Shown piece after piece: positions 1 to 55,086 of a stretch of 55,086 nt of DNA. Numbering within the stretch: the stretch's first letter is position 1; each line of letters starts with the position of its first letter. A program made the translations under genes and the position numbers. This stretch comes from Candidatus Thalassarchaeaceae archaeon. GTDB lineage: Archaea > Thermoplasmatota > Poseidoniia > Poseidoniales > Thalassarchaeaceae. Location of the stretch: assembly GCA_030747395.1 (NCBI GenBank), contig JASLKT010000003.1:1-55086 (forward strand). Reading direction: 5' to 3'. The notes beneath the pieces are model-generated. The model was given only the letters and a program-made list of their open reading frames with translations. It was not told the origin of the DNA and searched no databases.

Positions 1-1093
1 TCGCCAACATTGCTGTGATTGAAAATACAGACGTTGAAGCCGCTGGATCAACATCTGCACCAGGGTCTCCGACGATTTCACCGTGGTAGGAATAGGTCGT
101 TTCGAAAACCATCACTGTACGGGTCTGTTGACAGGGGTTGGCACCATTCGAACATGGGTTCGCTGCCAAGTCATTGGTATCGGTCACTGGGTCATCTAGT
201 GTAGACACGTTCTGCCAAACGTCAACAGTGGCATCTTCACCAACGACAACAGTGTATCGGTGGCCACCAGCTGTGGCTGTGATGGGTCCGTTCGTTCCAT
301 CTCCATCAGTATCCAAATTGGATGGGGACATGGGGTCCGTATCATAATCACCTTCGAAATCAACTGTTACGGTTGTGGCTCGAGGTGCCCATGCTTCGGA
401 ACCTTCTGCGGTCACCATGAGCGCGAAGTTGTGTGGGCCTGTGCCCTGCACATTGTCATACGCACCTTGTGCCTTGCAGTCGCCACCAGGGCCATCTGTC
501 CAGCAGAGGTCAACAACGATGTCGCGGAAATGTTGGACAGTGACGGTGTAGGTCATGTCGTTGTTGGTTAGATCGGTATCCATCGAACTGTCGACATCGA
601 TTGAAATCGTTACAGTGTATTCGCCAGGAATAGTGGGTGACCATGCTAGGTCTCCACCACTTTCTGCTTGGACGCGGTAGTTACCGCCGCCCAAGAAGTC
701 ACCGGCTGGCAGCGTATTGTAGCTGCAACCAGTTACAGAGGTGGTACCGGGGCAAACAGCGTCATCGAGGTTGTCGATGACAGCGGTTTGACCATCTCCG
801 GCCGGAGTAACGGTCACACGAATGTTGAATTCTTCGTGTGCGTTGTCACCATCATTGATGATGATCGGCCGGAAATAGACGATATCACCAATGTCTATTC
901 CATTCCTAGTGTTACCAGCTTGATCCACGAATGTTTCTCGTGGTTGCAAGATGTCGTGCAGGTTCAATTCGTATGCCGCACGGCCACCAGTTTCCATTTC
1001 GTTCGTATCTTTCAGTTCATCAGCGAAGTCGATTGCAGCAAACAAGCTGGTCAACATCAACGCCGTGAGTACAATAGGTACAATTTGCTTCAC
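1..1093 (-). CDS. Secreted surface protein, N-terminal fragment (continues beyond the left window edge)
   Basis: Absent from the ORF track because it has a GTG start and no stop in the window. Minus-strand reading from GTG (1093-1091) gives VKQIVPIVLTALMLTSLFAAIDFADELKDTNEMETGG... and stays open to base 1. GGAGG (minus, 1106-1102) lies 8 nt upstream. N-terminus is signal-peptide-like and composition is D/T/G/N-rich and extracellular in type. Plus-strand ORFs 260-571 and 668-1183 are antisense shadows. Confidence 0.7.
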   Translation of the reverse strand, partial: MKQIVPIVLTALMLTSLFAAIDFADELKDTNEMETGGRAAYELNLHDILQPRETFVDQAGNTRNGIDIGDIVYFRPIIINDGDNAHEEFNIRVTVTPAGDGQTAVIDNLDDAVCPGTTSVTGCSYNTLPAGDFLGGGNYRVQAESGGDLAWSPTIPGEYTVTISIDVDSSMDTDLTNNDMTYTVTVQHFRDIVVDLCWTDGPGGDCKAQGAYDNVQGTGPHNFALMVTAEGSEAWAPRATTVTVDFEGDYDTDPMSPSNLDTDGDGTNGPITATAGGHRYTVVVGEDATVDVWQNVSTLDDPVTDTNDLAANPCSNGANPCQQTRTVMVFETTYSYHGEIVGDPGADVDPAASTSVFSITAMLA

Positions 1094-1140
1094 TTTACAG
1101 TCCTCCCTCACAGTGGGTGCTCCGCCACAGAAAAACTTTG

Positions 1141-1148
1141 TATTTATA
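1141..1148 (-). promoter_or_regulatory. Candidate archaeal TATA box (TATAAATA on minus strand) for the gene starting at 1093
   Basis: TATAAATA read on the minus strand, about 51 nt upstream of the GTG. This fits a TSS about 25 nt downstream and a short leader carrying the GGAGG. Confidence 0.35.
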
Positions 1149-1225
1149 GTGACCGCCGGCCCAAGTTACTTTTTTGCGGTTGAAATGGTGTTTCTTTATT
1201 AATACTGGAACAAACGATTTGTAAT

Positions 1226-4200
1226 TTAATTTACATCCCGGAGTGCTTCGGCCGGTCGAATAGAAGCGGCCTGTCGCACCGGCCAAAGTGTTGCACACAA
1301 TGTCAAGATGTAAGCACCGATGACGATCATGTAAATTTCATTCCAAGGCATGATGAATTCAGCACCATCTTCTTTGAGGAATCTATCATAAAGCGCATAA
1401 TGGAAGCCAACTCCAACCAATGCTCCGTTCAAAATCCCCAAGAATGACACCCACGACAATTCGACGAGGAAGGTCGCAACCACCATGCTCCTCTGGAACC
1501 CGAGGGCGCGCAGTATGCCGATTTGATGTCGCCTTTCACTGACGTTTCGAATGGTGACCACAGCCAATCCTGCGATGCCTACAGCCAAACCAAGAGCAAG
1601 GAAGGCCTTGAGGAGATTGAAGATGGACATGAAGAAAGTTTGGGCCTTGGCAAAGGCCACTTCAATGACGAAAACGCCGACGCCCTCTTCGATCATCCCT
1701 CTTTCAATTTCATCTGCAGCACGCTCTTGTTCGGCCAATGTGGTATCCTCTGGCATGCTAAACCAAACAATCTGTGGCTTGGCATCAAATCGCTCTTCGG
1801 CGAATTCTGATTGGATGTAGATTCCTGGAACCATGATTGAGGATTCTTGTTTGAGAATCCCTGCAACGAATACCGTACGATTGACACCTGAATTGGTGGG
1901 GTCGCTAATGAGAATGGAACTGCCTATTGTCAAATCAAGTGTTGGAGGCGGATCGACGCTTCCTTCAGGTTGAGGCGTTAGGCTAGAATCGACGATGACC
2001 AGACTCTCATCAGCTCGAACAGCGGCCCACACCTCTTGTTCGGTATCCCCTAGTTCTTCAGCCCAAACTTGCAATCCAAGCGCTCCGTGCTGCGAAAAAT
2101 TATCATCGAATCCACGTAAACCAACATTGAGCAGTGGTCCGGTTCCATCACTGCGTTCAGCCTTGACAACCCCGGTGTAGATGGTGGCGATTGAATCGAA
2201 ATCTGAAACGTTCATCTCTCCTAAATCCCATTGACTGACATCTGGATCCAACTCACTGCTACTGAAAGCAAGAATCTCGTAATCACCACCGGATTCAGAA
2301 CTCATATCCTCCAGATAATTGCCGAACAGTGCACTGTATCCAGATAAAATGACGACAGCGAAAATGACCAATGAAAACATGCCCATGGTCATGGCAGTAC
2401 GGAAGGGCGTTGCCATGGGATAAGCGAGGCTTGTGGGCAATACAGAAGCAATGCGGCCCGAAAGAGGCGCGAGGAGGCGTGAAAGGAAACGGGTGACCAG
2501 AGGGGCTAAACTGGTGAGCAACAATACGCCTGCTGCGACCAAGAAGACGCCCATGATGATGAATGAAAATGCACCCTGTTGCCATTCTGCGCTTACAGGA
2601 TCGCCCTTCCAACCCCAGATAATCATGCCGAGACTGAGTGTTGACAGAATCATGCGCGGAAGCACGACTGGGCGGTGGAATCGCATGCCTCGTAAGGTGA
2701 TGTCCTCTGGCAATATGCGGCCAAGAATCCAGAAGGCCGGTGGAACCAATGCAAGCAAGAGTGTGAAACCACCGAGCAGCCACCATGCATGTCGAGTGCC
2801 ATCATCAGGTTCACCGATGAAGAAGGCAAGGGCAAAACTGGCCAGAGAAGAAAAGCCAAGGAATAGCGTCACTAGAATCGACCACCATGGCAAACCCCCG
2901 CCGTAACGTGTTGGAATACTTCGGATGGCGGCAACAACATTGAGGCGACTGATCCACATCGATGTCATCCACAATGTCGACCATGTGACCAAGAAACCCG
3001 CTGTAAATCCGGCGAGAAGGCTTTGGAATGTCCAATCAAAAACAACGGTCCAAGACAACGTATCTTGGAATGCTGTCGCCATGAATTTCATCAATATCCA
3101 AGCGACACCAATGCCCACAAAAGCGCCAACTGCGCTTGATATCATCCCGAGCAATGCGCCTTCCTGGACGAATAGTACACGCAAATCCCCACGGTGCATT
3201 CCGATGGCTCTTGCCATACCCATCTCGGGTTTACGTTCATCGGCCAGCATGACGAAGATGTTCATCACAAGAAGAATACCAGCGAAGATGACAAACGAAC
3301 CAAAAATGAGGAACAGCATGGAGAAACTCTCCCCTGCATCAGCGGTCGCTTCAATCATTCGAATCTTGATTGGGGCGACGTTCAAGTCAGACGAATCGAG
3401 GTCTGCTTGCTCATCGGCCCATTCCTCAACACTAGACAATACAACATCGTAAACAGCCGGATTGATGAGCCCCGGTCCAACGATGATGACCATGCTACGG
3501 GCGCCGCTGCCCCCACCTGCCAACAATTCCGCATCGGGTATGGATACGAGGCCGAATGTCATGTCTGCAAACGAAGGTTGTCCGGGTGGCGAGGGGAGGC
3601 TCAGGTTTGCATCTTCAACGATGAGGCGTTCACCATCCCACTGCCCCCTTAATGCAGGAAGGTAGCCGCGCAGTCGCACAGATTCACCGGACTGGAGATC
3701 GAGTGTTTCTCCGGCCCAATCCGATACATGGATATTGCCACTGGCCACCGATGGGAAGCCCATCGTATCACAACCATCGCAACCGACAACTGTGAGTGGA
3801 ACGCGGTTCACTGAATCGATTCGAATCCTAGAAGGGAGACGACCTGACAACTCATCGCCATCGACAATCGCAACACCCGTTCCAGTTGTGACAATCAGGC
3901 GATTTGAATCTAAACTCAGGGCGGCATCATTCGTGCTGGCTGCAGGTGGCAATTCGATTTCCAGAGAGTTGAATGTCGTTCCATTCCATGCCCAAAGGCC
4001 CTCGCCATCGATCCAAAATGCATCGGATGAATAGGCGACCAATGTCCCGTTTGGGAGGCCTTGTTCCCAAGCTGAAGTGGTATTCCCATCATCTAGGAGA
4101 TACACGGATTGGCCCTCTACAACCCATGTGGAATTACCATGCTCAAACAAGTCACGTCGCTCTGTTGAATCCGAATTGCAGGTCAGTGATGTTGGATCGG

Positions 4201-5842
4201 CTCCAGAGCAAGTTTGGCTGCCCAATATGCCACCAATTCTGACCACAATCTCATCGTCATCCACGGCTAAATCAACGCCGAGCGCAGAACCATCGTCGAC
4301 CAGAGGTGCAACATTCCACGTCTCAAGTCCATTGGTAGAGGAATGCAACCAAACGTTGCCTTCATTCTCTTCAAGTGCCAATATTGTGGAATTGCCATTG
4401 TGGAATAATGCGAGTGCATCAATCGAATGGCCCTCCAGATAATTGGAATCGGGGGCATCTGGTGCCAAGTCGATTTCTCGAATGCCGTCGGCATGGGCAA
4501 TGATTGCGGATTCATTGCCTGTCAGAAGAATATCGCGAATTGAATCGTCATCGGCATCCTCAGGAGCCCAAATCCACCATTGGCCATTCTCATCCTGCAA
4601 TGATAATCCCGAACCGGTCGCATACCAATCCCAGTCATCTGTTTGTTCAATCGAAGAGATAGATGCTGATGCTAAACCGGACACGTTGAGCCATTGCTGT
4701 GCGATATTATACAACGGAACTTGCAATAATTCAACGGAATCCAGAGTGAATTCGGATTCATTGACAAGGGTTGTGAGATTGTAGACTTCATTCTCGCGCA
4801 GTTGGCCGATTCCAGTGGTCCGAGCCACAGCAATCAGACCCGATTCAGCATCTGATTCAACGGTGAAACCTGCGTCTTCGGCAATCAAATGTTCATTGAC
4901 CAATACTTTGATTTCGCTCCGTAGTACATCATTCCCATCCCCTTTAACAGCAATACCAATGTGGGAAATGATGTCCTCTTTTTCGGTAATCTGTTGAGCG
5001 TGAAGCAATGATGTGAATAACAATGGTTGACGGCTATTCTGGTGACCTGTATTGACATCAGAAACGATGTGTTGAACGGTAAGATTCGTCGTACTACGAA
5101 CGATTCCTTGCTCTAAATCGATATCGACCCAGTGGATTTCAATTGTGTCCCCCACCGATGCAGAAATGCTGTCTGAAAGTTCCTCATTGATGACTACATT
5201 TCCGTCATCGATATCGGTATATCGAATACCATTCGGACCACCAATGGGATCAAATCCGCCAATATTGGAATAATACGCATCAAACGCATACCACGTGGCT
5301 ATGGGTTCCCCTAAACCATCGAATTGTATTGAAGCATCCATTCGCATTCCTGGTCGGACCCCTTCAACATCGGACCAACTGAGTAGGGCATCGGAAATGT
5401 CGTTCGCTCGAGTCTGGTTCCATTCCGTCCACAACCCTGTTGTTCTGTCATTGCCTTTGATGTAGTAATCAGTATCACCCAGAGGCGCAAGGAATTGCTC
5501 CTCCATGGTCGCATCCAAGCTATCACCGATGACCAACGAGGAGGTCACAATTGCAGAACCAACGAGCAAACCGATGACGACAAGTGCAGTGTTTCTCTTG
5601 CGGCGAACTAGATTGTTACGGGCCATGACGGCCAAAATACGATGGCGACTTGAAAGCATCCATTGCATCGCAGACCAGACAACAAGTCCGGCGATTAACG
5701 AAAGGCCAACAAATGTGAATGTGCGCCCCAAACTCCAGTCGTAATCGTCCCACTGCAAGGCTGCAGTCAAGATTGCTGCAAGGATACTGGCACAAGCCGT
5801 CGCCACCCGTTTTTCAGGCGTCCACGGACCGGCCAGAGACAT
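1226..5842 (-). CDS. Giant ABC transporter permease with duplicated FtsX/MacB-type module and a very large extracytoplasmic insert (1538 aa)
   Basis: Has an FtsX-type entry segment ARNNLVRRKRNTALVVIGLLVGSAI. Two FtsX-like TM blocks carry the motifs ARAIGMHRGDLRVLFVQEGALLG and ILRALGFQRSMVVATFLVELS. The ATG lies 12 nt downstream of the ATPase gene stop, with a G-rich SD upstream. Confidence 0.85.
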   Translation of the reverse strand: MSLAGPWTPEKRVATACASILAAILTAALQWDDYDWSLGRTFTFVGLSLIAGLVVWSAMQWMLSSRHRILAVMARNNLVRRKRNTALVVIGLLVGSAIVTSSLVIGDSLDATMEEQFLAPLGDTDYYIKGNDRTTGLWTEWNQTRANDISDALLSWSDVEGVRPGMRMDASIQFDGLGEPIATWYAFDAYYSNIGGFDPIGGPNGIRYTDIDDGNVVINEELSDSISASVGDTIEIHWVDIDLEQGIVRSTTNLTVQHIVSDVNTGHQNSRQPLLFTSLLHAQQITEKEDIISHIGIAVKGDGNDVLRSEIKVLVNEHLIAEDAGFTVESDAESGLIAVARTTGIGQLRENEVYNLTTLVNESEFTLDSVELLQVPLYNIAQQWLNVSGLASASISSIEQTDDWDWYATGSGLSLQDENGQWWIWAPEDADDDSIRDILLTGNESAIIAHADGIREIDLAPDAPDSNYLEGHSIDALALFHNGNSTILALEENEGNVWLHSSTNGLETWNVAPLVDDGSALGVDLAVDDDEIVVRIGGILGSQTCSGADPTSLTCNSDSTERRDLFEHGNSTWVVEGQSVYLLDDGNTTSAWEQGLPNGTLVAYSSDAFWIDGEGLWAWNGTTFNSLEIELPPAASTNDAALSLDSNRLIVTTGTGVAIVDGDELSGRLPSRIRIDSVNRVPLTVVGCDGCDTMGFPSVASGNIHVSDWAGETLDLQSGESVRLRGYLPALRGQWDGERLIVEDANLSLPSPPGQPSFADMTFGLVSIPDAELLAGGGSGARSMVIIVGPGLINPAVYDVVLSSVEEWADEQADLDSSDLNVAPIKIRMIEATADAGESFSMLFLIFGSFVIFAGILLVMNIFVMLADERKPEMGMARAIGMHRGDLRVLFVQEGALLGMISSAVGAFVGIGVAWILMKFMATAFQDTLSWTVVFDWTFQSLLAGFTAGFLVTWSTLWMTSMWISRLNVVAAIRSIPTRYGGGLPWWSILVTLFLGFSSLASFALAFFIGEPDDGTRHAWWLLGGFTLLLALVPPAFWILGRILPEDITLRGMRFHRPVVLPRMILSTLSLGMIIWGWKGDPVSAEWQQGAFSFIIMGVFLVAAGVLLLTSLAPLVTRFLSRLLAPLSGRIASVLPTSLAYPMATPFRTAMTMGMFSLVIFAVVILSGYSALFGNYLEDMSSESGGDYEILAFSSSELDPDVSQWDLGEMNVSDFDSIATIYTGVVKAERSDGTGPLLNVGLRGFDDNFSQHGALGLQVWAEELGDTEQEVWAAVRADESLVIVDSSLTPQPEGSVDPPPTLDLTIGSSILISDPTNSGVNRTVFVAGILKQESSIMVPGIYIQSEFAEERFDAKPQIVWFSMPEDTTLAEQERAADEIERGMIEEGVGVFVIEVAFAKAQTFFMSIFNLLKAFLALGLAVGIAGLAVVTIRNVSERRHQIGILRALGFQRSMVVATFLVELSWVSFLGILNGALVGVGFHYALYDRFLKEDGAEFIMPWNEIYMIVIGAYILTLCATLWPVRQAASIRPAEALRDVN

Positions 5843-5853
5843 TGTAAAGCCCC

Positions 5854-6552
5854 CTATTCCTCTTCACCAGTACGACGATCTTCGACGACTCTGCCATCTT
5901 GCATGACCAATACACGTGAACAACGATCTGCGATTTCCGAATCATGGGTCACTAGAAGCATCGTCACACCCCGATCAGCATTCAAATTCAACAATAAATC
6001 GATGATTTCGTCGCTGGTCTGCGAATCGAGATTGCCCGTTGCTTCATCCGCAAAAATAACTGCGGGATCATGAACAAAAGAACGGGCAATCGTGACACGC
6101 TGCTGCTGTCCACCAGATAATTCGGAGGGGAGATGCCCGTCCCGATCAGCCAAACCAACTGCGTCTAGGGCGGAAAGTGCACGCTTTCGAGCCTCACGAG
6201 GTGAGCTGCCAGCCATCAATAGTGGCAACTCTACGTTTTCCACTGCTGTCAACACAGGCAAGAGATTGAATGACTGGAAGATGAAACCCAGTTGTGAACC
6301 GCGTAGGGCTGTGAGGTCATAATCGGACATCTGCGACAATGCTTGGCCATGGATGAATACATCACCTGCCGAAATTTCATCCAGCCCTGAAAGGCAATTC
6401 AACAATGTTGTCTTCCCACACCCACTAGGGCCCATTACGGCAACCATTTCACCGGGCTTGAGTGTCACACTTACCTTGCGTAAAGCTTCAACCCGATTCG
6501 TACCGGTTTCGTATACCTTCCACAATTCACGCGCTTCGAGTACCGTCGTCAT
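5854..6552 (-). CDS. ABC transporter ATP-binding protein (MacB/LolD-like)
   Basis: Walker A GPSGCGKTT, signature LSGGQQQRVTIARS, Walker B VIFADEATGNLD, H-loop LLVTHD. Operonic with the permease. Confidence 0.92.
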   Translation of the reverse strand: MTTVLEARELWKVYETGTNRVEALRKVSVTLKPGEMVAVMGPSGCGKTTLLNCLSGLDEISAGDVFIHGQALSQMSDYDLTALRGSQLGFIFQSFNLLPVLTAVENVELPLLMAGSSPREARKRALSALDAVGLADRDGHLPSELSGGQQQRVTIARSFVHDPAVIFADEATGNLDSQTSDEIIDLLLNLNADRGVTMLLVTHDSEIADRCSRVLVMQDGRVVEDRRTGEEE

Positions 6553-6605
6553 GACTTACTGTGGGTGGAGCAGGGATATAACACTCCGTCTGTAGCGGAC
6601 TTCAG

Positions 6606-6833
6606 ATGAATTCGCATACGGTCCTCCTTTTCGGCCCACTGCGGGACAAATTTGATTCAAATACAATCACCATTGAAATGCCGGAAAACTGCTCTGTAGA
6701 AGATGTGCTGAATCACATCGGAATCGAACAACGAATCCTCAAAACCGCAGTCAATGGTGCGATTGTGCCAATTTCCACAGAATTGGTTGCACCTTCTGAA
6801 ATCGCTATACTTCCACCGGTTTCAGGCGGCTAA
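6606..6833 (+). CDS. MoaD/ThiS-family ubiquitin-like small protein (SAMP-like), C-terminal GG
   Basis: 75 aa ending ...EIAILPPVSGG, the typical MoaD/SAMP beta-grasp C-terminus. Confidence 0.75.
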   Translation: MNSHTVLLFGPLRDKFDSNTITIEMPENCSVEDVLNHIGIEQRILKTAVNGAIVPISTELVAPSEIAILPPVSGG

Positions 6834-6884
6834 TCATGCGCAATCTTGAATGGGGGCGTTCGCTCAGCGGGGTTCGGTAAGCAC

Positions 6885-7163
6885 ATGGCATTCGGCACAC
6901 AGGAACTTGTAATCGTCCTCATCGCCTTCTTCGTTCTCTTTGGGGCAGAGCGTCTACCCAAACTCGCTAGATCAATAGGTCAGGCAAAGGGAGAATTTCA
7001 CGAAGGGTTGGCAGATGTCAAGAAAGCCGGCGACACAACGGAAGAAGATTTGGATCGAGGAGGTCGTACTGAAGTGGCAGAATTAACCGAAAAGGCAGAA
7101 GAATCTGGTGTCGACGTAGAGGGTAAAACACCTGAAGAAGTGGAAGATGAAATATCCGATTAA
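6885..7163 (+). CDS. tatA: Twin-arginine translocase subunit TatA/E
   Basis: MAFGTQELVIVLIAFFVLFGAERLPKLARSIGQAKGEF is the TatA TM helix plus amphipathic-helix signature, followed by an acidic tail. I moved the start to the ATG at 6885; the ORF track starts at TTG 6846. Confidence 0.85.
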   Translation: MAFGTQELVIVLIAFFVLFGAERLPKLARSIGQAKGEFHEGLADVKKAGDTTEEDLDRGGRTEVAELTEKAEESGVDVEGKTPEEVEDEISD

Positions 7164-7191
7164 CCAATTGGAAAATTAAATTTCCAATTGG
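7164..7191. terminator. Bidirectional terminator-like hairpin between convergent tatA and nob1
   Basis: CCAATTGGAAA-ATTAAA-TTTCCAATTGG: perfect 11-bp stem with an A/T-rich 6-nt loop. It fills almost the whole 31-nt convergent spacer. Confidence 0.5.
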
Positions 7192-7194
7192 GAA

Positions 7195-7650
7195 TTACAC
7201 CCTTCTCAAGCCTAGATTTGCACCACAATCTGGGCAAGTCTCTCCTTGCTGTTGTACCGCACCACAACCCACACACACCAAAGCATGTGTTCGCACTTCT
7301 CTGACACCATCTTGGATGACGCCCCGCCAAGGGTGGCCACGGTGTTGACACACGTTTTGCATGCGGTAATCATCAGTAACCAATGTGTGTCCTGTGGAAA
7401 ATGCAAGCGCTAGAACATCCAGATCAACGCTTGATAGGCCACTGAAATCACCGGTTTCTTGACTGGCTTGAACTGCAATTTCAATCGCAGCAGGATTTGG
7501 CGATACGAATTGCGGACCTTGAGATTCAAGCATCAGGTGACGTGAGGGAGACAGGCGCTGGACTTCGTCGAGTTGACTGGTGGCACAGATTCCTTGCATG
7601 AGCATCTCTAGCGGCCATGAGAGCAATGCAGCCGTATCGAGAACCTCCAT
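7195..7650 (-). CDS. nob1: Nob1-like PIN-domain endonuclease with C-terminal zinc ribbon (pre-16S rRNA 3' end maturation)
   Basis: MEVLDTAALLS... then LSSVDLDVLALAF...LVTDDYRMQNV (PIN). C-terminal CVGCG...CPDCG zinc ribbon. Start chosen at Met10 of the 160-aa ORF. Confidence 0.7.
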   Translation of the reverse strand: MEVLDTAALLSWPLEMLMQGICATSQLDEVQRLSPSRHLMLESQGPQFVSPNPAAIEIAVQASQETGDFSGLSSVDLDVLALAFSTGHTLVTDDYRMQNVCQHRGHPWRGVIQDGVREVRTHALVCVGCGAVQQQGETCPDCGANLGLRRV

Positions 7651-7739
7651 GTTGGCAAGGCAACATCGGTGTAACATCAGCCTTCCGCACCTGACGATGA
7701 TGGGAAAGGGTCATCCCTTCTATCACCCGCCTATACGAC

Positions 7740-8351
7740 ATGGGTCTACTTCCATCTGGTTTCTGGGGAGCCGTGGATTCCTTTGTTGGTTGGGCTTCGG
7801 ATCTCGGTTTACCTGGACTTGCAATCCTCTCTTTTACAGAGGCATTCATCCAACCAGTACCTCCCGAGGCCCTGACGTTACCGATGTATATCGCGGAACA
7901 AGGCAACCCTGTGATGATTTTTCTCATTTGGTTGGTTGTCACACTTTCCAGTGTTGCTGGAGCGATGGTTGGATGGTGGTTGGGTAAAGCACTGGGTCGG
8001 CCCTTCGCGGACCGATTCATCAAACAGAAACACATTGCTAGGCTGGATCGCCTAATCATTCGATATGGATATGCAGGAATTTTCATCGCTGCAATCTCAC
8101 CCATCCCATACAAGGTACTCGCTTGGATTGCAGGCATGGGTGAAATGGACTATCGGAGATTCATTATTGCCGGCATATGGGGTCGCGGGCTGCGTTTTGG
8201 CATCCAAGCCTTGGTGATTGGAATTTGGGGCAATGAATTACTTTCAGCAATGAAAAATCCATTGATATGGATTGGTTTCTGCATTATTTCAATTATCGTT
8301 GTATTCCCAGCAAAAAGATGGTGGGACAGCCTACTTGATGAGGAAGAATGA
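7740..8351 (+). CDS. DedA/YqaA-family (SNARE-associated type) membrane protein
   Basis: GLPGLAILSFTEAFIQPVPPEALTLPMY motif and a polytopic membrane profile. Confidence 0.65.
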   Translation: MGLLPSGFWGAVDSFVGWASDLGLPGLAILSFTEAFIQPVPPEALTLPMYIAEQGNPVMIFLIWLVVTLSSVAGAMVGWWLGKALGRPFADRFIKQKHIARLDRLIIRYGYAGIFIAAISPIPYKVLAWIAGMGEMDYRRFIIAGIWGRGLRFGIQALVIGIWGNELLSAMKNPLIWIGFCIISIIVVFPAKRWWDSLLDEEE

Positions 8352-8392
8352 CCGAACCCCTCATCAACCCGATTGACTGCGGTTAGGCTGTC

Positions 8393-8470
8393 GCTCGCGT
8401 GGTGTAGCTAGGCCCATCATGGTGGGTTTTCATCCCGCTGACTCGGGTTCGAATCCCGACGCGAGCACCA
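8393..8470 (+). tRNA. tRNA-Glu (anticodon UUC), CCA encoded
   Basis: Acceptor GCTCGCG/CGCGAGC. Archaeal Glu-type D region GGTGTAGCTAGGCCCATCAT. Anticodon arm GTGGG-TTTTCAT-CCCGC. T arm TCGGG-TTCGAAT-CCCGA. Discriminator A plus CCA. Confidence 0.9.
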
Positions 8471-8478
8471 TTCTACAA

Positions 8479-8496
8479 TTTTTGGGAGTCCAAAAT
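8479..8496. terminator. Oligo-T tract plus short hairpin after tRNA-Glu, facing the convergent Smr gene
   Basis: ATTTTT then TTTTGG-GAGT-CCAAAA: 6-bp stem with a T5 run on plus and a T4 run on minus. Confidence 0.45.
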
Positions 8497-8524
8497 GGGC
8501 GAACCCCAAGGAGGTAATCTGTTG

Positions 8525-9301
8525 TCACTGGCGCTCACGATAGGATGCTAGTAAGCCGCTCAGAAGAATTCCCAATGCGATGCCCACTTGCATTCCTTGT
8601 GAGTGTGCACCTTCTCCTGCCAAATCACGGAAAGCGAACGCAAAGGCTACTGTGATTGGCCCACCCAAGAAAATGAAGCGGAGAAGCCATTTTTTGACCG
8701 TAGGTGCATCTCCAATTGGGCGCAGTGTCACGGAACCTTTCTTGAGTAATAATTCCCAATTCAATTCTCCTGTGATTTGACGCAACCTTTCGATTGCCAT
8801 TGGGCGTATTTTCGGACCCGCTTTTGAATTCAATCCTCGACCCGTGATGATTCGGATTCGACCCAGCCAATCGCGTGATTGGATGATGAGTTCGATAATG
8901 GCTTTCGATTGCTTCAAATCCAAATCGTGTAAATCAACGGTTAGCACACCACGATCTCGACGAACGTGAGAAGAGATTGTCCACGGACTTTCATCCGCCC
9001 AAGGAAGGGTCGTTGCTGCTTCTTCGATGGGGTGAAGCAACATTTGCAGCCGATCAAGTGGATCTATTTCGACAGAACTTTCCAACAACCTACGATTTCG
9101 TTCAACATATCGTACCGATGTATAACTCAAGATTACCACGGTCGTTGAAATGCCGACCATGCCTCCGATTCGGAGTGATTGATCAATATTCGAAACATCC
9201 ATCCCATTGGCAAAAATGTGCATGAAGAAGGACATCGTGCCAATCATGAGGCCCAATACAGTGGATAAGGAGAACAAGTCCCTCACCCTGAGCTCGGTCA
9301 T
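8525..9301 (-). CDS. Smr-domain protein flanked by transmembrane helices
   Basis: Central VLTVDLHDLDLKQSKAIIELI...RIRIITGRGLNSKAGPKIRP matches the Smr (DLHG...ItGkG) pattern. Two hydrophobic helices lie on each side. Confidence 0.65.
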   Translation of the reverse strand: MTELRVRDLFSLSTVLGLMIGTMSFFMHIFANGMDVSNIDQSLRIGGMVGISTTVVILSYTSVRYVERNRRLLESSVEIDPLDRLQMLLHPIEEAATTLPWADESPWTISSHVRRDRGVLTVDLHDLDLKQSKAIIELIIQSRDWLGRIRIITGRGLNSKAGPKIRPMAIERLRQITGELNWELLLKKGSVTLRPIGDAPTVKKWLLRFIFLGGPITVAFAFAFRDLAGEGAHSQGMQVGIALGILLSGLLASYRERQ

Positions 9302-9325
9302 GAATACGCCGTGGTGTTGTCGGCT

Positions 9326-10165
9326 ATGAAAGAGGCGGCAGAGAATACAACAGGAAGCACATTAGGTGCAACTGGAAGTCGCGCCGACATGGAGCCGCCC
9401 TTTCGCAATGGATTGAAAGAGCGAGGCCGTGAAATAAAGGTCAGTCGTTGGGTTTTGGGCATTGCTGGATTCTATTGTATCTCGATGTTTTTGGTACCAT
9501 TCATGATGCCCACGGGTTCTGTTCCAGAACTGTCGGGTCGAGCGAATATGATGGATTATTCATCTGAAGGATCATGGGGGAACCATGACCATGTGGAAGA
9601 CGGTGAAATGGGCCATAATCAAAGCGCCCACGGAGGGACATTCGCGTGGTCAGAATTGAATCCGTACTATGCTTTCGTCTATGCTTTTGGAGATTTGAAC
9701 TGTCATCAGAAACACGAACGTTCGTGGACGATTAACGGCAACCAGATGCCTGTTTGTGCTCGCGATGTGGGAATCTTTCTCGGACTTGCTCTCGGCGGAT
9801 GGTGGTTCTCAAGGCGAGGATTGAATCGATGGACCATACGCGATTCCTTCTTGACTCTCTTTCCCGATTCGATGATTGCCCCACTCTACACGAGCGATCG
9901 GAGATTATCTGCAATGTTTGGTACTGGTATTCTGTTTTGTTTACCCGTCGTCCTCGATGGAGGAATCCAAGCAATTAGCGCATACGAATCAGTCAACCCA
10001 GTTCGAATCCTCACCGGAATTCCGTTCGGCTTCATCATCGGCTGGTACTTGTGTGCAAGTCTGTCATCTAGACCCGAGAAATTTGGTTTTGAAGCCGCTG
10101 ATGTTCAACTTCCAGCGGGTGCCCGTTTGTCAACTGCAGAGAATACTTCGGATGAAAGTGAATGA
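9326..10165 (+). CDS. DUF2085-family membrane protein
   Basis: FGDLNCHQKHERSWTINGNQMPVCARDVGIFLGLALG matches the CHQ...ERS...CARC/D..G pattern of DUF2085. The start is ATG 9326 or GTG 9311 (ORF track). Confidence 0.6.
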   Translation: MKEAAENTTGSTLGATGSRADMEPPFRNGLKERGREIKVSRWVLGIAGFYCISMFLVPFMMPTGSVPELSGRANMMDYSSEGSWGNHDHVEDGEMGHNQSAHGGTFAWSELNPYYAFVYAFGDLNCHQKHERSWTINGNQMPVCARDVGIFLGLALGGWWFSRRGLNRWTIRDSFLTLFPDSMIAPLYTSDRRLSAMFGTGILFCLPVVLDGGIQAISAYESVNPVRILTGIPFGFIIGWYLCASLSSRPEKFGFEAADVQLPAGARLSTAENTSDESE

Positions 10166-11506
10166 TTAAACAGCACCATTTTGCCACCAAGTGAGAAGTT
10201 CTTCTCGGGTGCTTGGCGGAGACACGTCTGCTTTACCCGAGCCCAGAATGGCCAATCGAGAAATGCAGGAATCTACAGCATTTGGGTGTGATTGCAATGT
10301 GGCGCTGAGACCATGTTTCCAAGAAGAGCCAGGATGCGTACGGCGCCATTCCGAAAGGGCTTCTTTCAACGGCCACAGTGCAATTCCGATTCGACCAAAA
10401 GCTTGCCAATCAGATCGCAATTCGGAACGAGAAGCGTCACTGCCAACAAGTGAACGATACACACGAACCCAGCCCGATTGTTCGTGGAAAATTTTCACCA
10501 TCCGTCGCGTATGGCGTTCAGTCACCATTCGAACCGGACCCAGCCATGCTCGTAATTCATGAATCTCGACACTCGGGAGCAGCGAAAGAGTACCGACAAT
10601 AGCCAACACGGGATGGCTCAATGGGTCGCTTGGGGCGTCTAGTCTAGAAGGTGCATCAGAGTCCTGAATCGCATCGATGTACATCTTGGTAGAATCGCGC
10701 ACTATTTCCCACGGCTTGCGAGAATCAAGCCAATCCAAGTTACTCCGAGCAGGGCGAGATTCAACGACATCCAAGGTGGTTTGGCCTCGTTGTGAAACCA
10801 ATGCCTTCCCCAACATGTGCAGTTCCACTTCTTCTGTTGAGACGTTCAGAGGCGTTGGACGCTCATGAAGAAATCGTCTAATTTCAAATTGCAACTTCTT
10901 GCGTAAATCATCTTTCGAGCCATCATTGACAATTGGTCCTACAACGCGCCCCAAATCAAAGGGTGTAGGCATCGGAACAACACCACCCAACAAGTCATGA
11001 TATCCCTGACGGATTTGTTTCTGATATTCATTGGTCTCAAAATATTCGGATTTATCTAAAGTGACTCGTAGTGTATCGTGTTCAATTCGGCGTAACGCAG
11101 CATCCGGATCACAATCCACCCAAATGCAAAGGTCTGGAATCATGGCCGCTGCATTCATTCGTGCAACTTCTTCGATTCCCAGATCGCCAACCACGCCTTG
11201 GTAAACCAAAGACGAGTGGACATTGCGTTCACTGACAATCGCTCGTCCTTGTCCCAATCGTGGACGTATCCAAGTGTGTGAATGATCCATTCGATCCGCT
11301 GCAAAATATACAGCCTCGCGAGTTGGGCCGGCATCCCCAGTACGAACTGCTTCGACCGCCAGCAAGCCGAGTTCGGCATCTCTGCGTGGTTCGGCGGTCA
11401 CATCGACGCCAGAGAAGGTGAATTCTTTTTGCAAAATTTCGGATATCATCTTCGTGGCCAAGCCTTTGCCTGAGCCGTCGCCGCCCTCTACGGTAATCAG
11501 GTACAT
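10166..11506 (-). CDS. tmk: Thymidylate kinase fused to a ~230-aa C-terminal domain of unknown function
   Basis: N-terminus MYLITVEGGDGSGKG (P-loop), DRMDHS, and ERNVHSSLVYQG match dTMP kinase. About aa 215-446 have no motif I recognise. Confidence 0.75.
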   Translation of the reverse strand: MYLITVEGGDGSGKGLATKMISEILQKEFTFSGVDVTAEPRRDAELGLLAVEAVRTGDAGPTREAVYFAADRMDHSHTWIRPRLGQGRAIVSERNVHSSLVYQGVVGDLGIEEVARMNAAAMIPDLCIWVDCDPDAALRRIEHDTLRVTLDKSEYFETNEYQKQIRQGYHDLLGGVVPMPTPFDLGRVVGPIVNDGSKDDLRKKLQFEIRRFLHERPTPLNVSTEEVELHMLGKALVSQRGQTTLDVVESRPARSNLDWLDSRKPWEIVRDSTKMYIDAIQDSDAPSRLDAPSDPLSHPVLAIVGTLSLLPSVEIHELRAWLGPVRMVTERHTRRMVKIFHEQSGWVRVYRSLVGSDASRSELRSDWQAFGRIGIALWPLKEALSEWRRTHPGSSWKHGLSATLQSHPNAVDSCISRLAILGSGKADVSPPSTREELLTWWQNGAV

Positions 11507-11515
11507 CTTCGCACC

Positions 11516-12301
11516 TCAATCCTCGTCTTCTTCAAAATCTTCGAACTGGCGCTTGGTTGCAGATAGCATCCCCATACCCACCAATATCAACATGGGTCCG
11601 ATGAAAATCCCACCACGGCTGAACAAGGCAATACCGCAAAGATACTGTGTCCGACGGTAGCGCTTTCCACGTCTGGCTTCCGCCGCACCTGCAAGACCAA
11701 AGAGGGCGGAAATCACGGTCAACGATGCGACAACCGATGCGAGTAATACGGCGCTCTCTAGATGGGAATCACGGCGCAAATCTTCTTCGATGACACCCTC
11801 CCCAGGTGTTAGAGTTAGGGAAAGATCAGCCTGATCACCGGGATTGAATGTAATGCGGAGTGTTTTGTTTCCAGAATGTGCGACCTTGAGCACGTATGAT
11901 TCGTCTTGAGGGACATCCATCATTGAAAATCTCCCGTCTCTATTGGTGTAAGCACTGTAACTGGTAGGCTCGTCATCAATATTCAGCAGTATAACTTGTA
12001 TGCCCTCAATTGGATCCCCGCCAGTGAGGTTTGCCTCATCGACTGCAGACAAAATTTGGCCGTTGACTGTCGCGGTACTTTGATCGATAAACAGTGGGTT
12101 TTCGAGGATGTCTTGGGGGTCGGCTGCAAACAGCAAGGCACCGAACCATAGACCCATGAGTGAACCGGCAATAATCAAACCAACCGCGACATTTCCAGAC
12201 CACTCCATTGCGTCTTCCTGAGAACCGCGTCGGGCCGCAGCTTCAACTTCATCATCCATATTCAATCGGACTACGAGGTCCTCATCATCGCTCAAACTCA
12301 A
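11516..12301 (-). CDS. Membrane protein with a carboxypeptidase-regulatory-like (CarboxypepD_reg) beta-sandwich domain
   Basis: VNGQILSAVD...IEGIQVILLNIDDEPTSYSAYTNRDGRFSMMDVPQDESYVLKV. TM helices flank the domain. The TTG start overlaps the upstream stop; an alternative ATG is at 12259. Confidence 0.6.
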   Translation of the reverse strand: MSLSDDEDLVVRLNMDDEVEAAARRGSQEDAMEWSGNVAVGLIIAGSLMGLWFGALLFAADPQDILENPLFIDQSTATVNGQILSAVDEANLTGGDPIEGIQVILLNIDDEPTSYSAYTNRDGRFSMMDVPQDESYVLKVAHSGNKTLRITFNPGDQADLSLTLTPGEGVIEEDLRRDSHLESAVLLASVVASLTVISALFGLAGAAEARRGKRYRRTQYLCGIALFSRGGIFIGPMLILVGMGMLSATKRQFEDFEEDED

Positions 12302-13257
12302 GGCCCCCCATTGCGTGGGTTACGCCCGCCGTCCTTCAAGTTCATGGCCATTAGAATCACTACGGTGGCTAGCACGATGGCTAGAATGATTTCCGAATAA
12401 ACGGAATTGACTGCGTTCGCTGAAGATTCGGGGGTTTCAATTTCTGGTTCTGGCTCTGGAAGTGGAGGACTCTCAGGGACTGTGAATGTCACATTGTACA
12501 TTTTTGACCAATACTTCCCCGTAATCCACAGGGATTGTGTTGTAGAATCAAATGCGATTCCGTTCAGAACCTCACCGTTGTCAGGTTTCAAACCACTCGC
12601 ATCAATATGTTCGACTACCACGCCTGAAACCAAATCGATGGTCACAATCTCCTCGGTCTGGTAGATGTTTGCCATCAACAATCCATTCACCATTTCAAGT
12701 TCGTTGATCCGAGTGAGAGATTCATTGTTCAGGGTGACGTTGAGCGTGGATTCCAATTCGAATGTCGACGCGTTTCGGAATTGCAAAACATCCGAACCAT
12801 CTGACATGATGATGTGGGTGCCATCGTATGCCAATCCCCAACCTTCGCCATCATAGGAATAATTCGTGATAATCTCAAACGTATCCATATCGTAGCGATG
12901 GGCGATCCCCTCTCGCCATGTTAGTTGGATGATTTCATCTCCAACAAATGTCATTCCCTCTCCAAATTCCCCCGATGAGATGTTGACAGAACGAATGACT
13001 TCACCTGTCGATAGATTCACTTCTCGAAGTGTCGAATTTCCATATTTCCCCGTCGATTCAAACAAACGTCCTTCGTAAAATTCCAAACCTTGCGTATATG
13101 CGGTCGAATCATGCGAAACATTGTCATGTTCAACCACCACATAAGATTCCGCACGAACATACGCTGATTCGTCATCCTGAGCCCCAATAATTGGGATGGA
13201 AGAGAGTAAAAATAGGGTGCTAAACAAGACCGCTAGTGCACCCCGCGCCCCGAGCAT
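12298..13257 (-). CDS. Glutaminyl-peptide cyclotransferase (beta-propeller bacterial/plant type), secreted with C-terminal TM anchor
   Basis: YTQGLEFYEGRLFESTGKYGNSTLREVNLSTGEV is the family signature. It has an N-terminal signal peptide and a C-terminal helix IILAIVLATVVILMAM. Start moved to ATG 13257 (ORF track: GTG 13275). Confidence 0.8.
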   Translation of the reverse strand: MLGARGALAVLFSTLFLLSSIPIIGAQDDESAYVRAESYVVVEHDNVSHDSTAYTQGLEFYEGRLFESTGKYGNSTLREVNLSTGEVIRSVNISSGEFGEGMTFVGDEIIQLTWREGIAHRYDMDTFEIITNYSYDGEGWGLAYDGTHIIMSDGSDVLQFRNASTFELESTLNVTLNNESLTRINELEMVNGLLMANIYQTEEIVTIDLVSGVVVEHIDASGLKPDNGEVLNGIAFDSTTQSLWITGKYWSKMYNVTFTVPESPPLPEPEPEIETPESSANAVNSVYSEIILAIVLATVVILMAMNLKDGGRNPRNGGP

Positions 13258-13311
13258 GTATGAACAATGCTCCACCTTGTGTTAAATACCTGCTCGGGTC
13301 AAAGTCAACGC

Positions 13312-13328
13312 GGAACACGTAGTGTTCC
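13312..13328. promoter_or_regulatory. Perfect palindrome GGAACAC-GTA-GTGTTCC, 14 nt upstream of the 13343 ATG
   Basis: Read directly: 7-bp arms, 3-nt centre GTA. Confidence 0.5.
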
Positions 13329-13342
13329 CGTGAGGTGACTTC

Positions 13343-16300
13343 ATGTCCGCTGGCAACCGCTCCCAAAGTCTATTCTTGGTTTCACTGATGATTCTGGCCT
13401 CTTGGGTCCCCTTTGCTGCTGCAACAGATGGTGATTCCGACCAAAGTTCGACCTTTGAGGGGGGGCTATTCTACGATCTTGACGATTTTGATCCAATGGT
13501 CAATGGGAAGCCTTACCTTTTCGCAGGCGGAGAGGATGAACTCATCTTCAGTGCTACTCGACACCTCAAGCAGCAATGGGCAGATGATGGATATCCTGGA
13601 CTGGTAATGCCTTTTGAGGAAACCAGCACGAGTGCAAGAACATCTGGGCGTGCTTGCGAGAATGCATGGACCGCTGGACAAACTGGAACGGTGCAAACAA
13701 CTGGAGGGCAAATTCAGATTTCGGCAATGCATGTGACTGCAAATTCGGCCATCCTCATCGAAAATGGGCAATCGGTCTCATCGACGACATTGAACAACAT
13801 TGGTTCAACTTGGGAAACCACCATTTATCCAACCAATACGAATTATTTCGGCAATGCGCCAGATGTGGACAACAATTGCCAGATTGAGATTGTCATTTAT
13901 GCGATTGACGGAGGAGCAAATATTGGTGGTTACTTCATGCCAAGTATGTCCGCAACACGTGAAATCATCTATGTTGACATCGATGATTTGTCTTGGCGAA
14001 ATACGATTTTGGCTCACGAATTTGAGCACCTACTCCACAATGCTCGAGATCCGTTCGAATACATCTGGGTTGACGAAGGAAATGCAGACATGGCTGCTTT
14101 CCTCTGCTTTGGTGCATCCAATACAATCATCGGACACGCCAATCAATGGACTCAGAATGCGAGCGCTTCTGTTCGCTGGTGGAATCAGCGTCTTGCCGAT
14201 TACGGGGCAGGTTTCATGTTCATGCTCTTCCTAGCTGACAACCTCGGTGGTGGCTCAGCCATTCGGCAATTGGTCACAGATACGTTGACCGGTGGACAAG
14301 GTATTGTTGATTTGGCCCAAACATTAGGGCCAGGGGCGACTCCGATTGGCACTACGATGTCTGATATTTTTGCGAACTTTACCGCATCAGTTACCCTCGA
14401 CCATGGCACGCAAGCCGAATTTGGACTCGACAATATCGACATGTACGAAACCTGCGGCAGCAACCAATTCTGTAGACTCCAACTTTCAGGTTCAAATCTA
14501 AACTGGGGTTCAATGTGGCAAAGTGGTCCACATGACCTCGAAGGTTGGGGCGTTCATGCGTTCAGATTCTTGGATGGAACAGGTTCGCCATTGAACCTCA
14601 TGATTCAGCCCAGTGAACTGGGCTTTGCAGGAACCATATTGACACATGATGCTGCAGCTGGAACTTGGTCGATGGAGCGATTGCGCTTTGACCCATTAAC
14701 AGGAATTGGAACGGCATTGGTCCCTAGTTTTGGTAACATCACAGATGATGTTTACCTCATCGTTTGGTACGAAAGTGGAGTCGATGATTGTGATTACACC
14801 AGTCCAAATTGTGCCTTCCCTGGAGGCACTGAATATCCAATCGCTTCTTTCGATGTGATGGCCGGACTCATCACTCAGCCAGCTGAAATAACAGTCTCAC
14901 AAGAATTCACGACCGATCGTGACGAGGATGGGGATGTCGACACCGTCGAAGCCACCATTGATGTGACTTCATCTGCATTCTACGAAGTTCTTGATATCGA
15001 AGTCAAGGCTTACGACAACAACACCCTGCATGATACAATGGAATTCTCTCTTGAGGCGGGCAATAGTATCCCTGTCAATCAGACGATTTGGTATACACCC
15101 CCTTGGGATGGTGATTGGACGCTGCATTTCACAATGAAAAACCAAATCGGGGAAATTGTTGATGAAGCCCTGACTCTACCTCTCACATTGGCAAACATGG
15201 CACCGGTTGCCGTAGGAAGTGCTGCTGCGAATGCAACCCAAACTTGGTTGCCATTGCAATTCTTCGGCGCGGGCTACGACCTTTGGGGCTTGGGAATGGA
15301 CAATGAGTCATTTTCTCACAACGAAACTCCTGTGGGCTACAATTGGAATTTCGGCGATGGACTATCGGGCTCTGGCCTCAAGGACCCCACTCGTTCTTGG
15401 CAGAATCCGGGTATGTACAATGTGACGCTCACTGTCGTCGATCAAGGAGGCGGTGTTAGTGATATCCAAACTTGGGAAATCAGTGTCAATGACACAGAAC
15501 CACCCACCCCTCGAATCGATGTGGGTTCGCCACCTGTTGCGATATCCGACCCGTATACACTCCTCACATCACAGCGAGTGCAATTCTCAGCCGCTAGAAG
15601 TGAGGACAATGTCCCACTCAACCAACTGACATTTACATGGGACTTTGGTGATGGAACCATCCTGAGTGGCCAAGGCCTCTACGATGTATCCCATGAATGG
15701 GCTACTGGTTCTGCAAATGGGACAGCATACAACCTCACGTTGTCTATCGATGATGGCACACATACGGCGAATATGTCGGTGACCATTTTGATTATGAATC
15801 GTGTACCTCGTCAGGTTTGGTTTGACGATTTGCAAACGTCAACACTAACTCCATTAAATCTGCCAACCATGTTTACCGATGATGATGGTACAATCGTAGC
15901 CACCGAATGGTGGTTTGATGAGAATGTCAATTTCGACGGGGGCATTGTGACAATGTCTTCGCCCTTTTTGAATAACCATTCAACGGATGCAAACCCGTTA
16001 CCTGCTTGGAAAACGCCAGGTTGGAAGAACATCCAAATCTACGCAACAGATGATGCGGGCAACGTCAGTTGGGCTGTGCTGCAAGTTGAAGTTCTCAACC
16101 AACGACCTGTTGCAATTTTCCCACGACCCGATGATGGCTCAACCGATTCGATGTACACGTTCCTATCCTCCTCATTTGATCCCGATGGCAATTCAGGAAA
16201 CATGAGTCACAATTGGACCATTACAGGAATAGAAGAACACATCACAAACAATCAGGTCAATCACATGTTCACTGAACCCGGTGTCTACACGGTTACCTTG

Positions 16301-17491
16301 GTGGTAACCGATGAAAGAGGAATGGATTCACTCCCTAAGAGTTACACAATCCACATCGCCAATCCACTCCCAATGCCCGTTCTATCCGCACATGAAGCGT
16401 GGTTGAATGGGACTGTTGTAACGGTACCTGGGTCTGATTTATCAGTCTACAATTGGCGACGGACATTTACCGATTCAGGTGATATTTTCGTTGCACCGGG
16501 GACTGTTTTGAGATTCTCTTCTGATGGCTCACGCGACATGGATTCAGCCTTTGAAGGGATGTTTAATCCAGATCAAGGAGCGACTGATTGGAATGGAATT
16601 GTCGACACCACATGGGATTGGGGAGATGCATCTCCACCATCGCACGAAAACGATGCATGGCATATTTTTGAGCAACCTGGATATTACACTGTGACTCTGA
16701 CCGTCAGAGATGGTTATGGTACAGGTGATAGCAATTCAACAAGTATTGGCATTTGGGTTTCAAGTGCACCATTCATCTATTCAGACCACGTTATTGGAGA
16801 TGGTACGGCTTTCAGTGGATATTTGAACATCATTGAGGCCTATGCAACCGATGTCGACATGGAAGCTGGAATGGTGGCTTGGCGTGACGATGATGCCACG
16901 ACTGATAGTGACAATGATGGCACGCCTGACAATGATCAAGACACACCACTCAACACACTACTCACCTACTGGTGGGATTTAGATGACAGTGTGGATGAAG
17001 ATGGAAATGGCAATTTCAATGATGATTGGTCGACCAATCCAAATGTTCGGGAAGGACGAGGAAATGATGCGCAGTGGAATGAATCTGGCGAATATGTCAT
17101 TCGATTGAAGGTCTGTGACGATACTGGAGTTTGCACAATTGAAACCTATGAGGTGATTGTTCGAGATCCCGATGCATCTTCTGATGCACTAGGTGATTTG
17201 TCGTGGAAGGATTTACTCCCTTCAACCGATTCTGGAAGTTTGTATATCATCATCCTCATCGCACTTGTTCTAACTCTAGGATGGTTGGTCATGCGAGAGC
17301 CAGAAGAAATCGAAGTCGAGGCCGAGCACGCTGCCAGCACTTACGATGTTACAGAAGTCCATACAGAAGGTGGAATCTTGGGCATGGACCAGCACGCCCC
17401 ACCTCCCAAACCAACTCATTTGACCAAGGAAGACCGGCGCAGCAAGGATTCAGGTTATGTGCGGCCTGTGACCAGCAGACGTCGGCGGTGA
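13343..17491 (+). CDS. Giant secreted zinc-metalloprotease-like protein with multiple PKD-type repeats and C-terminal TM anchor (1382 aa)
   Basis: Signal peptide, then HExxH in ILAHEFEHLLHNARDP followed by VDEGNADM (M6/MA-clan-like). Repeated WNFGDG/WDFGDG...YNVTLTV PKD signatures. TM YIIILIALVLTLGWLV plus a basic tail. Confidence 0.8.
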   Translation: MSAGNRSQSLFLVSLMILASWVPFAAATDGDSDQSSTFEGGLFYDLDDFDPMVNGKPYLFAGGEDELIFSATRHLKQQWADDGYPGLVMPFEETSTSARTSGRACENAWTAGQTGTVQTTGGQIQISAMHVTANSAILIENGQSVSSTTLNNIGSTWETTIYPTNTNYFGNAPDVDNNCQIEIVIYAIDGGANIGGYFMPSMSATREIIYVDIDDLSWRNTILAHEFEHLLHNARDPFEYIWVDEGNADMAAFLCFGASNTIIGHANQWTQNASASVRWWNQRLADYGAGFMFMLFLADNLGGGSAIRQLVTDTLTGGQGIVDLAQTLGPGATPIGTTMSDIFANFTASVTLDHGTQAEFGLDNIDMYETCGSNQFCRLQLSGSNLNWGSMWQSGPHDLEGWGVHAFRFLDGTGSPLNLMIQPSELGFAGTILTHDAAAGTWSMERLRFDPLTGIGTALVPSFGNITDDVYLIVWYESGVDDCDYTSPNCAFPGGTEYPIASFDVMAGLITQPAEITVSQEFTTDRDEDGDVDTVEATIDVTSSAFYEVLDIEVKAYDNNTLHDTMEFSLEAGNSIPVNQTIWYTPPWDGDWTLHFTMKNQIGEIVDEALTLPLTLANMAPVAVGSAAANATQTWLPLQFFGAGYDLWGLGMDNESFSHNETPVGYNWNFGDGLSGSGLKDPTRSWQNPGMYNVTLTVVDQGGGVSDIQTWEISVNDTEPPTPRIDVGSPPVAISDPYTLLTSQRVQFSAARSEDNVPLNQLTFTWDFGDGTILSGQGLYDVSHEWATGSANGTAYNLTLSIDDGTHTANMSVTILIMNRVPRQVWFDDLQTSTLTPLNLPTMFTDDDGTIVATEWWFDENVNFDGGIVTMSSPFLNNHSTDANPLPAWKTPGWKNIQIYATDDAGNVSWAVLQVEVLNQRPVAIFPRPDDGSTDSMYTFLSSSFDPDGNSGNMSHNWTITGIEEHITNNQVNHMFTEPGVYTVTLVVTDERGMDSLPKSYTIHIANPLPMPVLSAHEAWLNGTVVTVPGSDLSVYNWRRTFTDSGDIFVAPGTVLRFSSDGSRDMDSAFEGMFNPDQGATDWNGIVDTTWDWGDASPPSHENDAWHIFEQPGYYTVTLTVRDGYGTGDSNSTSIGIWVSSAPFIYSDHVIGDGTAFSGYLNIIEAYATDVDMEAGMVAWRDDDATTDSDNDGTPDNDQDTPLNTLLTYWWDLDDSVDEDGNGNFNDDWSTNPNVREGRGNDAQWNESGEYVIRLKVCDDTGVCTIETYEVIVRDPDASSDALGDLSWKDLLPSTDSGSLYIIILIALVLTLGWLVMREPEEIEVEAEHAASTYDVTEVHTEGGILGMDQHAPPPKPTHLTKEDRRSKDSGYVRPVTSRRRR

Positions 17492-17495
17492 GTGC

Positions 17496-18464
17496 ATGAC
17501 TGGTAAGAGGCGACTCAGTACATCTGTTACTGTTGCAATGCTCCTCTTGCCTCTACTCACCTTGATTTCATACGAAACTGGAATCGAAATGGCACCCATT
17601 GCTTCTGCTCAAGACCCCCCTACCTGCAAAGCTGGAATGTCAATTGACGAATGGTCTGTTGAACAATTCAATATGAACGGTAGTGGATACTATGGTGAAG
17701 AGGAGCGGTGGTATGGGGATGTGTCCTCTGGCCCGACATACCACATATCAGAATTGTGCCCCCTCCGAACGACGTTTAGCACCTCATTTGTACTCAACAA
17801 TGACTCTGCTGTTGGTCTTCGGCTACACCTCACAACAGGTTGGAAATATACCGTTTCAGTCAACCTACAGCCGCTAACCGAATCAGATCAAAATCCGCCG
17901 CTCGCAGATGTCTATTTACTCCAAGAGGATGACTTTTCACAGTACCAATTTGATTTTGATTCACGTCACAACGAGTGGGATGGGATGCGTGATGAGATTG
18001 CTCATTCTGCACCTTGGTTGCAGAACTTGATCATTTGGAAACCATTCAGAGATGTCCATTCATACGAAAAATTGGATGAGGTTGATTTTGCTGTAGCACT
18101 CGATCACGAGGAGAGAAGTTATTCGATTTGGGATGATGTCTCTGAAGTCAAAGAAATGTTTCTTCTTGTCGAATCATGGGACAACATTCGTGATTATGAT
18201 GCCAAATTACAGAACTCAAACTTCAGTGTCGATGTGACAATTCTGGTTGAGGAACGATTTTCTCTTCCAAATTGGACTGTTTCCATGGTCTGTTGTGGAG
18301 GGTTACTGGGAATTCTCGCAGCACCTTTCCTCGTACATCATCGATACATGAAGGCGGGATTAGAGGCTGTTGAATCCGGTGGAGGGGATATGATGCCACA
18401 CCTCGATACGGCCCCAGAGAGAGCACCGGCGGCACCGAGTTTGCCTTCGCCGCCCGAAGGGTGA
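17496..18464 (+). CDS. Secreted, C-terminally membrane-anchored protein of unknown function
   Basis: Lies 4 nt after the protease gene stop. Has a signal peptide (possible cleavage ASA/QD) and a C-terminal helix CCGGLLGILAAPFLV. Confidence 0.6.
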   Translation: MTGKRRLSTSVTVAMLLLPLLTLISYETGIEMAPIASAQDPPTCKAGMSIDEWSVEQFNMNGSGYYGEEERWYGDVSSGPTYHISELCPLRTTFSTSFVLNNDSAVGLRLHLTTGWKYTVSVNLQPLTESDQNPPLADVYLLQEDDFSQYQFDFDSRHNEWDGMRDEIAHSAPWLQNLIIWKPFRDVHSYEKLDEVDFAVALDHEERSYSIWDDVSEVKEMFLLVESWDNIRDYDAKLQNSNFSVDVTILVEERFSLPNWTVSMVCCGGLLGILAAPFLVHHRYMKAGLEAVESGGGDMMPHLDTAPERAPAAPSLPSPPEG

Positions 18465-19262
18465 TTACTCGTATTCTAGAACGCCCCAAGCAGTTCGCAA
18501 GTCAGTGATGTTAACCAGTCCTTGTTTGACCAATGAGTAATCCCTGTCAAGGGTCGTGTAAACCAACGCTTGTTCCAGAAGGGGAGCGTGGATTCTTGTC
18601 CAATCCCCACCTGGCCCATTACCCATGAGGGCAACCTTGGCGTCCCCTTCTTTGAGGGTGTGTGCGGCTTCAAAAATATGCAAACTCCTAGCGTGATCAA
18701 CATTCAGATAACAACATTTTATGATTGAGCCGGCATCAGAATTGGCATTGACGAATTCAACGATTTCATCAGAGGATGATGCCGCTGGAAGATGACTTGA
18801 AGCAATGATTGAAGTTTCTTCACCACAGGCCTTAACCAGGGCCTTGCGGGCCTTTGAAGCAATGGATATCTCGAGGTCAACCCAAGTCACCCCACTAGCA
18901 ATGGCTGCATTCAGAATTGACATTCTGGCATCCTCATCACCGTGGAAGTGTCCGCCTTCTGAGGTCGATCGGCAAGCGAAAATTACAGGGATTTGGATTC
19001 CATCTTTAAGTCTCTGAATCGAGGGTTCTACTTCGATATCTTCGATGGGACGTTTCTCCATGATTGGAGGTTGCTTTTCAACGGTCTCTTCGCCCTTTGC
19101 ATTCTTGGTGACAATGGGGTCAATTTCGATTCGGTTGACATAGAGATTATCGAATCGAACTTCGACGAGATCGGCACCCGCTGCTGTCGCTCTGCTAGCA
19201 TCACGAATCATGTCCCCTACGCTGTGACCACGCAAGGATACGCAGATTTCGGTATCGGTCAT
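18465..19262 (-). CDS. aroD: 3-dehydroquinate dehydratase, type I
   Basis: ICVSLRGHS...AGADLVEVRFD N-terminal signature and a TIM-barrel-sized protein carrying an acidic insert. Confidence 0.7.
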   Translation of the reverse strand: MTDTEICVSLRGHSVGDMIRDASRATAAGADLVEVRFDNLYVNRIEIDPIVTKNAKGEETVEKQPPIMEKRPIEDIEVEPSIQRLKDGIQIPVIFACRSTSEGGHFHGDEDARMSILNAAIASGVTWVDLEISIASKARKALVKACGEETSIIASSHLPAASSSDEIVEFVNANSDAGSIIKCCYLNVDHARSLHIFEAAHTLKEGDAKVALMGNGPGGDWTRIHAPLLEQALVYTTLDRDYSLVKQGLVNITDLRTAWGVLEYE

Positions 19263-19429
19263 CGACGCGGGGACTCACACCCCCTGTTTAATCATATTGC
19301 GACCACATTCGCACATGGACTTGTCAAAATTTTCCATCTCGAGATATTTCCAGTTTGTAGACATGTGTTTACAGCCCTGCTTTGGGATGAAAAAATAGAG
19401 TCGGAAAGGGTGTTTTCCAGATAGAATAA

Positions 19430-21517
<2,088 letters not shown>

Positions 21518-21526
21518 GGTGATTGA

Positions 21527-24307
21527 ATGAGTGATGAGGAATTATCTGCAAACCCGACCGATAGCCAGGTCCGACACACTGTCGATCAAGAAATGCAAAC
21601 ATCGTACATTAACTATGCAATGTCTGTGATTATTGGGCGGGCACTACCCGAAGTTAGAGACGGGTTGAAGCCGGTTCATCGCCGCGTATTGTTTGGCATG
21701 TATGAGGCAGGACACACATCTGACCGTTCATACTCCAAATCCGCCCGGTCCGTGGGTGAAGTCATGGGTAAATTCCACCCTCATGGTGACCAATCAATCT
21801 ATGATACAATGGTTCGAATGGCCCAAGATTTTAGCTTGCGATATCCACTGATAGATGGTCAAGGAAATTTTGGAAGCATCGATGGGGATAAGGCCGCCGC
21901 AATGCGCTATACCGAAAGTCGACTCGATCGATTGTCCAAGCATATGTTGGATGATATCAAGAAAGACACGGTTGATTTCCAACCAAACTTTGATGATTCA
22001 GAACAAGAGCCTCAGGTTTTGCCTGCTCGATTACCAAACTTACTCCTCAATGGAAGTGATGGTATTGCTGTTGGTATGGCCACAAAAATTCCACCTCATA
22101 ACCTCACAGAAGTGGCTTCTGCTGTTCACCTACATGTCGAACGAATCTTAGAGGATGGTGAAGAAAATGGAGATCCTGAAACACCCCCAACAATCGACAT
22201 GGGCGAATATATGCAACACATGAAGGGACCAGATTTCCCTACGGGTGCAACCGTCCACGGCATTGATGGAATACGCGACATGTATGAAACTGGACATGGC
22301 AAATTCCACATCCGTGCTGAGTGTGAAGTGTATGATGACCATAATGGGAAGAAAATTGTTGTCACAGAAATCCCATACCAGGTGAAGAAGGATGGGATGC
22401 TTGTAGGAATCGCCGAACTGGTGAGCAAGGAAACCGTCAAGGGGATTCGAGATATTCGCGATGAGTCAAGCAAGGAAGGCATCCGTGTTGTCATTGAAGT
22501 CAAACAAAATGCGGACCCGCATGCTGTGCTAAATCAGTTGTATCGCTCCAGTCGGCTTCAAGAATCATACTCTGCCAATATGATGGGAATTATCAACCGA
22601 CAACCCGTTCAACTGACACTCCCTGTCATACTACATGCTTACGTTCGGCATCGGGAAGAGGTCATTCGACGACGTACACAATTTGACCTTGCAAAGGCAG
22701 AAGCACGCGCACATGTTCTCGAAGGGCTTGTGAAAGCACAAGCACGGATTGATGATGTTGTCGTTGTTGGCAAAGGTGCTGAAAGTCGAGAGCACTTTGA
22801 AAAGATTCTTCGTGGTGAAGAAATATTTGGAAAAATTGCTGCTTTTGACTTCTCAGAACCACAAGCCAAAGCGATTGCCGAGCGTCGTCTGTATCAACTT
22901 TCAAAGATGGACACCAAGAAGGTCGACGATGAATTCAATGAACTCAAGATTGCCATCGCTGAATACAACGCAATCCTAAGCAGTCGGAATCGTCAACTGG
23001 AAATCCTGTTGAACGAATTGGATGAAATGGTTGAGAAACATGGTGATGAACGTAGAACAAATATCGACCCAATGCCACTTTCAATGGATAGAGAAGATCT
23101 TGTCGAAGAAAGAGCAATCGTCATCTCTCTATCTGAAGACAATTACATCCGCTACCTACCCGTTGAGGCGTTCCGAGTGCAAAACCGGGGCGGCAAGGGC
23201 CTGAAAGGTGTCACCACGAAGGATGAAGATTTCCCGAAATCAATCCTCACATGTTTCAGTAAGGATCGCCTCCTGATTTTCACAGATCAAGGTCGAGTCT
23301 ACGGGCTAAAGGCCTGGGAAACGCCACAAGGAAGTCGCCACAGTCGCGGAAGCCACATCCGAAACCTAATCGAAAGATTACGAGAGGATGAAAAAGTTGT
23401 CACGATTCTACCTATTTCCAAGGAATTACAGGAAAATCCAGATGGTCATTATCTTATCTTTGCGACTCACGAAGGTATCGTGAAACGCTCAAAACTAGGA
23501 GAATATGTTCGAATTAATCGGAATGGGAAGTATGCATTGAAATTCAAGTCCGAAGCAGATACACTGGTTGCAGTTCGTGAAGCAACGGACGAAGATCATA
23601 TTGTTCTCGTCTCAAAGAATGGGCGTGCTTGCAGATTCAAACCGAGCGAAACAAAGGAACTGAAAGATGGATCGATCGGCTTCACTGTCAAGGTCCAAGG
23701 TCGAGTTACGGCAGGCGTGAGAGGAATGAATCTCAAAGAAGGTGATTCAGTCGTTGGTATGATTGCAACATCCAATGAAGATACGCACGTCCTCACACTT
23801 TCGAAGTTTGGTATGGCAAAGCGAAGCCGACTCGGTGATGGTGAAATGCACGAATATCTCGAAAATGGAAAACCCGTTTTCGACGAAAAGACTGGGAAAA
23901 ACAAACTCTACCGTGATGGGTATCGCAAGACGAACAGAGGAGCTGGTGGCGTTGCTACCATGAAACTCGATGAGGAACATGGTGATGAAATTGTACGCGT
24001 GCACACGATTCCGGATCTTGGCGACCAACTTTTCCTCCTGACTGGAAAAGGTATGATGATTCGGGTGAGGGGGGACCAAACAAAGGAAACCACTGGCAAA
24101 TCCACGAAAGGTACGCGCGTCATGGAACTAAGGAACAAAGACAAAGATGGATTTGTTGATGAGATTATTTTCTCCGCTAGGCTACCAGCAGAACTGATTG
24201 ATGAAGATGACGAATTTGACACGATGGACACCAACCAAGATGGAGTCATTGATCGAGAAGAATTCGAAGCTGCAAAGCAAGAACTAGGTAGTGATGGAGA
24301 AGAGTGA
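21527..24307 (+). CDS. gyrA: DNA gyrase subunit A with an acidic C-terminal tail carrying an EF-hand-like loop
   Basis: INYAMSVIIGRALPEVRDGLKPVHRR, active-site region AAMRYTE, beta-pinwheel CTD repeats. GAGGTGA SD upstream. Confidence 0.97.
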   Translation: MSDEELSANPTDSQVRHTVDQEMQTSYINYAMSVIIGRALPEVRDGLKPVHRRVLFGMYEAGHTSDRSYSKSARSVGEVMGKFHPHGDQSIYDTMVRMAQDFSLRYPLIDGQGNFGSIDGDKAAAMRYTESRLDRLSKHMLDDIKKDTVDFQPNFDDSEQEPQVLPARLPNLLLNGSDGIAVGMATKIPPHNLTEVASAVHLHVERILEDGEENGDPETPPTIDMGEYMQHMKGPDFPTGATVHGIDGIRDMYETGHGKFHIRAECEVYDDHNGKKIVVTEIPYQVKKDGMLVGIAELVSKETVKGIRDIRDESSKEGIRVVIEVKQNADPHAVLNQLYRSSRLQESYSANMMGIINRQPVQLTLPVILHAYVRHREEVIRRRTQFDLAKAEARAHVLEGLVKAQARIDDVVVVGKGAESREHFEKILRGEEIFGKIAAFDFSEPQAKAIAERRLYQLSKMDTKKVDDEFNELKIAIAEYNAILSSRNRQLEILLNELDEMVEKHGDERRTNIDPMPLSMDREDLVEERAIVISLSEDNYIRYLPVEAFRVQNRGGKGLKGVTTKDEDFPKSILTCFSKDRLLIFTDQGRVYGLKAWETPQGSRHSRGSHIRNLIERLREDEKVVTILPISKELQENPDGHYLIFATHEGIVKRSKLGEYVRINRNGKYALKFKSEADTLVAVREATDEDHIVLVSKNGRACRFKPSETKELKDGSIGFTVKVQGRVTAGVRGMNLKEGDSVVGMIATSNEDTHVLTLSKFGMAKRSRLGDGEMHEYLENGKPVFDEKTGKNKLYRDGYRKTNRGAGGVATMKLDEEHGDEIVRVHTIPDLGDQLFLLTGKGMMIRVRGDQTKETTGKSTKGTRVMELRNKDKDGFVDEIIFSARLPAELIDEDDEFDTMDTNQDGVIDREEFEAAKQELGSDGEE

Positions 24308-24321
24308 ACAAACCACTCGCC

Positions 24322-24329
24322 TTAAATGA
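24322..24329 (+). promoter_or_regulatory. Candidate TATA box (TTAAATGA) for tRNA-Ser
   Basis: Centred about 27 nt upstream of the mature tRNA 5' end (24353), the canonical archaeal TATA-to-TSS spacing. Confidence 0.4.
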
Positions 24330-24352
24330 AAAATGCGGGTCGTGCGGCTGCT

Positions 24353-24439
24353 GCGACGTTCGCATAGCCTGGCCATCGCGCTGGATTGCTAATCCAGTGG
24401 GTTTTACCCTCGGGAGTTCAAATCTCCCACGTCGCGCCA
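24353..24439 (+). tRNA. tRNA-Ser (anticodon GCU), class II with long variable arm, CCA encoded
   Basis: Acceptor GCGACGT/ACGTCGC. Anticodon arm CTGGA-TTGCTAA-TCCAG. Variable arm GGGTTTTACCC. T arm GGGAG-TTCAAAT-CTCCC. Discriminator G plus CCA. The D arm is less canonical by eye. Confidence 0.8.
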
Positions 24440-27400
24440 TCAATCGAAGAAGTCTTCGAGTTCGTCTGCAAATTCATCTGCATCTGAAAATCGACTAGCA
24501 CGTGCTCGCTTTCGCTTGAGTTTGACCCTCTGTTCTTTGAACTTGTTAACCAGCATTGGAACCATTAGAATGTTCATCACGCTCAATGCAATGCAAATGA
24601 TTCCAGCCTGTTGGAACGCACCGGATTTCAGATCATTCTGAAGCCGACCATCCCACGGATAGGTGCAGGACCCATCCTCAATCAGGGCATCAGGGTCGTA
24701 ATTCTCTGCCGTGTTGTCCCTACAACCTTCAATGGGAGGCTGATTGTAAGGATATTCCCAGAACATATCATTCACTTCAACTTCGACGGCATTGCTATCA
24801 CGAACGAGATAGTCACTGTTCTCAACCGCATCAAATGGAATGAGAACATAGTAGTAGAATTGCTCGACCTTGATTGACTCGCGCAGTCCACTTTCTGTTT
24901 CATTGTACCAAGCGGTTTCTCCAGGGTTGCCTTCCAATCCAATCTCTAGAGGCTCCATGAATGTGACACTGGGAAGTACAACTTGGGAACGATAGAGGTT
25001 CCAAGTGAGGGGGCCTTCATCATCAATTTCAGGCCATGTCCAACTTACGTGAACCGAATGTCGCTTGGAATTATTATCAAATAACACCACAGCATCCATG
25101 TTTCCGACAGTGGTCTCCGGATCGGAATTATCAACACAAGCTTCAGAGACAATCATGCGCTGTTCGGTTGGATCCCATACACCATTGGATACATTTCCAA
25201 ACCGCCAATCAACCAAACCAGCACGCGAATGGGACATCACAAGATAAGACAAGCAAGTTCCTTCCTCCCAGAAGTTGGGGTCCTGCCATGATTCACTGTC
25301 CGCAGACACGTCAGTGATGGCGTACCCACCCGTTGATCCACTGAAATGGCTTGCAGAATCATAGGGGAAAATGAAGCGGAAGCTGTCCTTTCTGAAAATT
25401 CTCCAACCTCCGAAATATGGGTTTTCATGATCACCTTCATTATCCCAAGAAAGTTTTACTTGGCCGTCTTGTTGTAGAACCATTGTTAGATTTGCAGGAT
25501 TCACTTCGACTGGATTTAGTTCACCGATAATCATGAATGAACCACCGTTATCCTGAGTTGCCATTAAGTGAAGTGAACCATTGTTGATTACTGTATAACT
25601 TTCGCTACCGGTCAATTCAGTTGTTACAGTGCCGTCCCAATCTGTTAAGCGCACCAACTCCACGGTCGACTGATTGATTGCTGGAGGAAGGAATTGGTTC
25701 AAATCAAGCCAAGCTTCCATACTATCTACGTTGATGGCAACACCATACGGTGAAGTCATTGTCAGGTTGAACATTGCCAAAGGTTCCTTGCCTTTGTTAT
25801 ATGCAGATGGATAGAATACTCCTGGCGGTGGTAATTGGGGCTCATCAAAGGTGAGTTCCATCGAATATGTGGAAATTGCAACACCGCCTGTGACATGAGG
25901 CATTGACTGAAGTTCTACACGGTTAAGGATTCGAACGGGTTGGGTTGCGATTTCTAGGTTCCCGACCTCATCAGTGACATAGAGAGTCAGGACCCATTCG
26001 CCCATAGGCAATGTGATATTGGTGACTGCCCCATAGCCCAATATCTCCATGAAATTCATTCTCCACGTGTAATTCAGTGGCATCGGCGCCTGCGGATCGA
26101 CAGCAGCGACTGCGAGAATGTTCTGCCCAGTTTCATACACAGCAGAGGGGGTTGGGTTTGCAATGGTTGGATTGATAGCGCCAAAATCAATGATAATGCC
26201 CATCTCAAACCAATTGTCACTAGGTAGTGAATCAATATGGCCATCAGTGGTTGTAATCGAAGCATTGAGGGTGTAAAGGCCGGTAGATGCGAAATCGAAA
26301 TCACAACTGATTTCTTCGCCTGGTGTTAATGTCATATCACAAGTGTAGGGACCTGATGCGAATTCGTTTGTAACCAAATTGTAAAGATTCACTTCAACCC
26401 GAGACGCTGCCGTCACCCATCCAATATTCCCCGAAACAACTCGAATCGATTGCTCACCATATGGGAACCGAACAAGATATTCGCCCCCTTGCAACACATA
26501 CGAGGTAGTGCCTCTGGCAGGTACAACCTCGCGAATCCACAAGTCAGTGGTGTCATTGACTGTGAGTTCGAAAAATATCAGGTCATTGTGTGTATTTGGA
26601 TCCAAAAATGTCCCATTCACCCACGAACGAACTTCAAAAACACCGGCAAAGGGAGCCACGATGTCTGGCAGTGGGATACTTGCTGAACCAAATGTGCCGC
26701 TATACCCCCCCACTTCATGGCTATCTTCTGCAACTTGAATTTCAAAAACAGTCATTGTTACAGTGAAGCAAATCGTACCATTTTGAATATCAGTGTTGTA
26801 TTGTTGATTTTGAACAGTGGCATCGCCGGTGAATCCCCAGTATTCTGTGTAAATTTCACTTCCGTTGTGTGTAGCCGTAATTTGCACGGTGTGATCCACA
26901 CCATACTCAGAACCTGATACGGCGATATTCCCTAGAATTTTTGTGGAGGTGTTGCTAATGCCCACTTGGATATCAAACGGTGAATGATACGCACTGGATA
27001 CTGTGTCGTAATGAGTTGCGGTGTGAATAATCAATTCACCTGAACCGTCTTGATCTGGCAAGCCAGTGAAATTTAGGTCCCAATCTACACAATCCTCTGA
27101 TTCAGCCACCAATGGGTTGACCAAATGCATTGACCAATGGGTCGAGAAATTTTGAGTTGCGGGCCAAGAACGGCTACGGATGTCAAGATTTGCAGGGATG
27201 GGCGTATTGCTATTGTAAACCTCTGAAGTGTCTACATCGTGGCCATTGGCAATTAAATCAATCAAATCATCCTCAATTGTAATCGTATATCGGATGTGAT
27301 CATTGATTGGGTTGTTATCTTCAACTGCAAAATGGAACATCACGGTGAATACACCGGAATATGTTGAGATATCGGCGCTATCAACGAACCATAAGAATGA

Positions 27401-27793
27401 CCAAAAGGACACAATCGCGGAATCCCCATCCACCCCAGAACGATTGAGGTTGGGGGACTGTGCTGAACCTTCCTTGACCATATGTGCGGCTGGACAGTTT
27501 GCCAATTCAACCCAATCACCACCACAAATTTCTAAATCGATTGTGCGTGCATCAGCATTGAAACTATATTGGTTTTTGACTAAAACCGAGGGGGTCCAGT
27601 CAATGAGATCGTTTGTGTCAAAATGAATTTCGGGCATTGGTTCAATCGCAGAAACAATGGCCACATCATCGCTGGCAATACTGGCTTGAACAGGGCCCAA
27701 AAATGCCATGAAAGAACTCAAAATCATGAGCAAAACTATGCCGCTAGCACGGTGTTGATTCCGCGCCCGTAGGGCGCGTTGCACTGAACCCAT
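24440..27793 (-). CDS. Giant secreted surface protein with C-terminal TM anchor and charged cytoplasmic tail (1117 aa)
   Basis: Signal peptide ...FMAFLGPVQA/SI. Long beta-rich, N-x-T/S-rich ectodomain. TM GIICIALSVMNILMVPML followed by KFKEQRVKLKRKRARAS and an acidic end. No catalytic motif recognised. Confidence 0.8.
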   Translation of the reverse strand: MGSVQRALRARNQHRASGIVLLMILSSFMAFLGPVQASIASDDVAIVSAIEPMPEIHFDTNDLIDWTPSVLVKNQYSFNADARTIDLEICGGDWVELANCPAAHMVKEGSAQSPNLNRSGVDGDSAIVSFWSFLWFVDSADISTYSGVFTVMFHFAVEDNNPINDHIRYTITIEDDLIDLIANGHDVDTSEVYNSNTPIPANLDIRSRSWPATQNFSTHWSMHLVNPLVAESEDCVDWDLNFTGLPDQDGSGELIIHTATHYDTVSSAYHSPFDIQVGISNTSTKILGNIAVSGSEYGVDHTVQITATHNGSEIYTEYWGFTGDATVQNQQYNTDIQNGTICFTVTMTVFEIQVAEDSHEVGGYSGTFGSASIPLPDIVAPFAGVFEVRSWVNGTFLDPNTHNDLIFFELTVNDTTDLWIREVVPARGTTSYVLQGGEYLVRFPYGEQSIRVVSGNIGWVTAASRVEVNLYNLVTNEFASGPYTCDMTLTPGEEISCDFDFASTGLYTLNASITTTDGHIDSLPSDNWFEMGIIIDFGAINPTIANPTPSAVYETGQNILAVAAVDPQAPMPLNYTWRMNFMEILGYGAVTNITLPMGEWVLTLYVTDEVGNLEIATQPVRILNRVELQSMPHVTGGVAISTYSMELTFDEPQLPPPGVFYPSAYNKGKEPLAMFNLTMTSPYGVAINVDSMEAWLDLNQFLPPAINQSTVELVRLTDWDGTVTTELTGSESYTVINNGSLHLMATQDNGGSFMIIGELNPVEVNPANLTMVLQQDGQVKLSWDNEGDHENPYFGGWRIFRKDSFRFIFPYDSASHFSGSTGGYAITDVSADSESWQDPNFWEEGTCLSYLVMSHSRAGLVDWRFGNVSNGVWDPTEQRMIVSEACVDNSDPETTVGNMDAVVLFDNNSKRHSVHVSWTWPEIDDEGPLTWNLYRSQVVLPSVTFMEPLEIGLEGNPGETAWYNETESGLRESIKVEQFYYYVLIPFDAVENSDYLVRDSNAVEVEVNDMFWEYPYNQPPIEGCRDNTAENYDPDALIEDGSCTYPWDGRLQNDLKSGAFQQAGIICIALSVMNILMVPMLVNKFKEQRVKLKRKRARASRFSDADEFADELEDFFD

Positions 27794-27915
27794 TGAAGCG
27801 ACGACTCCAAACGGCCCGTAAATACCCCTCGGCGAACCGATACAGTGTCAGAAGGATTGTGGCATGCAAAGGAATGGGCCACAGGGTTGATGGATGCGAC
27901 CTTTATGGCGACCTG

Positions 27916-28992
27916 ATGAGGCGAGATGGGGGGGCGGTCGCCAATGCACGAAAAGTGCATGATGAGAGTGGGGTTACTGCGGTCGTTGAATTCCTTTCTG
28001 CCTTCGTTTTATTTTTGGTGATTGTCAGCGCTTTTCTTGCACTCAGCCAGTTGAAACTTGGTAGCAATGTTGCCGATGTCGATCGACTTGATCAAATGGC
28101 CATTGATGGCCTTGAAAGATTCACAGATTCCAAGGGTCATGTCGTCTTGAGATATGATGGGATTCGAGACACGGCAAATGCAACCGATGATTGGCAAAAT
28201 TACGACGCCAGCACATTGCTAACAGCGGATTTGCTCCCAGCCATTGGAGATGGGAAAGGTCATTTGGATATGAATCGGATCTTGGCACTTGGAAATGTGA
28301 CTGAAGATCGGCTCATTCATGGCCTTGGAATCGATGAGGGATTAAGTCTGAATCTAACAATCATAGTCGTCCAGAGTTCTGATGAATCAAGCATTGGAGA
28401 AATCATATTCTCTGATGGGTCCGCGCGCTCAGGTGCAACGCGTGGTGCGACAGCCAGTCGGATTATGCATTTGGATGGCGATTCTGTGCGCGTGACTTTG
28501 GAAGTACACAACGCTGGCAGAGACCCATCAGGGCTACGAATTACAGAATTCATGGCGGATCCATTGAATGGGCCCCCTGAATGGATTGAATTGGAAAACC
28601 CGGATGGATTTGCAATGAATCTCTCAGGATGGAGCCTCTCACGGCCGGGGGCATTTGAGCTGATTCAAGATGGGGCCTTGGCTGCCGGAGGTAGAGTCAT
28701 TTGTACGGGCAACGCAATTACACAGTACAATCCAAACAATGCGATGATGATTGACATGGGTTCTACAGGTGTTCTCGGAACGGGGACGATTGATGCATTG
28801 ACTGTGGAAGGCGACACTATCACACTTGGTTGGACTCGTCCGGGTACTGTTCTCACGCATGACGTAATTGTAGTGAATTGGGATGGTTCATGGGACATCC
28901 AGGCCAACCATTCGATGACATACAACTTGGGCGGTTCACCGAGTAGTTCAACGAATTGGACTGCAGTGGACGGCGGTACCCCCGGTTGGTGA
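27916..28992 (+). CDS. Pilin-like (class III signal peptide) protein with C-terminal lamin-tail domain (LTD)
   Basis: MRRDGGAVANARKVHDESG/VTAVVEFLSAFVLFLVIVSAFLAL resembles archaeal prepilin N-termini. LRITEFMADPLNGPPEWIELENPDGFAMNLSGWSL is the LTD signature. Start moved to ATG 27916 (ORF track 27793). Confidence 0.6.
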   Translation: MRRDGGAVANARKVHDESGVTAVVEFLSAFVLFLVIVSAFLALSQLKLGSNVADVDRLDQMAIDGLERFTDSKGHVVLRYDGIRDTANATDDWQNYDASTLLTADLLPAIGDGKGHLDMNRILALGNVTEDRLIHGLGIDEGLSLNLTIIVVQSSDESSIGEIIFSDGSARSGATRGATASRIMHLDGDSVRVTLEVHNAGRDPSGLRITEFMADPLNGPPEWIELENPDGFAMNLSGWSLSRPGAFELIQDGALAAGGRVICTGNAITQYNPNNAMMIDMGSTGVLGTGTIDALTVEGDTITLGWTRPGTVLTHDVIVVNWDGSWDIQANHSMTYNLGGSPSSSTNWTAVDGGTPGW

Positions 28993-29072
28993 AGAAACTC
29001 GTTAGGCAGGCCATTTCGGCACTGTTGAGTCAATCGGCTTATCTACGGCCTGTTGAATCGCGCACCGTTCCC

Positions 29073-29834
29073 ATGATGCCGACCCCGCAGTACGAGCGTG
29101 ACAGGTGTGTCACAGGAATACCGGGCTTGGATGAGATTTTGCGTGGTGGAATCCCTTACGGTTCGACTGTTCTTGTCGCTGGAACCTGTGGTTCAGGTAA
29201 GACGACAATGTGCATGGAATTCCTTGTAAATGGAGCAAACAATGGAGAGGCTTGTGCCCATTTTTCTGCCACAGAACCCTCTGTAAAACTTCTTGAGAAC
29301 GTCCGACAGTTCGACTTTTTCGAAATGCGATTGGTCGATCAAGGTTTGATCAACGTCTTCGACATGGATGTTCTGTTCTCATGGCTGGGAATGACCAAGT
29401 CCACGTTTGAATTATCAGATATTGATGCCATGGTCAAATCGATTACAGATATTGTCAATACGATTGGTGTGACGCGATTGGTGATTGATTCCGTCACAAC
29501 ATTGTGCTACAAAATTCCAAGTGAACAATTGATACGGGACTTCTTGTTCAAACTAGGAAAGGCTCTTGCAACACTCGGTTGCACTGCACTACTGGTCTCA
29601 GAAATCACATCTTCAGGCGCCAAAGCATACTGGTCCTCATTCGGAGTGGAAGAAGCTATTCTCGATGGGATCATTGTTCTTGGAGATGTAGAACGAATGG
29701 GTCACCTCCTACGCTTTGTCCAAGTTGTCAAAATGAGAGGGACGTCTCACGCACGCGCGAAGTATGCTCTAGAATTGACACCAAAAGGCGTCATGCTAAC
29801 ACCGATGTTGAAGTGGGGTGCTGTGAATGATTGA
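29073..29834 (+). CDS. KaiC/RadA-like RecA-superfamily ATPase (single domain, intact motifs; ArlH-like size)
   Basis: VTGIPGLDEILRGGIPYGSTVLVAGTCGSGKTT (Walker A), RLVIDSV (Walker B), VVKMRGTSH. Start moved to ATG 29073. Confidence 0.8.
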   Translation: MMPTPQYERDRCVTGIPGLDEILRGGIPYGSTVLVAGTCGSGKTTMCMEFLVNGANNGEACAHFSATEPSVKLLENVRQFDFFEMRLVDQGLINVFDMDVLFSWLGMTKSTFELSDIDAMVKSITDIVNTIGVTRLVIDSVTTLCYKIPSEQLIRDFLFKLGKALATLGCTALLVSEITSSGAKAYWSSFGVEEAILDGIIVLGDVERMGHLLRFVQVVKMRGTSHARAKYALELTPKGVMLTPMLKWGAVND

Positions 29835-30414
29835 GTTAGATACTGGGATTGCACAGCAATTGGCTGAAGAAGCCACACCCGCATCTGCCATTCAAGTGCG
29901 TGTGGGTACAAGTAATTCAGAACTGATTATTGCCTCGATATTGCAACCTCTAATCCAGGGTTTTGAAATGAGAGGTGTTTACATTTGTGCATCTCGCAGT
30001 GCGGCTGAAATTATCCAAAATCTAGAACTGATTGGGATTGACCCAAGTGGAATTCAGTTCATCGATACGGTGTCCAGTGGTTTCATCGGAGGCACTGAAG
30101 TCCCATATCCGAATATTCGCTTTGTAGACAGTCCCATCATGCTAGAATCAATTATGTTGCAGACATTGTACCATCTGAGCGAATACACTGAAACTGGAAA
30201 CTTTGTTCTTCTAGATTCGGTGAATGCTCTGTCGATTTACAATGAGAAGCGGATGTTGGCAGAATACCTCCACACATTCATCAACACATTCCGCGCGCGA
30301 GAGGTTCTGACGGCTATTGTCAACGTTCCTGATCAGACGCCGCCTGGTGTCTTGGCAAATTTGGATTTGTATTGTACTGACCTTATCGACCGGGGACAGG
30401 TCGTCATTCATTGA
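29827..30414 (+). CDS. Degenerate KaiC/RecA-fold paralog lacking a P-loop
   Basis: Overlaps the upstream stop by 8 nt. Retains the strand-helix pattern and a Walker-B-like FVLLDSVNAL, but has no GxxGxGK[ST]. Confidence 0.5.
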   Translation: MIELDTGIAQQLAEEATPASAIQVRVGTSNSELIIASILQPLIQGFEMRGVYICASRSAAEIIQNLELIGIDPSGIQFIDTVSSGFIGGTEVPYPNIRFVDSPIMLESIMLQTLYHLSEYTETGNFVLLDSVNALSIYNEKRMLAEYLHTFINTFRAREVLTAIVNVPDQTPPGVLANLDLYCTDLIDRGQVVIH

Positions 30415-30427
30415 GAGGTGTTGATAC

Positions 30428-31249
30428 ATGACAACTTCAATTCGATTCGATGCAGATGATGAAGAGTTCTATGGAGATATGGCGAGTATTGGTTCGGCCA
30501 AATTCGATGCGATTCTCACAGGTAAGGCACTCAATGAAGGAAGTATTCCCCGAGGATTTACGCTGTTGGCCATTGGTAACCAAGGTGCTGGAATGGATCT
30601 GTTTGGAAAACAATTTGCTTCTGTTGCCGAAGATACAGCGAATACACTTCTCGTATCTACAGCTGAAAGCCAAGCCGAAATTCTCTCACTGTTCAAACGC
30701 TATGACTGGCCAACAGACATCATGGTAAGAACCATGGGTGAAGAGTACAATCGCAACGTTCTCGAGAGAGATTTGAGGGCTAGCAAATATCGCCTTGAAG
30801 GATTTACAATGCAGGACATTCAACGGCTTGCACAAACACGATTCGTTGAAAATGAAGTCCATGATTACCTTACAGACCTAACAAGCCAGATGACTTCCCT
30901 ACCCTCCTACTTCAGAGCGGCTGTTGACAATTTGGACTTTTTCTTCGCCAGAAATGAACCGTCTCGTGTTGTTTCGATGCTGCGCATGATTCAAGCACAC
31001 ACACAATTACACCGCGGCATCCTTTTACTCAATGTGTCAAGCGATATGGTTGACAAATCCGTTGTTCGGGAATTGTATTCAATTTGTGATATCGTAATGG
31101 AATTTGAAGTCGGCATGATGGGAACTGATTTTGAAACTCGGATGGTCATTCGAAAATTCCGCAACGGGCCTGAGAATCTCAAAGCGATTTCATTCCGTGT
31201 CACCAAGGATGAAGCCATCACACCAGAAACAGTGGAACGCATTGCTTGA
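30428..31249 (+). CDS. Degenerate KaiC/RecA-fold paralog with eroded Walker A
   Basis: GSIPRGFTLLAIGNQGAGMDLF stands in place of the P-loop. AAVDNLDFF stands in place of Walker B. Ends ...MVIRKFRNGPENLKAISF, like the KaiC-family C-terminal strand. GAGGTG SD upstream. Confidence 0.55.
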   Translation: MTTSIRFDADDEEFYGDMASIGSAKFDAILTGKALNEGSIPRGFTLLAIGNQGAGMDLFGKQFASVAEDTANTLLVSTAESQAEILSLFKRYDWPTDIMVRTMGEEYNRNVLERDLRASKYRLEGFTMQDIQRLAQTRFVENEVHDYLTDLTSQMTSLPSYFRAAVDNLDFFFARNEPSRVVSMLRMIQAHTQLHRGILLLNVSSDMVDKSVVRELYSICDIVMEFEVGMMGTDFETRMVIRKFRNGPENLKAISFRVTKDEAITPETVERIA

Positions 31250-31418
31250 GTGATCCAACTGGTAGCCGAGCGAATTCGGAGGGGTGGCGAGGCGGGAAGC
31301 CCACTGCAACCCCATCCCACTATCGATTCCATTGCAGAGGGTTTTCGGATAGACCCTTGCAATATGTTCAGTTGGATTATTCGATAGGTAATTAGGGGGC
31401 GTGAAATCATAGAGGTTT

Positions 31419-31580
31419 ATGGTAGCACAACCAGGCGACGACAATTATTGCAATGATTGTGGAGAATGTTCAGAGGAAGAGATGAAGGAATTCCCTATTG
31501 AGTTATGCGAAGTCTGCGAAAAACTCGTGTGTAGTAGATGCACACATTCGAATTGCGGACCCCTTGAGATGTTTGAGTAG
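31419..31580 (+). CDS. Cys-rich 53-aa zinc-ribbon-like miniprotein (below the ORF-track length cutoff)
   Basis: ATG 31419 preceded by GAGG. Translation: MVAQPGDDNYCNDCGECSEEEMKEFPIELCEVCEKLVCSRCTHSNCGPLEMFE*. Eight Cys, with the first seven arranged as CxxCxxC...CxxC...CxxC and a further Cys four residues downstream. Confidence 0.45.
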   Translation: MVAQPGDDNYCNDCGECSEEEMKEFPIELCEVCEKLVCSRCTHSNCGPLEMFE

Positions 31581-31599
31581 ACATTGATCCGGAATCGCG

Positions 31600-31622
31600 T
31601 TTCAAAGGGCCCCCTCTGAAAA
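31600..31622. terminator. Imperfect hairpin with flanking T/A runs between the convergent miniprotein ORF and the peptidase gene
   Basis: TTTCAAAGGGCCCCCTCTGAAAA: about 8 bp with one mismatch, T3 on plus and T4 on minus. Confidence 0.3.
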
Positions 31623-31628
31623 TGTAGT

Positions 31629-32651
31629 TCAGAAGTATCCTGTAATCCAAACGATCGGATCACCAAACAACACGAGGGGGAGGATTGCAGGGAAAACAAA
31701 TAGCAAAAATGGATGTTTGGCCGTTACCCAAGCTTTCTCCAACCCTTCTGCCGCCAATTCATCCAGAACAGCCCCAACATCTGTTTCAGCCCGACTTCCC
31801 CGAACGGGTCGCATGCGACGAGTGATACCGCGAGTTCCGTCGGGTTTGTCTACCACTTCCTCTAGCAACCAAACATGTTTCAGAGGTATTTCTGACAAAG
31901 GCATTCTTGACGCATGCCACGACATTGACAGAGGACTCAAATCTCCAGCACTAGCATTCCGAATAAGCATCACAAATGGTAGAACAAGGAATGCCAATCC
32001 GGCCCAAATCAACAAAGAAAGGGCTGGAGGCATCGCTGTAGAAAATTCCCCTCCTGATGAATTCAGTGGGAATGCGGCACCATTCCATGAGGGCAACAAC
32101 AGCGTGGCCAACATCATCGCTTTTGCATCGGCACCGCCGTGCAACATTCTGAATCTCCAAGCCATTTCAAAGAAGATGAGAACGAATCCCATGATGACCA
32201 TTTGACCCCACAGGAGTGCTGATTCAGTGTCGGCAGTTGAATTGATGATATTCGGGTCAAAATAATCGAGAAGAATTGGTGTGTATTCCATTGCACCCAT
32301 CACTAGACCCACTCCGCTAACAAAGTACCAAATTGTGACCAATATATCTAGGAGTGAGCCGTTCATGATATCTGAAATTTCGGGCCTCCCAATCAATGCG
32401 GTTGATGCAAAAGCAACCGCTGCGGAAGCTGTGAGCCAAATCATCCAGTTCGCTTCTAGGACAAGCAATTCAAGGCATAACAAGAACAGAGTGGGTTTTG
32501 CCCACGCCCACCACCACTCATTCGATACACGGCGAGTTTTGTGATCTAACCAAGCAGCGCCACCAAAACACAGGATGAGAACTCCGACGCGAACCCACTG
32601 AATGAGTTCCAATTCAAAGTGGCCATCTGTCACGGGAATCAACCCCTGCAC
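31629..32651 (-). CDS. A24-family prepilin/preflagellin-type aspartyl peptidase (PibD/FlaK-like)
   Basis: First Asp motif AAWLDHKTRRVSNEWWW and second MLHGGADAKAMMLATL (GxGD-type), in a polytopic membrane protein. I trimmed the 416-aa ORF to GTG 32651 because its upstream part overlaps the UPF0147 gene on the other strand. The start is uncertain. Confidence 0.6.
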   Translation of the reverse strand: MQGLIPVTDGHFELELIQWVRVGVLILCFGGAAWLDHKTRRVSNEWWWAWAKPTLFLLCLELLVLEANWMIWLTASAAVAFASTALIGRPEISDIMNGSLLDILVTIWYFVSGVGLVMGAMEYTPILLDYFDPNIINSTADTESALLWGQMVIMGFVLIFFEMAWRFRMLHGGADAKAMMLATLLLPSWNGAAFPLNSSGGEFSTAMPPALSLLIWAGLAFLVLPFVMLIRNASAGDLSPLSMSWHASRMPLSEIPLKHVWLLEEVVDKPDGTRGITRRMRPVRGSRAETDVGAVLDELAAEGLEKAWVTAKHPFLLFVFPAILPLVLFGDPIVWITGYF

Positions 32652-32714
32652 TGGAAAGCGCCTTAAAGCAGCCTCGGCCCCCCAGCGATGTGAACGTAGG
32701 TTCGAGGGAGTACC

Positions 32715-32990
32715 ATGACGACCGATATCGAAAACCGTATGCAGCAAATCGCTGCTGTGATTACACAATTGGATGATCCAAAAGTGCCCCGAAACATCCG
32801 CAAGGGTGCGAAAGATGCTGTGGAAAATTGGCTGCTGAACAAAGGGAAGCCACTCGATGTCCGAATTTCTCTCACTCAAGCAAAGTTGGAAGAACTCTAC
32901 GAAGATCCAAACATCCCAATGGAATTTGGAACTTTGATTTTACAAATCAATACTGCCTTGGAGCAGATGCTTACTGATTTGCACTCCTGA
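32715..32990 (+). CDS. UPF0147-family small archaeal protein
   Basis: IAAVITQLDDPKVPRNIRKGAKDAVENWL...EELYEDPNIPMEFGTLILQI matches the remembered UPF0147 pattern (VPRNIR...DPNMP). Confidence 0.75.
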   Translation: MTTDIENRMQQIAAVITQLDDPKVPRNIRKGAKDAVENWLLNKGKPLDVRISLTQAKLEELYEDPNIPMEFGTLILQINTALEQMLTDLHS

Positions 32991-33744
32991 TGGCCCACGG
33001 CATTTTCGTGTTGGCCAACCCCTGGCCCTCTCCATTGACTGTGATGCCGATGAGTCCAACCTCAATTGTGGGGTCGAATAGTGAAAGCCCATACTCAAGA
33101 CGTTGCTGCAAAGTGCCCGTTTGAATCGCGACACGATGACACAACATTTTGATTGTAATTTCTTCACCAATACCGGTCGCTGCAAGAGCAATTCCCTCAT
33201 CAATCCACAGACCTGGGCCCCATAAGGGAGTATCACCAACCCTTCCCCGTGGCCTTCCTGTGCAACCCCCGGTTGACGTTGCAACGGCCATCGACCCCTT
33301 TTCATCGATGGCGACACAACCAACTGTGTCATTTCCAGATGGTGAATCACTTCCTTCCACTTTCGCATTTGGATATCCTTGAGCATCTGCCCAATCACGT
33401 GCACCCTGACCCACGAGGATGTGGAATGGTTGATCGAGTAAACCTGCAGCAACATGGATGGGATTTGGCGTGTCCTCGATTGCCATAATCGAACCAAGTC
33501 TGCCATCTGAAGTCGCCACTGCAGCATCCAATTGTACCGAACCATCGGCTCGTTTCCGCCCACCAGTCCCTGCGTTAAGAACGGGGTCATCCTCCATGAT
33601 TTCGACGGCGGCGAGAACCGCATCAAGAGCAGAACCTCCGGCTGACAAAATGGCCCAACCGGCATCAGCTGCGGCGTCAACCCCTGGTTGATCTTTGGCA
33701 GTGTGGCCAGCCCCACCATGGCAGACAATCATCGGTTTGGCCAT
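32971..33744 (-). CDS. Isoaspartyl peptidase / plant-type L-asparaginase (Ntn hydrolase)
   Basis: IVCHGGAG, NAGTGG, autoprocessing site GNDTVGCVAID, TSTGG. Confidence 0.85.
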   Translation of the reverse strand: MAKPMIVCHGGAGHTAKDQPGVDAAADAGWAILSAGGSALDAVLAAVEIMEDDPVLNAGTGGRKRADGSVQLDAAVATSDGRLGSIMAIEDTPNPIHVAAGLLDQPFHILVGQGARDWADAQGYPNAKVEGSDSPSGNDTVGCVAIDEKGSMAVATSTGGCTGRPRGRVGDTPLWGPGLWIDEGIALAATGIGEEITIKMLCHRVAIQTGTLQQRLEYGLSLFDPTIEVGLIGITVNGEGQGLANTKMPWAIRSANQ

Positions 33745-35075
33745 TATTCATCCTCCTGATTCGCTGTCAAGCGCAGGGAAATTTGTGCAAATGCAGCAAT
33801 GACAGTGAGAATACAACTTAGACGGAATACGGTATGATATGTCCATTTCCCAGTACCATCTACAGTTTCAGCCCACACAAATGCGGCAAGAATAGGGCCA
33901 ATGATTCGGGAAAGGGCACCATATCCTTCCTGGGCCCCCATCACCCGGCCAAGATCCAATTGAGATGCTCGGGCTTCTAGAGTCATCAGAGTATTTTGTG
34001 TCGGTTGAAATAGGCCATTGCCTAGAGCGATACAGGCCATGGGAAGAAGAATCACAATGAAAGGTTCAGGGGTCAAATATGGAATCCAGCCGAGACCAAG
34101 ACCACAAACAAGCAATCCGAATACCATCATTTTCCGAGTATCTATTCGTTCCGCCATTGCACTGCGCATGAAACCACCCTGGACGAATACGCCAACAAGT
34201 CCTACAAAGGCAAAGATGTAACCATTGACACGGGCATCGAATCCAAGGCCACCTTGTTCGATTGGCATTGCGGTGAATAGAATAAATGTCGTGTGCATGA
34301 TGGTGAAAGCCACTAGGAATAATGAATTGACAAGAATCAATATTCGTACCGACGGAGATAGATTTTGAATCCCAACCAAATTACCAGTGATTCGTTTGAG
34401 GACATTTCCTTTCTTCTCAACTTTCGTTCGTGACTCAAGTGGTAGACTCTCAGGCAATTGACGGATTGCCAGTGAGAAGGATACTGCGGAAAGCAACCCT
34501 GCAATTAGACAGGGAAGAAAGTAGGGGTGATTCTGCCACCAAGGAGATAGGAATACACCTCCAAAGTTGGTATATGGATCCGTTAGAATACCTCCAAGGA
34601 ATGGACCAATCATGAATCCCAACCCAAAAGCAGCACCAATCATTCCCATTCGCCCCTTCAACTGAGAAGGTGTACTGATGTCGCCAATATAGGCGCGTGC
34701 AACAGCAATATTCCCATTCCCTGCACCTGCAAGGAATCTGACGATAAGCGCAAACCATAGGCTGCCTGACAAACCGAATGCAATGAAGAAAATTGTATTT
34801 GATACCAAACCCAACATGATGATTGGGCGACGGCCCAGGCGGTCTGAAAGAGAACCCAATATTGGTGTGAACAAAAATTGGCCAAAGGTATAGGCGGCCA
34901 ACATGATGCCAACCCAAAGATCACGTTCACCGATTTCGGTGAAACCATCACCTGTTGCTAAATCTTGAACGAAATAGGTGAGAAACGGGATGACCAATGT
35001 GAATCCAATCAGGTCGATGAGAACAACGAGGAATAGAATCCCCATGCCTGAAGGGGGCTCTTTTTGGTCACCCAT
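33744..35075 (-). CDS. MFS transporter (drug/H+ antiporter-like)
   Basis: 12-TM profile and the motif GSLSDRLGRRPIIMLG (MFS loop 2-3). The stop overlaps the downstream start by 1 nt (TAATG). Confidence 0.85.
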   Translation of the reverse strand: MGDQKEPPSGMGILFLVVLIDLIGFTLVIPFLTYFVQDLATGDGFTEIGERDLWVGIMLAAYTFGQFLFTPILGSLSDRLGRRPIIMLGLVSNTIFFIAFGLSGSLWFALIVRFLAGAGNGNIAVARAYIGDISTPSQLKGRMGMIGAAFGLGFMIGPFLGGILTDPYTNFGGVFLSPWWQNHPYFLPCLIAGLLSAVSFSLAIRQLPESLPLESRTKVEKKGNVLKRITGNLVGIQNLSPSVRILILVNSLFLVAFTIMHTTFILFTAMPIEQGGLGFDARVNGYIFAFVGLVGVFVQGGFMRSAMAERIDTRKMMVFGLLVCGLGLGWIPYLTPEPFIVILLPMACIALGNGLFQPTQNTLMTLEARASQLDLGRVMGAQEGYGALSRIIGPILAAFVWAETVDGTGKWTYHTVFRLSCILTVIAAFAQISLRLTANQEDE

Positions 35076-35090
35076 GGCCTACGGCCATGG
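35072..35090. promoter_or_regulatory. Perfect palindrome CCATGGCC-GTA-GGCCATGG (minus-strand reading) containing the MFS start codon
   Basis: Read directly: 8-bp arms. The 3' arm on the minus strand holds the ATG at 35075-35073. Confidence 0.5.
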
Positions 35091-35112
35091 AAGACAGGGC
35101 ATAAGTCTGCGC

Positions 35113-37182
35113 TCAAGCGGAAGGATGGCCACTTGGATTTGGCGTCAAACGGTCAATTACCGCACCGAGCCGCTCGACCAAGGAACTCTTATTCTCGTTT
35201 GAGACCAATGCATTTTCCATCACTTCATCTAGAGTATCAACTGCGATAACCTCGATTCGATCTTTGTAAGCATCATCGATGAGAACGTCTTTCATGTTTG
35301 CTCGTGGTATGATGACTCGATTGATTCCGCTCTTTGCTGCGGCTTCAATTTTCGCGGTCACACCACCAATCGGGAGAACTTCGCCCCGAACCGATAGTGA
35401 ACCGGTCATGGCTAGATTCTGATCGATTGGAATGTCCTCGAACGCAGAGATGATGGCTGTTGCAATCGTAATGCTGGCACTGTCTCCATCCACACCATGA
35501 GTATCGACGAATTGGATGTGGATGTCATAATCGGCGACGTCCTTTCCTGTTAGTTTCTTGATGACGGCACTCACATTGGTGACGCTTTCTTTGGCCAAAT
35601 CAGACAGCCCGCCCGTGGCAAAGACACTGCCTGATTTCGATTGTGTGGGCGTTACCAACGCTTCGACAGGTAGCATAATCCCACTGAAATCGGACATTCC
35701 ACTATCAGCACCAAGAACGGCCAATCCATTCACTCGTCCAACGCGCTCTCCACTGTTGACGAGGAGGGAATAATCACGCCGATGCTCAATCATACGATCT
35801 GCAACCTGCTGTTCCAACGGACGAGCGATGCGGCGCGCACCCAGAACATGGTTGCCAGTCGTGATGGTTGAGTTCTCTTCGCAGGCTAGGTCGCCTGCAA
35901 TTCGAACCAAACCTCCAAGCTCACGTAGACGCAGAGTGAGTTTACCTCGACGTCCGGCCCTTCGCTGAGCTTCACGTAGAATCACCTCGACCGCAGAGCG
36001 GTCAAAATGAGGAATCGGTTTGCCCGTCTTCTTGTTCAATTCATTGCGTACTTCCTGGGCGATGAATCGAATCAATCGACGACGGTTGCGTGCGGTGTCG
36101 CGCATTGTGGAATTCACGTATACCTCGTAGCCATATCCTCGAATTCGACTGCGTAGCGCAGGGTGCATATGTTGTACTGCATCGAGATTGCCTGCCGCAA
36201 CTAGAATGAAATCACAAGGCACTGCTTCGGTCTTGGTAAGAGCGCCGGATGAACGCTCCGATCGACCTGAAATGGGGAATGCTTTCTCCTGCATAGCCGT
36301 TAGCAATGCCTGTTGTTCTTCAAGACGTAGTAGATTGATTTCATCAATGAACAGAACGCCACCATTGGCCTTGTGAATTGCACCGCCTTCAACTCGCTCA
36401 TGAGCAGGTGTTTCCATACCACCAGATTGGAATGGGTCGTGACGGACATCACCAAGTAAACTACCAGCAAGTGTCCCTGTTGCGTCAATAAATGGCGGCA
36501 TATCTCCTCGCTTTCGTTTGACCAATAATTTGGGAATTCTGGATTCATCACTTGAGACCAAACGATTCTTGATGAACATATAACCAAAGGCGAGTAAGAA
36601 CATTCCAAAGAGCAACATCACAATGTCACCAGATTGGATGGTTGCCAATAGGAGGGCGGCACCGATGAGGAGTGCGACAAACATCAGTGTTCGACTGGTG
36701 CGTTCTCGTTGTTCACGAAGTTGTGCACGGCGATCCTTGACAATACGATCACCTCTCCCTGCTGGCACGGTTCGGATGCGAGGTTCATTTTCATCATCAT
36801 CATTAACGTAGCAAAGAGTATCTTCCAAGGATTCGCTTGGCATGAGTTCAGTCATCGCTTTGGCTAGCATGCTCTTACCAGTTCCAGGGTCCCCAATCAT
36901 CAACATGTGCCGGCGCTGCTCGGCGGCTTTTCGAATCACGATAGCTGCATCTTCCTGCCCGATGACTTGATCGACCAAACAATCAGGGATGGGGACATCT
37001 GCAGTCGAATCAAATGAGATGCCCTGAAGCCATTCATCGACAGGTACCTCAATGATGGGATCATCTGCCCCATCAGCAATTGAACCTAGACCAAATCCAC
37101 TCTTTTCAGTGGGAGTGGGGTCGAGTTCTTCGATGATGGCCACCTCTTCTGTGACCTCTTCATCCACTTGTTCATCCGCCAT
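35113..37182 (-). CDS. lon: Archaeal membrane-bound Lon protease (LonB)
   Basis: Walker [10 protein letters not shown] two-helix membrane insert lies inside the AAA+ module ([15 protein letters not shown]...[14 protein letters not shown]). Protease Ser-Lys region [24 protein letters not shown]. Confidence 0.93.
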
Positions 37183-37249
37183 GGCGACCTCTCCAGTATT
37201 GTTCTGGTGCTCGGCTACGTTCTTGAATGTGCGGTATCGCTACTTCAAG

Positions 37250-37278
37250 CGCCCAAGGGGGCTTTAGCCCCTTGGGCG
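37250..37278. promoter_or_regulatory. GC-rich hairpin CGCCCAAGGGG(G)C-TTTA-GCCCCTTGGGCG in the lon/trmI divergent spacer
   Basis: Read directly: 12 bp with one bulged G. Confidence 0.5.
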
Positions 37279-37401
37279 AGAAGTCGACACCTATCGTCGA
37301 ATTGATATTCTGGACCGATGTCCGAATGTCATCCACTCAGCCGCCTCCGGGTCGGTGCTCTGCTTGCAGGGTCGAGTTCTTTGGAACTGGGATGTGAAAA
37401 T

Positions 37402-38175
37402 ATGCAGGAATACACCGCACTACGAGAAGAAGATGGACGTACTTACATCGTCCCAATTCAGGACGATGAATTGAAGATTAGAGGACTCGGAAGATTCGCA
37501 CCGAAACCCTTGCTTGAGGGAATTGCTAACGGTGAAAGGGTCACCATCGGTCAAAAGCTCCTCACCAGAGTCGAAGTTGGCCTCCCTGAACTACGAAAGG
37601 GTATGAAACGAAGAGCACAGATCATCAATCCAAAAGATGCTGGATTTCTCATTGCATGGATGGGGATTGGTTCAGGTCAACGTGTCCTTGAAACGGGACA
37701 TGGATCGGGTGGGCTTGCACTTCACCTCGCAAATGTTCTCGGCTCAAGTGGTACACTGGTTTCAGTTGAAAATAGACCAGAACATGCCGAAGTAGGGCGA
37801 GAAAACATGGAGAGGGCAGCCGGAGCAATGAGAGAATTTCCAACTTGGATTCTATTGGAAGGAGATATTGCTGAAACATCGTTTGAGGGGATTGTCGAAG
37901 ATTTCGATGCTATCATCCTAGATCTACCTGAACCTTGGCCAGTCATTGCACCACTCGCAAAGAAACTGCGATACGGTGGGCGAATTGCTTGCTATTGTCC
38001 AGTTTCTAGTCAATTGGAAAAGGCGTGGAATGCTTGTGAAGAGGCGGGCTTAATCGTCGACTGGGCTGGGGAAATGATGGATCGCGTTTGGACAAAAGCC
38101 AGCCGTGGTGGTGTGAGGCCAGGTAACACACCGATGGGACACACTGCATTCTTGCTCATTGCAGAACGAATCTGA
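37402..38175 (+). CDS. trmI: tRNA (adenine-N1)-methyltransferase TrmI (m1A57/58)
   Basis: PKDAGFLIAWMGIGSGQRVLETGHGSGGLALHLA (SAM motif I) and ILDLPEPW. Start moved to ATG 37402. Confidence 0.8.
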   Translation: MQEYTALREEDGRTYIVPIQDDELKIRGLGRFAPKPLLEGIANGERVTIGQKLLTRVEVGLPELRKGMKRRAQIINPKDAGFLIAWMGIGSGQRVLETGHGSGGLALHLANVLGSSGTLVSVENRPEHAEVGRENMERAAGAMREFPTWILLEGDIAETSFEGIVEDFDAIILDLPEPWPVIAPLAKKLRYGGRIACYCPVSSQLEKAWNACEEAGLIVDWAGEMMDRVWTKASRGGVRPGNTPMGHTAFLLIAERI

Positions 38176-38176
38176 A

Positions 38177-41100
38177 TCAATCCTCTTCACGAGGTGGCAT
38201 GACTCTGTTCATCTCTTCACAAGTGGGACACTTGAATCGGAATGGGGCTTCTTTGTCTGTGGGCAAACGGATACGAGAATCACAGGCATGACAGCGTGCC
38301 GTGCCATCTTCATCCGCACGAATTTCACCATGACTCAAATCGGCATCTTTGTTCTCTTCCTCAGCAGCTTCATCCCATGCATCTTGCGCACTCTTTTTGG
38401 CTCTGGATTTGGAACTGTAGCGCACCCACAAAATGAGTAATCCTGCAAAAATCCAACCCGTCAACATGGCGATGGCCAAATTGGCTGCATTGACCATTGG
38501 CCCTCCATTCCACAACTCTGCTTCGGTCGGAACTGGTGGTTCAAATTCAACAGACAGGGACGATGTTTGACTGCTCACCAAGAAACCCTGTCCAGTGAGT
38601 GTGCCGGTGGCTTCGATTCGGAAATCGAGGGTGCCAATTGTAGGTTCTCCACTTGGTTGTAGAGTCAACATGTAAGTTGCAACCCCCCCGGGTGCAACAG
38701 TGAACATACCTACTGATTGATTCACATCTAGATTCCAAAACCGCAGAAGATCTTGCTCATGTTCGCCTGCAATATTCAGGAATCCAGACACCAACTCATT
38801 GCCATCGTTTCGAACGGTCACAGTATAGGTTGCCGAACTGTTCCATGGCAATGACCAATCGTCACCAGTCATCGCAACTTCAAGCACAGGTCCGCCATCG
38901 GTGTTTCGATGTGGATCAATTTGAATGTCGACCGAATCAGTTGAATTCGCATTTGAATCGGTCAGTGAAGTTACTGTGAAAGCAATCGTATGTGTTCCTG
39001 CAAGCAAATTGCTACCTGCATTACAGGTGACTGCATGACTTTCTGCTGCAGAACCTGCGGAAAGGGTCGTTTGTGCAGGATGATTACAGCTAAATCCGGA
39101 TGGACCAGTAACCAAGAGAGTGTCTTCGGCTTCTCCCAAATTGGATAGGAAGAGGGTGAGGCTTGCGCTACCTTCAGCAGGAATGGATACTTCGTTGGTT
39201 GTCACTGTGGCTTGCACTGATACTTCGGGGACTGTGGCGAAAAGGGACAATGAATCCGTGATTGAATCATCATTCTCGCTTTCGACAATCAATGTCATTT
39301 CAACATCTTCACTCGCCCCTGTGCGGCGCAAGGTGATGTTCACCTCACCACTTTCACCGGATGCGAGGGTCAGGGTCTGAGGTGAAATTCCAACTTCAAA
39401 ACCTGCCGCCCCAGTCAAGGTGATGGCAAAGGTGTCAGGTTCGTTCCCATCATTGATTACTGTGGCTGCGAAGACGGAATCGGCACCACTTGCAACCGGC
39501 AATGAATCACCAGCAACCAAAACACGAACCTCCGCACGCTGATCGACTTGTGCATTGATGGTCATCGAATCCCATGTGCTGCCATCATCGGGATTCATGG
39601 CAAGAATCGTGAATGTGTAAGTGCCCGAAGCAATGTCATCATCGATGCCTACAGTCATGGAGAGAATCGAGCTGTTTCCATTGGGTGCGACAGAGGCTCC
39701 ATTGCTCACAGTGATGGTGAAGCCTTGTGGTGCGCCACTCCAATCCAGAGCGGCATTGGCCGCACCGGTACCATCGTTTGTCAAGGTGAAATCAACCGAT
39801 TCAGGTTCATCGGAGCCGACATCAAATGCGCCGCCCAGTGGACCCGTCATCCAAATTGAAGACCATGGTTCGATGCTAACGACTCCTGAGAAATTTAGTG
39901 TGGCTGAACCGTCTTGAGTTTCAGCGCTCAAGTCAATTGTGTAATTGCCCACCAATGGTGTATCAGAGGCAGCGGATGTTGACCAGCTCAAATCCACAGT
40001 TTCTCCCGAATCAACGGTTACAAACGTGGAACTCGTATCGATTGTCAAATCGTCAGATGAGGCTGAAAGACGCATGTTCGTTGCTTCACTTCCAGTGTTT
40101 CGAATTGTGATTACTCCTGAAGTAGAACCGCCAGGTGTGAGTGAAAGTGCTTCGTTGCTGACCACTTCAAGGCCATGTGACACACCTACGTCAAGCGTAT
40201 GTGTGTGCGAATAGCCCATCTCTGCAATTTCATTCCAAGCATCTAGCGTAAGATCACAGGTTTCACCTTCACCAGCATCGACATCAATACTGACATCGAC
40301 TGTGATGGTTTCGTTGTCACTTGCTCCAAGTCTGGAACCATCTGCTTCGGCGGAATCCAAACTGGCTGAACAGACTCCAGAAGTAGAAATGGTGTAGATT
40401 GATTCAGCTTCTGACGTCCCTGAATTGTGGACCTCAAAATCAACCATCCCAGTCCCATTGGGCAACCAATTGTTGGTTGAATCGGTCGCAGAAATCGTCA
40501 AATTATGTGTCCCATTCACTCGCACGACAATGGTTTCTGAGATGGTGAAATTACCCATTGCCGAACCTGCTGATAGTAAGAACCCGTAATCGCCTGGTGC
40601 TTCGCCATTCGGCACACTGACCCGCAGCGTCCCCGCTCTTGTCTCTCCAGCACTCATGTTGGAAAGGGTTGAGGACATCCATCGAACCTCCCAACCCGCT
40701 GGCACAGCACGACCCATGTTGGTTCCATTACCGCCCCCACTTTGTCCACTACTGACCGTCATGCATGTTGTCGCATTGCCAATGGCGCTGAGGTTTTGAG
40801 TCAAGGTGGCTGAAATACACCATTCTCCAGCGGTCACATTCCATGTTTGATTCCAAGAATGATTGGTTCCGGCACTGGTCCAATTATACACCCCTACATC
40901 ATACGGGAAAATTGAACCATTTTCTTCAAGGACCCAGTCCACAAAGTAGGTGAGATTTGCCGTCAGGTTCACCGCATCAAGAACGGCGGTTAGATTGGTG
41001 GATACTGCAGATAATGAGGCGAAGAATTCCGTTGGACCGGTTGTCACATTCCCAGTACCATTGTTCGTATTGTTGCCGCCGGTGTTGTTTCCAGTATTAT

Positions 41101-41809
41101 TTCCAGTATTATTTCCTGTATTGTTGCCACCGGTATTGTTACCCGAATTGTTACCACCAGTGTTGTTTTCTGAATTGTTTCCACCCGTGTTGTTGCTTCC
41201 ACCGCCTCCGTTCCAATTTGTCCAGAAGTCACTTAGATCTGCGGTCTCGTCCACAGCGAGGACAATGTGATCAAGGGATGAACCAAGGTTTGAGATTGGA
41301 ACATCAATATCGATTGATTCGCCGACTTCAATTCCGAGAAGACCTGCATCTCCAACCGCTGTATGCTCGATATCGGGCAGATATGATGGGGCGACTGAAA
41401 GATACAGTGTGACGGTAGTGGATACATTGGAGCCAGAGTGTGCTACGTTGATGTCTACGTATCCGTTATCGGAGAGATTGGCATCGGAGGCAAGGTGGAC
41501 GATGATGGTGGTTGTCACAGAAAATGTCGGTAAAACTGTGGAAAGTGTCTCATCTGCAAGGGTTACGTTCCAAGCGGCAGAAGTCATTGAATCATCGACC
41601 GTGAGATCGAAATCTTGGATAGACGTGTCATTGTTCTCGATGGTGAGTGTGACGTTTGCACTGTCTCCCTGAATCAAGACGACTTGATCATCAGACAAAT
41701 CCAGCAAAATACGGCTATCCGCAGCAGCTAACGGTGCAAAAGCAGCCAAGAATGTGCTCGAAACGAGCAACAAACACAGTGCCAATGAACGGCGGCGCTG
41801 GGTGGACAT
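38177..41809 (-). CDS. Giant surface protein with N/T/G sequon repeat, C-terminal TM anchor and cytoplasmic zinc-ribbon tail
   Basis: Start taken at MSTQRRRSLALCLLLVSSTFLAAFAPLAAA (41809), which avoids overlap with metK. Repeated Ig-like/CARDB-like segments. TM IAMLTGWIFAGLLILWV. Tail CHACDSRIRLPTDKEAPFRFKCPTCEEMN. Confidence 0.8.
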   Translation of the reverse strand: MSTQRRRSLALCLLLVSSTFLAAFAPLAAADSRILLDLSDDQVVLIQGDSANVTLTIENNDTSIQDFDLTVDDSMTSAAWNVTLADETLSTVLPTFSVTTTIIVHLASDANLSDNGYVDINVAHSGSNVSTTVTLYLSVAPSYLPDIEHTAVGDAGLLGIEVGESIDIDVPISNLGSSLDHIVLAVDETADLSDFWTNWNGGGGSNNTGGNNSENNTGGNNSGNNTGGNNTGNNTGNNTGNNTGGNNTNNGTGNVTTGPTEFFASLSAVSTNLTAVLDAVNLTANLTYFVDWVLEENGSIFPYDVGVYNWTSAGTNHSWNQTWNVTAGEWCISATLTQNLSAIGNATTCMTVSSGQSGGGNGTNMGRAVPAGWEVRWMSSTLSNMSAGETRAGTLRVSVPNGEAPGDYGFLLSAGSAMGNFTISETIVVRVNGTHNLTISATDSTNNWLPNGTGMVDFEVHNSGTSEAESIYTISTSGVCSASLDSAEADGSRLGASDNETITVDVSIDVDAGEGETCDLTLDAWNEIAEMGYSHTHTLDVGVSHGLEVVSNEALSLTPGGSTSGVITIRNTGSEATNMRLSASSDDLTIDTSSTFVTVDSGETVDLSWSTSAASDTPLVGNYTIDLSAETQDGSATLNFSGVVSIEPWSSIWMTGPLGGAFDVGSDEPESVDFTLTNDGTGAANAALDWSGAPQGFTITVSNGASVAPNGNSSILSMTVGIDDDIASGTYTFTILAMNPDDGSTWDSMTINAQVDQRAEVRVLVAGDSLPVASGADSVFAATVINDGNEPDTFAITLTGAAGFEVGISPQTLTLASGESGEVNITLRRTGASEDVEMTLIVESENDDSITDSLSLFATVPEVSVQATVTTNEVSIPAEGSASLTLFLSNLGEAEDTLLVTGPSGFSCNHPAQTTLSAGSAAESHAVTCNAGSNLLAGTHTIAFTVTSLTDSNANSTDSVDIQIDPHRNTDGGPVLEVAMTGDDWSLPWNSSATYTVTVRNDGNELVSGFLNIAGEHEQDLLRFWNLDVNQSVGMFTVAPGGVATYMLTLQPSGEPTIGTLDFRIEATGTLTGQGFLVSSQTSSLSVEFEPPVPTEAELWNGGPMVNAANLAIAMLTGWIFAGLLILWVRYSSKSRAKKSAQDAWDEAAEEENKDADLSHGEIRADEDGTARCHACDSRIRLPTDKEAPFRFKCPTCEEMNRVMPPREED
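41050..41212 (-). repeat. In-frame tandem degenerate repeat encoding (N-N-T/S-G-G/N)n
   Basis: The peptide reads GGSNNTGGNNSENNTGGNNSGNNTGGNNTGNNTGNNTGNNTGGNNTNNGTGN. The DNA shows reiterated GTTGTT/CCAGTATTATTTCC units. Confidence 0.85.
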
Positions 41810-41848
41810 GGATACAACCGAATCCGTACCCTGCTTTGAGGATGATGG

Positions 41849-41868
41849 GAGAACGCGTAAGCGTTCTC
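41849..41868. terminator. Perfect 8-bp hairpin GAGAACGC-GTAA-GCGTTCTC, 15 nt downstream of the metK stop
   Basis: Read directly. It sits in the 74-nt spacer between metK and the surface-protein gene (both on minus). Confidence 0.35.
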
Positions 41869-41883
41869 GGGGATTTGCTAAAA

Positions 41884-43116
41884 TCACGATTGCTGCAGAG
41901 CCGTGATAATATCGGAATCCAAACGCTCCCAAGTGAAGTGACCATCCACCGATTCACGGCCAAAATGACCTCCGGCTGAAGTGGCTGAATAGATAGGTCG
42001 AAGCAGGTCCAATTTTTGGATGATTTCGCGTGGCCGGAAATCGAAGCAGTTGCGGACACGTCGGCTGATTTCTTCCTCTGTAATTCCGGCTGAACTACTG
42101 CCATCTGTAGTCACCCTCACACTGACCGGTTCAGCAACGCCAATTGCATAGGCCAATTGGATTTCACAACGCTTAGCAAGTTTGGCAGCCACCACGTGTT
42201 TTGCAGCCCATCGGGCAGCATACGTGGCCGAACGATCAACCTTTGAGGGGTCTTTTCCGCTGAAGGCGCCGCCACCGTGACGACCCATGCCACCATAGGT
42301 ATCTACGATGATTTTGCGACCCGTGATTCCAGCATCTGCATGAGGTCCGCCTTGAACAAAACGGCCCGTGCCATTGACAAAAATATCTGTCTTTGAATCC
42401 ATGAGTTCAGGAGGTATAATCGCTTCAATGACATGCTTCTGAATTTCACTTTTGATGAATTTGTGTTCAGCATCTTCGGTTTCAAATCTCTCCAGCATAT
42501 CGTCGTGCTGAATGGCAATGACCACTGCCCAAACACGGCGCGGCACCCCATAGGCACCATACTCGATGGTGACCTGTGATTTTCCATCAGGTCTTGCCCA
42601 AGGAAGCAATCCACTCTCGCGAACTTCTGTGAGACGGCGTGTTAAGGCTTGACTCAGTAGTGCTGAAAGTGGCATGTAATGTCCAGAAAGTGTAGGGTAT
42701 GATTCCGATTCATCCGTCGCATATCCAAACATCAACCCTTGATCACCTGCACCCTGATTGCTATCTCCTTGATCGACCCCTTGACTGATGTCCGGAGATT
42801 GGGTTGAAATCAACAATTGAACATCACAAGTTTCTGCATCCATTCCGAAGGCGTGATCGGTGTACCCAATCGCTGCAGCAGTCTTTCGAGCCACCGATTT
42901 GTAGTCAATCTGCGGAGGGGCGCATTTGATTTCTCCTGCGAGGATGATTGTGCTCCCTGTTTCTGTGCCTTTGACCATGGTTTCACAGGCGACACGTGCA
43001 TGGGGGTCCTGCGCTAAACAGGCATCTAGAATGGCATCCGAAATCGCATCACAGAGTTTGTCGGGATGGCCCGCAGTCACCGACTCAGAGGTGAACAGTA
43101 AACTCTCGTGTGACAT
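41884..43116 (-). CDS. metK: S-adenosylmethionine synthetase, bacterial/eukaryotic MetK type
   Basis: FTSESVTAGHPDKLCDAISDAILDA, GAGDQGLMFGYA, GGGAFSGKDPSKVDRS. Confidence 0.95.
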   Translation of the reverse strand: MSHESLLFTSESVTAGHPDKLCDAISDAILDACLAQDPHARVACETMVKGTETGSTIILAGEIKCAPPQIDYKSVARKTAAAIGYTDHAFGMDAETCDVQLLISTQSPDISQGVDQGDSNQGAGDQGLMFGYATDESESYPTLSGHYMPLSALLSQALTRRLTEVRESGLLPWARPDGKSQVTIEYGAYGVPRRVWAVVIAIQHDDMLERFETEDAEHKFIKSEIQKHVIEAIIPPELMDSKTDIFVNGTGRFVQGGPHADAGITGRKIIVDTYGGMGRHGGGAFSGKDPSKVDRSATYAARWAAKHVVAAKLAKRCEIQLAYAIGVAEPVSVRVTTDGSSSAGITEEEISRRVRNCFDFRPREIIQKLDLLRPIYSATSAGGHFGRESVDGHFTWERLDSDIITALQQS

Positions 43117-43232
43117 TAAACCCGGCGAACCCCCTTTGGCATATCAATGGTGAGGGCGGGAGCGTTTCACCAAAGAGCCCTGAATGAGCACCATTTTTGG
43201 CCGTGCGGTTCAAGTGGTTGACGCACACGCCC

Positions 43233-44654
43233 ATGAGCATGACCGGACGCGATGGTCGCGATTGGGAACCAACCCATTATCGCACACACACACTTGGAGA
43301 AGTTCGTGATTTGGGTGCTCAAATGATTGGGCATGAAGTCACGGTTGCCGGTTATGCTGAAGCTGTTCGTGGCCGTGGCGCCATCTGTTTTCTGATGCTA
43401 CGTGATGGCACTGGGCATCTGCAAGCCTTCCTCAAAAAGGACAACATGGATGAGGCTTCATTCGATGCAATCCAGGGTGCCAGTCGAGAATCAACCATTC
43501 AAGTCACGGGCATGGTCGCACAAAAACGTCCACCCAAGGTAGCCGAGGGTGAGCCCGAACCTCCTGCCGAATACGAAATCAATGTCTCATCAGGTCAGAT
43601 TTTGGCACTTGCTGAAACACCACTTCCAGTGGGTGTTGTCGATGATGTTCACGTTGGCCTTGATGTTCGCCTCGACAATCGCCATCTTGACCTGCGACGC
43701 GCACACGTGAATGCAATGTTCCAGTTGCGAGGTAAGGTCCTGCAATACGGGCGTGATCACCTCATCACTGAAGGATTCAATGAAATGAATTCTCCCAAGA
43801 TTATCGCCAGTGCTTCCGAAGGTGGCACCAATTTGTTCCCGATGAAGTATTTCGAAACCGATGCCTATCTTTCACAGTCACCTCAGTTGTACAAGCAACT
43901 CGCTGTTCTTGGTGGGCTAGAGCGGGTTTTCGAAATTGGACCTGCTTTCCGGGCTGAGAAGCACGACACCTACAGACATCTCAACGAATTCATCTCGTTT
44001 GATATCGAAGGTGCTTGGATGAATGATGAGGATGTCATGTGTGTCCAAGAGCGAATGATTCATCACATTTGGAGTCAAGTCGCAGCCAACGATCAGAACT
44101 TGATGGATGTCATCAACGAATACAGAGCATCTCAGGACCAAGAGGCGATTACAGTTGATGTGCCAACCCTACCATTCCCAAGAATCCCATACTGTGAAGC
44201 CATTGAAATCGTCAAGGAAGGCGGTGGAAAAATTGAGTGGGGAGACGACATAGAATCACATCACTGCGACCTAATTGCAGCGAAATATCCTGGCTTCCAC
44301 TTCCTACCTCGTTGGCCGATGTCGATGAAGCCGTTCTACATCTTCCACGATGAAACTGAGAAAGGTTCCACAGGTGGGCAACTATCGCGTGGATTTGATT
44401 TGAATTATGGTCGCGACGAGATGACCAGTGGTGGTCAGCGTGAACATCGCGTTGATGTTCTAGAACAGAACCTCCTCAATATGGATCTCAATCCTGCGGA
44501 CTTCACATTCTACACGGATGGATTCCGCTACGGCGCGCCGCCTCACGCCGGTTGGGGATTGGGTGTGGCTCGCCTACTGATGGTGCTCACCGGTGCAGGG
44601 AATGTGCGCGAAGTCGTTCTCTTCCCAAGAGATCGAAGTCGCGTCACTCCATGA
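43233..44654 (+). CDS. aspS: Aspartyl-tRNA synthetase, archaeal/eukaryotic type
   Basis: OB-fold [17 protein letters not shown]. Class II motifs [17 protein letters not shown] and [11 protein letters not shown]. Start taken at ATG 43233 (track: TTG 43197). Confidence 0.9.
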
Positions 44655-45178
44655 AATCAACAATATACCACACAGCCGACCGATTTGACGTGGCTAATAT
44701 TCGAATCACGATTGTGCTGCTCTGCGTTGCGGCTATGATTCCCATGTCAGGATGCACAGAAAGTCTCGGAGGATGTGGTGCCGGTTATGATGAAATGTAC
44801 GGTGGATATGATTACAACTTCTCAATAATACAAATTGCAAGTGACAATTCGTTGAATGTAACAGTGCACCTCCTGAATGGTGGCGGTGGTTGGTTTGAAA
44901 ATAGTGACGAATTTGAAGAAGAACAGACCATTTGGGTTTCACTGGACATCAAAATGAGTGATGGAACAGAAAAAGAAATCAATCCGCAAAGTCAAGGCTG
45001 GCTCGTCAATGGTAATGCTGGAAATGGATCATACTGGGGCACAAATCTCTACTTTTCAAGTCCTGCTGGTTTCTGCGATGTTGGTTGCGAAGAAATTCGA
45101 TTTAGTGCTGGAGATGAATTTGGATTTGTCTATTATGATGGCACCTGTGACACATCACCTTGGATTGATATTGCCTGA
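44651..45178 (+). CDS. Small secreted or lipid-anchored protein of unknown function
   Basis: The ATG overlaps the aspS stop (ATGA). N-terminus MKST...IVLLCVAAMIPMSGC is lipobox-like. Confidence 0.55.
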   Translation: MKSTIYHTADRFDVANIRITIVLLCVAAMIPMSGCTESLGGCGAGYDEMYGGYDYNFSIIQIASDNSLNVTVHLLNGGGGWFENSDEFEEEQTIWVSLDIKMSDGTEKEINPQSQGWLVNGNAGNGSYWGTNLYFSSPAGFCDVGCEEIRFSAGDEFGFVYYDGTCDTSPWIDIA

Positions 45179-45199
45179 CCGAAAAGAACGGGTATCTTC

Positions 45200-45214
45200 C
45201 ACCCCTTCGGGGTG
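45200..45214. promoter_or_regulatory. Hairpin CACCCC-TTC-GGGGTG directly before the formyltransferase-like gene
   Basis: Read directly: 6-bp stem, 21 nt after the upstream stop and 3 nt before ATG 45218. The 3' arm contains the alternative GTG at 45212. Confidence 0.4.
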
Positions 45215-45217
45215 AAC

Positions 45218-45943
45218 ATGGGGGTCACGCCAGTCTTTGCCTATCTTCTGCTCAAAGAGCATCCGTATGGGCGCGAGATGCTACGGCAGATGCTATCGGA
45301 AGGATTTGTTCCAGCCATCATCATCGAAGAAGATTCGGCCATTGGCGATGAGGAGAGGGATAAATTCCTCAAGCGAATTGAGGGGAATCCCATCGCACCG
45401 ACCATTGTCGAACAAATCTCAGAACTCAATGTACCACACGTGTCTGTTCCCATCCACAATTCCGACGAGGTAATGCCACATATCCGCGATATGGATTTGG
45501 ATCTCATCGTATTCGGTGGCACGAGAATCATTCGAGGGGAAATCCTAGACACACCCAAGGATGGCGTCATCAATTCTCATCCTGGACTCCTCCCTGATTG
45601 TCGAGGTTCAGCCAGTCCGGCTTGGTCTGTCTATCACGACATTCCGATTGGTAGCACCACGCATTTCTGTGACAATGGCATCGATACGGGTGAACTCTTG
45701 TTGCGTCGGGAATTTCCTGTCAAACGTGGCATGACCTATGAGGACCTCTGCTACGAAACGTTGGTGCTTGCCGGCGTGTTAATGAAGGAGGCGTTGATGG
45801 CTTATGTTGCAGGAAAATGGCCTGAAATGCGCCATCCACAAGGCGAAAGCCCATGGCCTACCTTCCGCAACGCACCACCAGAGATTCTGGAAGTTGTCGA
45901 CCAGAAGTTGGCTGAACAAACGTATGCACACTATGTGAACTGA
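45218..45943 (+). CDS. Formyltransferase-family protein (Formyl_trans_N-like)
   Basis: LIVFGGTRIIRGEIL...GVINSHPGLLPDCRGSASPAWSVYHDIPIGSTTHFCDNGIDTGELL matches the N[IS]HPxLLPxxRG...D.G.I pattern. Confidence 0.6.
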   Translation: MGVTPVFAYLLLKEHPYGREMLRQMLSEGFVPAIIIEEDSAIGDEERDKFLKRIEGNPIAPTIVEQISELNVPHVSVPIHNSDEVMPHIRDMDLDLIVFGGTRIIRGEILDTPKDGVINSHPGLLPDCRGSASPAWSVYHDIPIGSTTHFCDNGIDTGELLLRREFPVKRGMTYEDLCYETLVLAGVLMKEALMAYVAGKWPEMRHPQGESPWPTFRNAPPEILEVVDQKLAEQTYAHYVN

Positions 45944-45952
45944 GGTGAAAAA

Positions 45953-46714
45953 ATGGAAAATCCGTATGCATCTGATGCACTGAAAGGAATGAGAGCTGTT
46001 GTCTGTGGGGCATCCAAAGGTATCGGTAGAGCAACCGCCGAAATGCTGGCTGCCTGTGGTGCAGATGTCATTGGACTCAGTCGGAGTGCGCCAGATATTC
46101 CTGGAGTTCGCTCGATGTCATTGGATCTTGAGGACGCTGCAGCTATTGAGAAAACAATTGCAGGGATTCTAGTTGCGGGACCCATCCAAATTCTGATCAA
46201 CAACGCAGGAGGTCCCCCTGGTGGCCCACTTCTCGACAACGATGTCGAAGATTTTGAGGCCCCATTCAAGCGACACCTCCACGCAGCACATCAAATCACC
46301 CAGATGGTTGTACCTCCGATGGAAGAGGCGGGAATGGGTCGTATTGTCAATATCATCTCAACCTCTGTACGCGAACCAATTCCAAACATCGGATTGTCCA
46401 ATACCCTTCGAGGCGCCATGGCATCATGGGCAAAATCACTCAGTCGGGAATTGCCCTCTTGTGTAACGATTAACAATATCTTGCCGGGCTTTACAGATAC
46501 TGATAGATTGGGTTCACTTGCAGAATCCATTGAAAGTAAAACAGGGAGAAGTCAGCAAGAAATCCACGACACTTGGATGTCACAAGTACCGATTGGGCGT
46601 CTCATCGACCCCATGGAAACCGCTTCGGCTGTGACTTTCCTTTGCTTACCACAATCAGGTGGTATCCGTGGGATTAGTTTGGCGGTGGATGGCGGCCGAA
46701 TGCGCTCAATCTGA
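45953..46714 (+). CDS. Short-chain dehydrogenase/reductase (FabG-like)
   Basis: VVCGASKGIGRATA (TGxxxGxG variant), NNAGG, and the IGLSNTLRGAMASWAK region. GAGGTGA SD upstream. Confidence 0.8.
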   Translation: MENPYASDALKGMRAVVCGASKGIGRATAEMLAACGADVIGLSRSAPDIPGVRSMSLDLEDAAAIEKTIAGILVAGPIQILINNAGGPPGGPLLDNDVEDFEAPFKRHLHAAHQITQMVVPPMEEAGMGRIVNIISTSVREPIPNIGLSNTLRGAMASWAKSLSRELPSCVTINNILPGFTDTDRLGSLAESIESKTGRSQQEIHDTWMSQVPIGRLIDPMETASAVTFLCLPQSGGIRGISLAVDGGRMRSI

Positions 46715-46723
46715 GGTAATCAA

Positions 46724-47563
46724 ATGGCCAATGAATCGCTAACCCCCGAGCAGGCCCATCACCTGTTGGACTTGATGTCCAAGGGAGAAGGGTTCGATGA
46801 AGGAATGGATGCTGGAGTCGCCCTGACACTGGCTGACATCGCACTTCAAATCGAACAACCGGAGCGAGCAGAGGCATTGATTACACACGCGATTCAATTG
46901 GCCAAGGATACTGAAGACAATGACCAACTCGCATGGGCTCTATTGACCAAGGCTCGAATTGTCAACGACGGTACCGCTCTTTCGGAAGCAGAAGATTTGG
47001 TTGCAATCAGTGAAGATGATTGGTTGCGCTCATCCTACAACAATCAATTCGGAATTTTTGCACTTGAATCGGGTGATATACCAGCAGCAAAGTCTGCATT
47101 TTCCCAAAGCCTTGCTCTGAAGGAAGCATTGGAAGACAAGGTGGGTCAAGCGAATACACTCTACAATCTCGGAGAAATTGCACGAGATGAAAATGATCTG
47201 GAGCAAGCCAAAGAATTTCACGCACGTTGTGTAGATTTACTTGAGGAACTCGGTGATCGAAAAGGAATGGTCAATGGGTTGGCCATTCTAGGACATCTAG
47301 ATGCGATTGAAGCCAATATCGATGGGGCCATTATCCACTACGAAGCGGCCTTAGAAATCGCTGAAGCAGAGGATGATTTTGAAGGAAGTGTTGTCTCTCG
47401 TTGGGGGTTGGCTGAAATGGCCAGAGCGATGGAAGATGAGGATTTGGAATTGCAACATCTATCGCAAGTGATGGCTGGATTCATGCAATTGGGTCGCCCT
47501 ACACCTGAACCAATCAAGGATCGATTGAACGAATTGGCTGATGCCATTCACGGAGGGAATTGA
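46724..47563 (+). CDS. TPR-repeat protein
   Basis: Reiterated 34-40-aa helical repeats, e.g. GQANTLYNLGEIARDENDLEQAKEFHARCVDLLEELGDRKG. Confidence 0.7.
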   Translation: MANESLTPEQAHHLLDLMSKGEGFDEGMDAGVALTLADIALQIEQPERAEALITHAIQLAKDTEDNDQLAWALLTKARIVNDGTALSEAEDLVAISEDDWLRSSYNNQFGIFALESGDIPAAKSAFSQSLALKEALEDKVGQANTLYNLGEIARDENDLEQAKEFHARCVDLLEELGDRKGMVNGLAILGHLDAIEANIDGAIIHYEAALEIAEAEDDFEGSVVSRWGLAEMARAMEDEDLELQHLSQVMAGFMQLGRPTPEPIKDRLNELADAIHGGN

Positions 47564-48775
47564 ATGGAGTTTGATGTCTTCTTCTCGATTTCACAAACCC
47601 CTGATGCGGCAGGCACGTGCCCAGATGAGACGACCATGTATGCCAACTACCTCGAACAACTGAAGGTTGCAGATGAGAGTGGATATGGTGTCGCCTGGCT
47701 TGCTCAGGCCCATCTATCAACTGAAGTTCAGAAGTGCAACAAGAAGCCGGTGATTCCTCATTGGGATGGGGAAGTTGGATTGTGTACGGATTTTTTCCAA
47801 TTGGCCCTCCTTTCGATGACTCACACAAAGCGAATCGAGATTGGTAGTGCGGTACTGGCCATCTTGGCAAATGGTGGACCAATTGCTGTTGCCGAACGAA
47901 TTGGAAATTTCTGTGCATTACAGGAAGTTCGTGGCGATTCGCGCAAACTGAACTTGGGTTTCAGTGCTGGTCGCTTCCAATTCATGGCATCACCTTACGG
48001 AATTGTGCCTCGTAATTCGATAGAGGAAGCGTCATGGCCCGCCCTTCGAGGACAAATATTCTGGGAGGCTGCTGAAATCATGTTGCGCTTGGTCCGTGGT
48101 GATACAATCTGTTCAGATGACATTCGCGAAACCATTCTGACCCGAGGGAATTTCCGTTCAGATGAGGATTGGCAAGCCGTGCAGTTGGCAAATGGGAATG
48201 ATGATGCTGAAATTCATATTCCTCGAAGATACGAATTTGAAGAAATCAAATCCGTTCCGCAAGAATGGGATCGTTCGAGGGTCAATTTGGTCATAGGGAG
48301 CCACGAACCAGCATTGCAAGAACATGTGAACACGTTCATGCCCGTTCAGGTATTCAATCTCAGCATCACGCAACCCGAGGTCATCGAATCAACACACGAA
48401 CGCATGAAGGGGGCCTATCTTGGCCAATGGGAGCGTAGGATGATGCCTCGTACGGTCATGGTTTTCCTCAATGATGAAGAAGGCTTGAGTCCATCCGAAA
48501 AAACAGCGGCGGCTCAAACGGAATCCAAAGGAGCCCTCTCATCTTACTGGGCGGCATTGGAAGGGACACTAGATCCTGCCAAAGTCGCCAAGGCATCCAA
48601 CAATGCTGTCATCGGAAATGCAACTGAAGTCGCCGCCCAAATTCGTGAACGATTCCATCCCGATGATCGGTTAATGCTGTGGTTCGATTTCTTCAGACAC
48701 GATTCTGCTCGCATCTGCCGAGACATGCGTGCATTCATGGACAAGGTCGTCCCCCTCATCAATGGGAGTGAGTAA
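47564..48775 (+). CDS. Luciferase-like (LLM-class) flavin-dependent oxidoreductase
   Basis: MEFDVFFSISQ...QLKVADESGYGVAWLAQAHLS is a typical LLM N-terminus. Zero-nt spacer after the TPR gene, with GGAGGG inside its 3' end. Confidence 0.6.
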   Translation: MEFDVFFSISQTPDAAGTCPDETTMYANYLEQLKVADESGYGVAWLAQAHLSTEVQKCNKKPVIPHWDGEVGLCTDFFQLALLSMTHTKRIEIGSAVLAILANGGPIAVAERIGNFCALQEVRGDSRKLNLGFSAGRFQFMASPYGIVPRNSIEEASWPALRGQIFWEAAEIMLRLVRGDTICSDDIRETILTRGNFRSDEDWQAVQLANGNDDAEIHIPRRYEFEEIKSVPQEWDRSRVNLVIGSHEPALQEHVNTFMPVQVFNLSITQPEVIESTHERMKGAYLGQWERRMMPRTVMVFLNDEEGLSPSEKTAAAQTESKGALSSYWAALEGTLDPAKVAKASNNAVIGNATEVAAQIRERFHPDDRLMLWFDFFRHDSARICRDMRAFMDKVVPLINGSE

Positions 48776-48776
48776 C

Positions 48777-49928
48777 ATGAGTGAACATCGTCCCTCATCG
48801 GTGGCCCCCGGAAGACCCGGGTCTGCAGTGTATCCAACCTCACCGATTTCCGACGGTGCCAAAGGAATTGCAACCGGTCGCGATGTCGAATGGGAACCAC
48901 TCGTCGACTTCAGGCGAAATGATGTCTCTGAGAATACAATTCACGGCGCCATCGCTTGGGCACACGGCTCAGAATTGATTCATTCCTTCGGTGGAAATGT
49001 CCTTTGTTATGGGCGCAGTATGATGAAACCACTGTTGATGAAAACATTCGTTGACATTCTTGATTCTGCACTGACGGATGAACAGAAAGCAATCGCCTGT
49101 TCATCGCACAACGGAGATACTGAACACGTCGCAGCTGCGCAGTCAATTCTAACCGAATCCGAATGGGGTTTGATGCAGTGTCCTCTCGATGTTCCTCTCA
49201 TTCAATTTGGTCGACAGGTTCGTCGACCCCGACGATGGTTCCACACATGTTCGGGTGAACATGCCGCTATTCTTCGAGCACTGCGGCTTTTGGGAATCAA
49301 TCGTGCAGGTTACACATTACCACAGTCAGATTGGTTTCCCCTCTTCCTCGACGTCCTTCGCGGATTCTTGGGCGAACCTCATTGGGAACCGAAACGTGTT
49401 TCCAAGGACGGTTGTGGCTTGCCAACTGTATCCAATACGGTCAACGAACTCGCAGTGATGTTTGCCGGTTTAGCCCGTGAAAAAGACGATGATTGGATTT
49501 GGGATTCAATGTGCAAATATCCAGATCTCATCGGTGGATTCAACCGACTTGATTCAACTGCAATCAAGGCAGGCAATGGCATGGTTTTGGCCAAAGAAGG
49601 TGCAGATGGTTTGCTTGGCCTTTCTATTATTCACGAGGACTTTCCTAAAGGTCTAGGGATTGTCATCAAAATTGCACATGGGTGGAATTCTCAGGCGACT
49701 TGGTACGTCGCCCGCGCAGTGCTTGGTGTTCTCGGAATTGAATTGAGAAATCCGTATCCACTTCATCGCCAAAAGGCCTTCATCGTCCCTGGTGTCGTGC
49801 CTCCCGATCGACTTGACAAATTAGAACAGGTTGTCACATGGGATGAATGGGATCCAAATTCAGACCGATGGTACTACGATTGGAAAAAGTACTCCAACCC
49901 ATTTTCTGGAGAGGGTAGTCATGAGTGA
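48777..49928 (+). CDS. Asparaginase II family (PF06089-like) protein
   Basis: RSMMKPLL, CSSHNGDTEHV, CSGEHAAIL, KDGCGLPT and AKEGADGL match the remembered family blocks. Start at ATG 48777, 1 nt after the LLM stop. Confidence 0.7.
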   Translation: MSEHRPSSVAPGRPGSAVYPTSPISDGAKGIATGRDVEWEPLVDFRRNDVSENTIHGAIAWAHGSELIHSFGGNVLCYGRSMMKPLLMKTFVDILDSALTDEQKAIACSSHNGDTEHVAAAQSILTESEWGLMQCPLDVPLIQFGRQVRRPRRWFHTCSGEHAAILRALRLLGINRAGYTLPQSDWFPLFLDVLRGFLGEPHWEPKRVSKDGCGLPTVSNTVNELAVMFAGLAREKDDDWIWDSMCKYPDLIGGFNRLDSTAIKAGNGMVLAKEGADGLLGLSIIHEDFPKGLGIVIKIAHGWNSQATWYVARAVLGVLGIELRNPYPLHRQKAFIVPGVVPPDRLDKLEQVVTWDEWDPNSDRWYYDWKKYSNPFSGEGSHE

Positions 49929-51372
49929 TATTACCGAACTATCCAATTTCATCAATGGGGAATGGCGACCTGCAAATTGTGATCATTGGATTGAAGATTA
50001 TTCACCGGCAAACGGTGCTCATATTGCAAGCATCCCTTGCTCATCAAGCGAAGATATCGATGCGGCTGTCGAGGCCGCCTTGAATGCCGGTGAAGATTGG
50101 GGGTACCTCAGTATTGCAGAACGAGCAGGTTGGTTGGAAAAAATAGCCGATGCCCTCGAAAATCGTGCAGAAGAAGTAGCGCAACTTGAGAGTCTAGATA
50201 CTGGAAAACCGATTTCTCTTGCCCGTTCTGTTGATGCGGCACGCTCGGTGGCCAATTTTCGCTTCTTTGCTGAGCAAGGACGTGAATTTGAATCTGAAAT
50301 TTTTGAGATGAGTGATGCGACCAATCGAGTCGTCTACAAACCGGTCGGAGTAGCGGGACTGATTACACCTTGGAATTTACCTCTATACCTGTTGTCTTGG
50401 AAGGTTGCACCCGCCTTGTTGATGGGCAATACTGTCGTTGCCAAACCATCAGAAATGACGCCGATGACCGCATCACTACTAGCCGAAGTCATCGAAGATG
50501 TCGGGTTGCCAACAGGTGTTTTCAATCTGGTTCATGGCAATGGAAGAGATGCAGGGGCACCCCTCACATCTCACCCTGATGTTAATCTCATTTCATTCAC
50601 AGGAGGTACGGCAACAGGTCGTGAAGTGGCCAAGTCTGCATCATCTGGATTCAAGAAACTGAGTTTGGAACTCGGTGGGAAGAATGCGACTATTATTCGA
50701 GAGGATGTCGATATTGAGAACATGATGTCAAGTATTGTTCGGGCTTCTTTTCTAAACCAAGGCCAAGTCTGTCTTTGTGGGTCGAGAATTCTCATTCATG
50801 AATCGATTTACGATTCCTTCATCGAGGCATTCCTAGAAGCCGTATCGAACATGGTTGTCGGAGATCCAGCTGATGAGGAAACTGAACTTGGTGCCCTCAT
50901 CTCAGCGGAACATCGTGACAAAGTATTGTCTTACATCGACCTTGCAGAAGAAGAAGGTGGTAGCATACTGTGTGGTGGTGGCGCACCTGTTGGGATTCCT
51001 CAAGCATTTGAAGGTGGATATTGGGTGTCCCCCACGGTGATTGATGGTCTCGCCCCGGATAGTCGTTGTTCGACTGAGGAAATCTTCGGCCCCGTCGTCA
51101 CATTGCATCCCTTTTCTGATGATGAGGAAGCAATTGAAATTGCCAATATGACCGATTATGGATTGGCCGGCTCAATCTGGACGGCTGACGTTGAGGCTGG
51201 AAGTGAGATGGCCGAACAAATTGACTCTGGTATGATCTGGGTCAACTGTTGGTTGCACCGTGATTTGCGTGTTCCATTTGGAGGAGTGAAAAACAGTGGT
51301 GTAGGACGAGAAGGTGGACGCTGGAGTCTCGGCTTCTTTTCCGAAGCCATCAATATCTGTGTCAAACATTGA
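49921..51372 (+). CDS. NAD-dependent aldehyde dehydrogenase, (amino/hydroxy)muconic-semialdehyde dehydrogenase-like
   Basis: NFINGEWRP, ITPWNLPL, ELGGKNA, catalytic GQVCLCGSR, and EEIFGPV. The start overlaps the upstream stop by 8 nt. Confidence 0.85.
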   Translation: MSDITELSNFINGEWRPANCDHWIEDYSPANGAHIASIPCSSSEDIDAAVEAALNAGEDWGYLSIAERAGWLEKIADALENRAEEVAQLESLDTGKPISLARSVDAARSVANFRFFAEQGREFESEIFEMSDATNRVVYKPVGVAGLITPWNLPLYLLSWKVAPALLMGNTVVAKPSEMTPMTASLLAEVIEDVGLPTGVFNLVHGNGRDAGAPLTSHPDVNLISFTGGTATGREVAKSASSGFKKLSLELGGKNATIIREDVDIENMMSSIVRASFLNQGQVCLCGSRILIHESIYDSFIEAFLEAVSNMVVGDPADEETELGALISAEHRDKVLSYIDLAEEEGGSILCGGGAPVGIPQAFEGGYWVSPTVIDGLAPDSRCSTEEIFGPVVTLHPFSDDEEAIEIANMTDYGLAGSIWTADVEAGSEMAEQIDSGMIWVNCWLHRDLRVPFGGVKNSGVGREGGRWSLGFFSEAINICVKH

Positions 51373-51814
51373 GGATGACACTCATCATCCATGCGCCCAT
51401 GAACATACCAGTAAGGCCCCCAACGCCCAACCAAAGTCCTGTTCGGAATGGTTGAACATCGTATTTCCATTGGTATGTTGATACGAAAACCCAGCCACAG
51501 ATTACGGGGATCCACCAGAGCGCACATAGCAACAATCCCATACCACAAATTTGTGGAAGAAAAATCACGATTGTTCCCGAAAGAACACCATATCGCATTT
51601 CTTTGGGGTCACCCCATTCCTTTGGAATTCTGAACATCAAGATTGAGGCGAAGATTGTCAATGTCAACCAAGACAATAGCAAGGGTGCAAGATCCAATAA
51701 TAGCTTGTCTTGGATGTCAAAATTTGGCGCCAATAGAAAGCCAATGCATGCGGAAAATAAACCGGCGAGAGGTGGAATTGCAAACAGGGCGAGGGGTGGA
51801 TTCTCCCACTTCAT
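51362..51814 (-). CDS. Small 4-TM membrane protein of unknown function
   Basis: 150 aa with four hydrophobic helices. Converges on the ALDH gene with an 11-nt overlap. Confidence 0.5.
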   Translation of the reverse strand: MKWENPPLALFAIPPLAGLFSACIGFLLAPNFDIQDKLLLDLAPLLLSWLTLTIFASILMFRIPKEWGDPKEMRYGVLSGTIVIFLPQICGMGLLLCALWWIPVICGWVFVSTYQWKYDVQPFRTGLWLGVGGLTGMFMGAWMMSVILNV

Positions 51815-51871
51815 CGTCCTGAGGCTAGGTCTCTATCCTATGACAATTGCCGCGGGCATTGTTTCAAATGC

Positions 51872-51890
51872 CGCCTTCCCTTGGAAGGCG
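51872..51890. promoter_or_regulatory. Perfect 8-bp hairpin CGCCTTCC-CTT-GGAAGGCG, 2 nt before ATG 51893
   Basis: Read directly. Confidence 0.45.
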
Positions 51891-51892
51891 TG

Positions 51893-52798
51893 ATGACAAA
51901 GGGTGAAATCGTTCTTGGTTGCCTTGCGCCACACCCACCTCATTTGGTCTATGCTGAGAATCCCGATCAGAACGAGGCTAGCAGCGAAGGTGGCTGGGAG
52001 GCACTTAGGTGGGGATATGCCCGACTGGCACGGAAACTGAAAAATATCGAATATGATGCTCTCGTCATTCTAACCCCACATTGGCAGACATATATCGGCA
52101 CTCATTTCCTCGGTTGCGACTCTTTCAAATCACTCTCTGTGGATCCGATTTTTCCAAACCTATTCCGCTATCACTACGACCTCAAGGTCGATGTTGAACT
52201 ATCGGAGAGGATGTGCGAAATCGCTGACGAGGCAGGTATTATCACGAAGATGATGCGGAACCCGGATTTCCGTGTCGACTATGGCACCATCACATCATGC
52301 CATCTACTCAATCCTGATTGGGACAAGCCCATTGTTACAGTCAGCAGCAATCGAAATCGCCACTACTATTCGGTTGAGGTCATGAATGAACAAGCACAAG
52401 CGCTAGGTCGCGCTTGCCGAAAAGCGATTGAAGAAAGCGGGAAACGTGTTGTCTTAATCGCCAGCCACAGCCTATCACACCGGCATTTCACGACTGAAGC
52501 ACCACTACCCGAAGATATGAGTCGTGAACACATCTACAATCACAGCCAATACGTTTGGGACATGAAAGTCATCGACCTCATGCGAGATGGCAAGATGCAG
52601 GAGTTCATCGATTTGATGCCTGAATTCACTGAACAAACCATAGCGGAAACCGAAGGAGGTGGGCTCACTTGGATGATGGCTGCGATGGGAATGCCAAATT
52701 ATCCAGCAGAAATTTATGGCTACCAATCGGTGATCGGTACAGGCAATGTAGTCGCCTGCTGGGACCCCAACGATGAGACGCGGGAGTTGGTCCTTTGA
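51893..52798 (+). CDS. LigB-family extradiol dioxygenase, AmnB-like catalytic (beta) subunit
   Basis: GCLAPHPPHLVYAENPDQNE, ILTPHWQ, KMMRNPDFRVDYGTIT and SHSLSHRHF closely resemble my recollection of 2-aminophenol 1,6-dioxygenase beta subunits. Start taken at ATG 51893 (track: TTG 51881). Confidence 0.8.
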   Translation: MTKGEIVLGCLAPHPPHLVYAENPDQNEASSEGGWEALRWGYARLARKLKNIEYDALVILTPHWQTYIGTHFLGCDSFKSLSVDPIFPNLFRYHYDLKVDVELSERMCEIADEAGIITKMMRNPDFRVDYGTITSCHLLNPDWDKPIVTVSSNRNRHYYSVEVMNEQAQALGRACRKAIEESGKRVVLIASHSLSHRHFTTEAPLPEDMSREHIYNHSQYVWDMKVIDLMRDGKMQEFIDLMPEFTEQTIAETEGGGLTWMMAAMGMPNYPAEIYGYQSVIGTGNVVACWDPNDETRELVL

Positions 52799-54372
52799 GT
52801 GATGACCCCGTACTATTCGGACTCTATGTCCCACCTCACCCACATCCATTGCTCGCTCCAGATCAAAACAAGGGTTGGGGACAACTTCGTGCAGCATATG
52901 ATGAATGTCGAAGGAGAATTGAAGAAAGTGAGGCGGATGTAATCATCGTCTATTCAACCACCTGGCCAAGTATCGTTGGACACCAATTCCAAGTGCAACC
53001 TGAACCCGAGTGGGTCCATGTCGACGACGATTTCCATTTCTTGGGTTCGATGCCCTACAAATTCAGGATGGATGTTGAATTTGGCAACGCTTACAGGGAT
53101 GCTGCGGAAGCAAGGGGATTGCACTCACGCACAGTCGCTTACCACGGATTCCCAATCGACACTGGGTCTGTTGTTGCACTGAGTCTTCTCAATCCAGGCA
53201 ACCGAATTCCTGCTTGCATCATTTCAAGCAACATGTATGCCAATCGTGCCGAAACCATCGTCCTGGGTAAAGCCGCTCGAGATGCGTTGAAAGCACAAGG
53301 AAAGAAGGCTGTCATCGTCGCTGTGTCCAGTCTTTCCAATCGTATGTTCACAAAACACGTTGAACCAGAAAACGATCGGATTCATTCCGCAAAAGATGAG
53401 GAATGGAATCAAAAGATTCTCGAATTCTTTGAAGATGGTCGATTGGAAGATCTCAGTCAACTAAGCCGAGATATTCACGGACAAATTCGGGTTCAGAAGG
53501 TTGTTGCATACAAACCCGCATGGTGGATGGCAGCGACCATGGGTCAACACAACAACTACGACGGTGAGGTGTTGGCTTATGCAGCCCTTCACGGCAGCGG
53601 TGGTGCAGTGATTCAACTCACACCGTCCAAGGGTTCAGTCGGTGACAAAGAATTCGATGAGGATGATGTTGAAGTCTATCGTGGTGATCGCAATGTTCTC
53701 GTCACCGGCTCTGGTGATATGCAGGCCCCCGGGGGCGTGGATGGCCCTTTAGTTGAGGCCGAAAGGCCAGAGGATGACGAATGGCGAAATCCAGTCGAAG
53801 TGATGGACGATTTGTATGACGAATACGGTTCAACGGTCATCTCTCATGCTACCGGTGCATTGAGTACGGCAGCAGGGGTGGCACTTGCAGGCCCGGTGGG
53901 CGGTGTTGCTGCATCGATTGTAGCCAAGAAAACCGTTGGAAAAATGATGAGTAAAGATGGTGCCATCATTGTTGAAGATGCCCCTGATGCAGTGGGTGCA
54001 TACCCCCATGCTCGCAGAATGGGAAATCTCCTCTTCATCTCAGGTGTTGGGCCACGGAATCCCGTCGACAACACAATTCCCGGAGGACCGATTGAAGATC
54101 AAGATGGCAATCCATTGGATTATGATATTGAGGCGCAAACCGAAGCTTGTATCGAAAATATTCGAATAATTCTTGAAGGCTGTGGAGCGAAATTGAGCAA
54201 TGTCGTCGATGTGACCACGTTCCTCGTCGATATGAAGCGTGATTTTGAGGGATACAACAAGGTCTATGCCAAACATTTCGAAGAAATTCAGGCGACGCGG
54301 ACCACATTGGCGATTCAGGCGCTACCAACGCCAATCGCCGTGGAAATGAAGGTTATCGCAAAAGCACCATAG
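52795..54372 (+). CDS. Fusion protein: LigB-like non-catalytic (AmnA-like) domain, hydrophobic linker, and C-terminal RidA/YjgF-family domain
   Basis: N-terminus LFGLYVPPHPHPLL but VYSTTWPS where the neighbour has TPHWQ. C-terminus AVGAYPHARRMGNLLFISGVGP...NVVDVTTFLVDM...ATRTTLAIQALP...VEMKVIA is a RidA signature. The TTG start overlaps the upstream TGA. Confidence 0.75.
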   Translation: MSDDPVLFGLYVPPHPHPLLAPDQNKGWGQLRAAYDECRRRIEESEADVIIVYSTTWPSIVGHQFQVQPEPEWVHVDDDFHFLGSMPYKFRMDVEFGNAYRDAAEARGLHSRTVAYHGFPIDTGSVVALSLLNPGNRIPACIISSNMYANRAETIVLGKAARDALKAQGKKAVIVAVSSLSNRMFTKHVEPENDRIHSAKDEEWNQKILEFFEDGRLEDLSQLSRDIHGQIRVQKVVAYKPAWWMAATMGQHNNYDGEVLAYAALHGSGGAVIQLTPSKGSVGDKEFDEDDVEVYRGDRNVLVTGSGDMQAPGGVDGPLVEAERPEDDEWRNPVEVMDDLYDEYGSTVISHATGALSTAAGVALAGPVGGVAASIVAKKTVGKMMSKDGAIIVEDAPDAVGAYPHARRMGNLLFISGVGPRNPVDNTIPGGPIEDQDGNPLDYDIEAQTEACIENIRIILEGCGAKLSNVVDVTTFLVDMKRDFEGYNKVYAKHFEEIQATRTTLAIQALPTPIAVEMKVIAKAP

Positions 54373-54381
54373 TTTGGATAT

Positions 54382-54400
54382 TAAGATACGTAGTATCTTA
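54382..54400. promoter_or_regulatory. Perfect AT-rich palindrome TAAGATAC-GTA-GTATCTTA between the RidA-fusion gene and the permease gene
   Basis: Read directly: 8-bp arms, 9 nt after the upstream stop and 25 nt before ATG 54426. Confidence 0.5.
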
Positions 54401-54425
54401 TGCTATACTCAGAGCCGATTGATTG

Positions 54426-55086
54426 ATGCAACCGATTAAACCATCCGCATTGATCGATTTTGTATACAAGCCAATCGAGTTGTTCAGTGACACGCTTGAG
54501 CGTAAACTCGGAGTGGTTTCAGTCGTCATTATCTCGCTATCTGCGATGTTAGGTTCAGGTCTGTTTGTCCTCCCTGCATTGGCAATGCTCGATATGGGTG
54601 GCCCCGGAATTTGGCTGGCCTATGTGGTGGCTGCCCTGGTTGTGTTGCCTGGTGCAATCTCAAAATCCGAATTGGCGACTGCGATGCCAACTTCCGGGGG
54701 TTCGTATGTCTACATCGAACGGACATTTGGGGCCTTGCTGGGAACCATTGCTGGATTGGGTCTGTGGGCGACATTTCTCCTCAAAGCAGCGTTTGCATTG
54801 ATTGGATTCAAGGCCTATCTTTGGGTCTTTGAAGACCTGATTGGAATTTCAATTAATGTTGAAATCGCAGCGTTGGCCCTACTGGTCGCTATTGTCGGTG
54901 TCAACATCATGGGGGTGGAGAAGATCAAGAAAGTGCAGGCCCCCATTGTCACAGGAGCAGTTGGGTTCCTTGTCATCATCTGTATCTGGGCAGTATTGAC
55001 AATGGAAATGGATTGGAGTCGTCCAACTGGGCCAGGAGCATATGGAGGTGGTTGGGAAGCGGTTGCAGGCACGGCAGCGTTTGTTT
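54426..55086 (+). CDS. APC-superfamily amino acid permease, N-terminal part (runs off the right window edge)
   Basis: Not in the ORF track (no stop in window). From ATG 54426: MQPIKPSALIDF...LGVVSVVIISLSAMLGSGLFVLPALA...SELATAMPTSGGSYVYIERTFG, the classic APC N-terminal motifs. Confidence 0.85.
   Translation, partial: MQPIKPSALIDFVYKPIELFSDTLERKLGVVSVVIISLSAMLGSGLFVLPALAMLDMGGPGIWLAYVVAALVVLPGAISKSELATAMPTSGGSYVYIERTFGALLGTIAGLGLWATFLLKAAFALIGFKAYLWVFEDLIGISINVEIAALALLVAIVGVNIMGVEKIKKVQAPIVTGAVGFLVIICIWAVLTMEMDWSRPTGPGAYGGGWEAVAGTAAFV

Follow-up and report, generated by a model that had tools for sequence, protein, structure and literature searches.

The locus described here, from a Candidatus Thalassarchaeaceae archaeon, appears to be a conserved cell-envelope module of the Poseidoniales (Marine Group II) rather than a self-contained filament machine, a conclusion that we hold with moderate confidence. 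Its core consists of a gene for a giant surface protein (SURF) and a divergently transcribed operon (LTD-K1-K2-K3) that encodes a lamin-tail domain protein and three KaiC-family paralogs; a PilA-type pilin is the final gene in many lineages. With similar reserve, we best read it as a pilin and surface-protein module under the control of a KaiC/inactivated-KaiC hetero-complex. An initial annotation of the window (the whole 55,086-nt stretch of DNA analyzed) had proposed an orphan locus of five co-oriented genes. Re-checking the coordinates placed LTD, K1, K2 and K3 as annotated, but the fifth gene, a 53-aa Cys-rich open reading frame (ORF), is a strain-level insertion.

Gene order across the Poseidoniales

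SURF (24440..27793, minus strand) codes for a 1117-aa type-I membrane surface protein and is separated from LTD by a short intergenic region (27794..27915) that presumably contains shared promoters. This divergent layout is conserved across loci. Of 269 GTDB relatives, 80 species-level loci from both MGIIa and MGIIb were scored for conservation. The gene order, which the initial annotation had left to be checked in relatives, is conserved: SURF is divergently adjacent to LTD in 75/75 assessable GTDB loci and K1-K2-K3 are adjacent in 57 of the 58 assessable species-level loci. Furthermore, the arrangement recurs in more than 100 independent contigs, which is far beyond chance. SURF had been described as bracketing the locus; the divergent gene is there, but it is the module’s most constant partner rather than a mere bracket.

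SURF begins with a signal peptide of the Sec type; its ectodomain is all-beta, contains several domains and carries 18 N-glycosylation sequons. Near the C-terminus, a transmembrane helix with invariant Asn/Pro precedes a polybasic stretch and an acidic cytoplasmic tail that ends in D/E-D/E-F-F-D/N. The tail and the transmembrane motifs (polar residues) are kept across MGIIa and MGIIb. The protein had no match in Pfam. Its AF2 model is all-beta but poor (pLDDT 58) and retrieved only generic beta-sandwich strings with Foldseek.

The flanks of the core are more variable. In 24 loci, and also in L167-L170, the gene after K3 encodes a PilA-type pilin that exceeds the Pilin_N cut-off (34.8 bits); one such order, free of the peptidase, is GyrA-SURF/LTD-K1-K2-K3-PilA-EPSPS. 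The K operon has undergone inversion as a whole in three loci (L054, L056 and L069), where it nevertheless remains between LTD and PilA. The predicted prepilin peptidase gene (PEP) flanks the module on the right in the window clade. In L121 and L124-L128 it is instead at the left end, co-directional and directly upstream of LTD (gap of 45–50 nt). One lineage has a tight co-directional cluster, peptidase-LTD-K1-K2-K3-PilA. SURF is missing from the class-2 cluster neighborhood, and the module of the MGIIa crown is followed by a methyltransferase gene and the A-type ATPase operon. The occurrence of PilA after K3 in 24 loci and of the peptidase at opposite ends in two lineages supports a link to type IV pilins, and the status of the cluster as a conserved unit with this link is supported. 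Against our reading count the lack of SURF in the class-2 neighborhood and the fact that neither peptidase nor PilA adjoins the module in most lineages. The initial assignment of the peptidase to the locus stands for the two lineages in which it adjoins the module but not for most others, whose module neighborhoods lack it.

The peptidase and its predicted substrate

PEP (31629..32651, minus strand) is convergent on K3 and encodes a 340-aa polytopic protein annotated as an A24 aspartyl prepilin peptidase. Its sequence contains the two invariant Asp motifs, as LDHKxRRVSN and GGADAK, and D36 and D175 are invariant. The protein scored just under the cut-off of Arc_PepC_II (29.0 versus 29.9 bits, E 1.6e-6), matched NCBIfam FlaK at E 0.01 and did not reach the threshold of Pfam Peptidase_A24. 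In a profile search against the PDB, FlaK (3S0X) was the sole match (E 0.076), with GGADAK aligned to GGGDGK. The matches are weak but concordant and point to a FlaK/PibD-like A24 peptidase, in partial agreement with the annotation. A gene for a UPF0147 small protein (32715..32990, plus strand; Pfam E 2e-15) is the constant divergent neighbor of PEP in all three arrangement classes, two of which also share the same ASPG-MFS-Lon block.

A strain-variable spacer (31250..31628) between K3 and PEP holds the Cys-rich ORF (31419-31580, plus strand), which starts 170 nt past K3. Only five strain-level relatives (L001, L002, L004, L005 and L008) carry the ORF. It has been deleted from L010 and replaced in L003, and no species-level locus contains it; the K3-peptidase gap in those loci is about 12 nt. 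ORF and spacer had no match in Pfam, NCBIfam or Rfam. We rejected the ORF as a module member on account of this strain-level distribution, contrary to the initial annotation.

The LTD gene (27916..28992, plus strand) encodes a 358-aa protein in which a beta domain lies between an N-terminal helix and a C-terminal lamin-tail Ig domain; the Pfam LTD match exceeds its cut-off (E 8e-10). An alignment of 17 orthologs revealed a basic, variable leader, an invariant DE-x-[GA] and then a hydrophobic helix beginning with [VLM]-T-A-V-[VI]-E-F-L-S-A-F, so that residues are invariant from position -4 onward and variable before it. The LTD protein and the local PilA have in common acidic residues at -4..-2, G/A at -1 and V-[ST]-x-V-[IV]. 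LTD is predicted to be a class III (prepilin-type) substrate. Its AF2 model (pLDDT 84.8) likewise predicts a pilin-like architecture, with a long N-terminal helix packed on the beta domain in addition to the lamin-tail domain. Foldseek matched the model to lamin Ig (E 7e-4) and weakly to archaeal type IV pilins (E 0.2-0.4; e.g., 8fj5, prob 0.6, TMt 0.43). Other observations count against a pilin: the conserved Glu is at +6 rather than +5, and the N-terminus matched neither Pfam models, pilin or other, nor, with statistical support, the PilA N-terminal HMM. Of the prepilin-like N-terminus and lamin-tail domain annotated initially, the latter is confirmed by Pfam and the former agrees with the leader pattern but lacks a Pfam match. 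Non-filament proteins can be class III signal-peptide substrates, as are the sugar-binding proteins of the Sulfolobus bindosome processed by PibD. LTD resembles them as a large globular extracellular protein with a prepilin-type leader that a general A24 peptidase is predicted to cleave. Unlike the module, the bindosome comes with PilB/PilC-like proteins of its own (BasE/BasF) and lacks a KaiC trio.

One active and two inactivated KaiC paralogs

The three paralogs comprise one intact KaiC ATPase and two degenerate copies, as the initial annotation had recognized. K1 (about 29073..29834, plus strand; Pfam KaiC E 3e-55) is a single-domain KaiC/RecA-type ATPase whose start differs among gene callers (GTG 28989, ATG 29073 or ATG 29076). 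Its Walker A (GTCGSGKT), Walker B (RLVIDSV) and catalytic TE are all conserved in 76 orthologs, and its identity between the MGIIb and MGIIa families is 78%. K2 (29827..30414, plus strand; 195 aa) overlaps the end of K1 by 8 nt and lacks a P-loop. The window copy is below the Pfam KaiC cut-off (16.9 versus 26.6 bits, E 0.004), yet 10/10 orthologs tested matched KaiC (best E 7.8e-6) and five matched DUF7090. A K2 sequence search of the PDB gave no match, and one ortholog had a faint match to Elong_Iki1 (E 0.09). Among 393 representative relatives of K2, the distant ones are inactivated-KaiC domains (DUF7504/DUF7090/DUF835), often fused to proteins in which TPR/SNAP repeats and Ig domains of the BatD/CARDB type also occur. 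K3 (30428..31249, plus strand; 273 aa) is just above the Pfam KaiC cut-off (E 6e-7) and also matched DUF7504 (E 1e-5). The Walker A Lys-Thr is replaced in K3 (GAG-M/A/S-D/E in the ortholog alignment), and the window copy lacks the Walker B Asp. All 120 K3 database matches among those listed were MGII-type orthologs. K2 and K3 are thus degenerate and inactivated, yet strongly conserved. Three RecA/KaiC-fold paralogs with degenerate P-loops that are predicted to form a single hetero-oligomer are reminiscent of Elp4/5/6, the eukaryotic, tRNA-related hetero-hexameric RecA-fold ring, an analogy for which we claim no homology beyond the fold.

A proposed regulatory role and its alternatives

The initial annotation also noted that no canonical motor or platform is present in the neighborhood, and this is correct: none of the large ORFs in the 55-kb window has a PilB/ArlI or PilC/ArlJ domain, its only P-loop ORFs above 200 aa are K1, LonB and one ABC ATPase, and no ORF with a T2SSE-type Walker A was found within 8–10 kb in more than 150 loci fetched. 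This absence would fit a K1-K2-K3 hetero-oligomer that is itself the motor/platform of an undescribed filament or display machine, replacing PilB/ArlI and PilC/ArlJ for processed LTD and PilA. So would the peptidase-LTD-K1-K2-K3-PilA cluster, which has every class of part except a motor, the extreme conservation of K1 and the precedent of one active and two inactive RecA-fold subunits in a hetero-hexameric ring (Elp456). Such a machine is nonetheless improbable. The module has no polytopic platform protein, and KaiC-family proteins (ArlH, CirA, KaiC) are known as slow ATPases or regulators rather than extrusion motors. Archaeal pilin genes are, moreover, commonly unlinked from their ATPase (PMC4858521). 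Indeed, according to Suppl. Table 3 of Tully (2019), flaI and flaJ occur in module-bearing MAGs of MGIIb.9, the subclade of the window itself (MED-G33, UBA501, NAT36, SP210 and RS348), and in module-carrying MGIIb.10 and MGIIa MAGs; the fla genes of SP210 and RS348 are on different contigs from the module. With the usual pilus motor genes elsewhere in the genome, we rejected an orphan system without motor and platform in favor of an accessory module.

A trio of extra ArlH-like regulators, in a module that co-occurs with the archaellum as a satellite of its regulon, would also be accessory. ArlH is the best NCBIfam match of K3 (E 1.4e-10), all module-bearing MAGs that can be mapped to Tully’s subclades fall in archaellum-bearing ones, and archaellins also need processing by the peptidase. 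We give this little credence, however, because the matches within the trio miss the ArlH cut-off widely (41 and 35 bits versus 215), the PDB profile matches of K3 favor SSO2452 (1e-12) and KaiC (1e-10) over FlaH (1e-5), and the MGII fla operon has its own FlaH (Tully, 2019) and sits on other contigs. The module loci examined, furthermore, represent 80 of the 269 GTDB relatives. A less remote but still unlikely alternative is a KaiC-based module for transmembrane signaling or surface anchoring that has no true connection to type IV pilins. SURF and LTD, the latter with an uncleaved signal-anchor, would be sensors, adhesins or S-layer-like envelope proteins, K1-K2-K3 a KaiC/iKaiC signaling hub reading the SURF tail, and the adjacency of peptidase and PilA incidental synteny. 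In its favor, the universal core is SURF, LTD and K1-K3 without peptidase or pilin, the LTD N-terminus matches no pilin model, and the inactivated-KaiC domains related to K2 and K3 are fused to TPR/SNAP and Ig-type domain proteins. Also in its favor, the peptidase is invariably accompanied by UPF0147 and, in two classes, by the ASPG-MFS-Lon block. KaiC hubs, too, have been proposed as archaeal signal transducers, as cited in PMC5847659. Yet the genes for the peptidase and PilA, both T4P-specific, are direct neighbors of the module in several lineages and occur at either end of it, which requires at least two rearrangements, and PilA keeps its place when the K operon inverts. The LTD pattern of variable leader and invariant junction, with the unusual acidic -4..-2 of the neighboring true pilin, also speaks for a pilin connection. 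Near the trio we saw no REC, HTH, KaiB or other recognizable output partner, which counts against KaiC-type control in our own reading, as KaiC-type regulators normally have an identifiable one.

KaiC-family ATPases beside archaeal type IV pilus or pilin loci have already been described as predicted T4P regulators (Makarova, Koonin & Albers, 2016, PMC4858521). As in those loci, a KaiC-family ATPase is operonic with pilin-type genes, the secretion ATPase and TadC are encoded apart from the pilin genes, and ancillary surface proteins or adhesins are present. The module differs in its fixed trio of one active and two inactivated paralogs, conserved order-wide and coupled to an LTD-bearing pilin-like protein and a giant transmembrane protein with a conserved tail, and in having no PilB/TadC nearby in any lineage examined. 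ArlH (FlaH) of the archaellum motor shares with the trio the single-domain KaiC/RecA fold, sub-threshold matches (K1 and K3) and an association with type IV filament proteins. ArlH, however, is one protein: it belongs to the arl operon, binds ATP and attaches to the ArlI hexamer. K1-K3 are three distinct paralogs that fall short of the ArlH model cut-off and lie away from arlI/arlJ. The iKaiC domains (DUF835, MEDS, DUF7504, DUF7090) of the proposed archaeal KaiC signaling hub (Makarova, Galperin & Koonin, 2017, as cited in PMC5847659) resemble K2 and K3, which are conserved without catalytic P-loop residues; the partners here are instead surface proteins and pilins. The Haloferax volcanii KaiC-like protein CirA has been linked to the regulation of pilin-mediated motility (PMC10983859). 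Type IV pilins and ArlI/ArlJ-dependent behavior are functionally connected to CirA, which, unlike the trio, stands alone and acts on arl transcription, with no gene linkage to pilins or a paralog trio described.

For a pilin and surface-protein module under KaiC-type control, we propose that the peptidase would cut the class III leader of LTD after DE-x-G/A, and that of PilA as well. Mature LTD could then be held in, or extracted from, the membrane via its hydrophobic N-terminal helix with the invariant Glu, displaying the lamin-tail Ig domain outside either while anchored in the membrane or from within a PilA fiber, of which it would be a minor or tip subunit, with SURF as its extracellular and membrane partner. 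At the cytoplasmic face, active K1 and inactivated K2 and K3 may form a KaiC-like hetero-oligomer that docks on the pilin N-termini, on the conserved acidic ...DFFD tail of SURF, or on both. By turning over ATP slowly or by autophosphorylation, this complex might control the assembly, turnover or signaling of the surface structure, comparably to the way in which ArlH and CirA modulate the archaellum and pilin-dependent behavior. Filament polymerization, if any, would rely on an ArlI/ArlJ-type ATPase and platform encoded elsewhere. The undescribed KaiC-oligomer/LTD module of the initial annotation thus survives as a conserved trio-containing unit tied to pilin biology, but not as an orphan, and its pairing of KaiC and pilin genes is already described (PMC4858521). 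The module is a variant of the known association between KaiC ATPase and archaeal type IV pilin genes.

Gene content and conservation of the locus

The proteins of the window are near-identical to public records named Candidatus Thalassarchaeaceae (Marine Group II b, Poseidoniales), and the genes reported in the initial annotation are real, with caveats for K2, the peptidase and a Cys-rich ORF. The LTD protein (27916–28992, +) has 358 amino acids, a prepilin-like N-terminus and a lamin-tail domain (Pfam LTD, E 8e-10). Three KaiC-like genes follow on the same strand: K1 (about 29073–29834, +; KaiC, E 3e-55), K2 (29827–30414, +; 8-nt overlap with K1; KaiC, E 0.004 and DUF7090, E 0.007) and K3 (30428–31249, +; KaiC, E 6e-7 and DUF7504, E 1e-5). 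The surface protein SURF (24440–27793, −; 1117 aa) is transcribed divergently. Convergent with the trio is the gene of PEP (31629–32651, −), a polytopic protein matching archaeal prepilin peptidases (Arc_PepC_II, E 1.6e-6; NCBIfam FlaK, E 0.01), and divergent to it is a gene for a small UPF0147 protein (32715–32990, +).

Conservation of the gene order across Poseidoniales, on which the initial annotation made its reading depend, was borne out. With each GTDB species represented by one genome, a scan identified relatives of the LTD protein in 269 species, and we mapped the window proteins onto the six-frame ORFs of the best 80 of these 269 loci. The fetched loci span both families of the order (MGIIa and MGIIb isolate names). 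SURF was divergent and adjacent to the LTD gene at all 75 assessable loci among the best 80, and K1-K2-K3 came after the LTD gene at 57 of 58. The sole exception (L053, 2911–7512) has a 720-aa membrane protein there instead and sits on a short 7.5-kb MAG contig; a rearrangement or misassembly is possible. The flanks of the module vary by clade, with gyrase or UbiA and COX15 on one side and EPSP synthase and MutL, or a methyltransferase and an A-type ATPase operon, on the other. Therefore, SURF, LTD, K1, K2 and K3 form a unit rather than merely frozen synteny. Identity between the window and MGIIa proteins differs sharply from gene to gene: 78% for K1, 67% for K2, 44% for K3, about 40% for the LTD protein and about 26–28% for SURF.

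Three of the related loci (L054, L056 and L069, about 4400–6800) carry K1-K2-K3 inverted, between the LTD gene and the gene for a PilA-type pilin. Because the trio inverts as one block in three species-level genomes, this arrangement shows that it is its own transcription unit. PilA stays on the far side of the inverted block, so the older gene order is LTD-K1-K2-K3-PilA.

The 53-aa Cys-rich ORF (31419–31580, +), originally counted as part of the locus, was ruled out as a module member. It had no family match in Pfam or NCBIfam and lies inside a spacer of ~380 nt between K3 and PEP (31250–31628). This spacer is a strain-level indel that only strain-level relatives share; L010 has lost it, L003 has a different sequence in its place, and none of the species-level loci carries it. 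The K3/PEP junction is an indel hotspot among strains with an identical K3 protein. Some strains have the ~380 nt with the CxxC...CxxC ORF, L010 has almost nothing at the junction (7132–7227), and L003 (10823–11770) holds an unrelated 255-aa minus-strand ORF with no Pfam match.

The other large ORFs of the window match gyrase, Lon, MFS, ABC transporter, PKD and Ig surface proteins and metabolic enzymes in Pfam. The same scan revealed three more very large envelope proteins within the 55 kb that hold the module: a 1538-aa permease of the MacB/FtsX type (1226–5842, −), which has a huge insert outside the cytoplasm and adjoins an ABC ATPase, a 1382-aa PKD-repeat protein (13343–17491, +) and a 1251-aa Ig/FixG_C-like protein (38177–41932, −). 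Also present is an S-adenosylmethionine synthetase (41884–43116, −) with the Pfam S-AdoMet_synt N, M and C domains. These domains define the bacterial/eukaryotic MetK type rather than the typical archaeal enzyme, and the gene may have been transferred. An Rfam scan of the window identified two tRNA genes only (8393–8467, +, and 24353–24436, +, the latter between gyrA and the 3' end of SURF), with no match in the K3-PEP spacer.

The KaiC paralog trio

The description of one intact and two degenerate KaiC paralogs proved accurate. K1 scores 187.6 bits against KaiC (PF06745; gathering cut-off 26.6 bits) and keeps the Walker A (GTCGSGKT), Walker B (RLVIDSV) and catalytic TE motifs in 76 of 76 orthologs. 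K3 also exceeds this cut-off (29.4 bits in the window, 63 bits for the ortholog in L124), and its profile aligned over its length with SSO2452 (1e-12), KaiC (1e-10) and FlaH (1e-5) from the PDB. The Walker A Lys-Thr of K3 is replaced in every ortholog, and K2 is without a P-loop. Thus, only K1, and not K2 or K3, has the motif set predicted for a catalytically active KaiC.

At 16.9 bits the window K2 is below the KaiC cut-off, and all 10 K2 orthologs tested matched Pfam KaiC at E ≤ 0.1 (best, 7.8e-6). The K2 profile had no real match in the PDB, and its fold assignment is based on Pfam and transitive matches. An exhaustive search of 1.84 billion representative proteins retrieved 393 K2 relatives. 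The distant relatives sampled have DUF7504, DUF7090 or DUF835 domains, either as stand-alone domains of ~190 aa or at the C-terminus of proteins in which TPR/SNAP repeats occur with Ig domains of the BatD/CARDB kind. DUF835 has been described as an inactivated KaiC, or iKaiC (Galperin et al., 2018; PMC5847659). For K3, all of the at least 120 matches listed from the big protein database were orthologs and gave no distant context. K2 residues 134–170, the stretch surrounding a conserved LAEYLHTFINTFR motif, match in tandem 40 times in the database protein P0274 (2519 aa) and 11 times in P0302 (749 aa); both may be repeat proteins or products of misassembly.

The trio differs from the better-known KaiC-like systems. 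Neither K3 (41.3 bits) nor K1 (34.9 bits) approaches the equivalog cut-off of 215 bits for ArlH (NCBIfam NF052589), which is encoded with arlI and arlJ, and neither of these genes is near K1-K3 in the fetched loci. The cyanobacterial-type KaiABC clock pairs a double-domain KaiC with KaiB (and KaiA), whereas K1-K3 are single-domain proteins, and no KaiB-like or thioredoxin-like gene was present in the module in the annotated window and related loci.

Surface proteins and prepilin peptidase

The prepilin-like N-terminus assigned to the LTD protein stands as a leader pattern. Orthologs align with a variable, basic leader, a nearly invariant DE-x-[GA] and an invariant helix after the junction ([VLM]TAV[VI]EFLSAF). 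In the window protein, a basic leader precedes DE-x-G and a hydrophobic helix, as in class III signal peptides, which makes it plausible that the LTD protein is a pilin. A PilA-type pilin is encoded by a small gene directly after K3 in 24 loci (Pfam Pilin_N, E 3e-8; 34.8 bits versus a cut-off of 25.2), including MGIIb.10 and MGIIa.1 MAGs and L091, and the same arrangement occurs in L167–L170. Its leader junction lies between ...ADESA and VSPVIATVLLLAITV, and both PilA and the LTD protein have an unusual acidic stretch at −4 to −2 and a V-[ST]-x-V-[IV] start. The module in the window has no Pilin_N pilin, unlike the 24 or more related loci that do.

In the AlphaFold2 model of the LTD protein (pLDDT 84.8), a long helix at the N-terminus and a second one accompany a beta domain and a lamin-tail Ig domain. 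The last is also recognized in Pfam (PF00932, 39.5 bits; gathering cut-off 34.3 bits), and Foldseek retrieved lamin Ig domains first (E 7e-4), with weak matches to Haloferax, Natrinema and Pyrobaculum type IV pilins. However, the isolated N-terminus and middle domain had no Pfam match at E ≤ 10, and an HMM of the PilA N-terminus searched against all ORFs did not pick up LTD proteins. Therefore, the LTD protein can be regarded as no more than a plausible pilin.

SURF carries a Sec-type signal peptide, and its all-beta ectodomain contains 18 sequons. There is one C-terminal TM helix, in which Asn and Pro are invariant, followed by a polybasic stretch. The protein ends in both families in an acidic tail (D/E-D/E-F-F-D/N; tail peptide ...RFSDADEFADELEDFFD). 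This tail is the only conserved cytoplasmic feature among the membrane partners of the module and is a candidate docking site for the trio. The AlphaFold2 model of SURF has low confidence (58), and Foldseek gave generic beta-sandwich matches alone (TM 0.07–0.12).

The assignment of PEP as an A24 prepilin peptidase holds with caveats. PEP is FlaK-like and has both catalytic Asp motifs, and its only PDB match is FlaK (3S0X), with GGADAK aligned to GGGDGK. The window protein scores 0.9 bit below the Arc_PepC_II cut-off, its L124 ortholog is above it, and Pfam PF01478 was not reached. PEP counts as an A24 prepilin peptidase of the kind that type IV pilus and archaellum systems have.

A metagenome scan with the peptidase profile identified three PEP arrangements. 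The first, as in the window, reads GyrA, SURF (−), LTD-K1-K2-K3 (+), PEP (−), UPF0147 (+), ASPG, MFS and Lon. The second (L121 and L124–L128, domains verified) starts with UPF0147 (−) and continues with co-directional PEP, LTD, K1, K2, K3, PilA and EPSP synthase, with 45–50 nt between PEP and LTD. The third has PEP with UPF0147, ASPG, MFS and Lon, without the module. A PEP-free order, GyrA-SURF followed by LTD-K1-K2-K3-PilA-EPSPS, shares its left flank with the first type and its right flank with the second; therefore, PEP has become adjacent to the module at one end in the first type and at the other end in the second, and this takes a minimum of two rearrangements. UPF0147 is the immediate divergent neighbour of PEP in all three arrangement classes (L095–L142) despite the changed surroundings, which suggests a functional pair. 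Distant PEP homologs (25–28% identity) are also present on non-Poseidoniales contigs (L146, 2093–3283 and 7893–8921; L150), a few kb from PilA-type pilin genes, in loci with high-GC ORF noise.

Motor genes and possible function

The initial annotation regarded the locus as an orphan, without a motor ATPase or membrane platform, and this is true of its neighbourhood. No T2SSE or T2SSF domain was detected by Pfam in the large ORFs of the 55-kb window, where K1, LonB and an ABC ATPase are the sole ORFs >200 aa that contain GxxxxGK[ST]. No ORF >200 aa with G.TG[SAT]GK[ST] was present in the window or any fetched locus, no secretion-ATPase P-loop ORF was within 8–10 kb in any of more than 150 fetched loci, and the Pfam-annotated neighbours of L001–L010, L091–L093 and L167–L170 had no T2SSF domain.

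The claim does not extend to the genome, however. FlaAGHIJ is reported for every MGIIa subclade and, within MGIIb, for MGIIb.9,.10 and.14 (Tully, 2019), and flaI and flaJ are listed for module-bearing MAGs (Tully, 2019, Supplementary Table 3). These are MED-G33 (L019), UBA501 (L021), NAT36 (L023), SP210 (L026) and RS348 (L030) from MGIIb.9, the subclade of the window; SAT218, NAT150, UBA40, UBA251, UBA125 and SP175 from MGIIb.10; and IN961, EAC30, SP3024, SP3054, SAT38, UBA550 and UBA256 from MGIIa. In SP210 and RS348, the fla operon and the module are on different contigs. The fla-less subclades contributed no named MAGs to the best 80 of the 269 relatives, and within that view the module possibly co-occurs with the archaellum.

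The reading with the strongest support is that of an accessory module of the cell envelope, and we put its chances at about even. In this reading, the LTD protein and PilA would be processed by the general A24 peptidase, the exposed part would consist of SURF and the LTD protein, and a KaiC/iKaiC hetero-complex of K1-K2-K3 would control or scaffold them from the cytoplasm. Any polymerisation would depend on ArlI/ArlJ-type components encoded elsewhere. This reading fits the described pattern of KaiC-family ATPases near archaeal pilin loci and of pilin genes unlinked from their ATPase (PMC4858521), and it parallels the genetic link of CirA, pilins and ArlI/ArlJ in Haloferax (PMC10983859). A KaiC signalling or anchoring module independent of pilins, which the lack of a pilin HMM match to the LTD protein would favour and the PilA genes adjoining the trio speak against, is rather unlikely. 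We find it improbable that the module is a satellite of the archaellum regulon; its possible co-occurrence with the archaellum would favour this, and the fla operons on other contigs in SP210 and RS348 speak against it. Similarly small is the likelihood that in at least some Poseidoniales lineages the K1-K2-K3 hetero-oligomer replaces the motor as a dedicated cytoplasmic engine or assembly platform, as the motor-free neighbourhoods might suggest and the flaI and flaJ genes of related MAGs do not. If true, the trio would insert, extract or polymerise the PEP-processed LTD protein and PilA with SURF as the anchor, and these lineages would have a surface machine that is based on type IV pilins and runs with neither a PilB/ArlI ATPase nor a PilC/ArlJ platform.

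A literature search found no paper describing the module. The new elements are the fixed active/inactive trio, the order-wide conservation, the pilin-like protein bearing a lamin-tail domain and SURF with its conserved tail. No other archaea are as abundant in the surface ocean as the uncultured Poseidoniales (Marine Group II), whose way of attaching to particles and algae has been inferred almost entirely from archaellum and "adhesion" annotations. Few unannotated envelope loci of the order are as conserved as this module, whose K1 is 78% identical between the two families. It is a concrete candidate for a system of surface display or adhesion that can be put to the test, with a pilin-like protein carrying an Ig-type lamin-tail domain, a giant anchored SURF with a candidate docking tail and a putative KaiC hetero-complex as its parts. 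It would also be a clean natural case in which active and inactive KaiC paralogs assemble and are wired to proteins of the cell surface, a case relevant to the proposed role of KaiC ATPases as signalling hubs in archaea.
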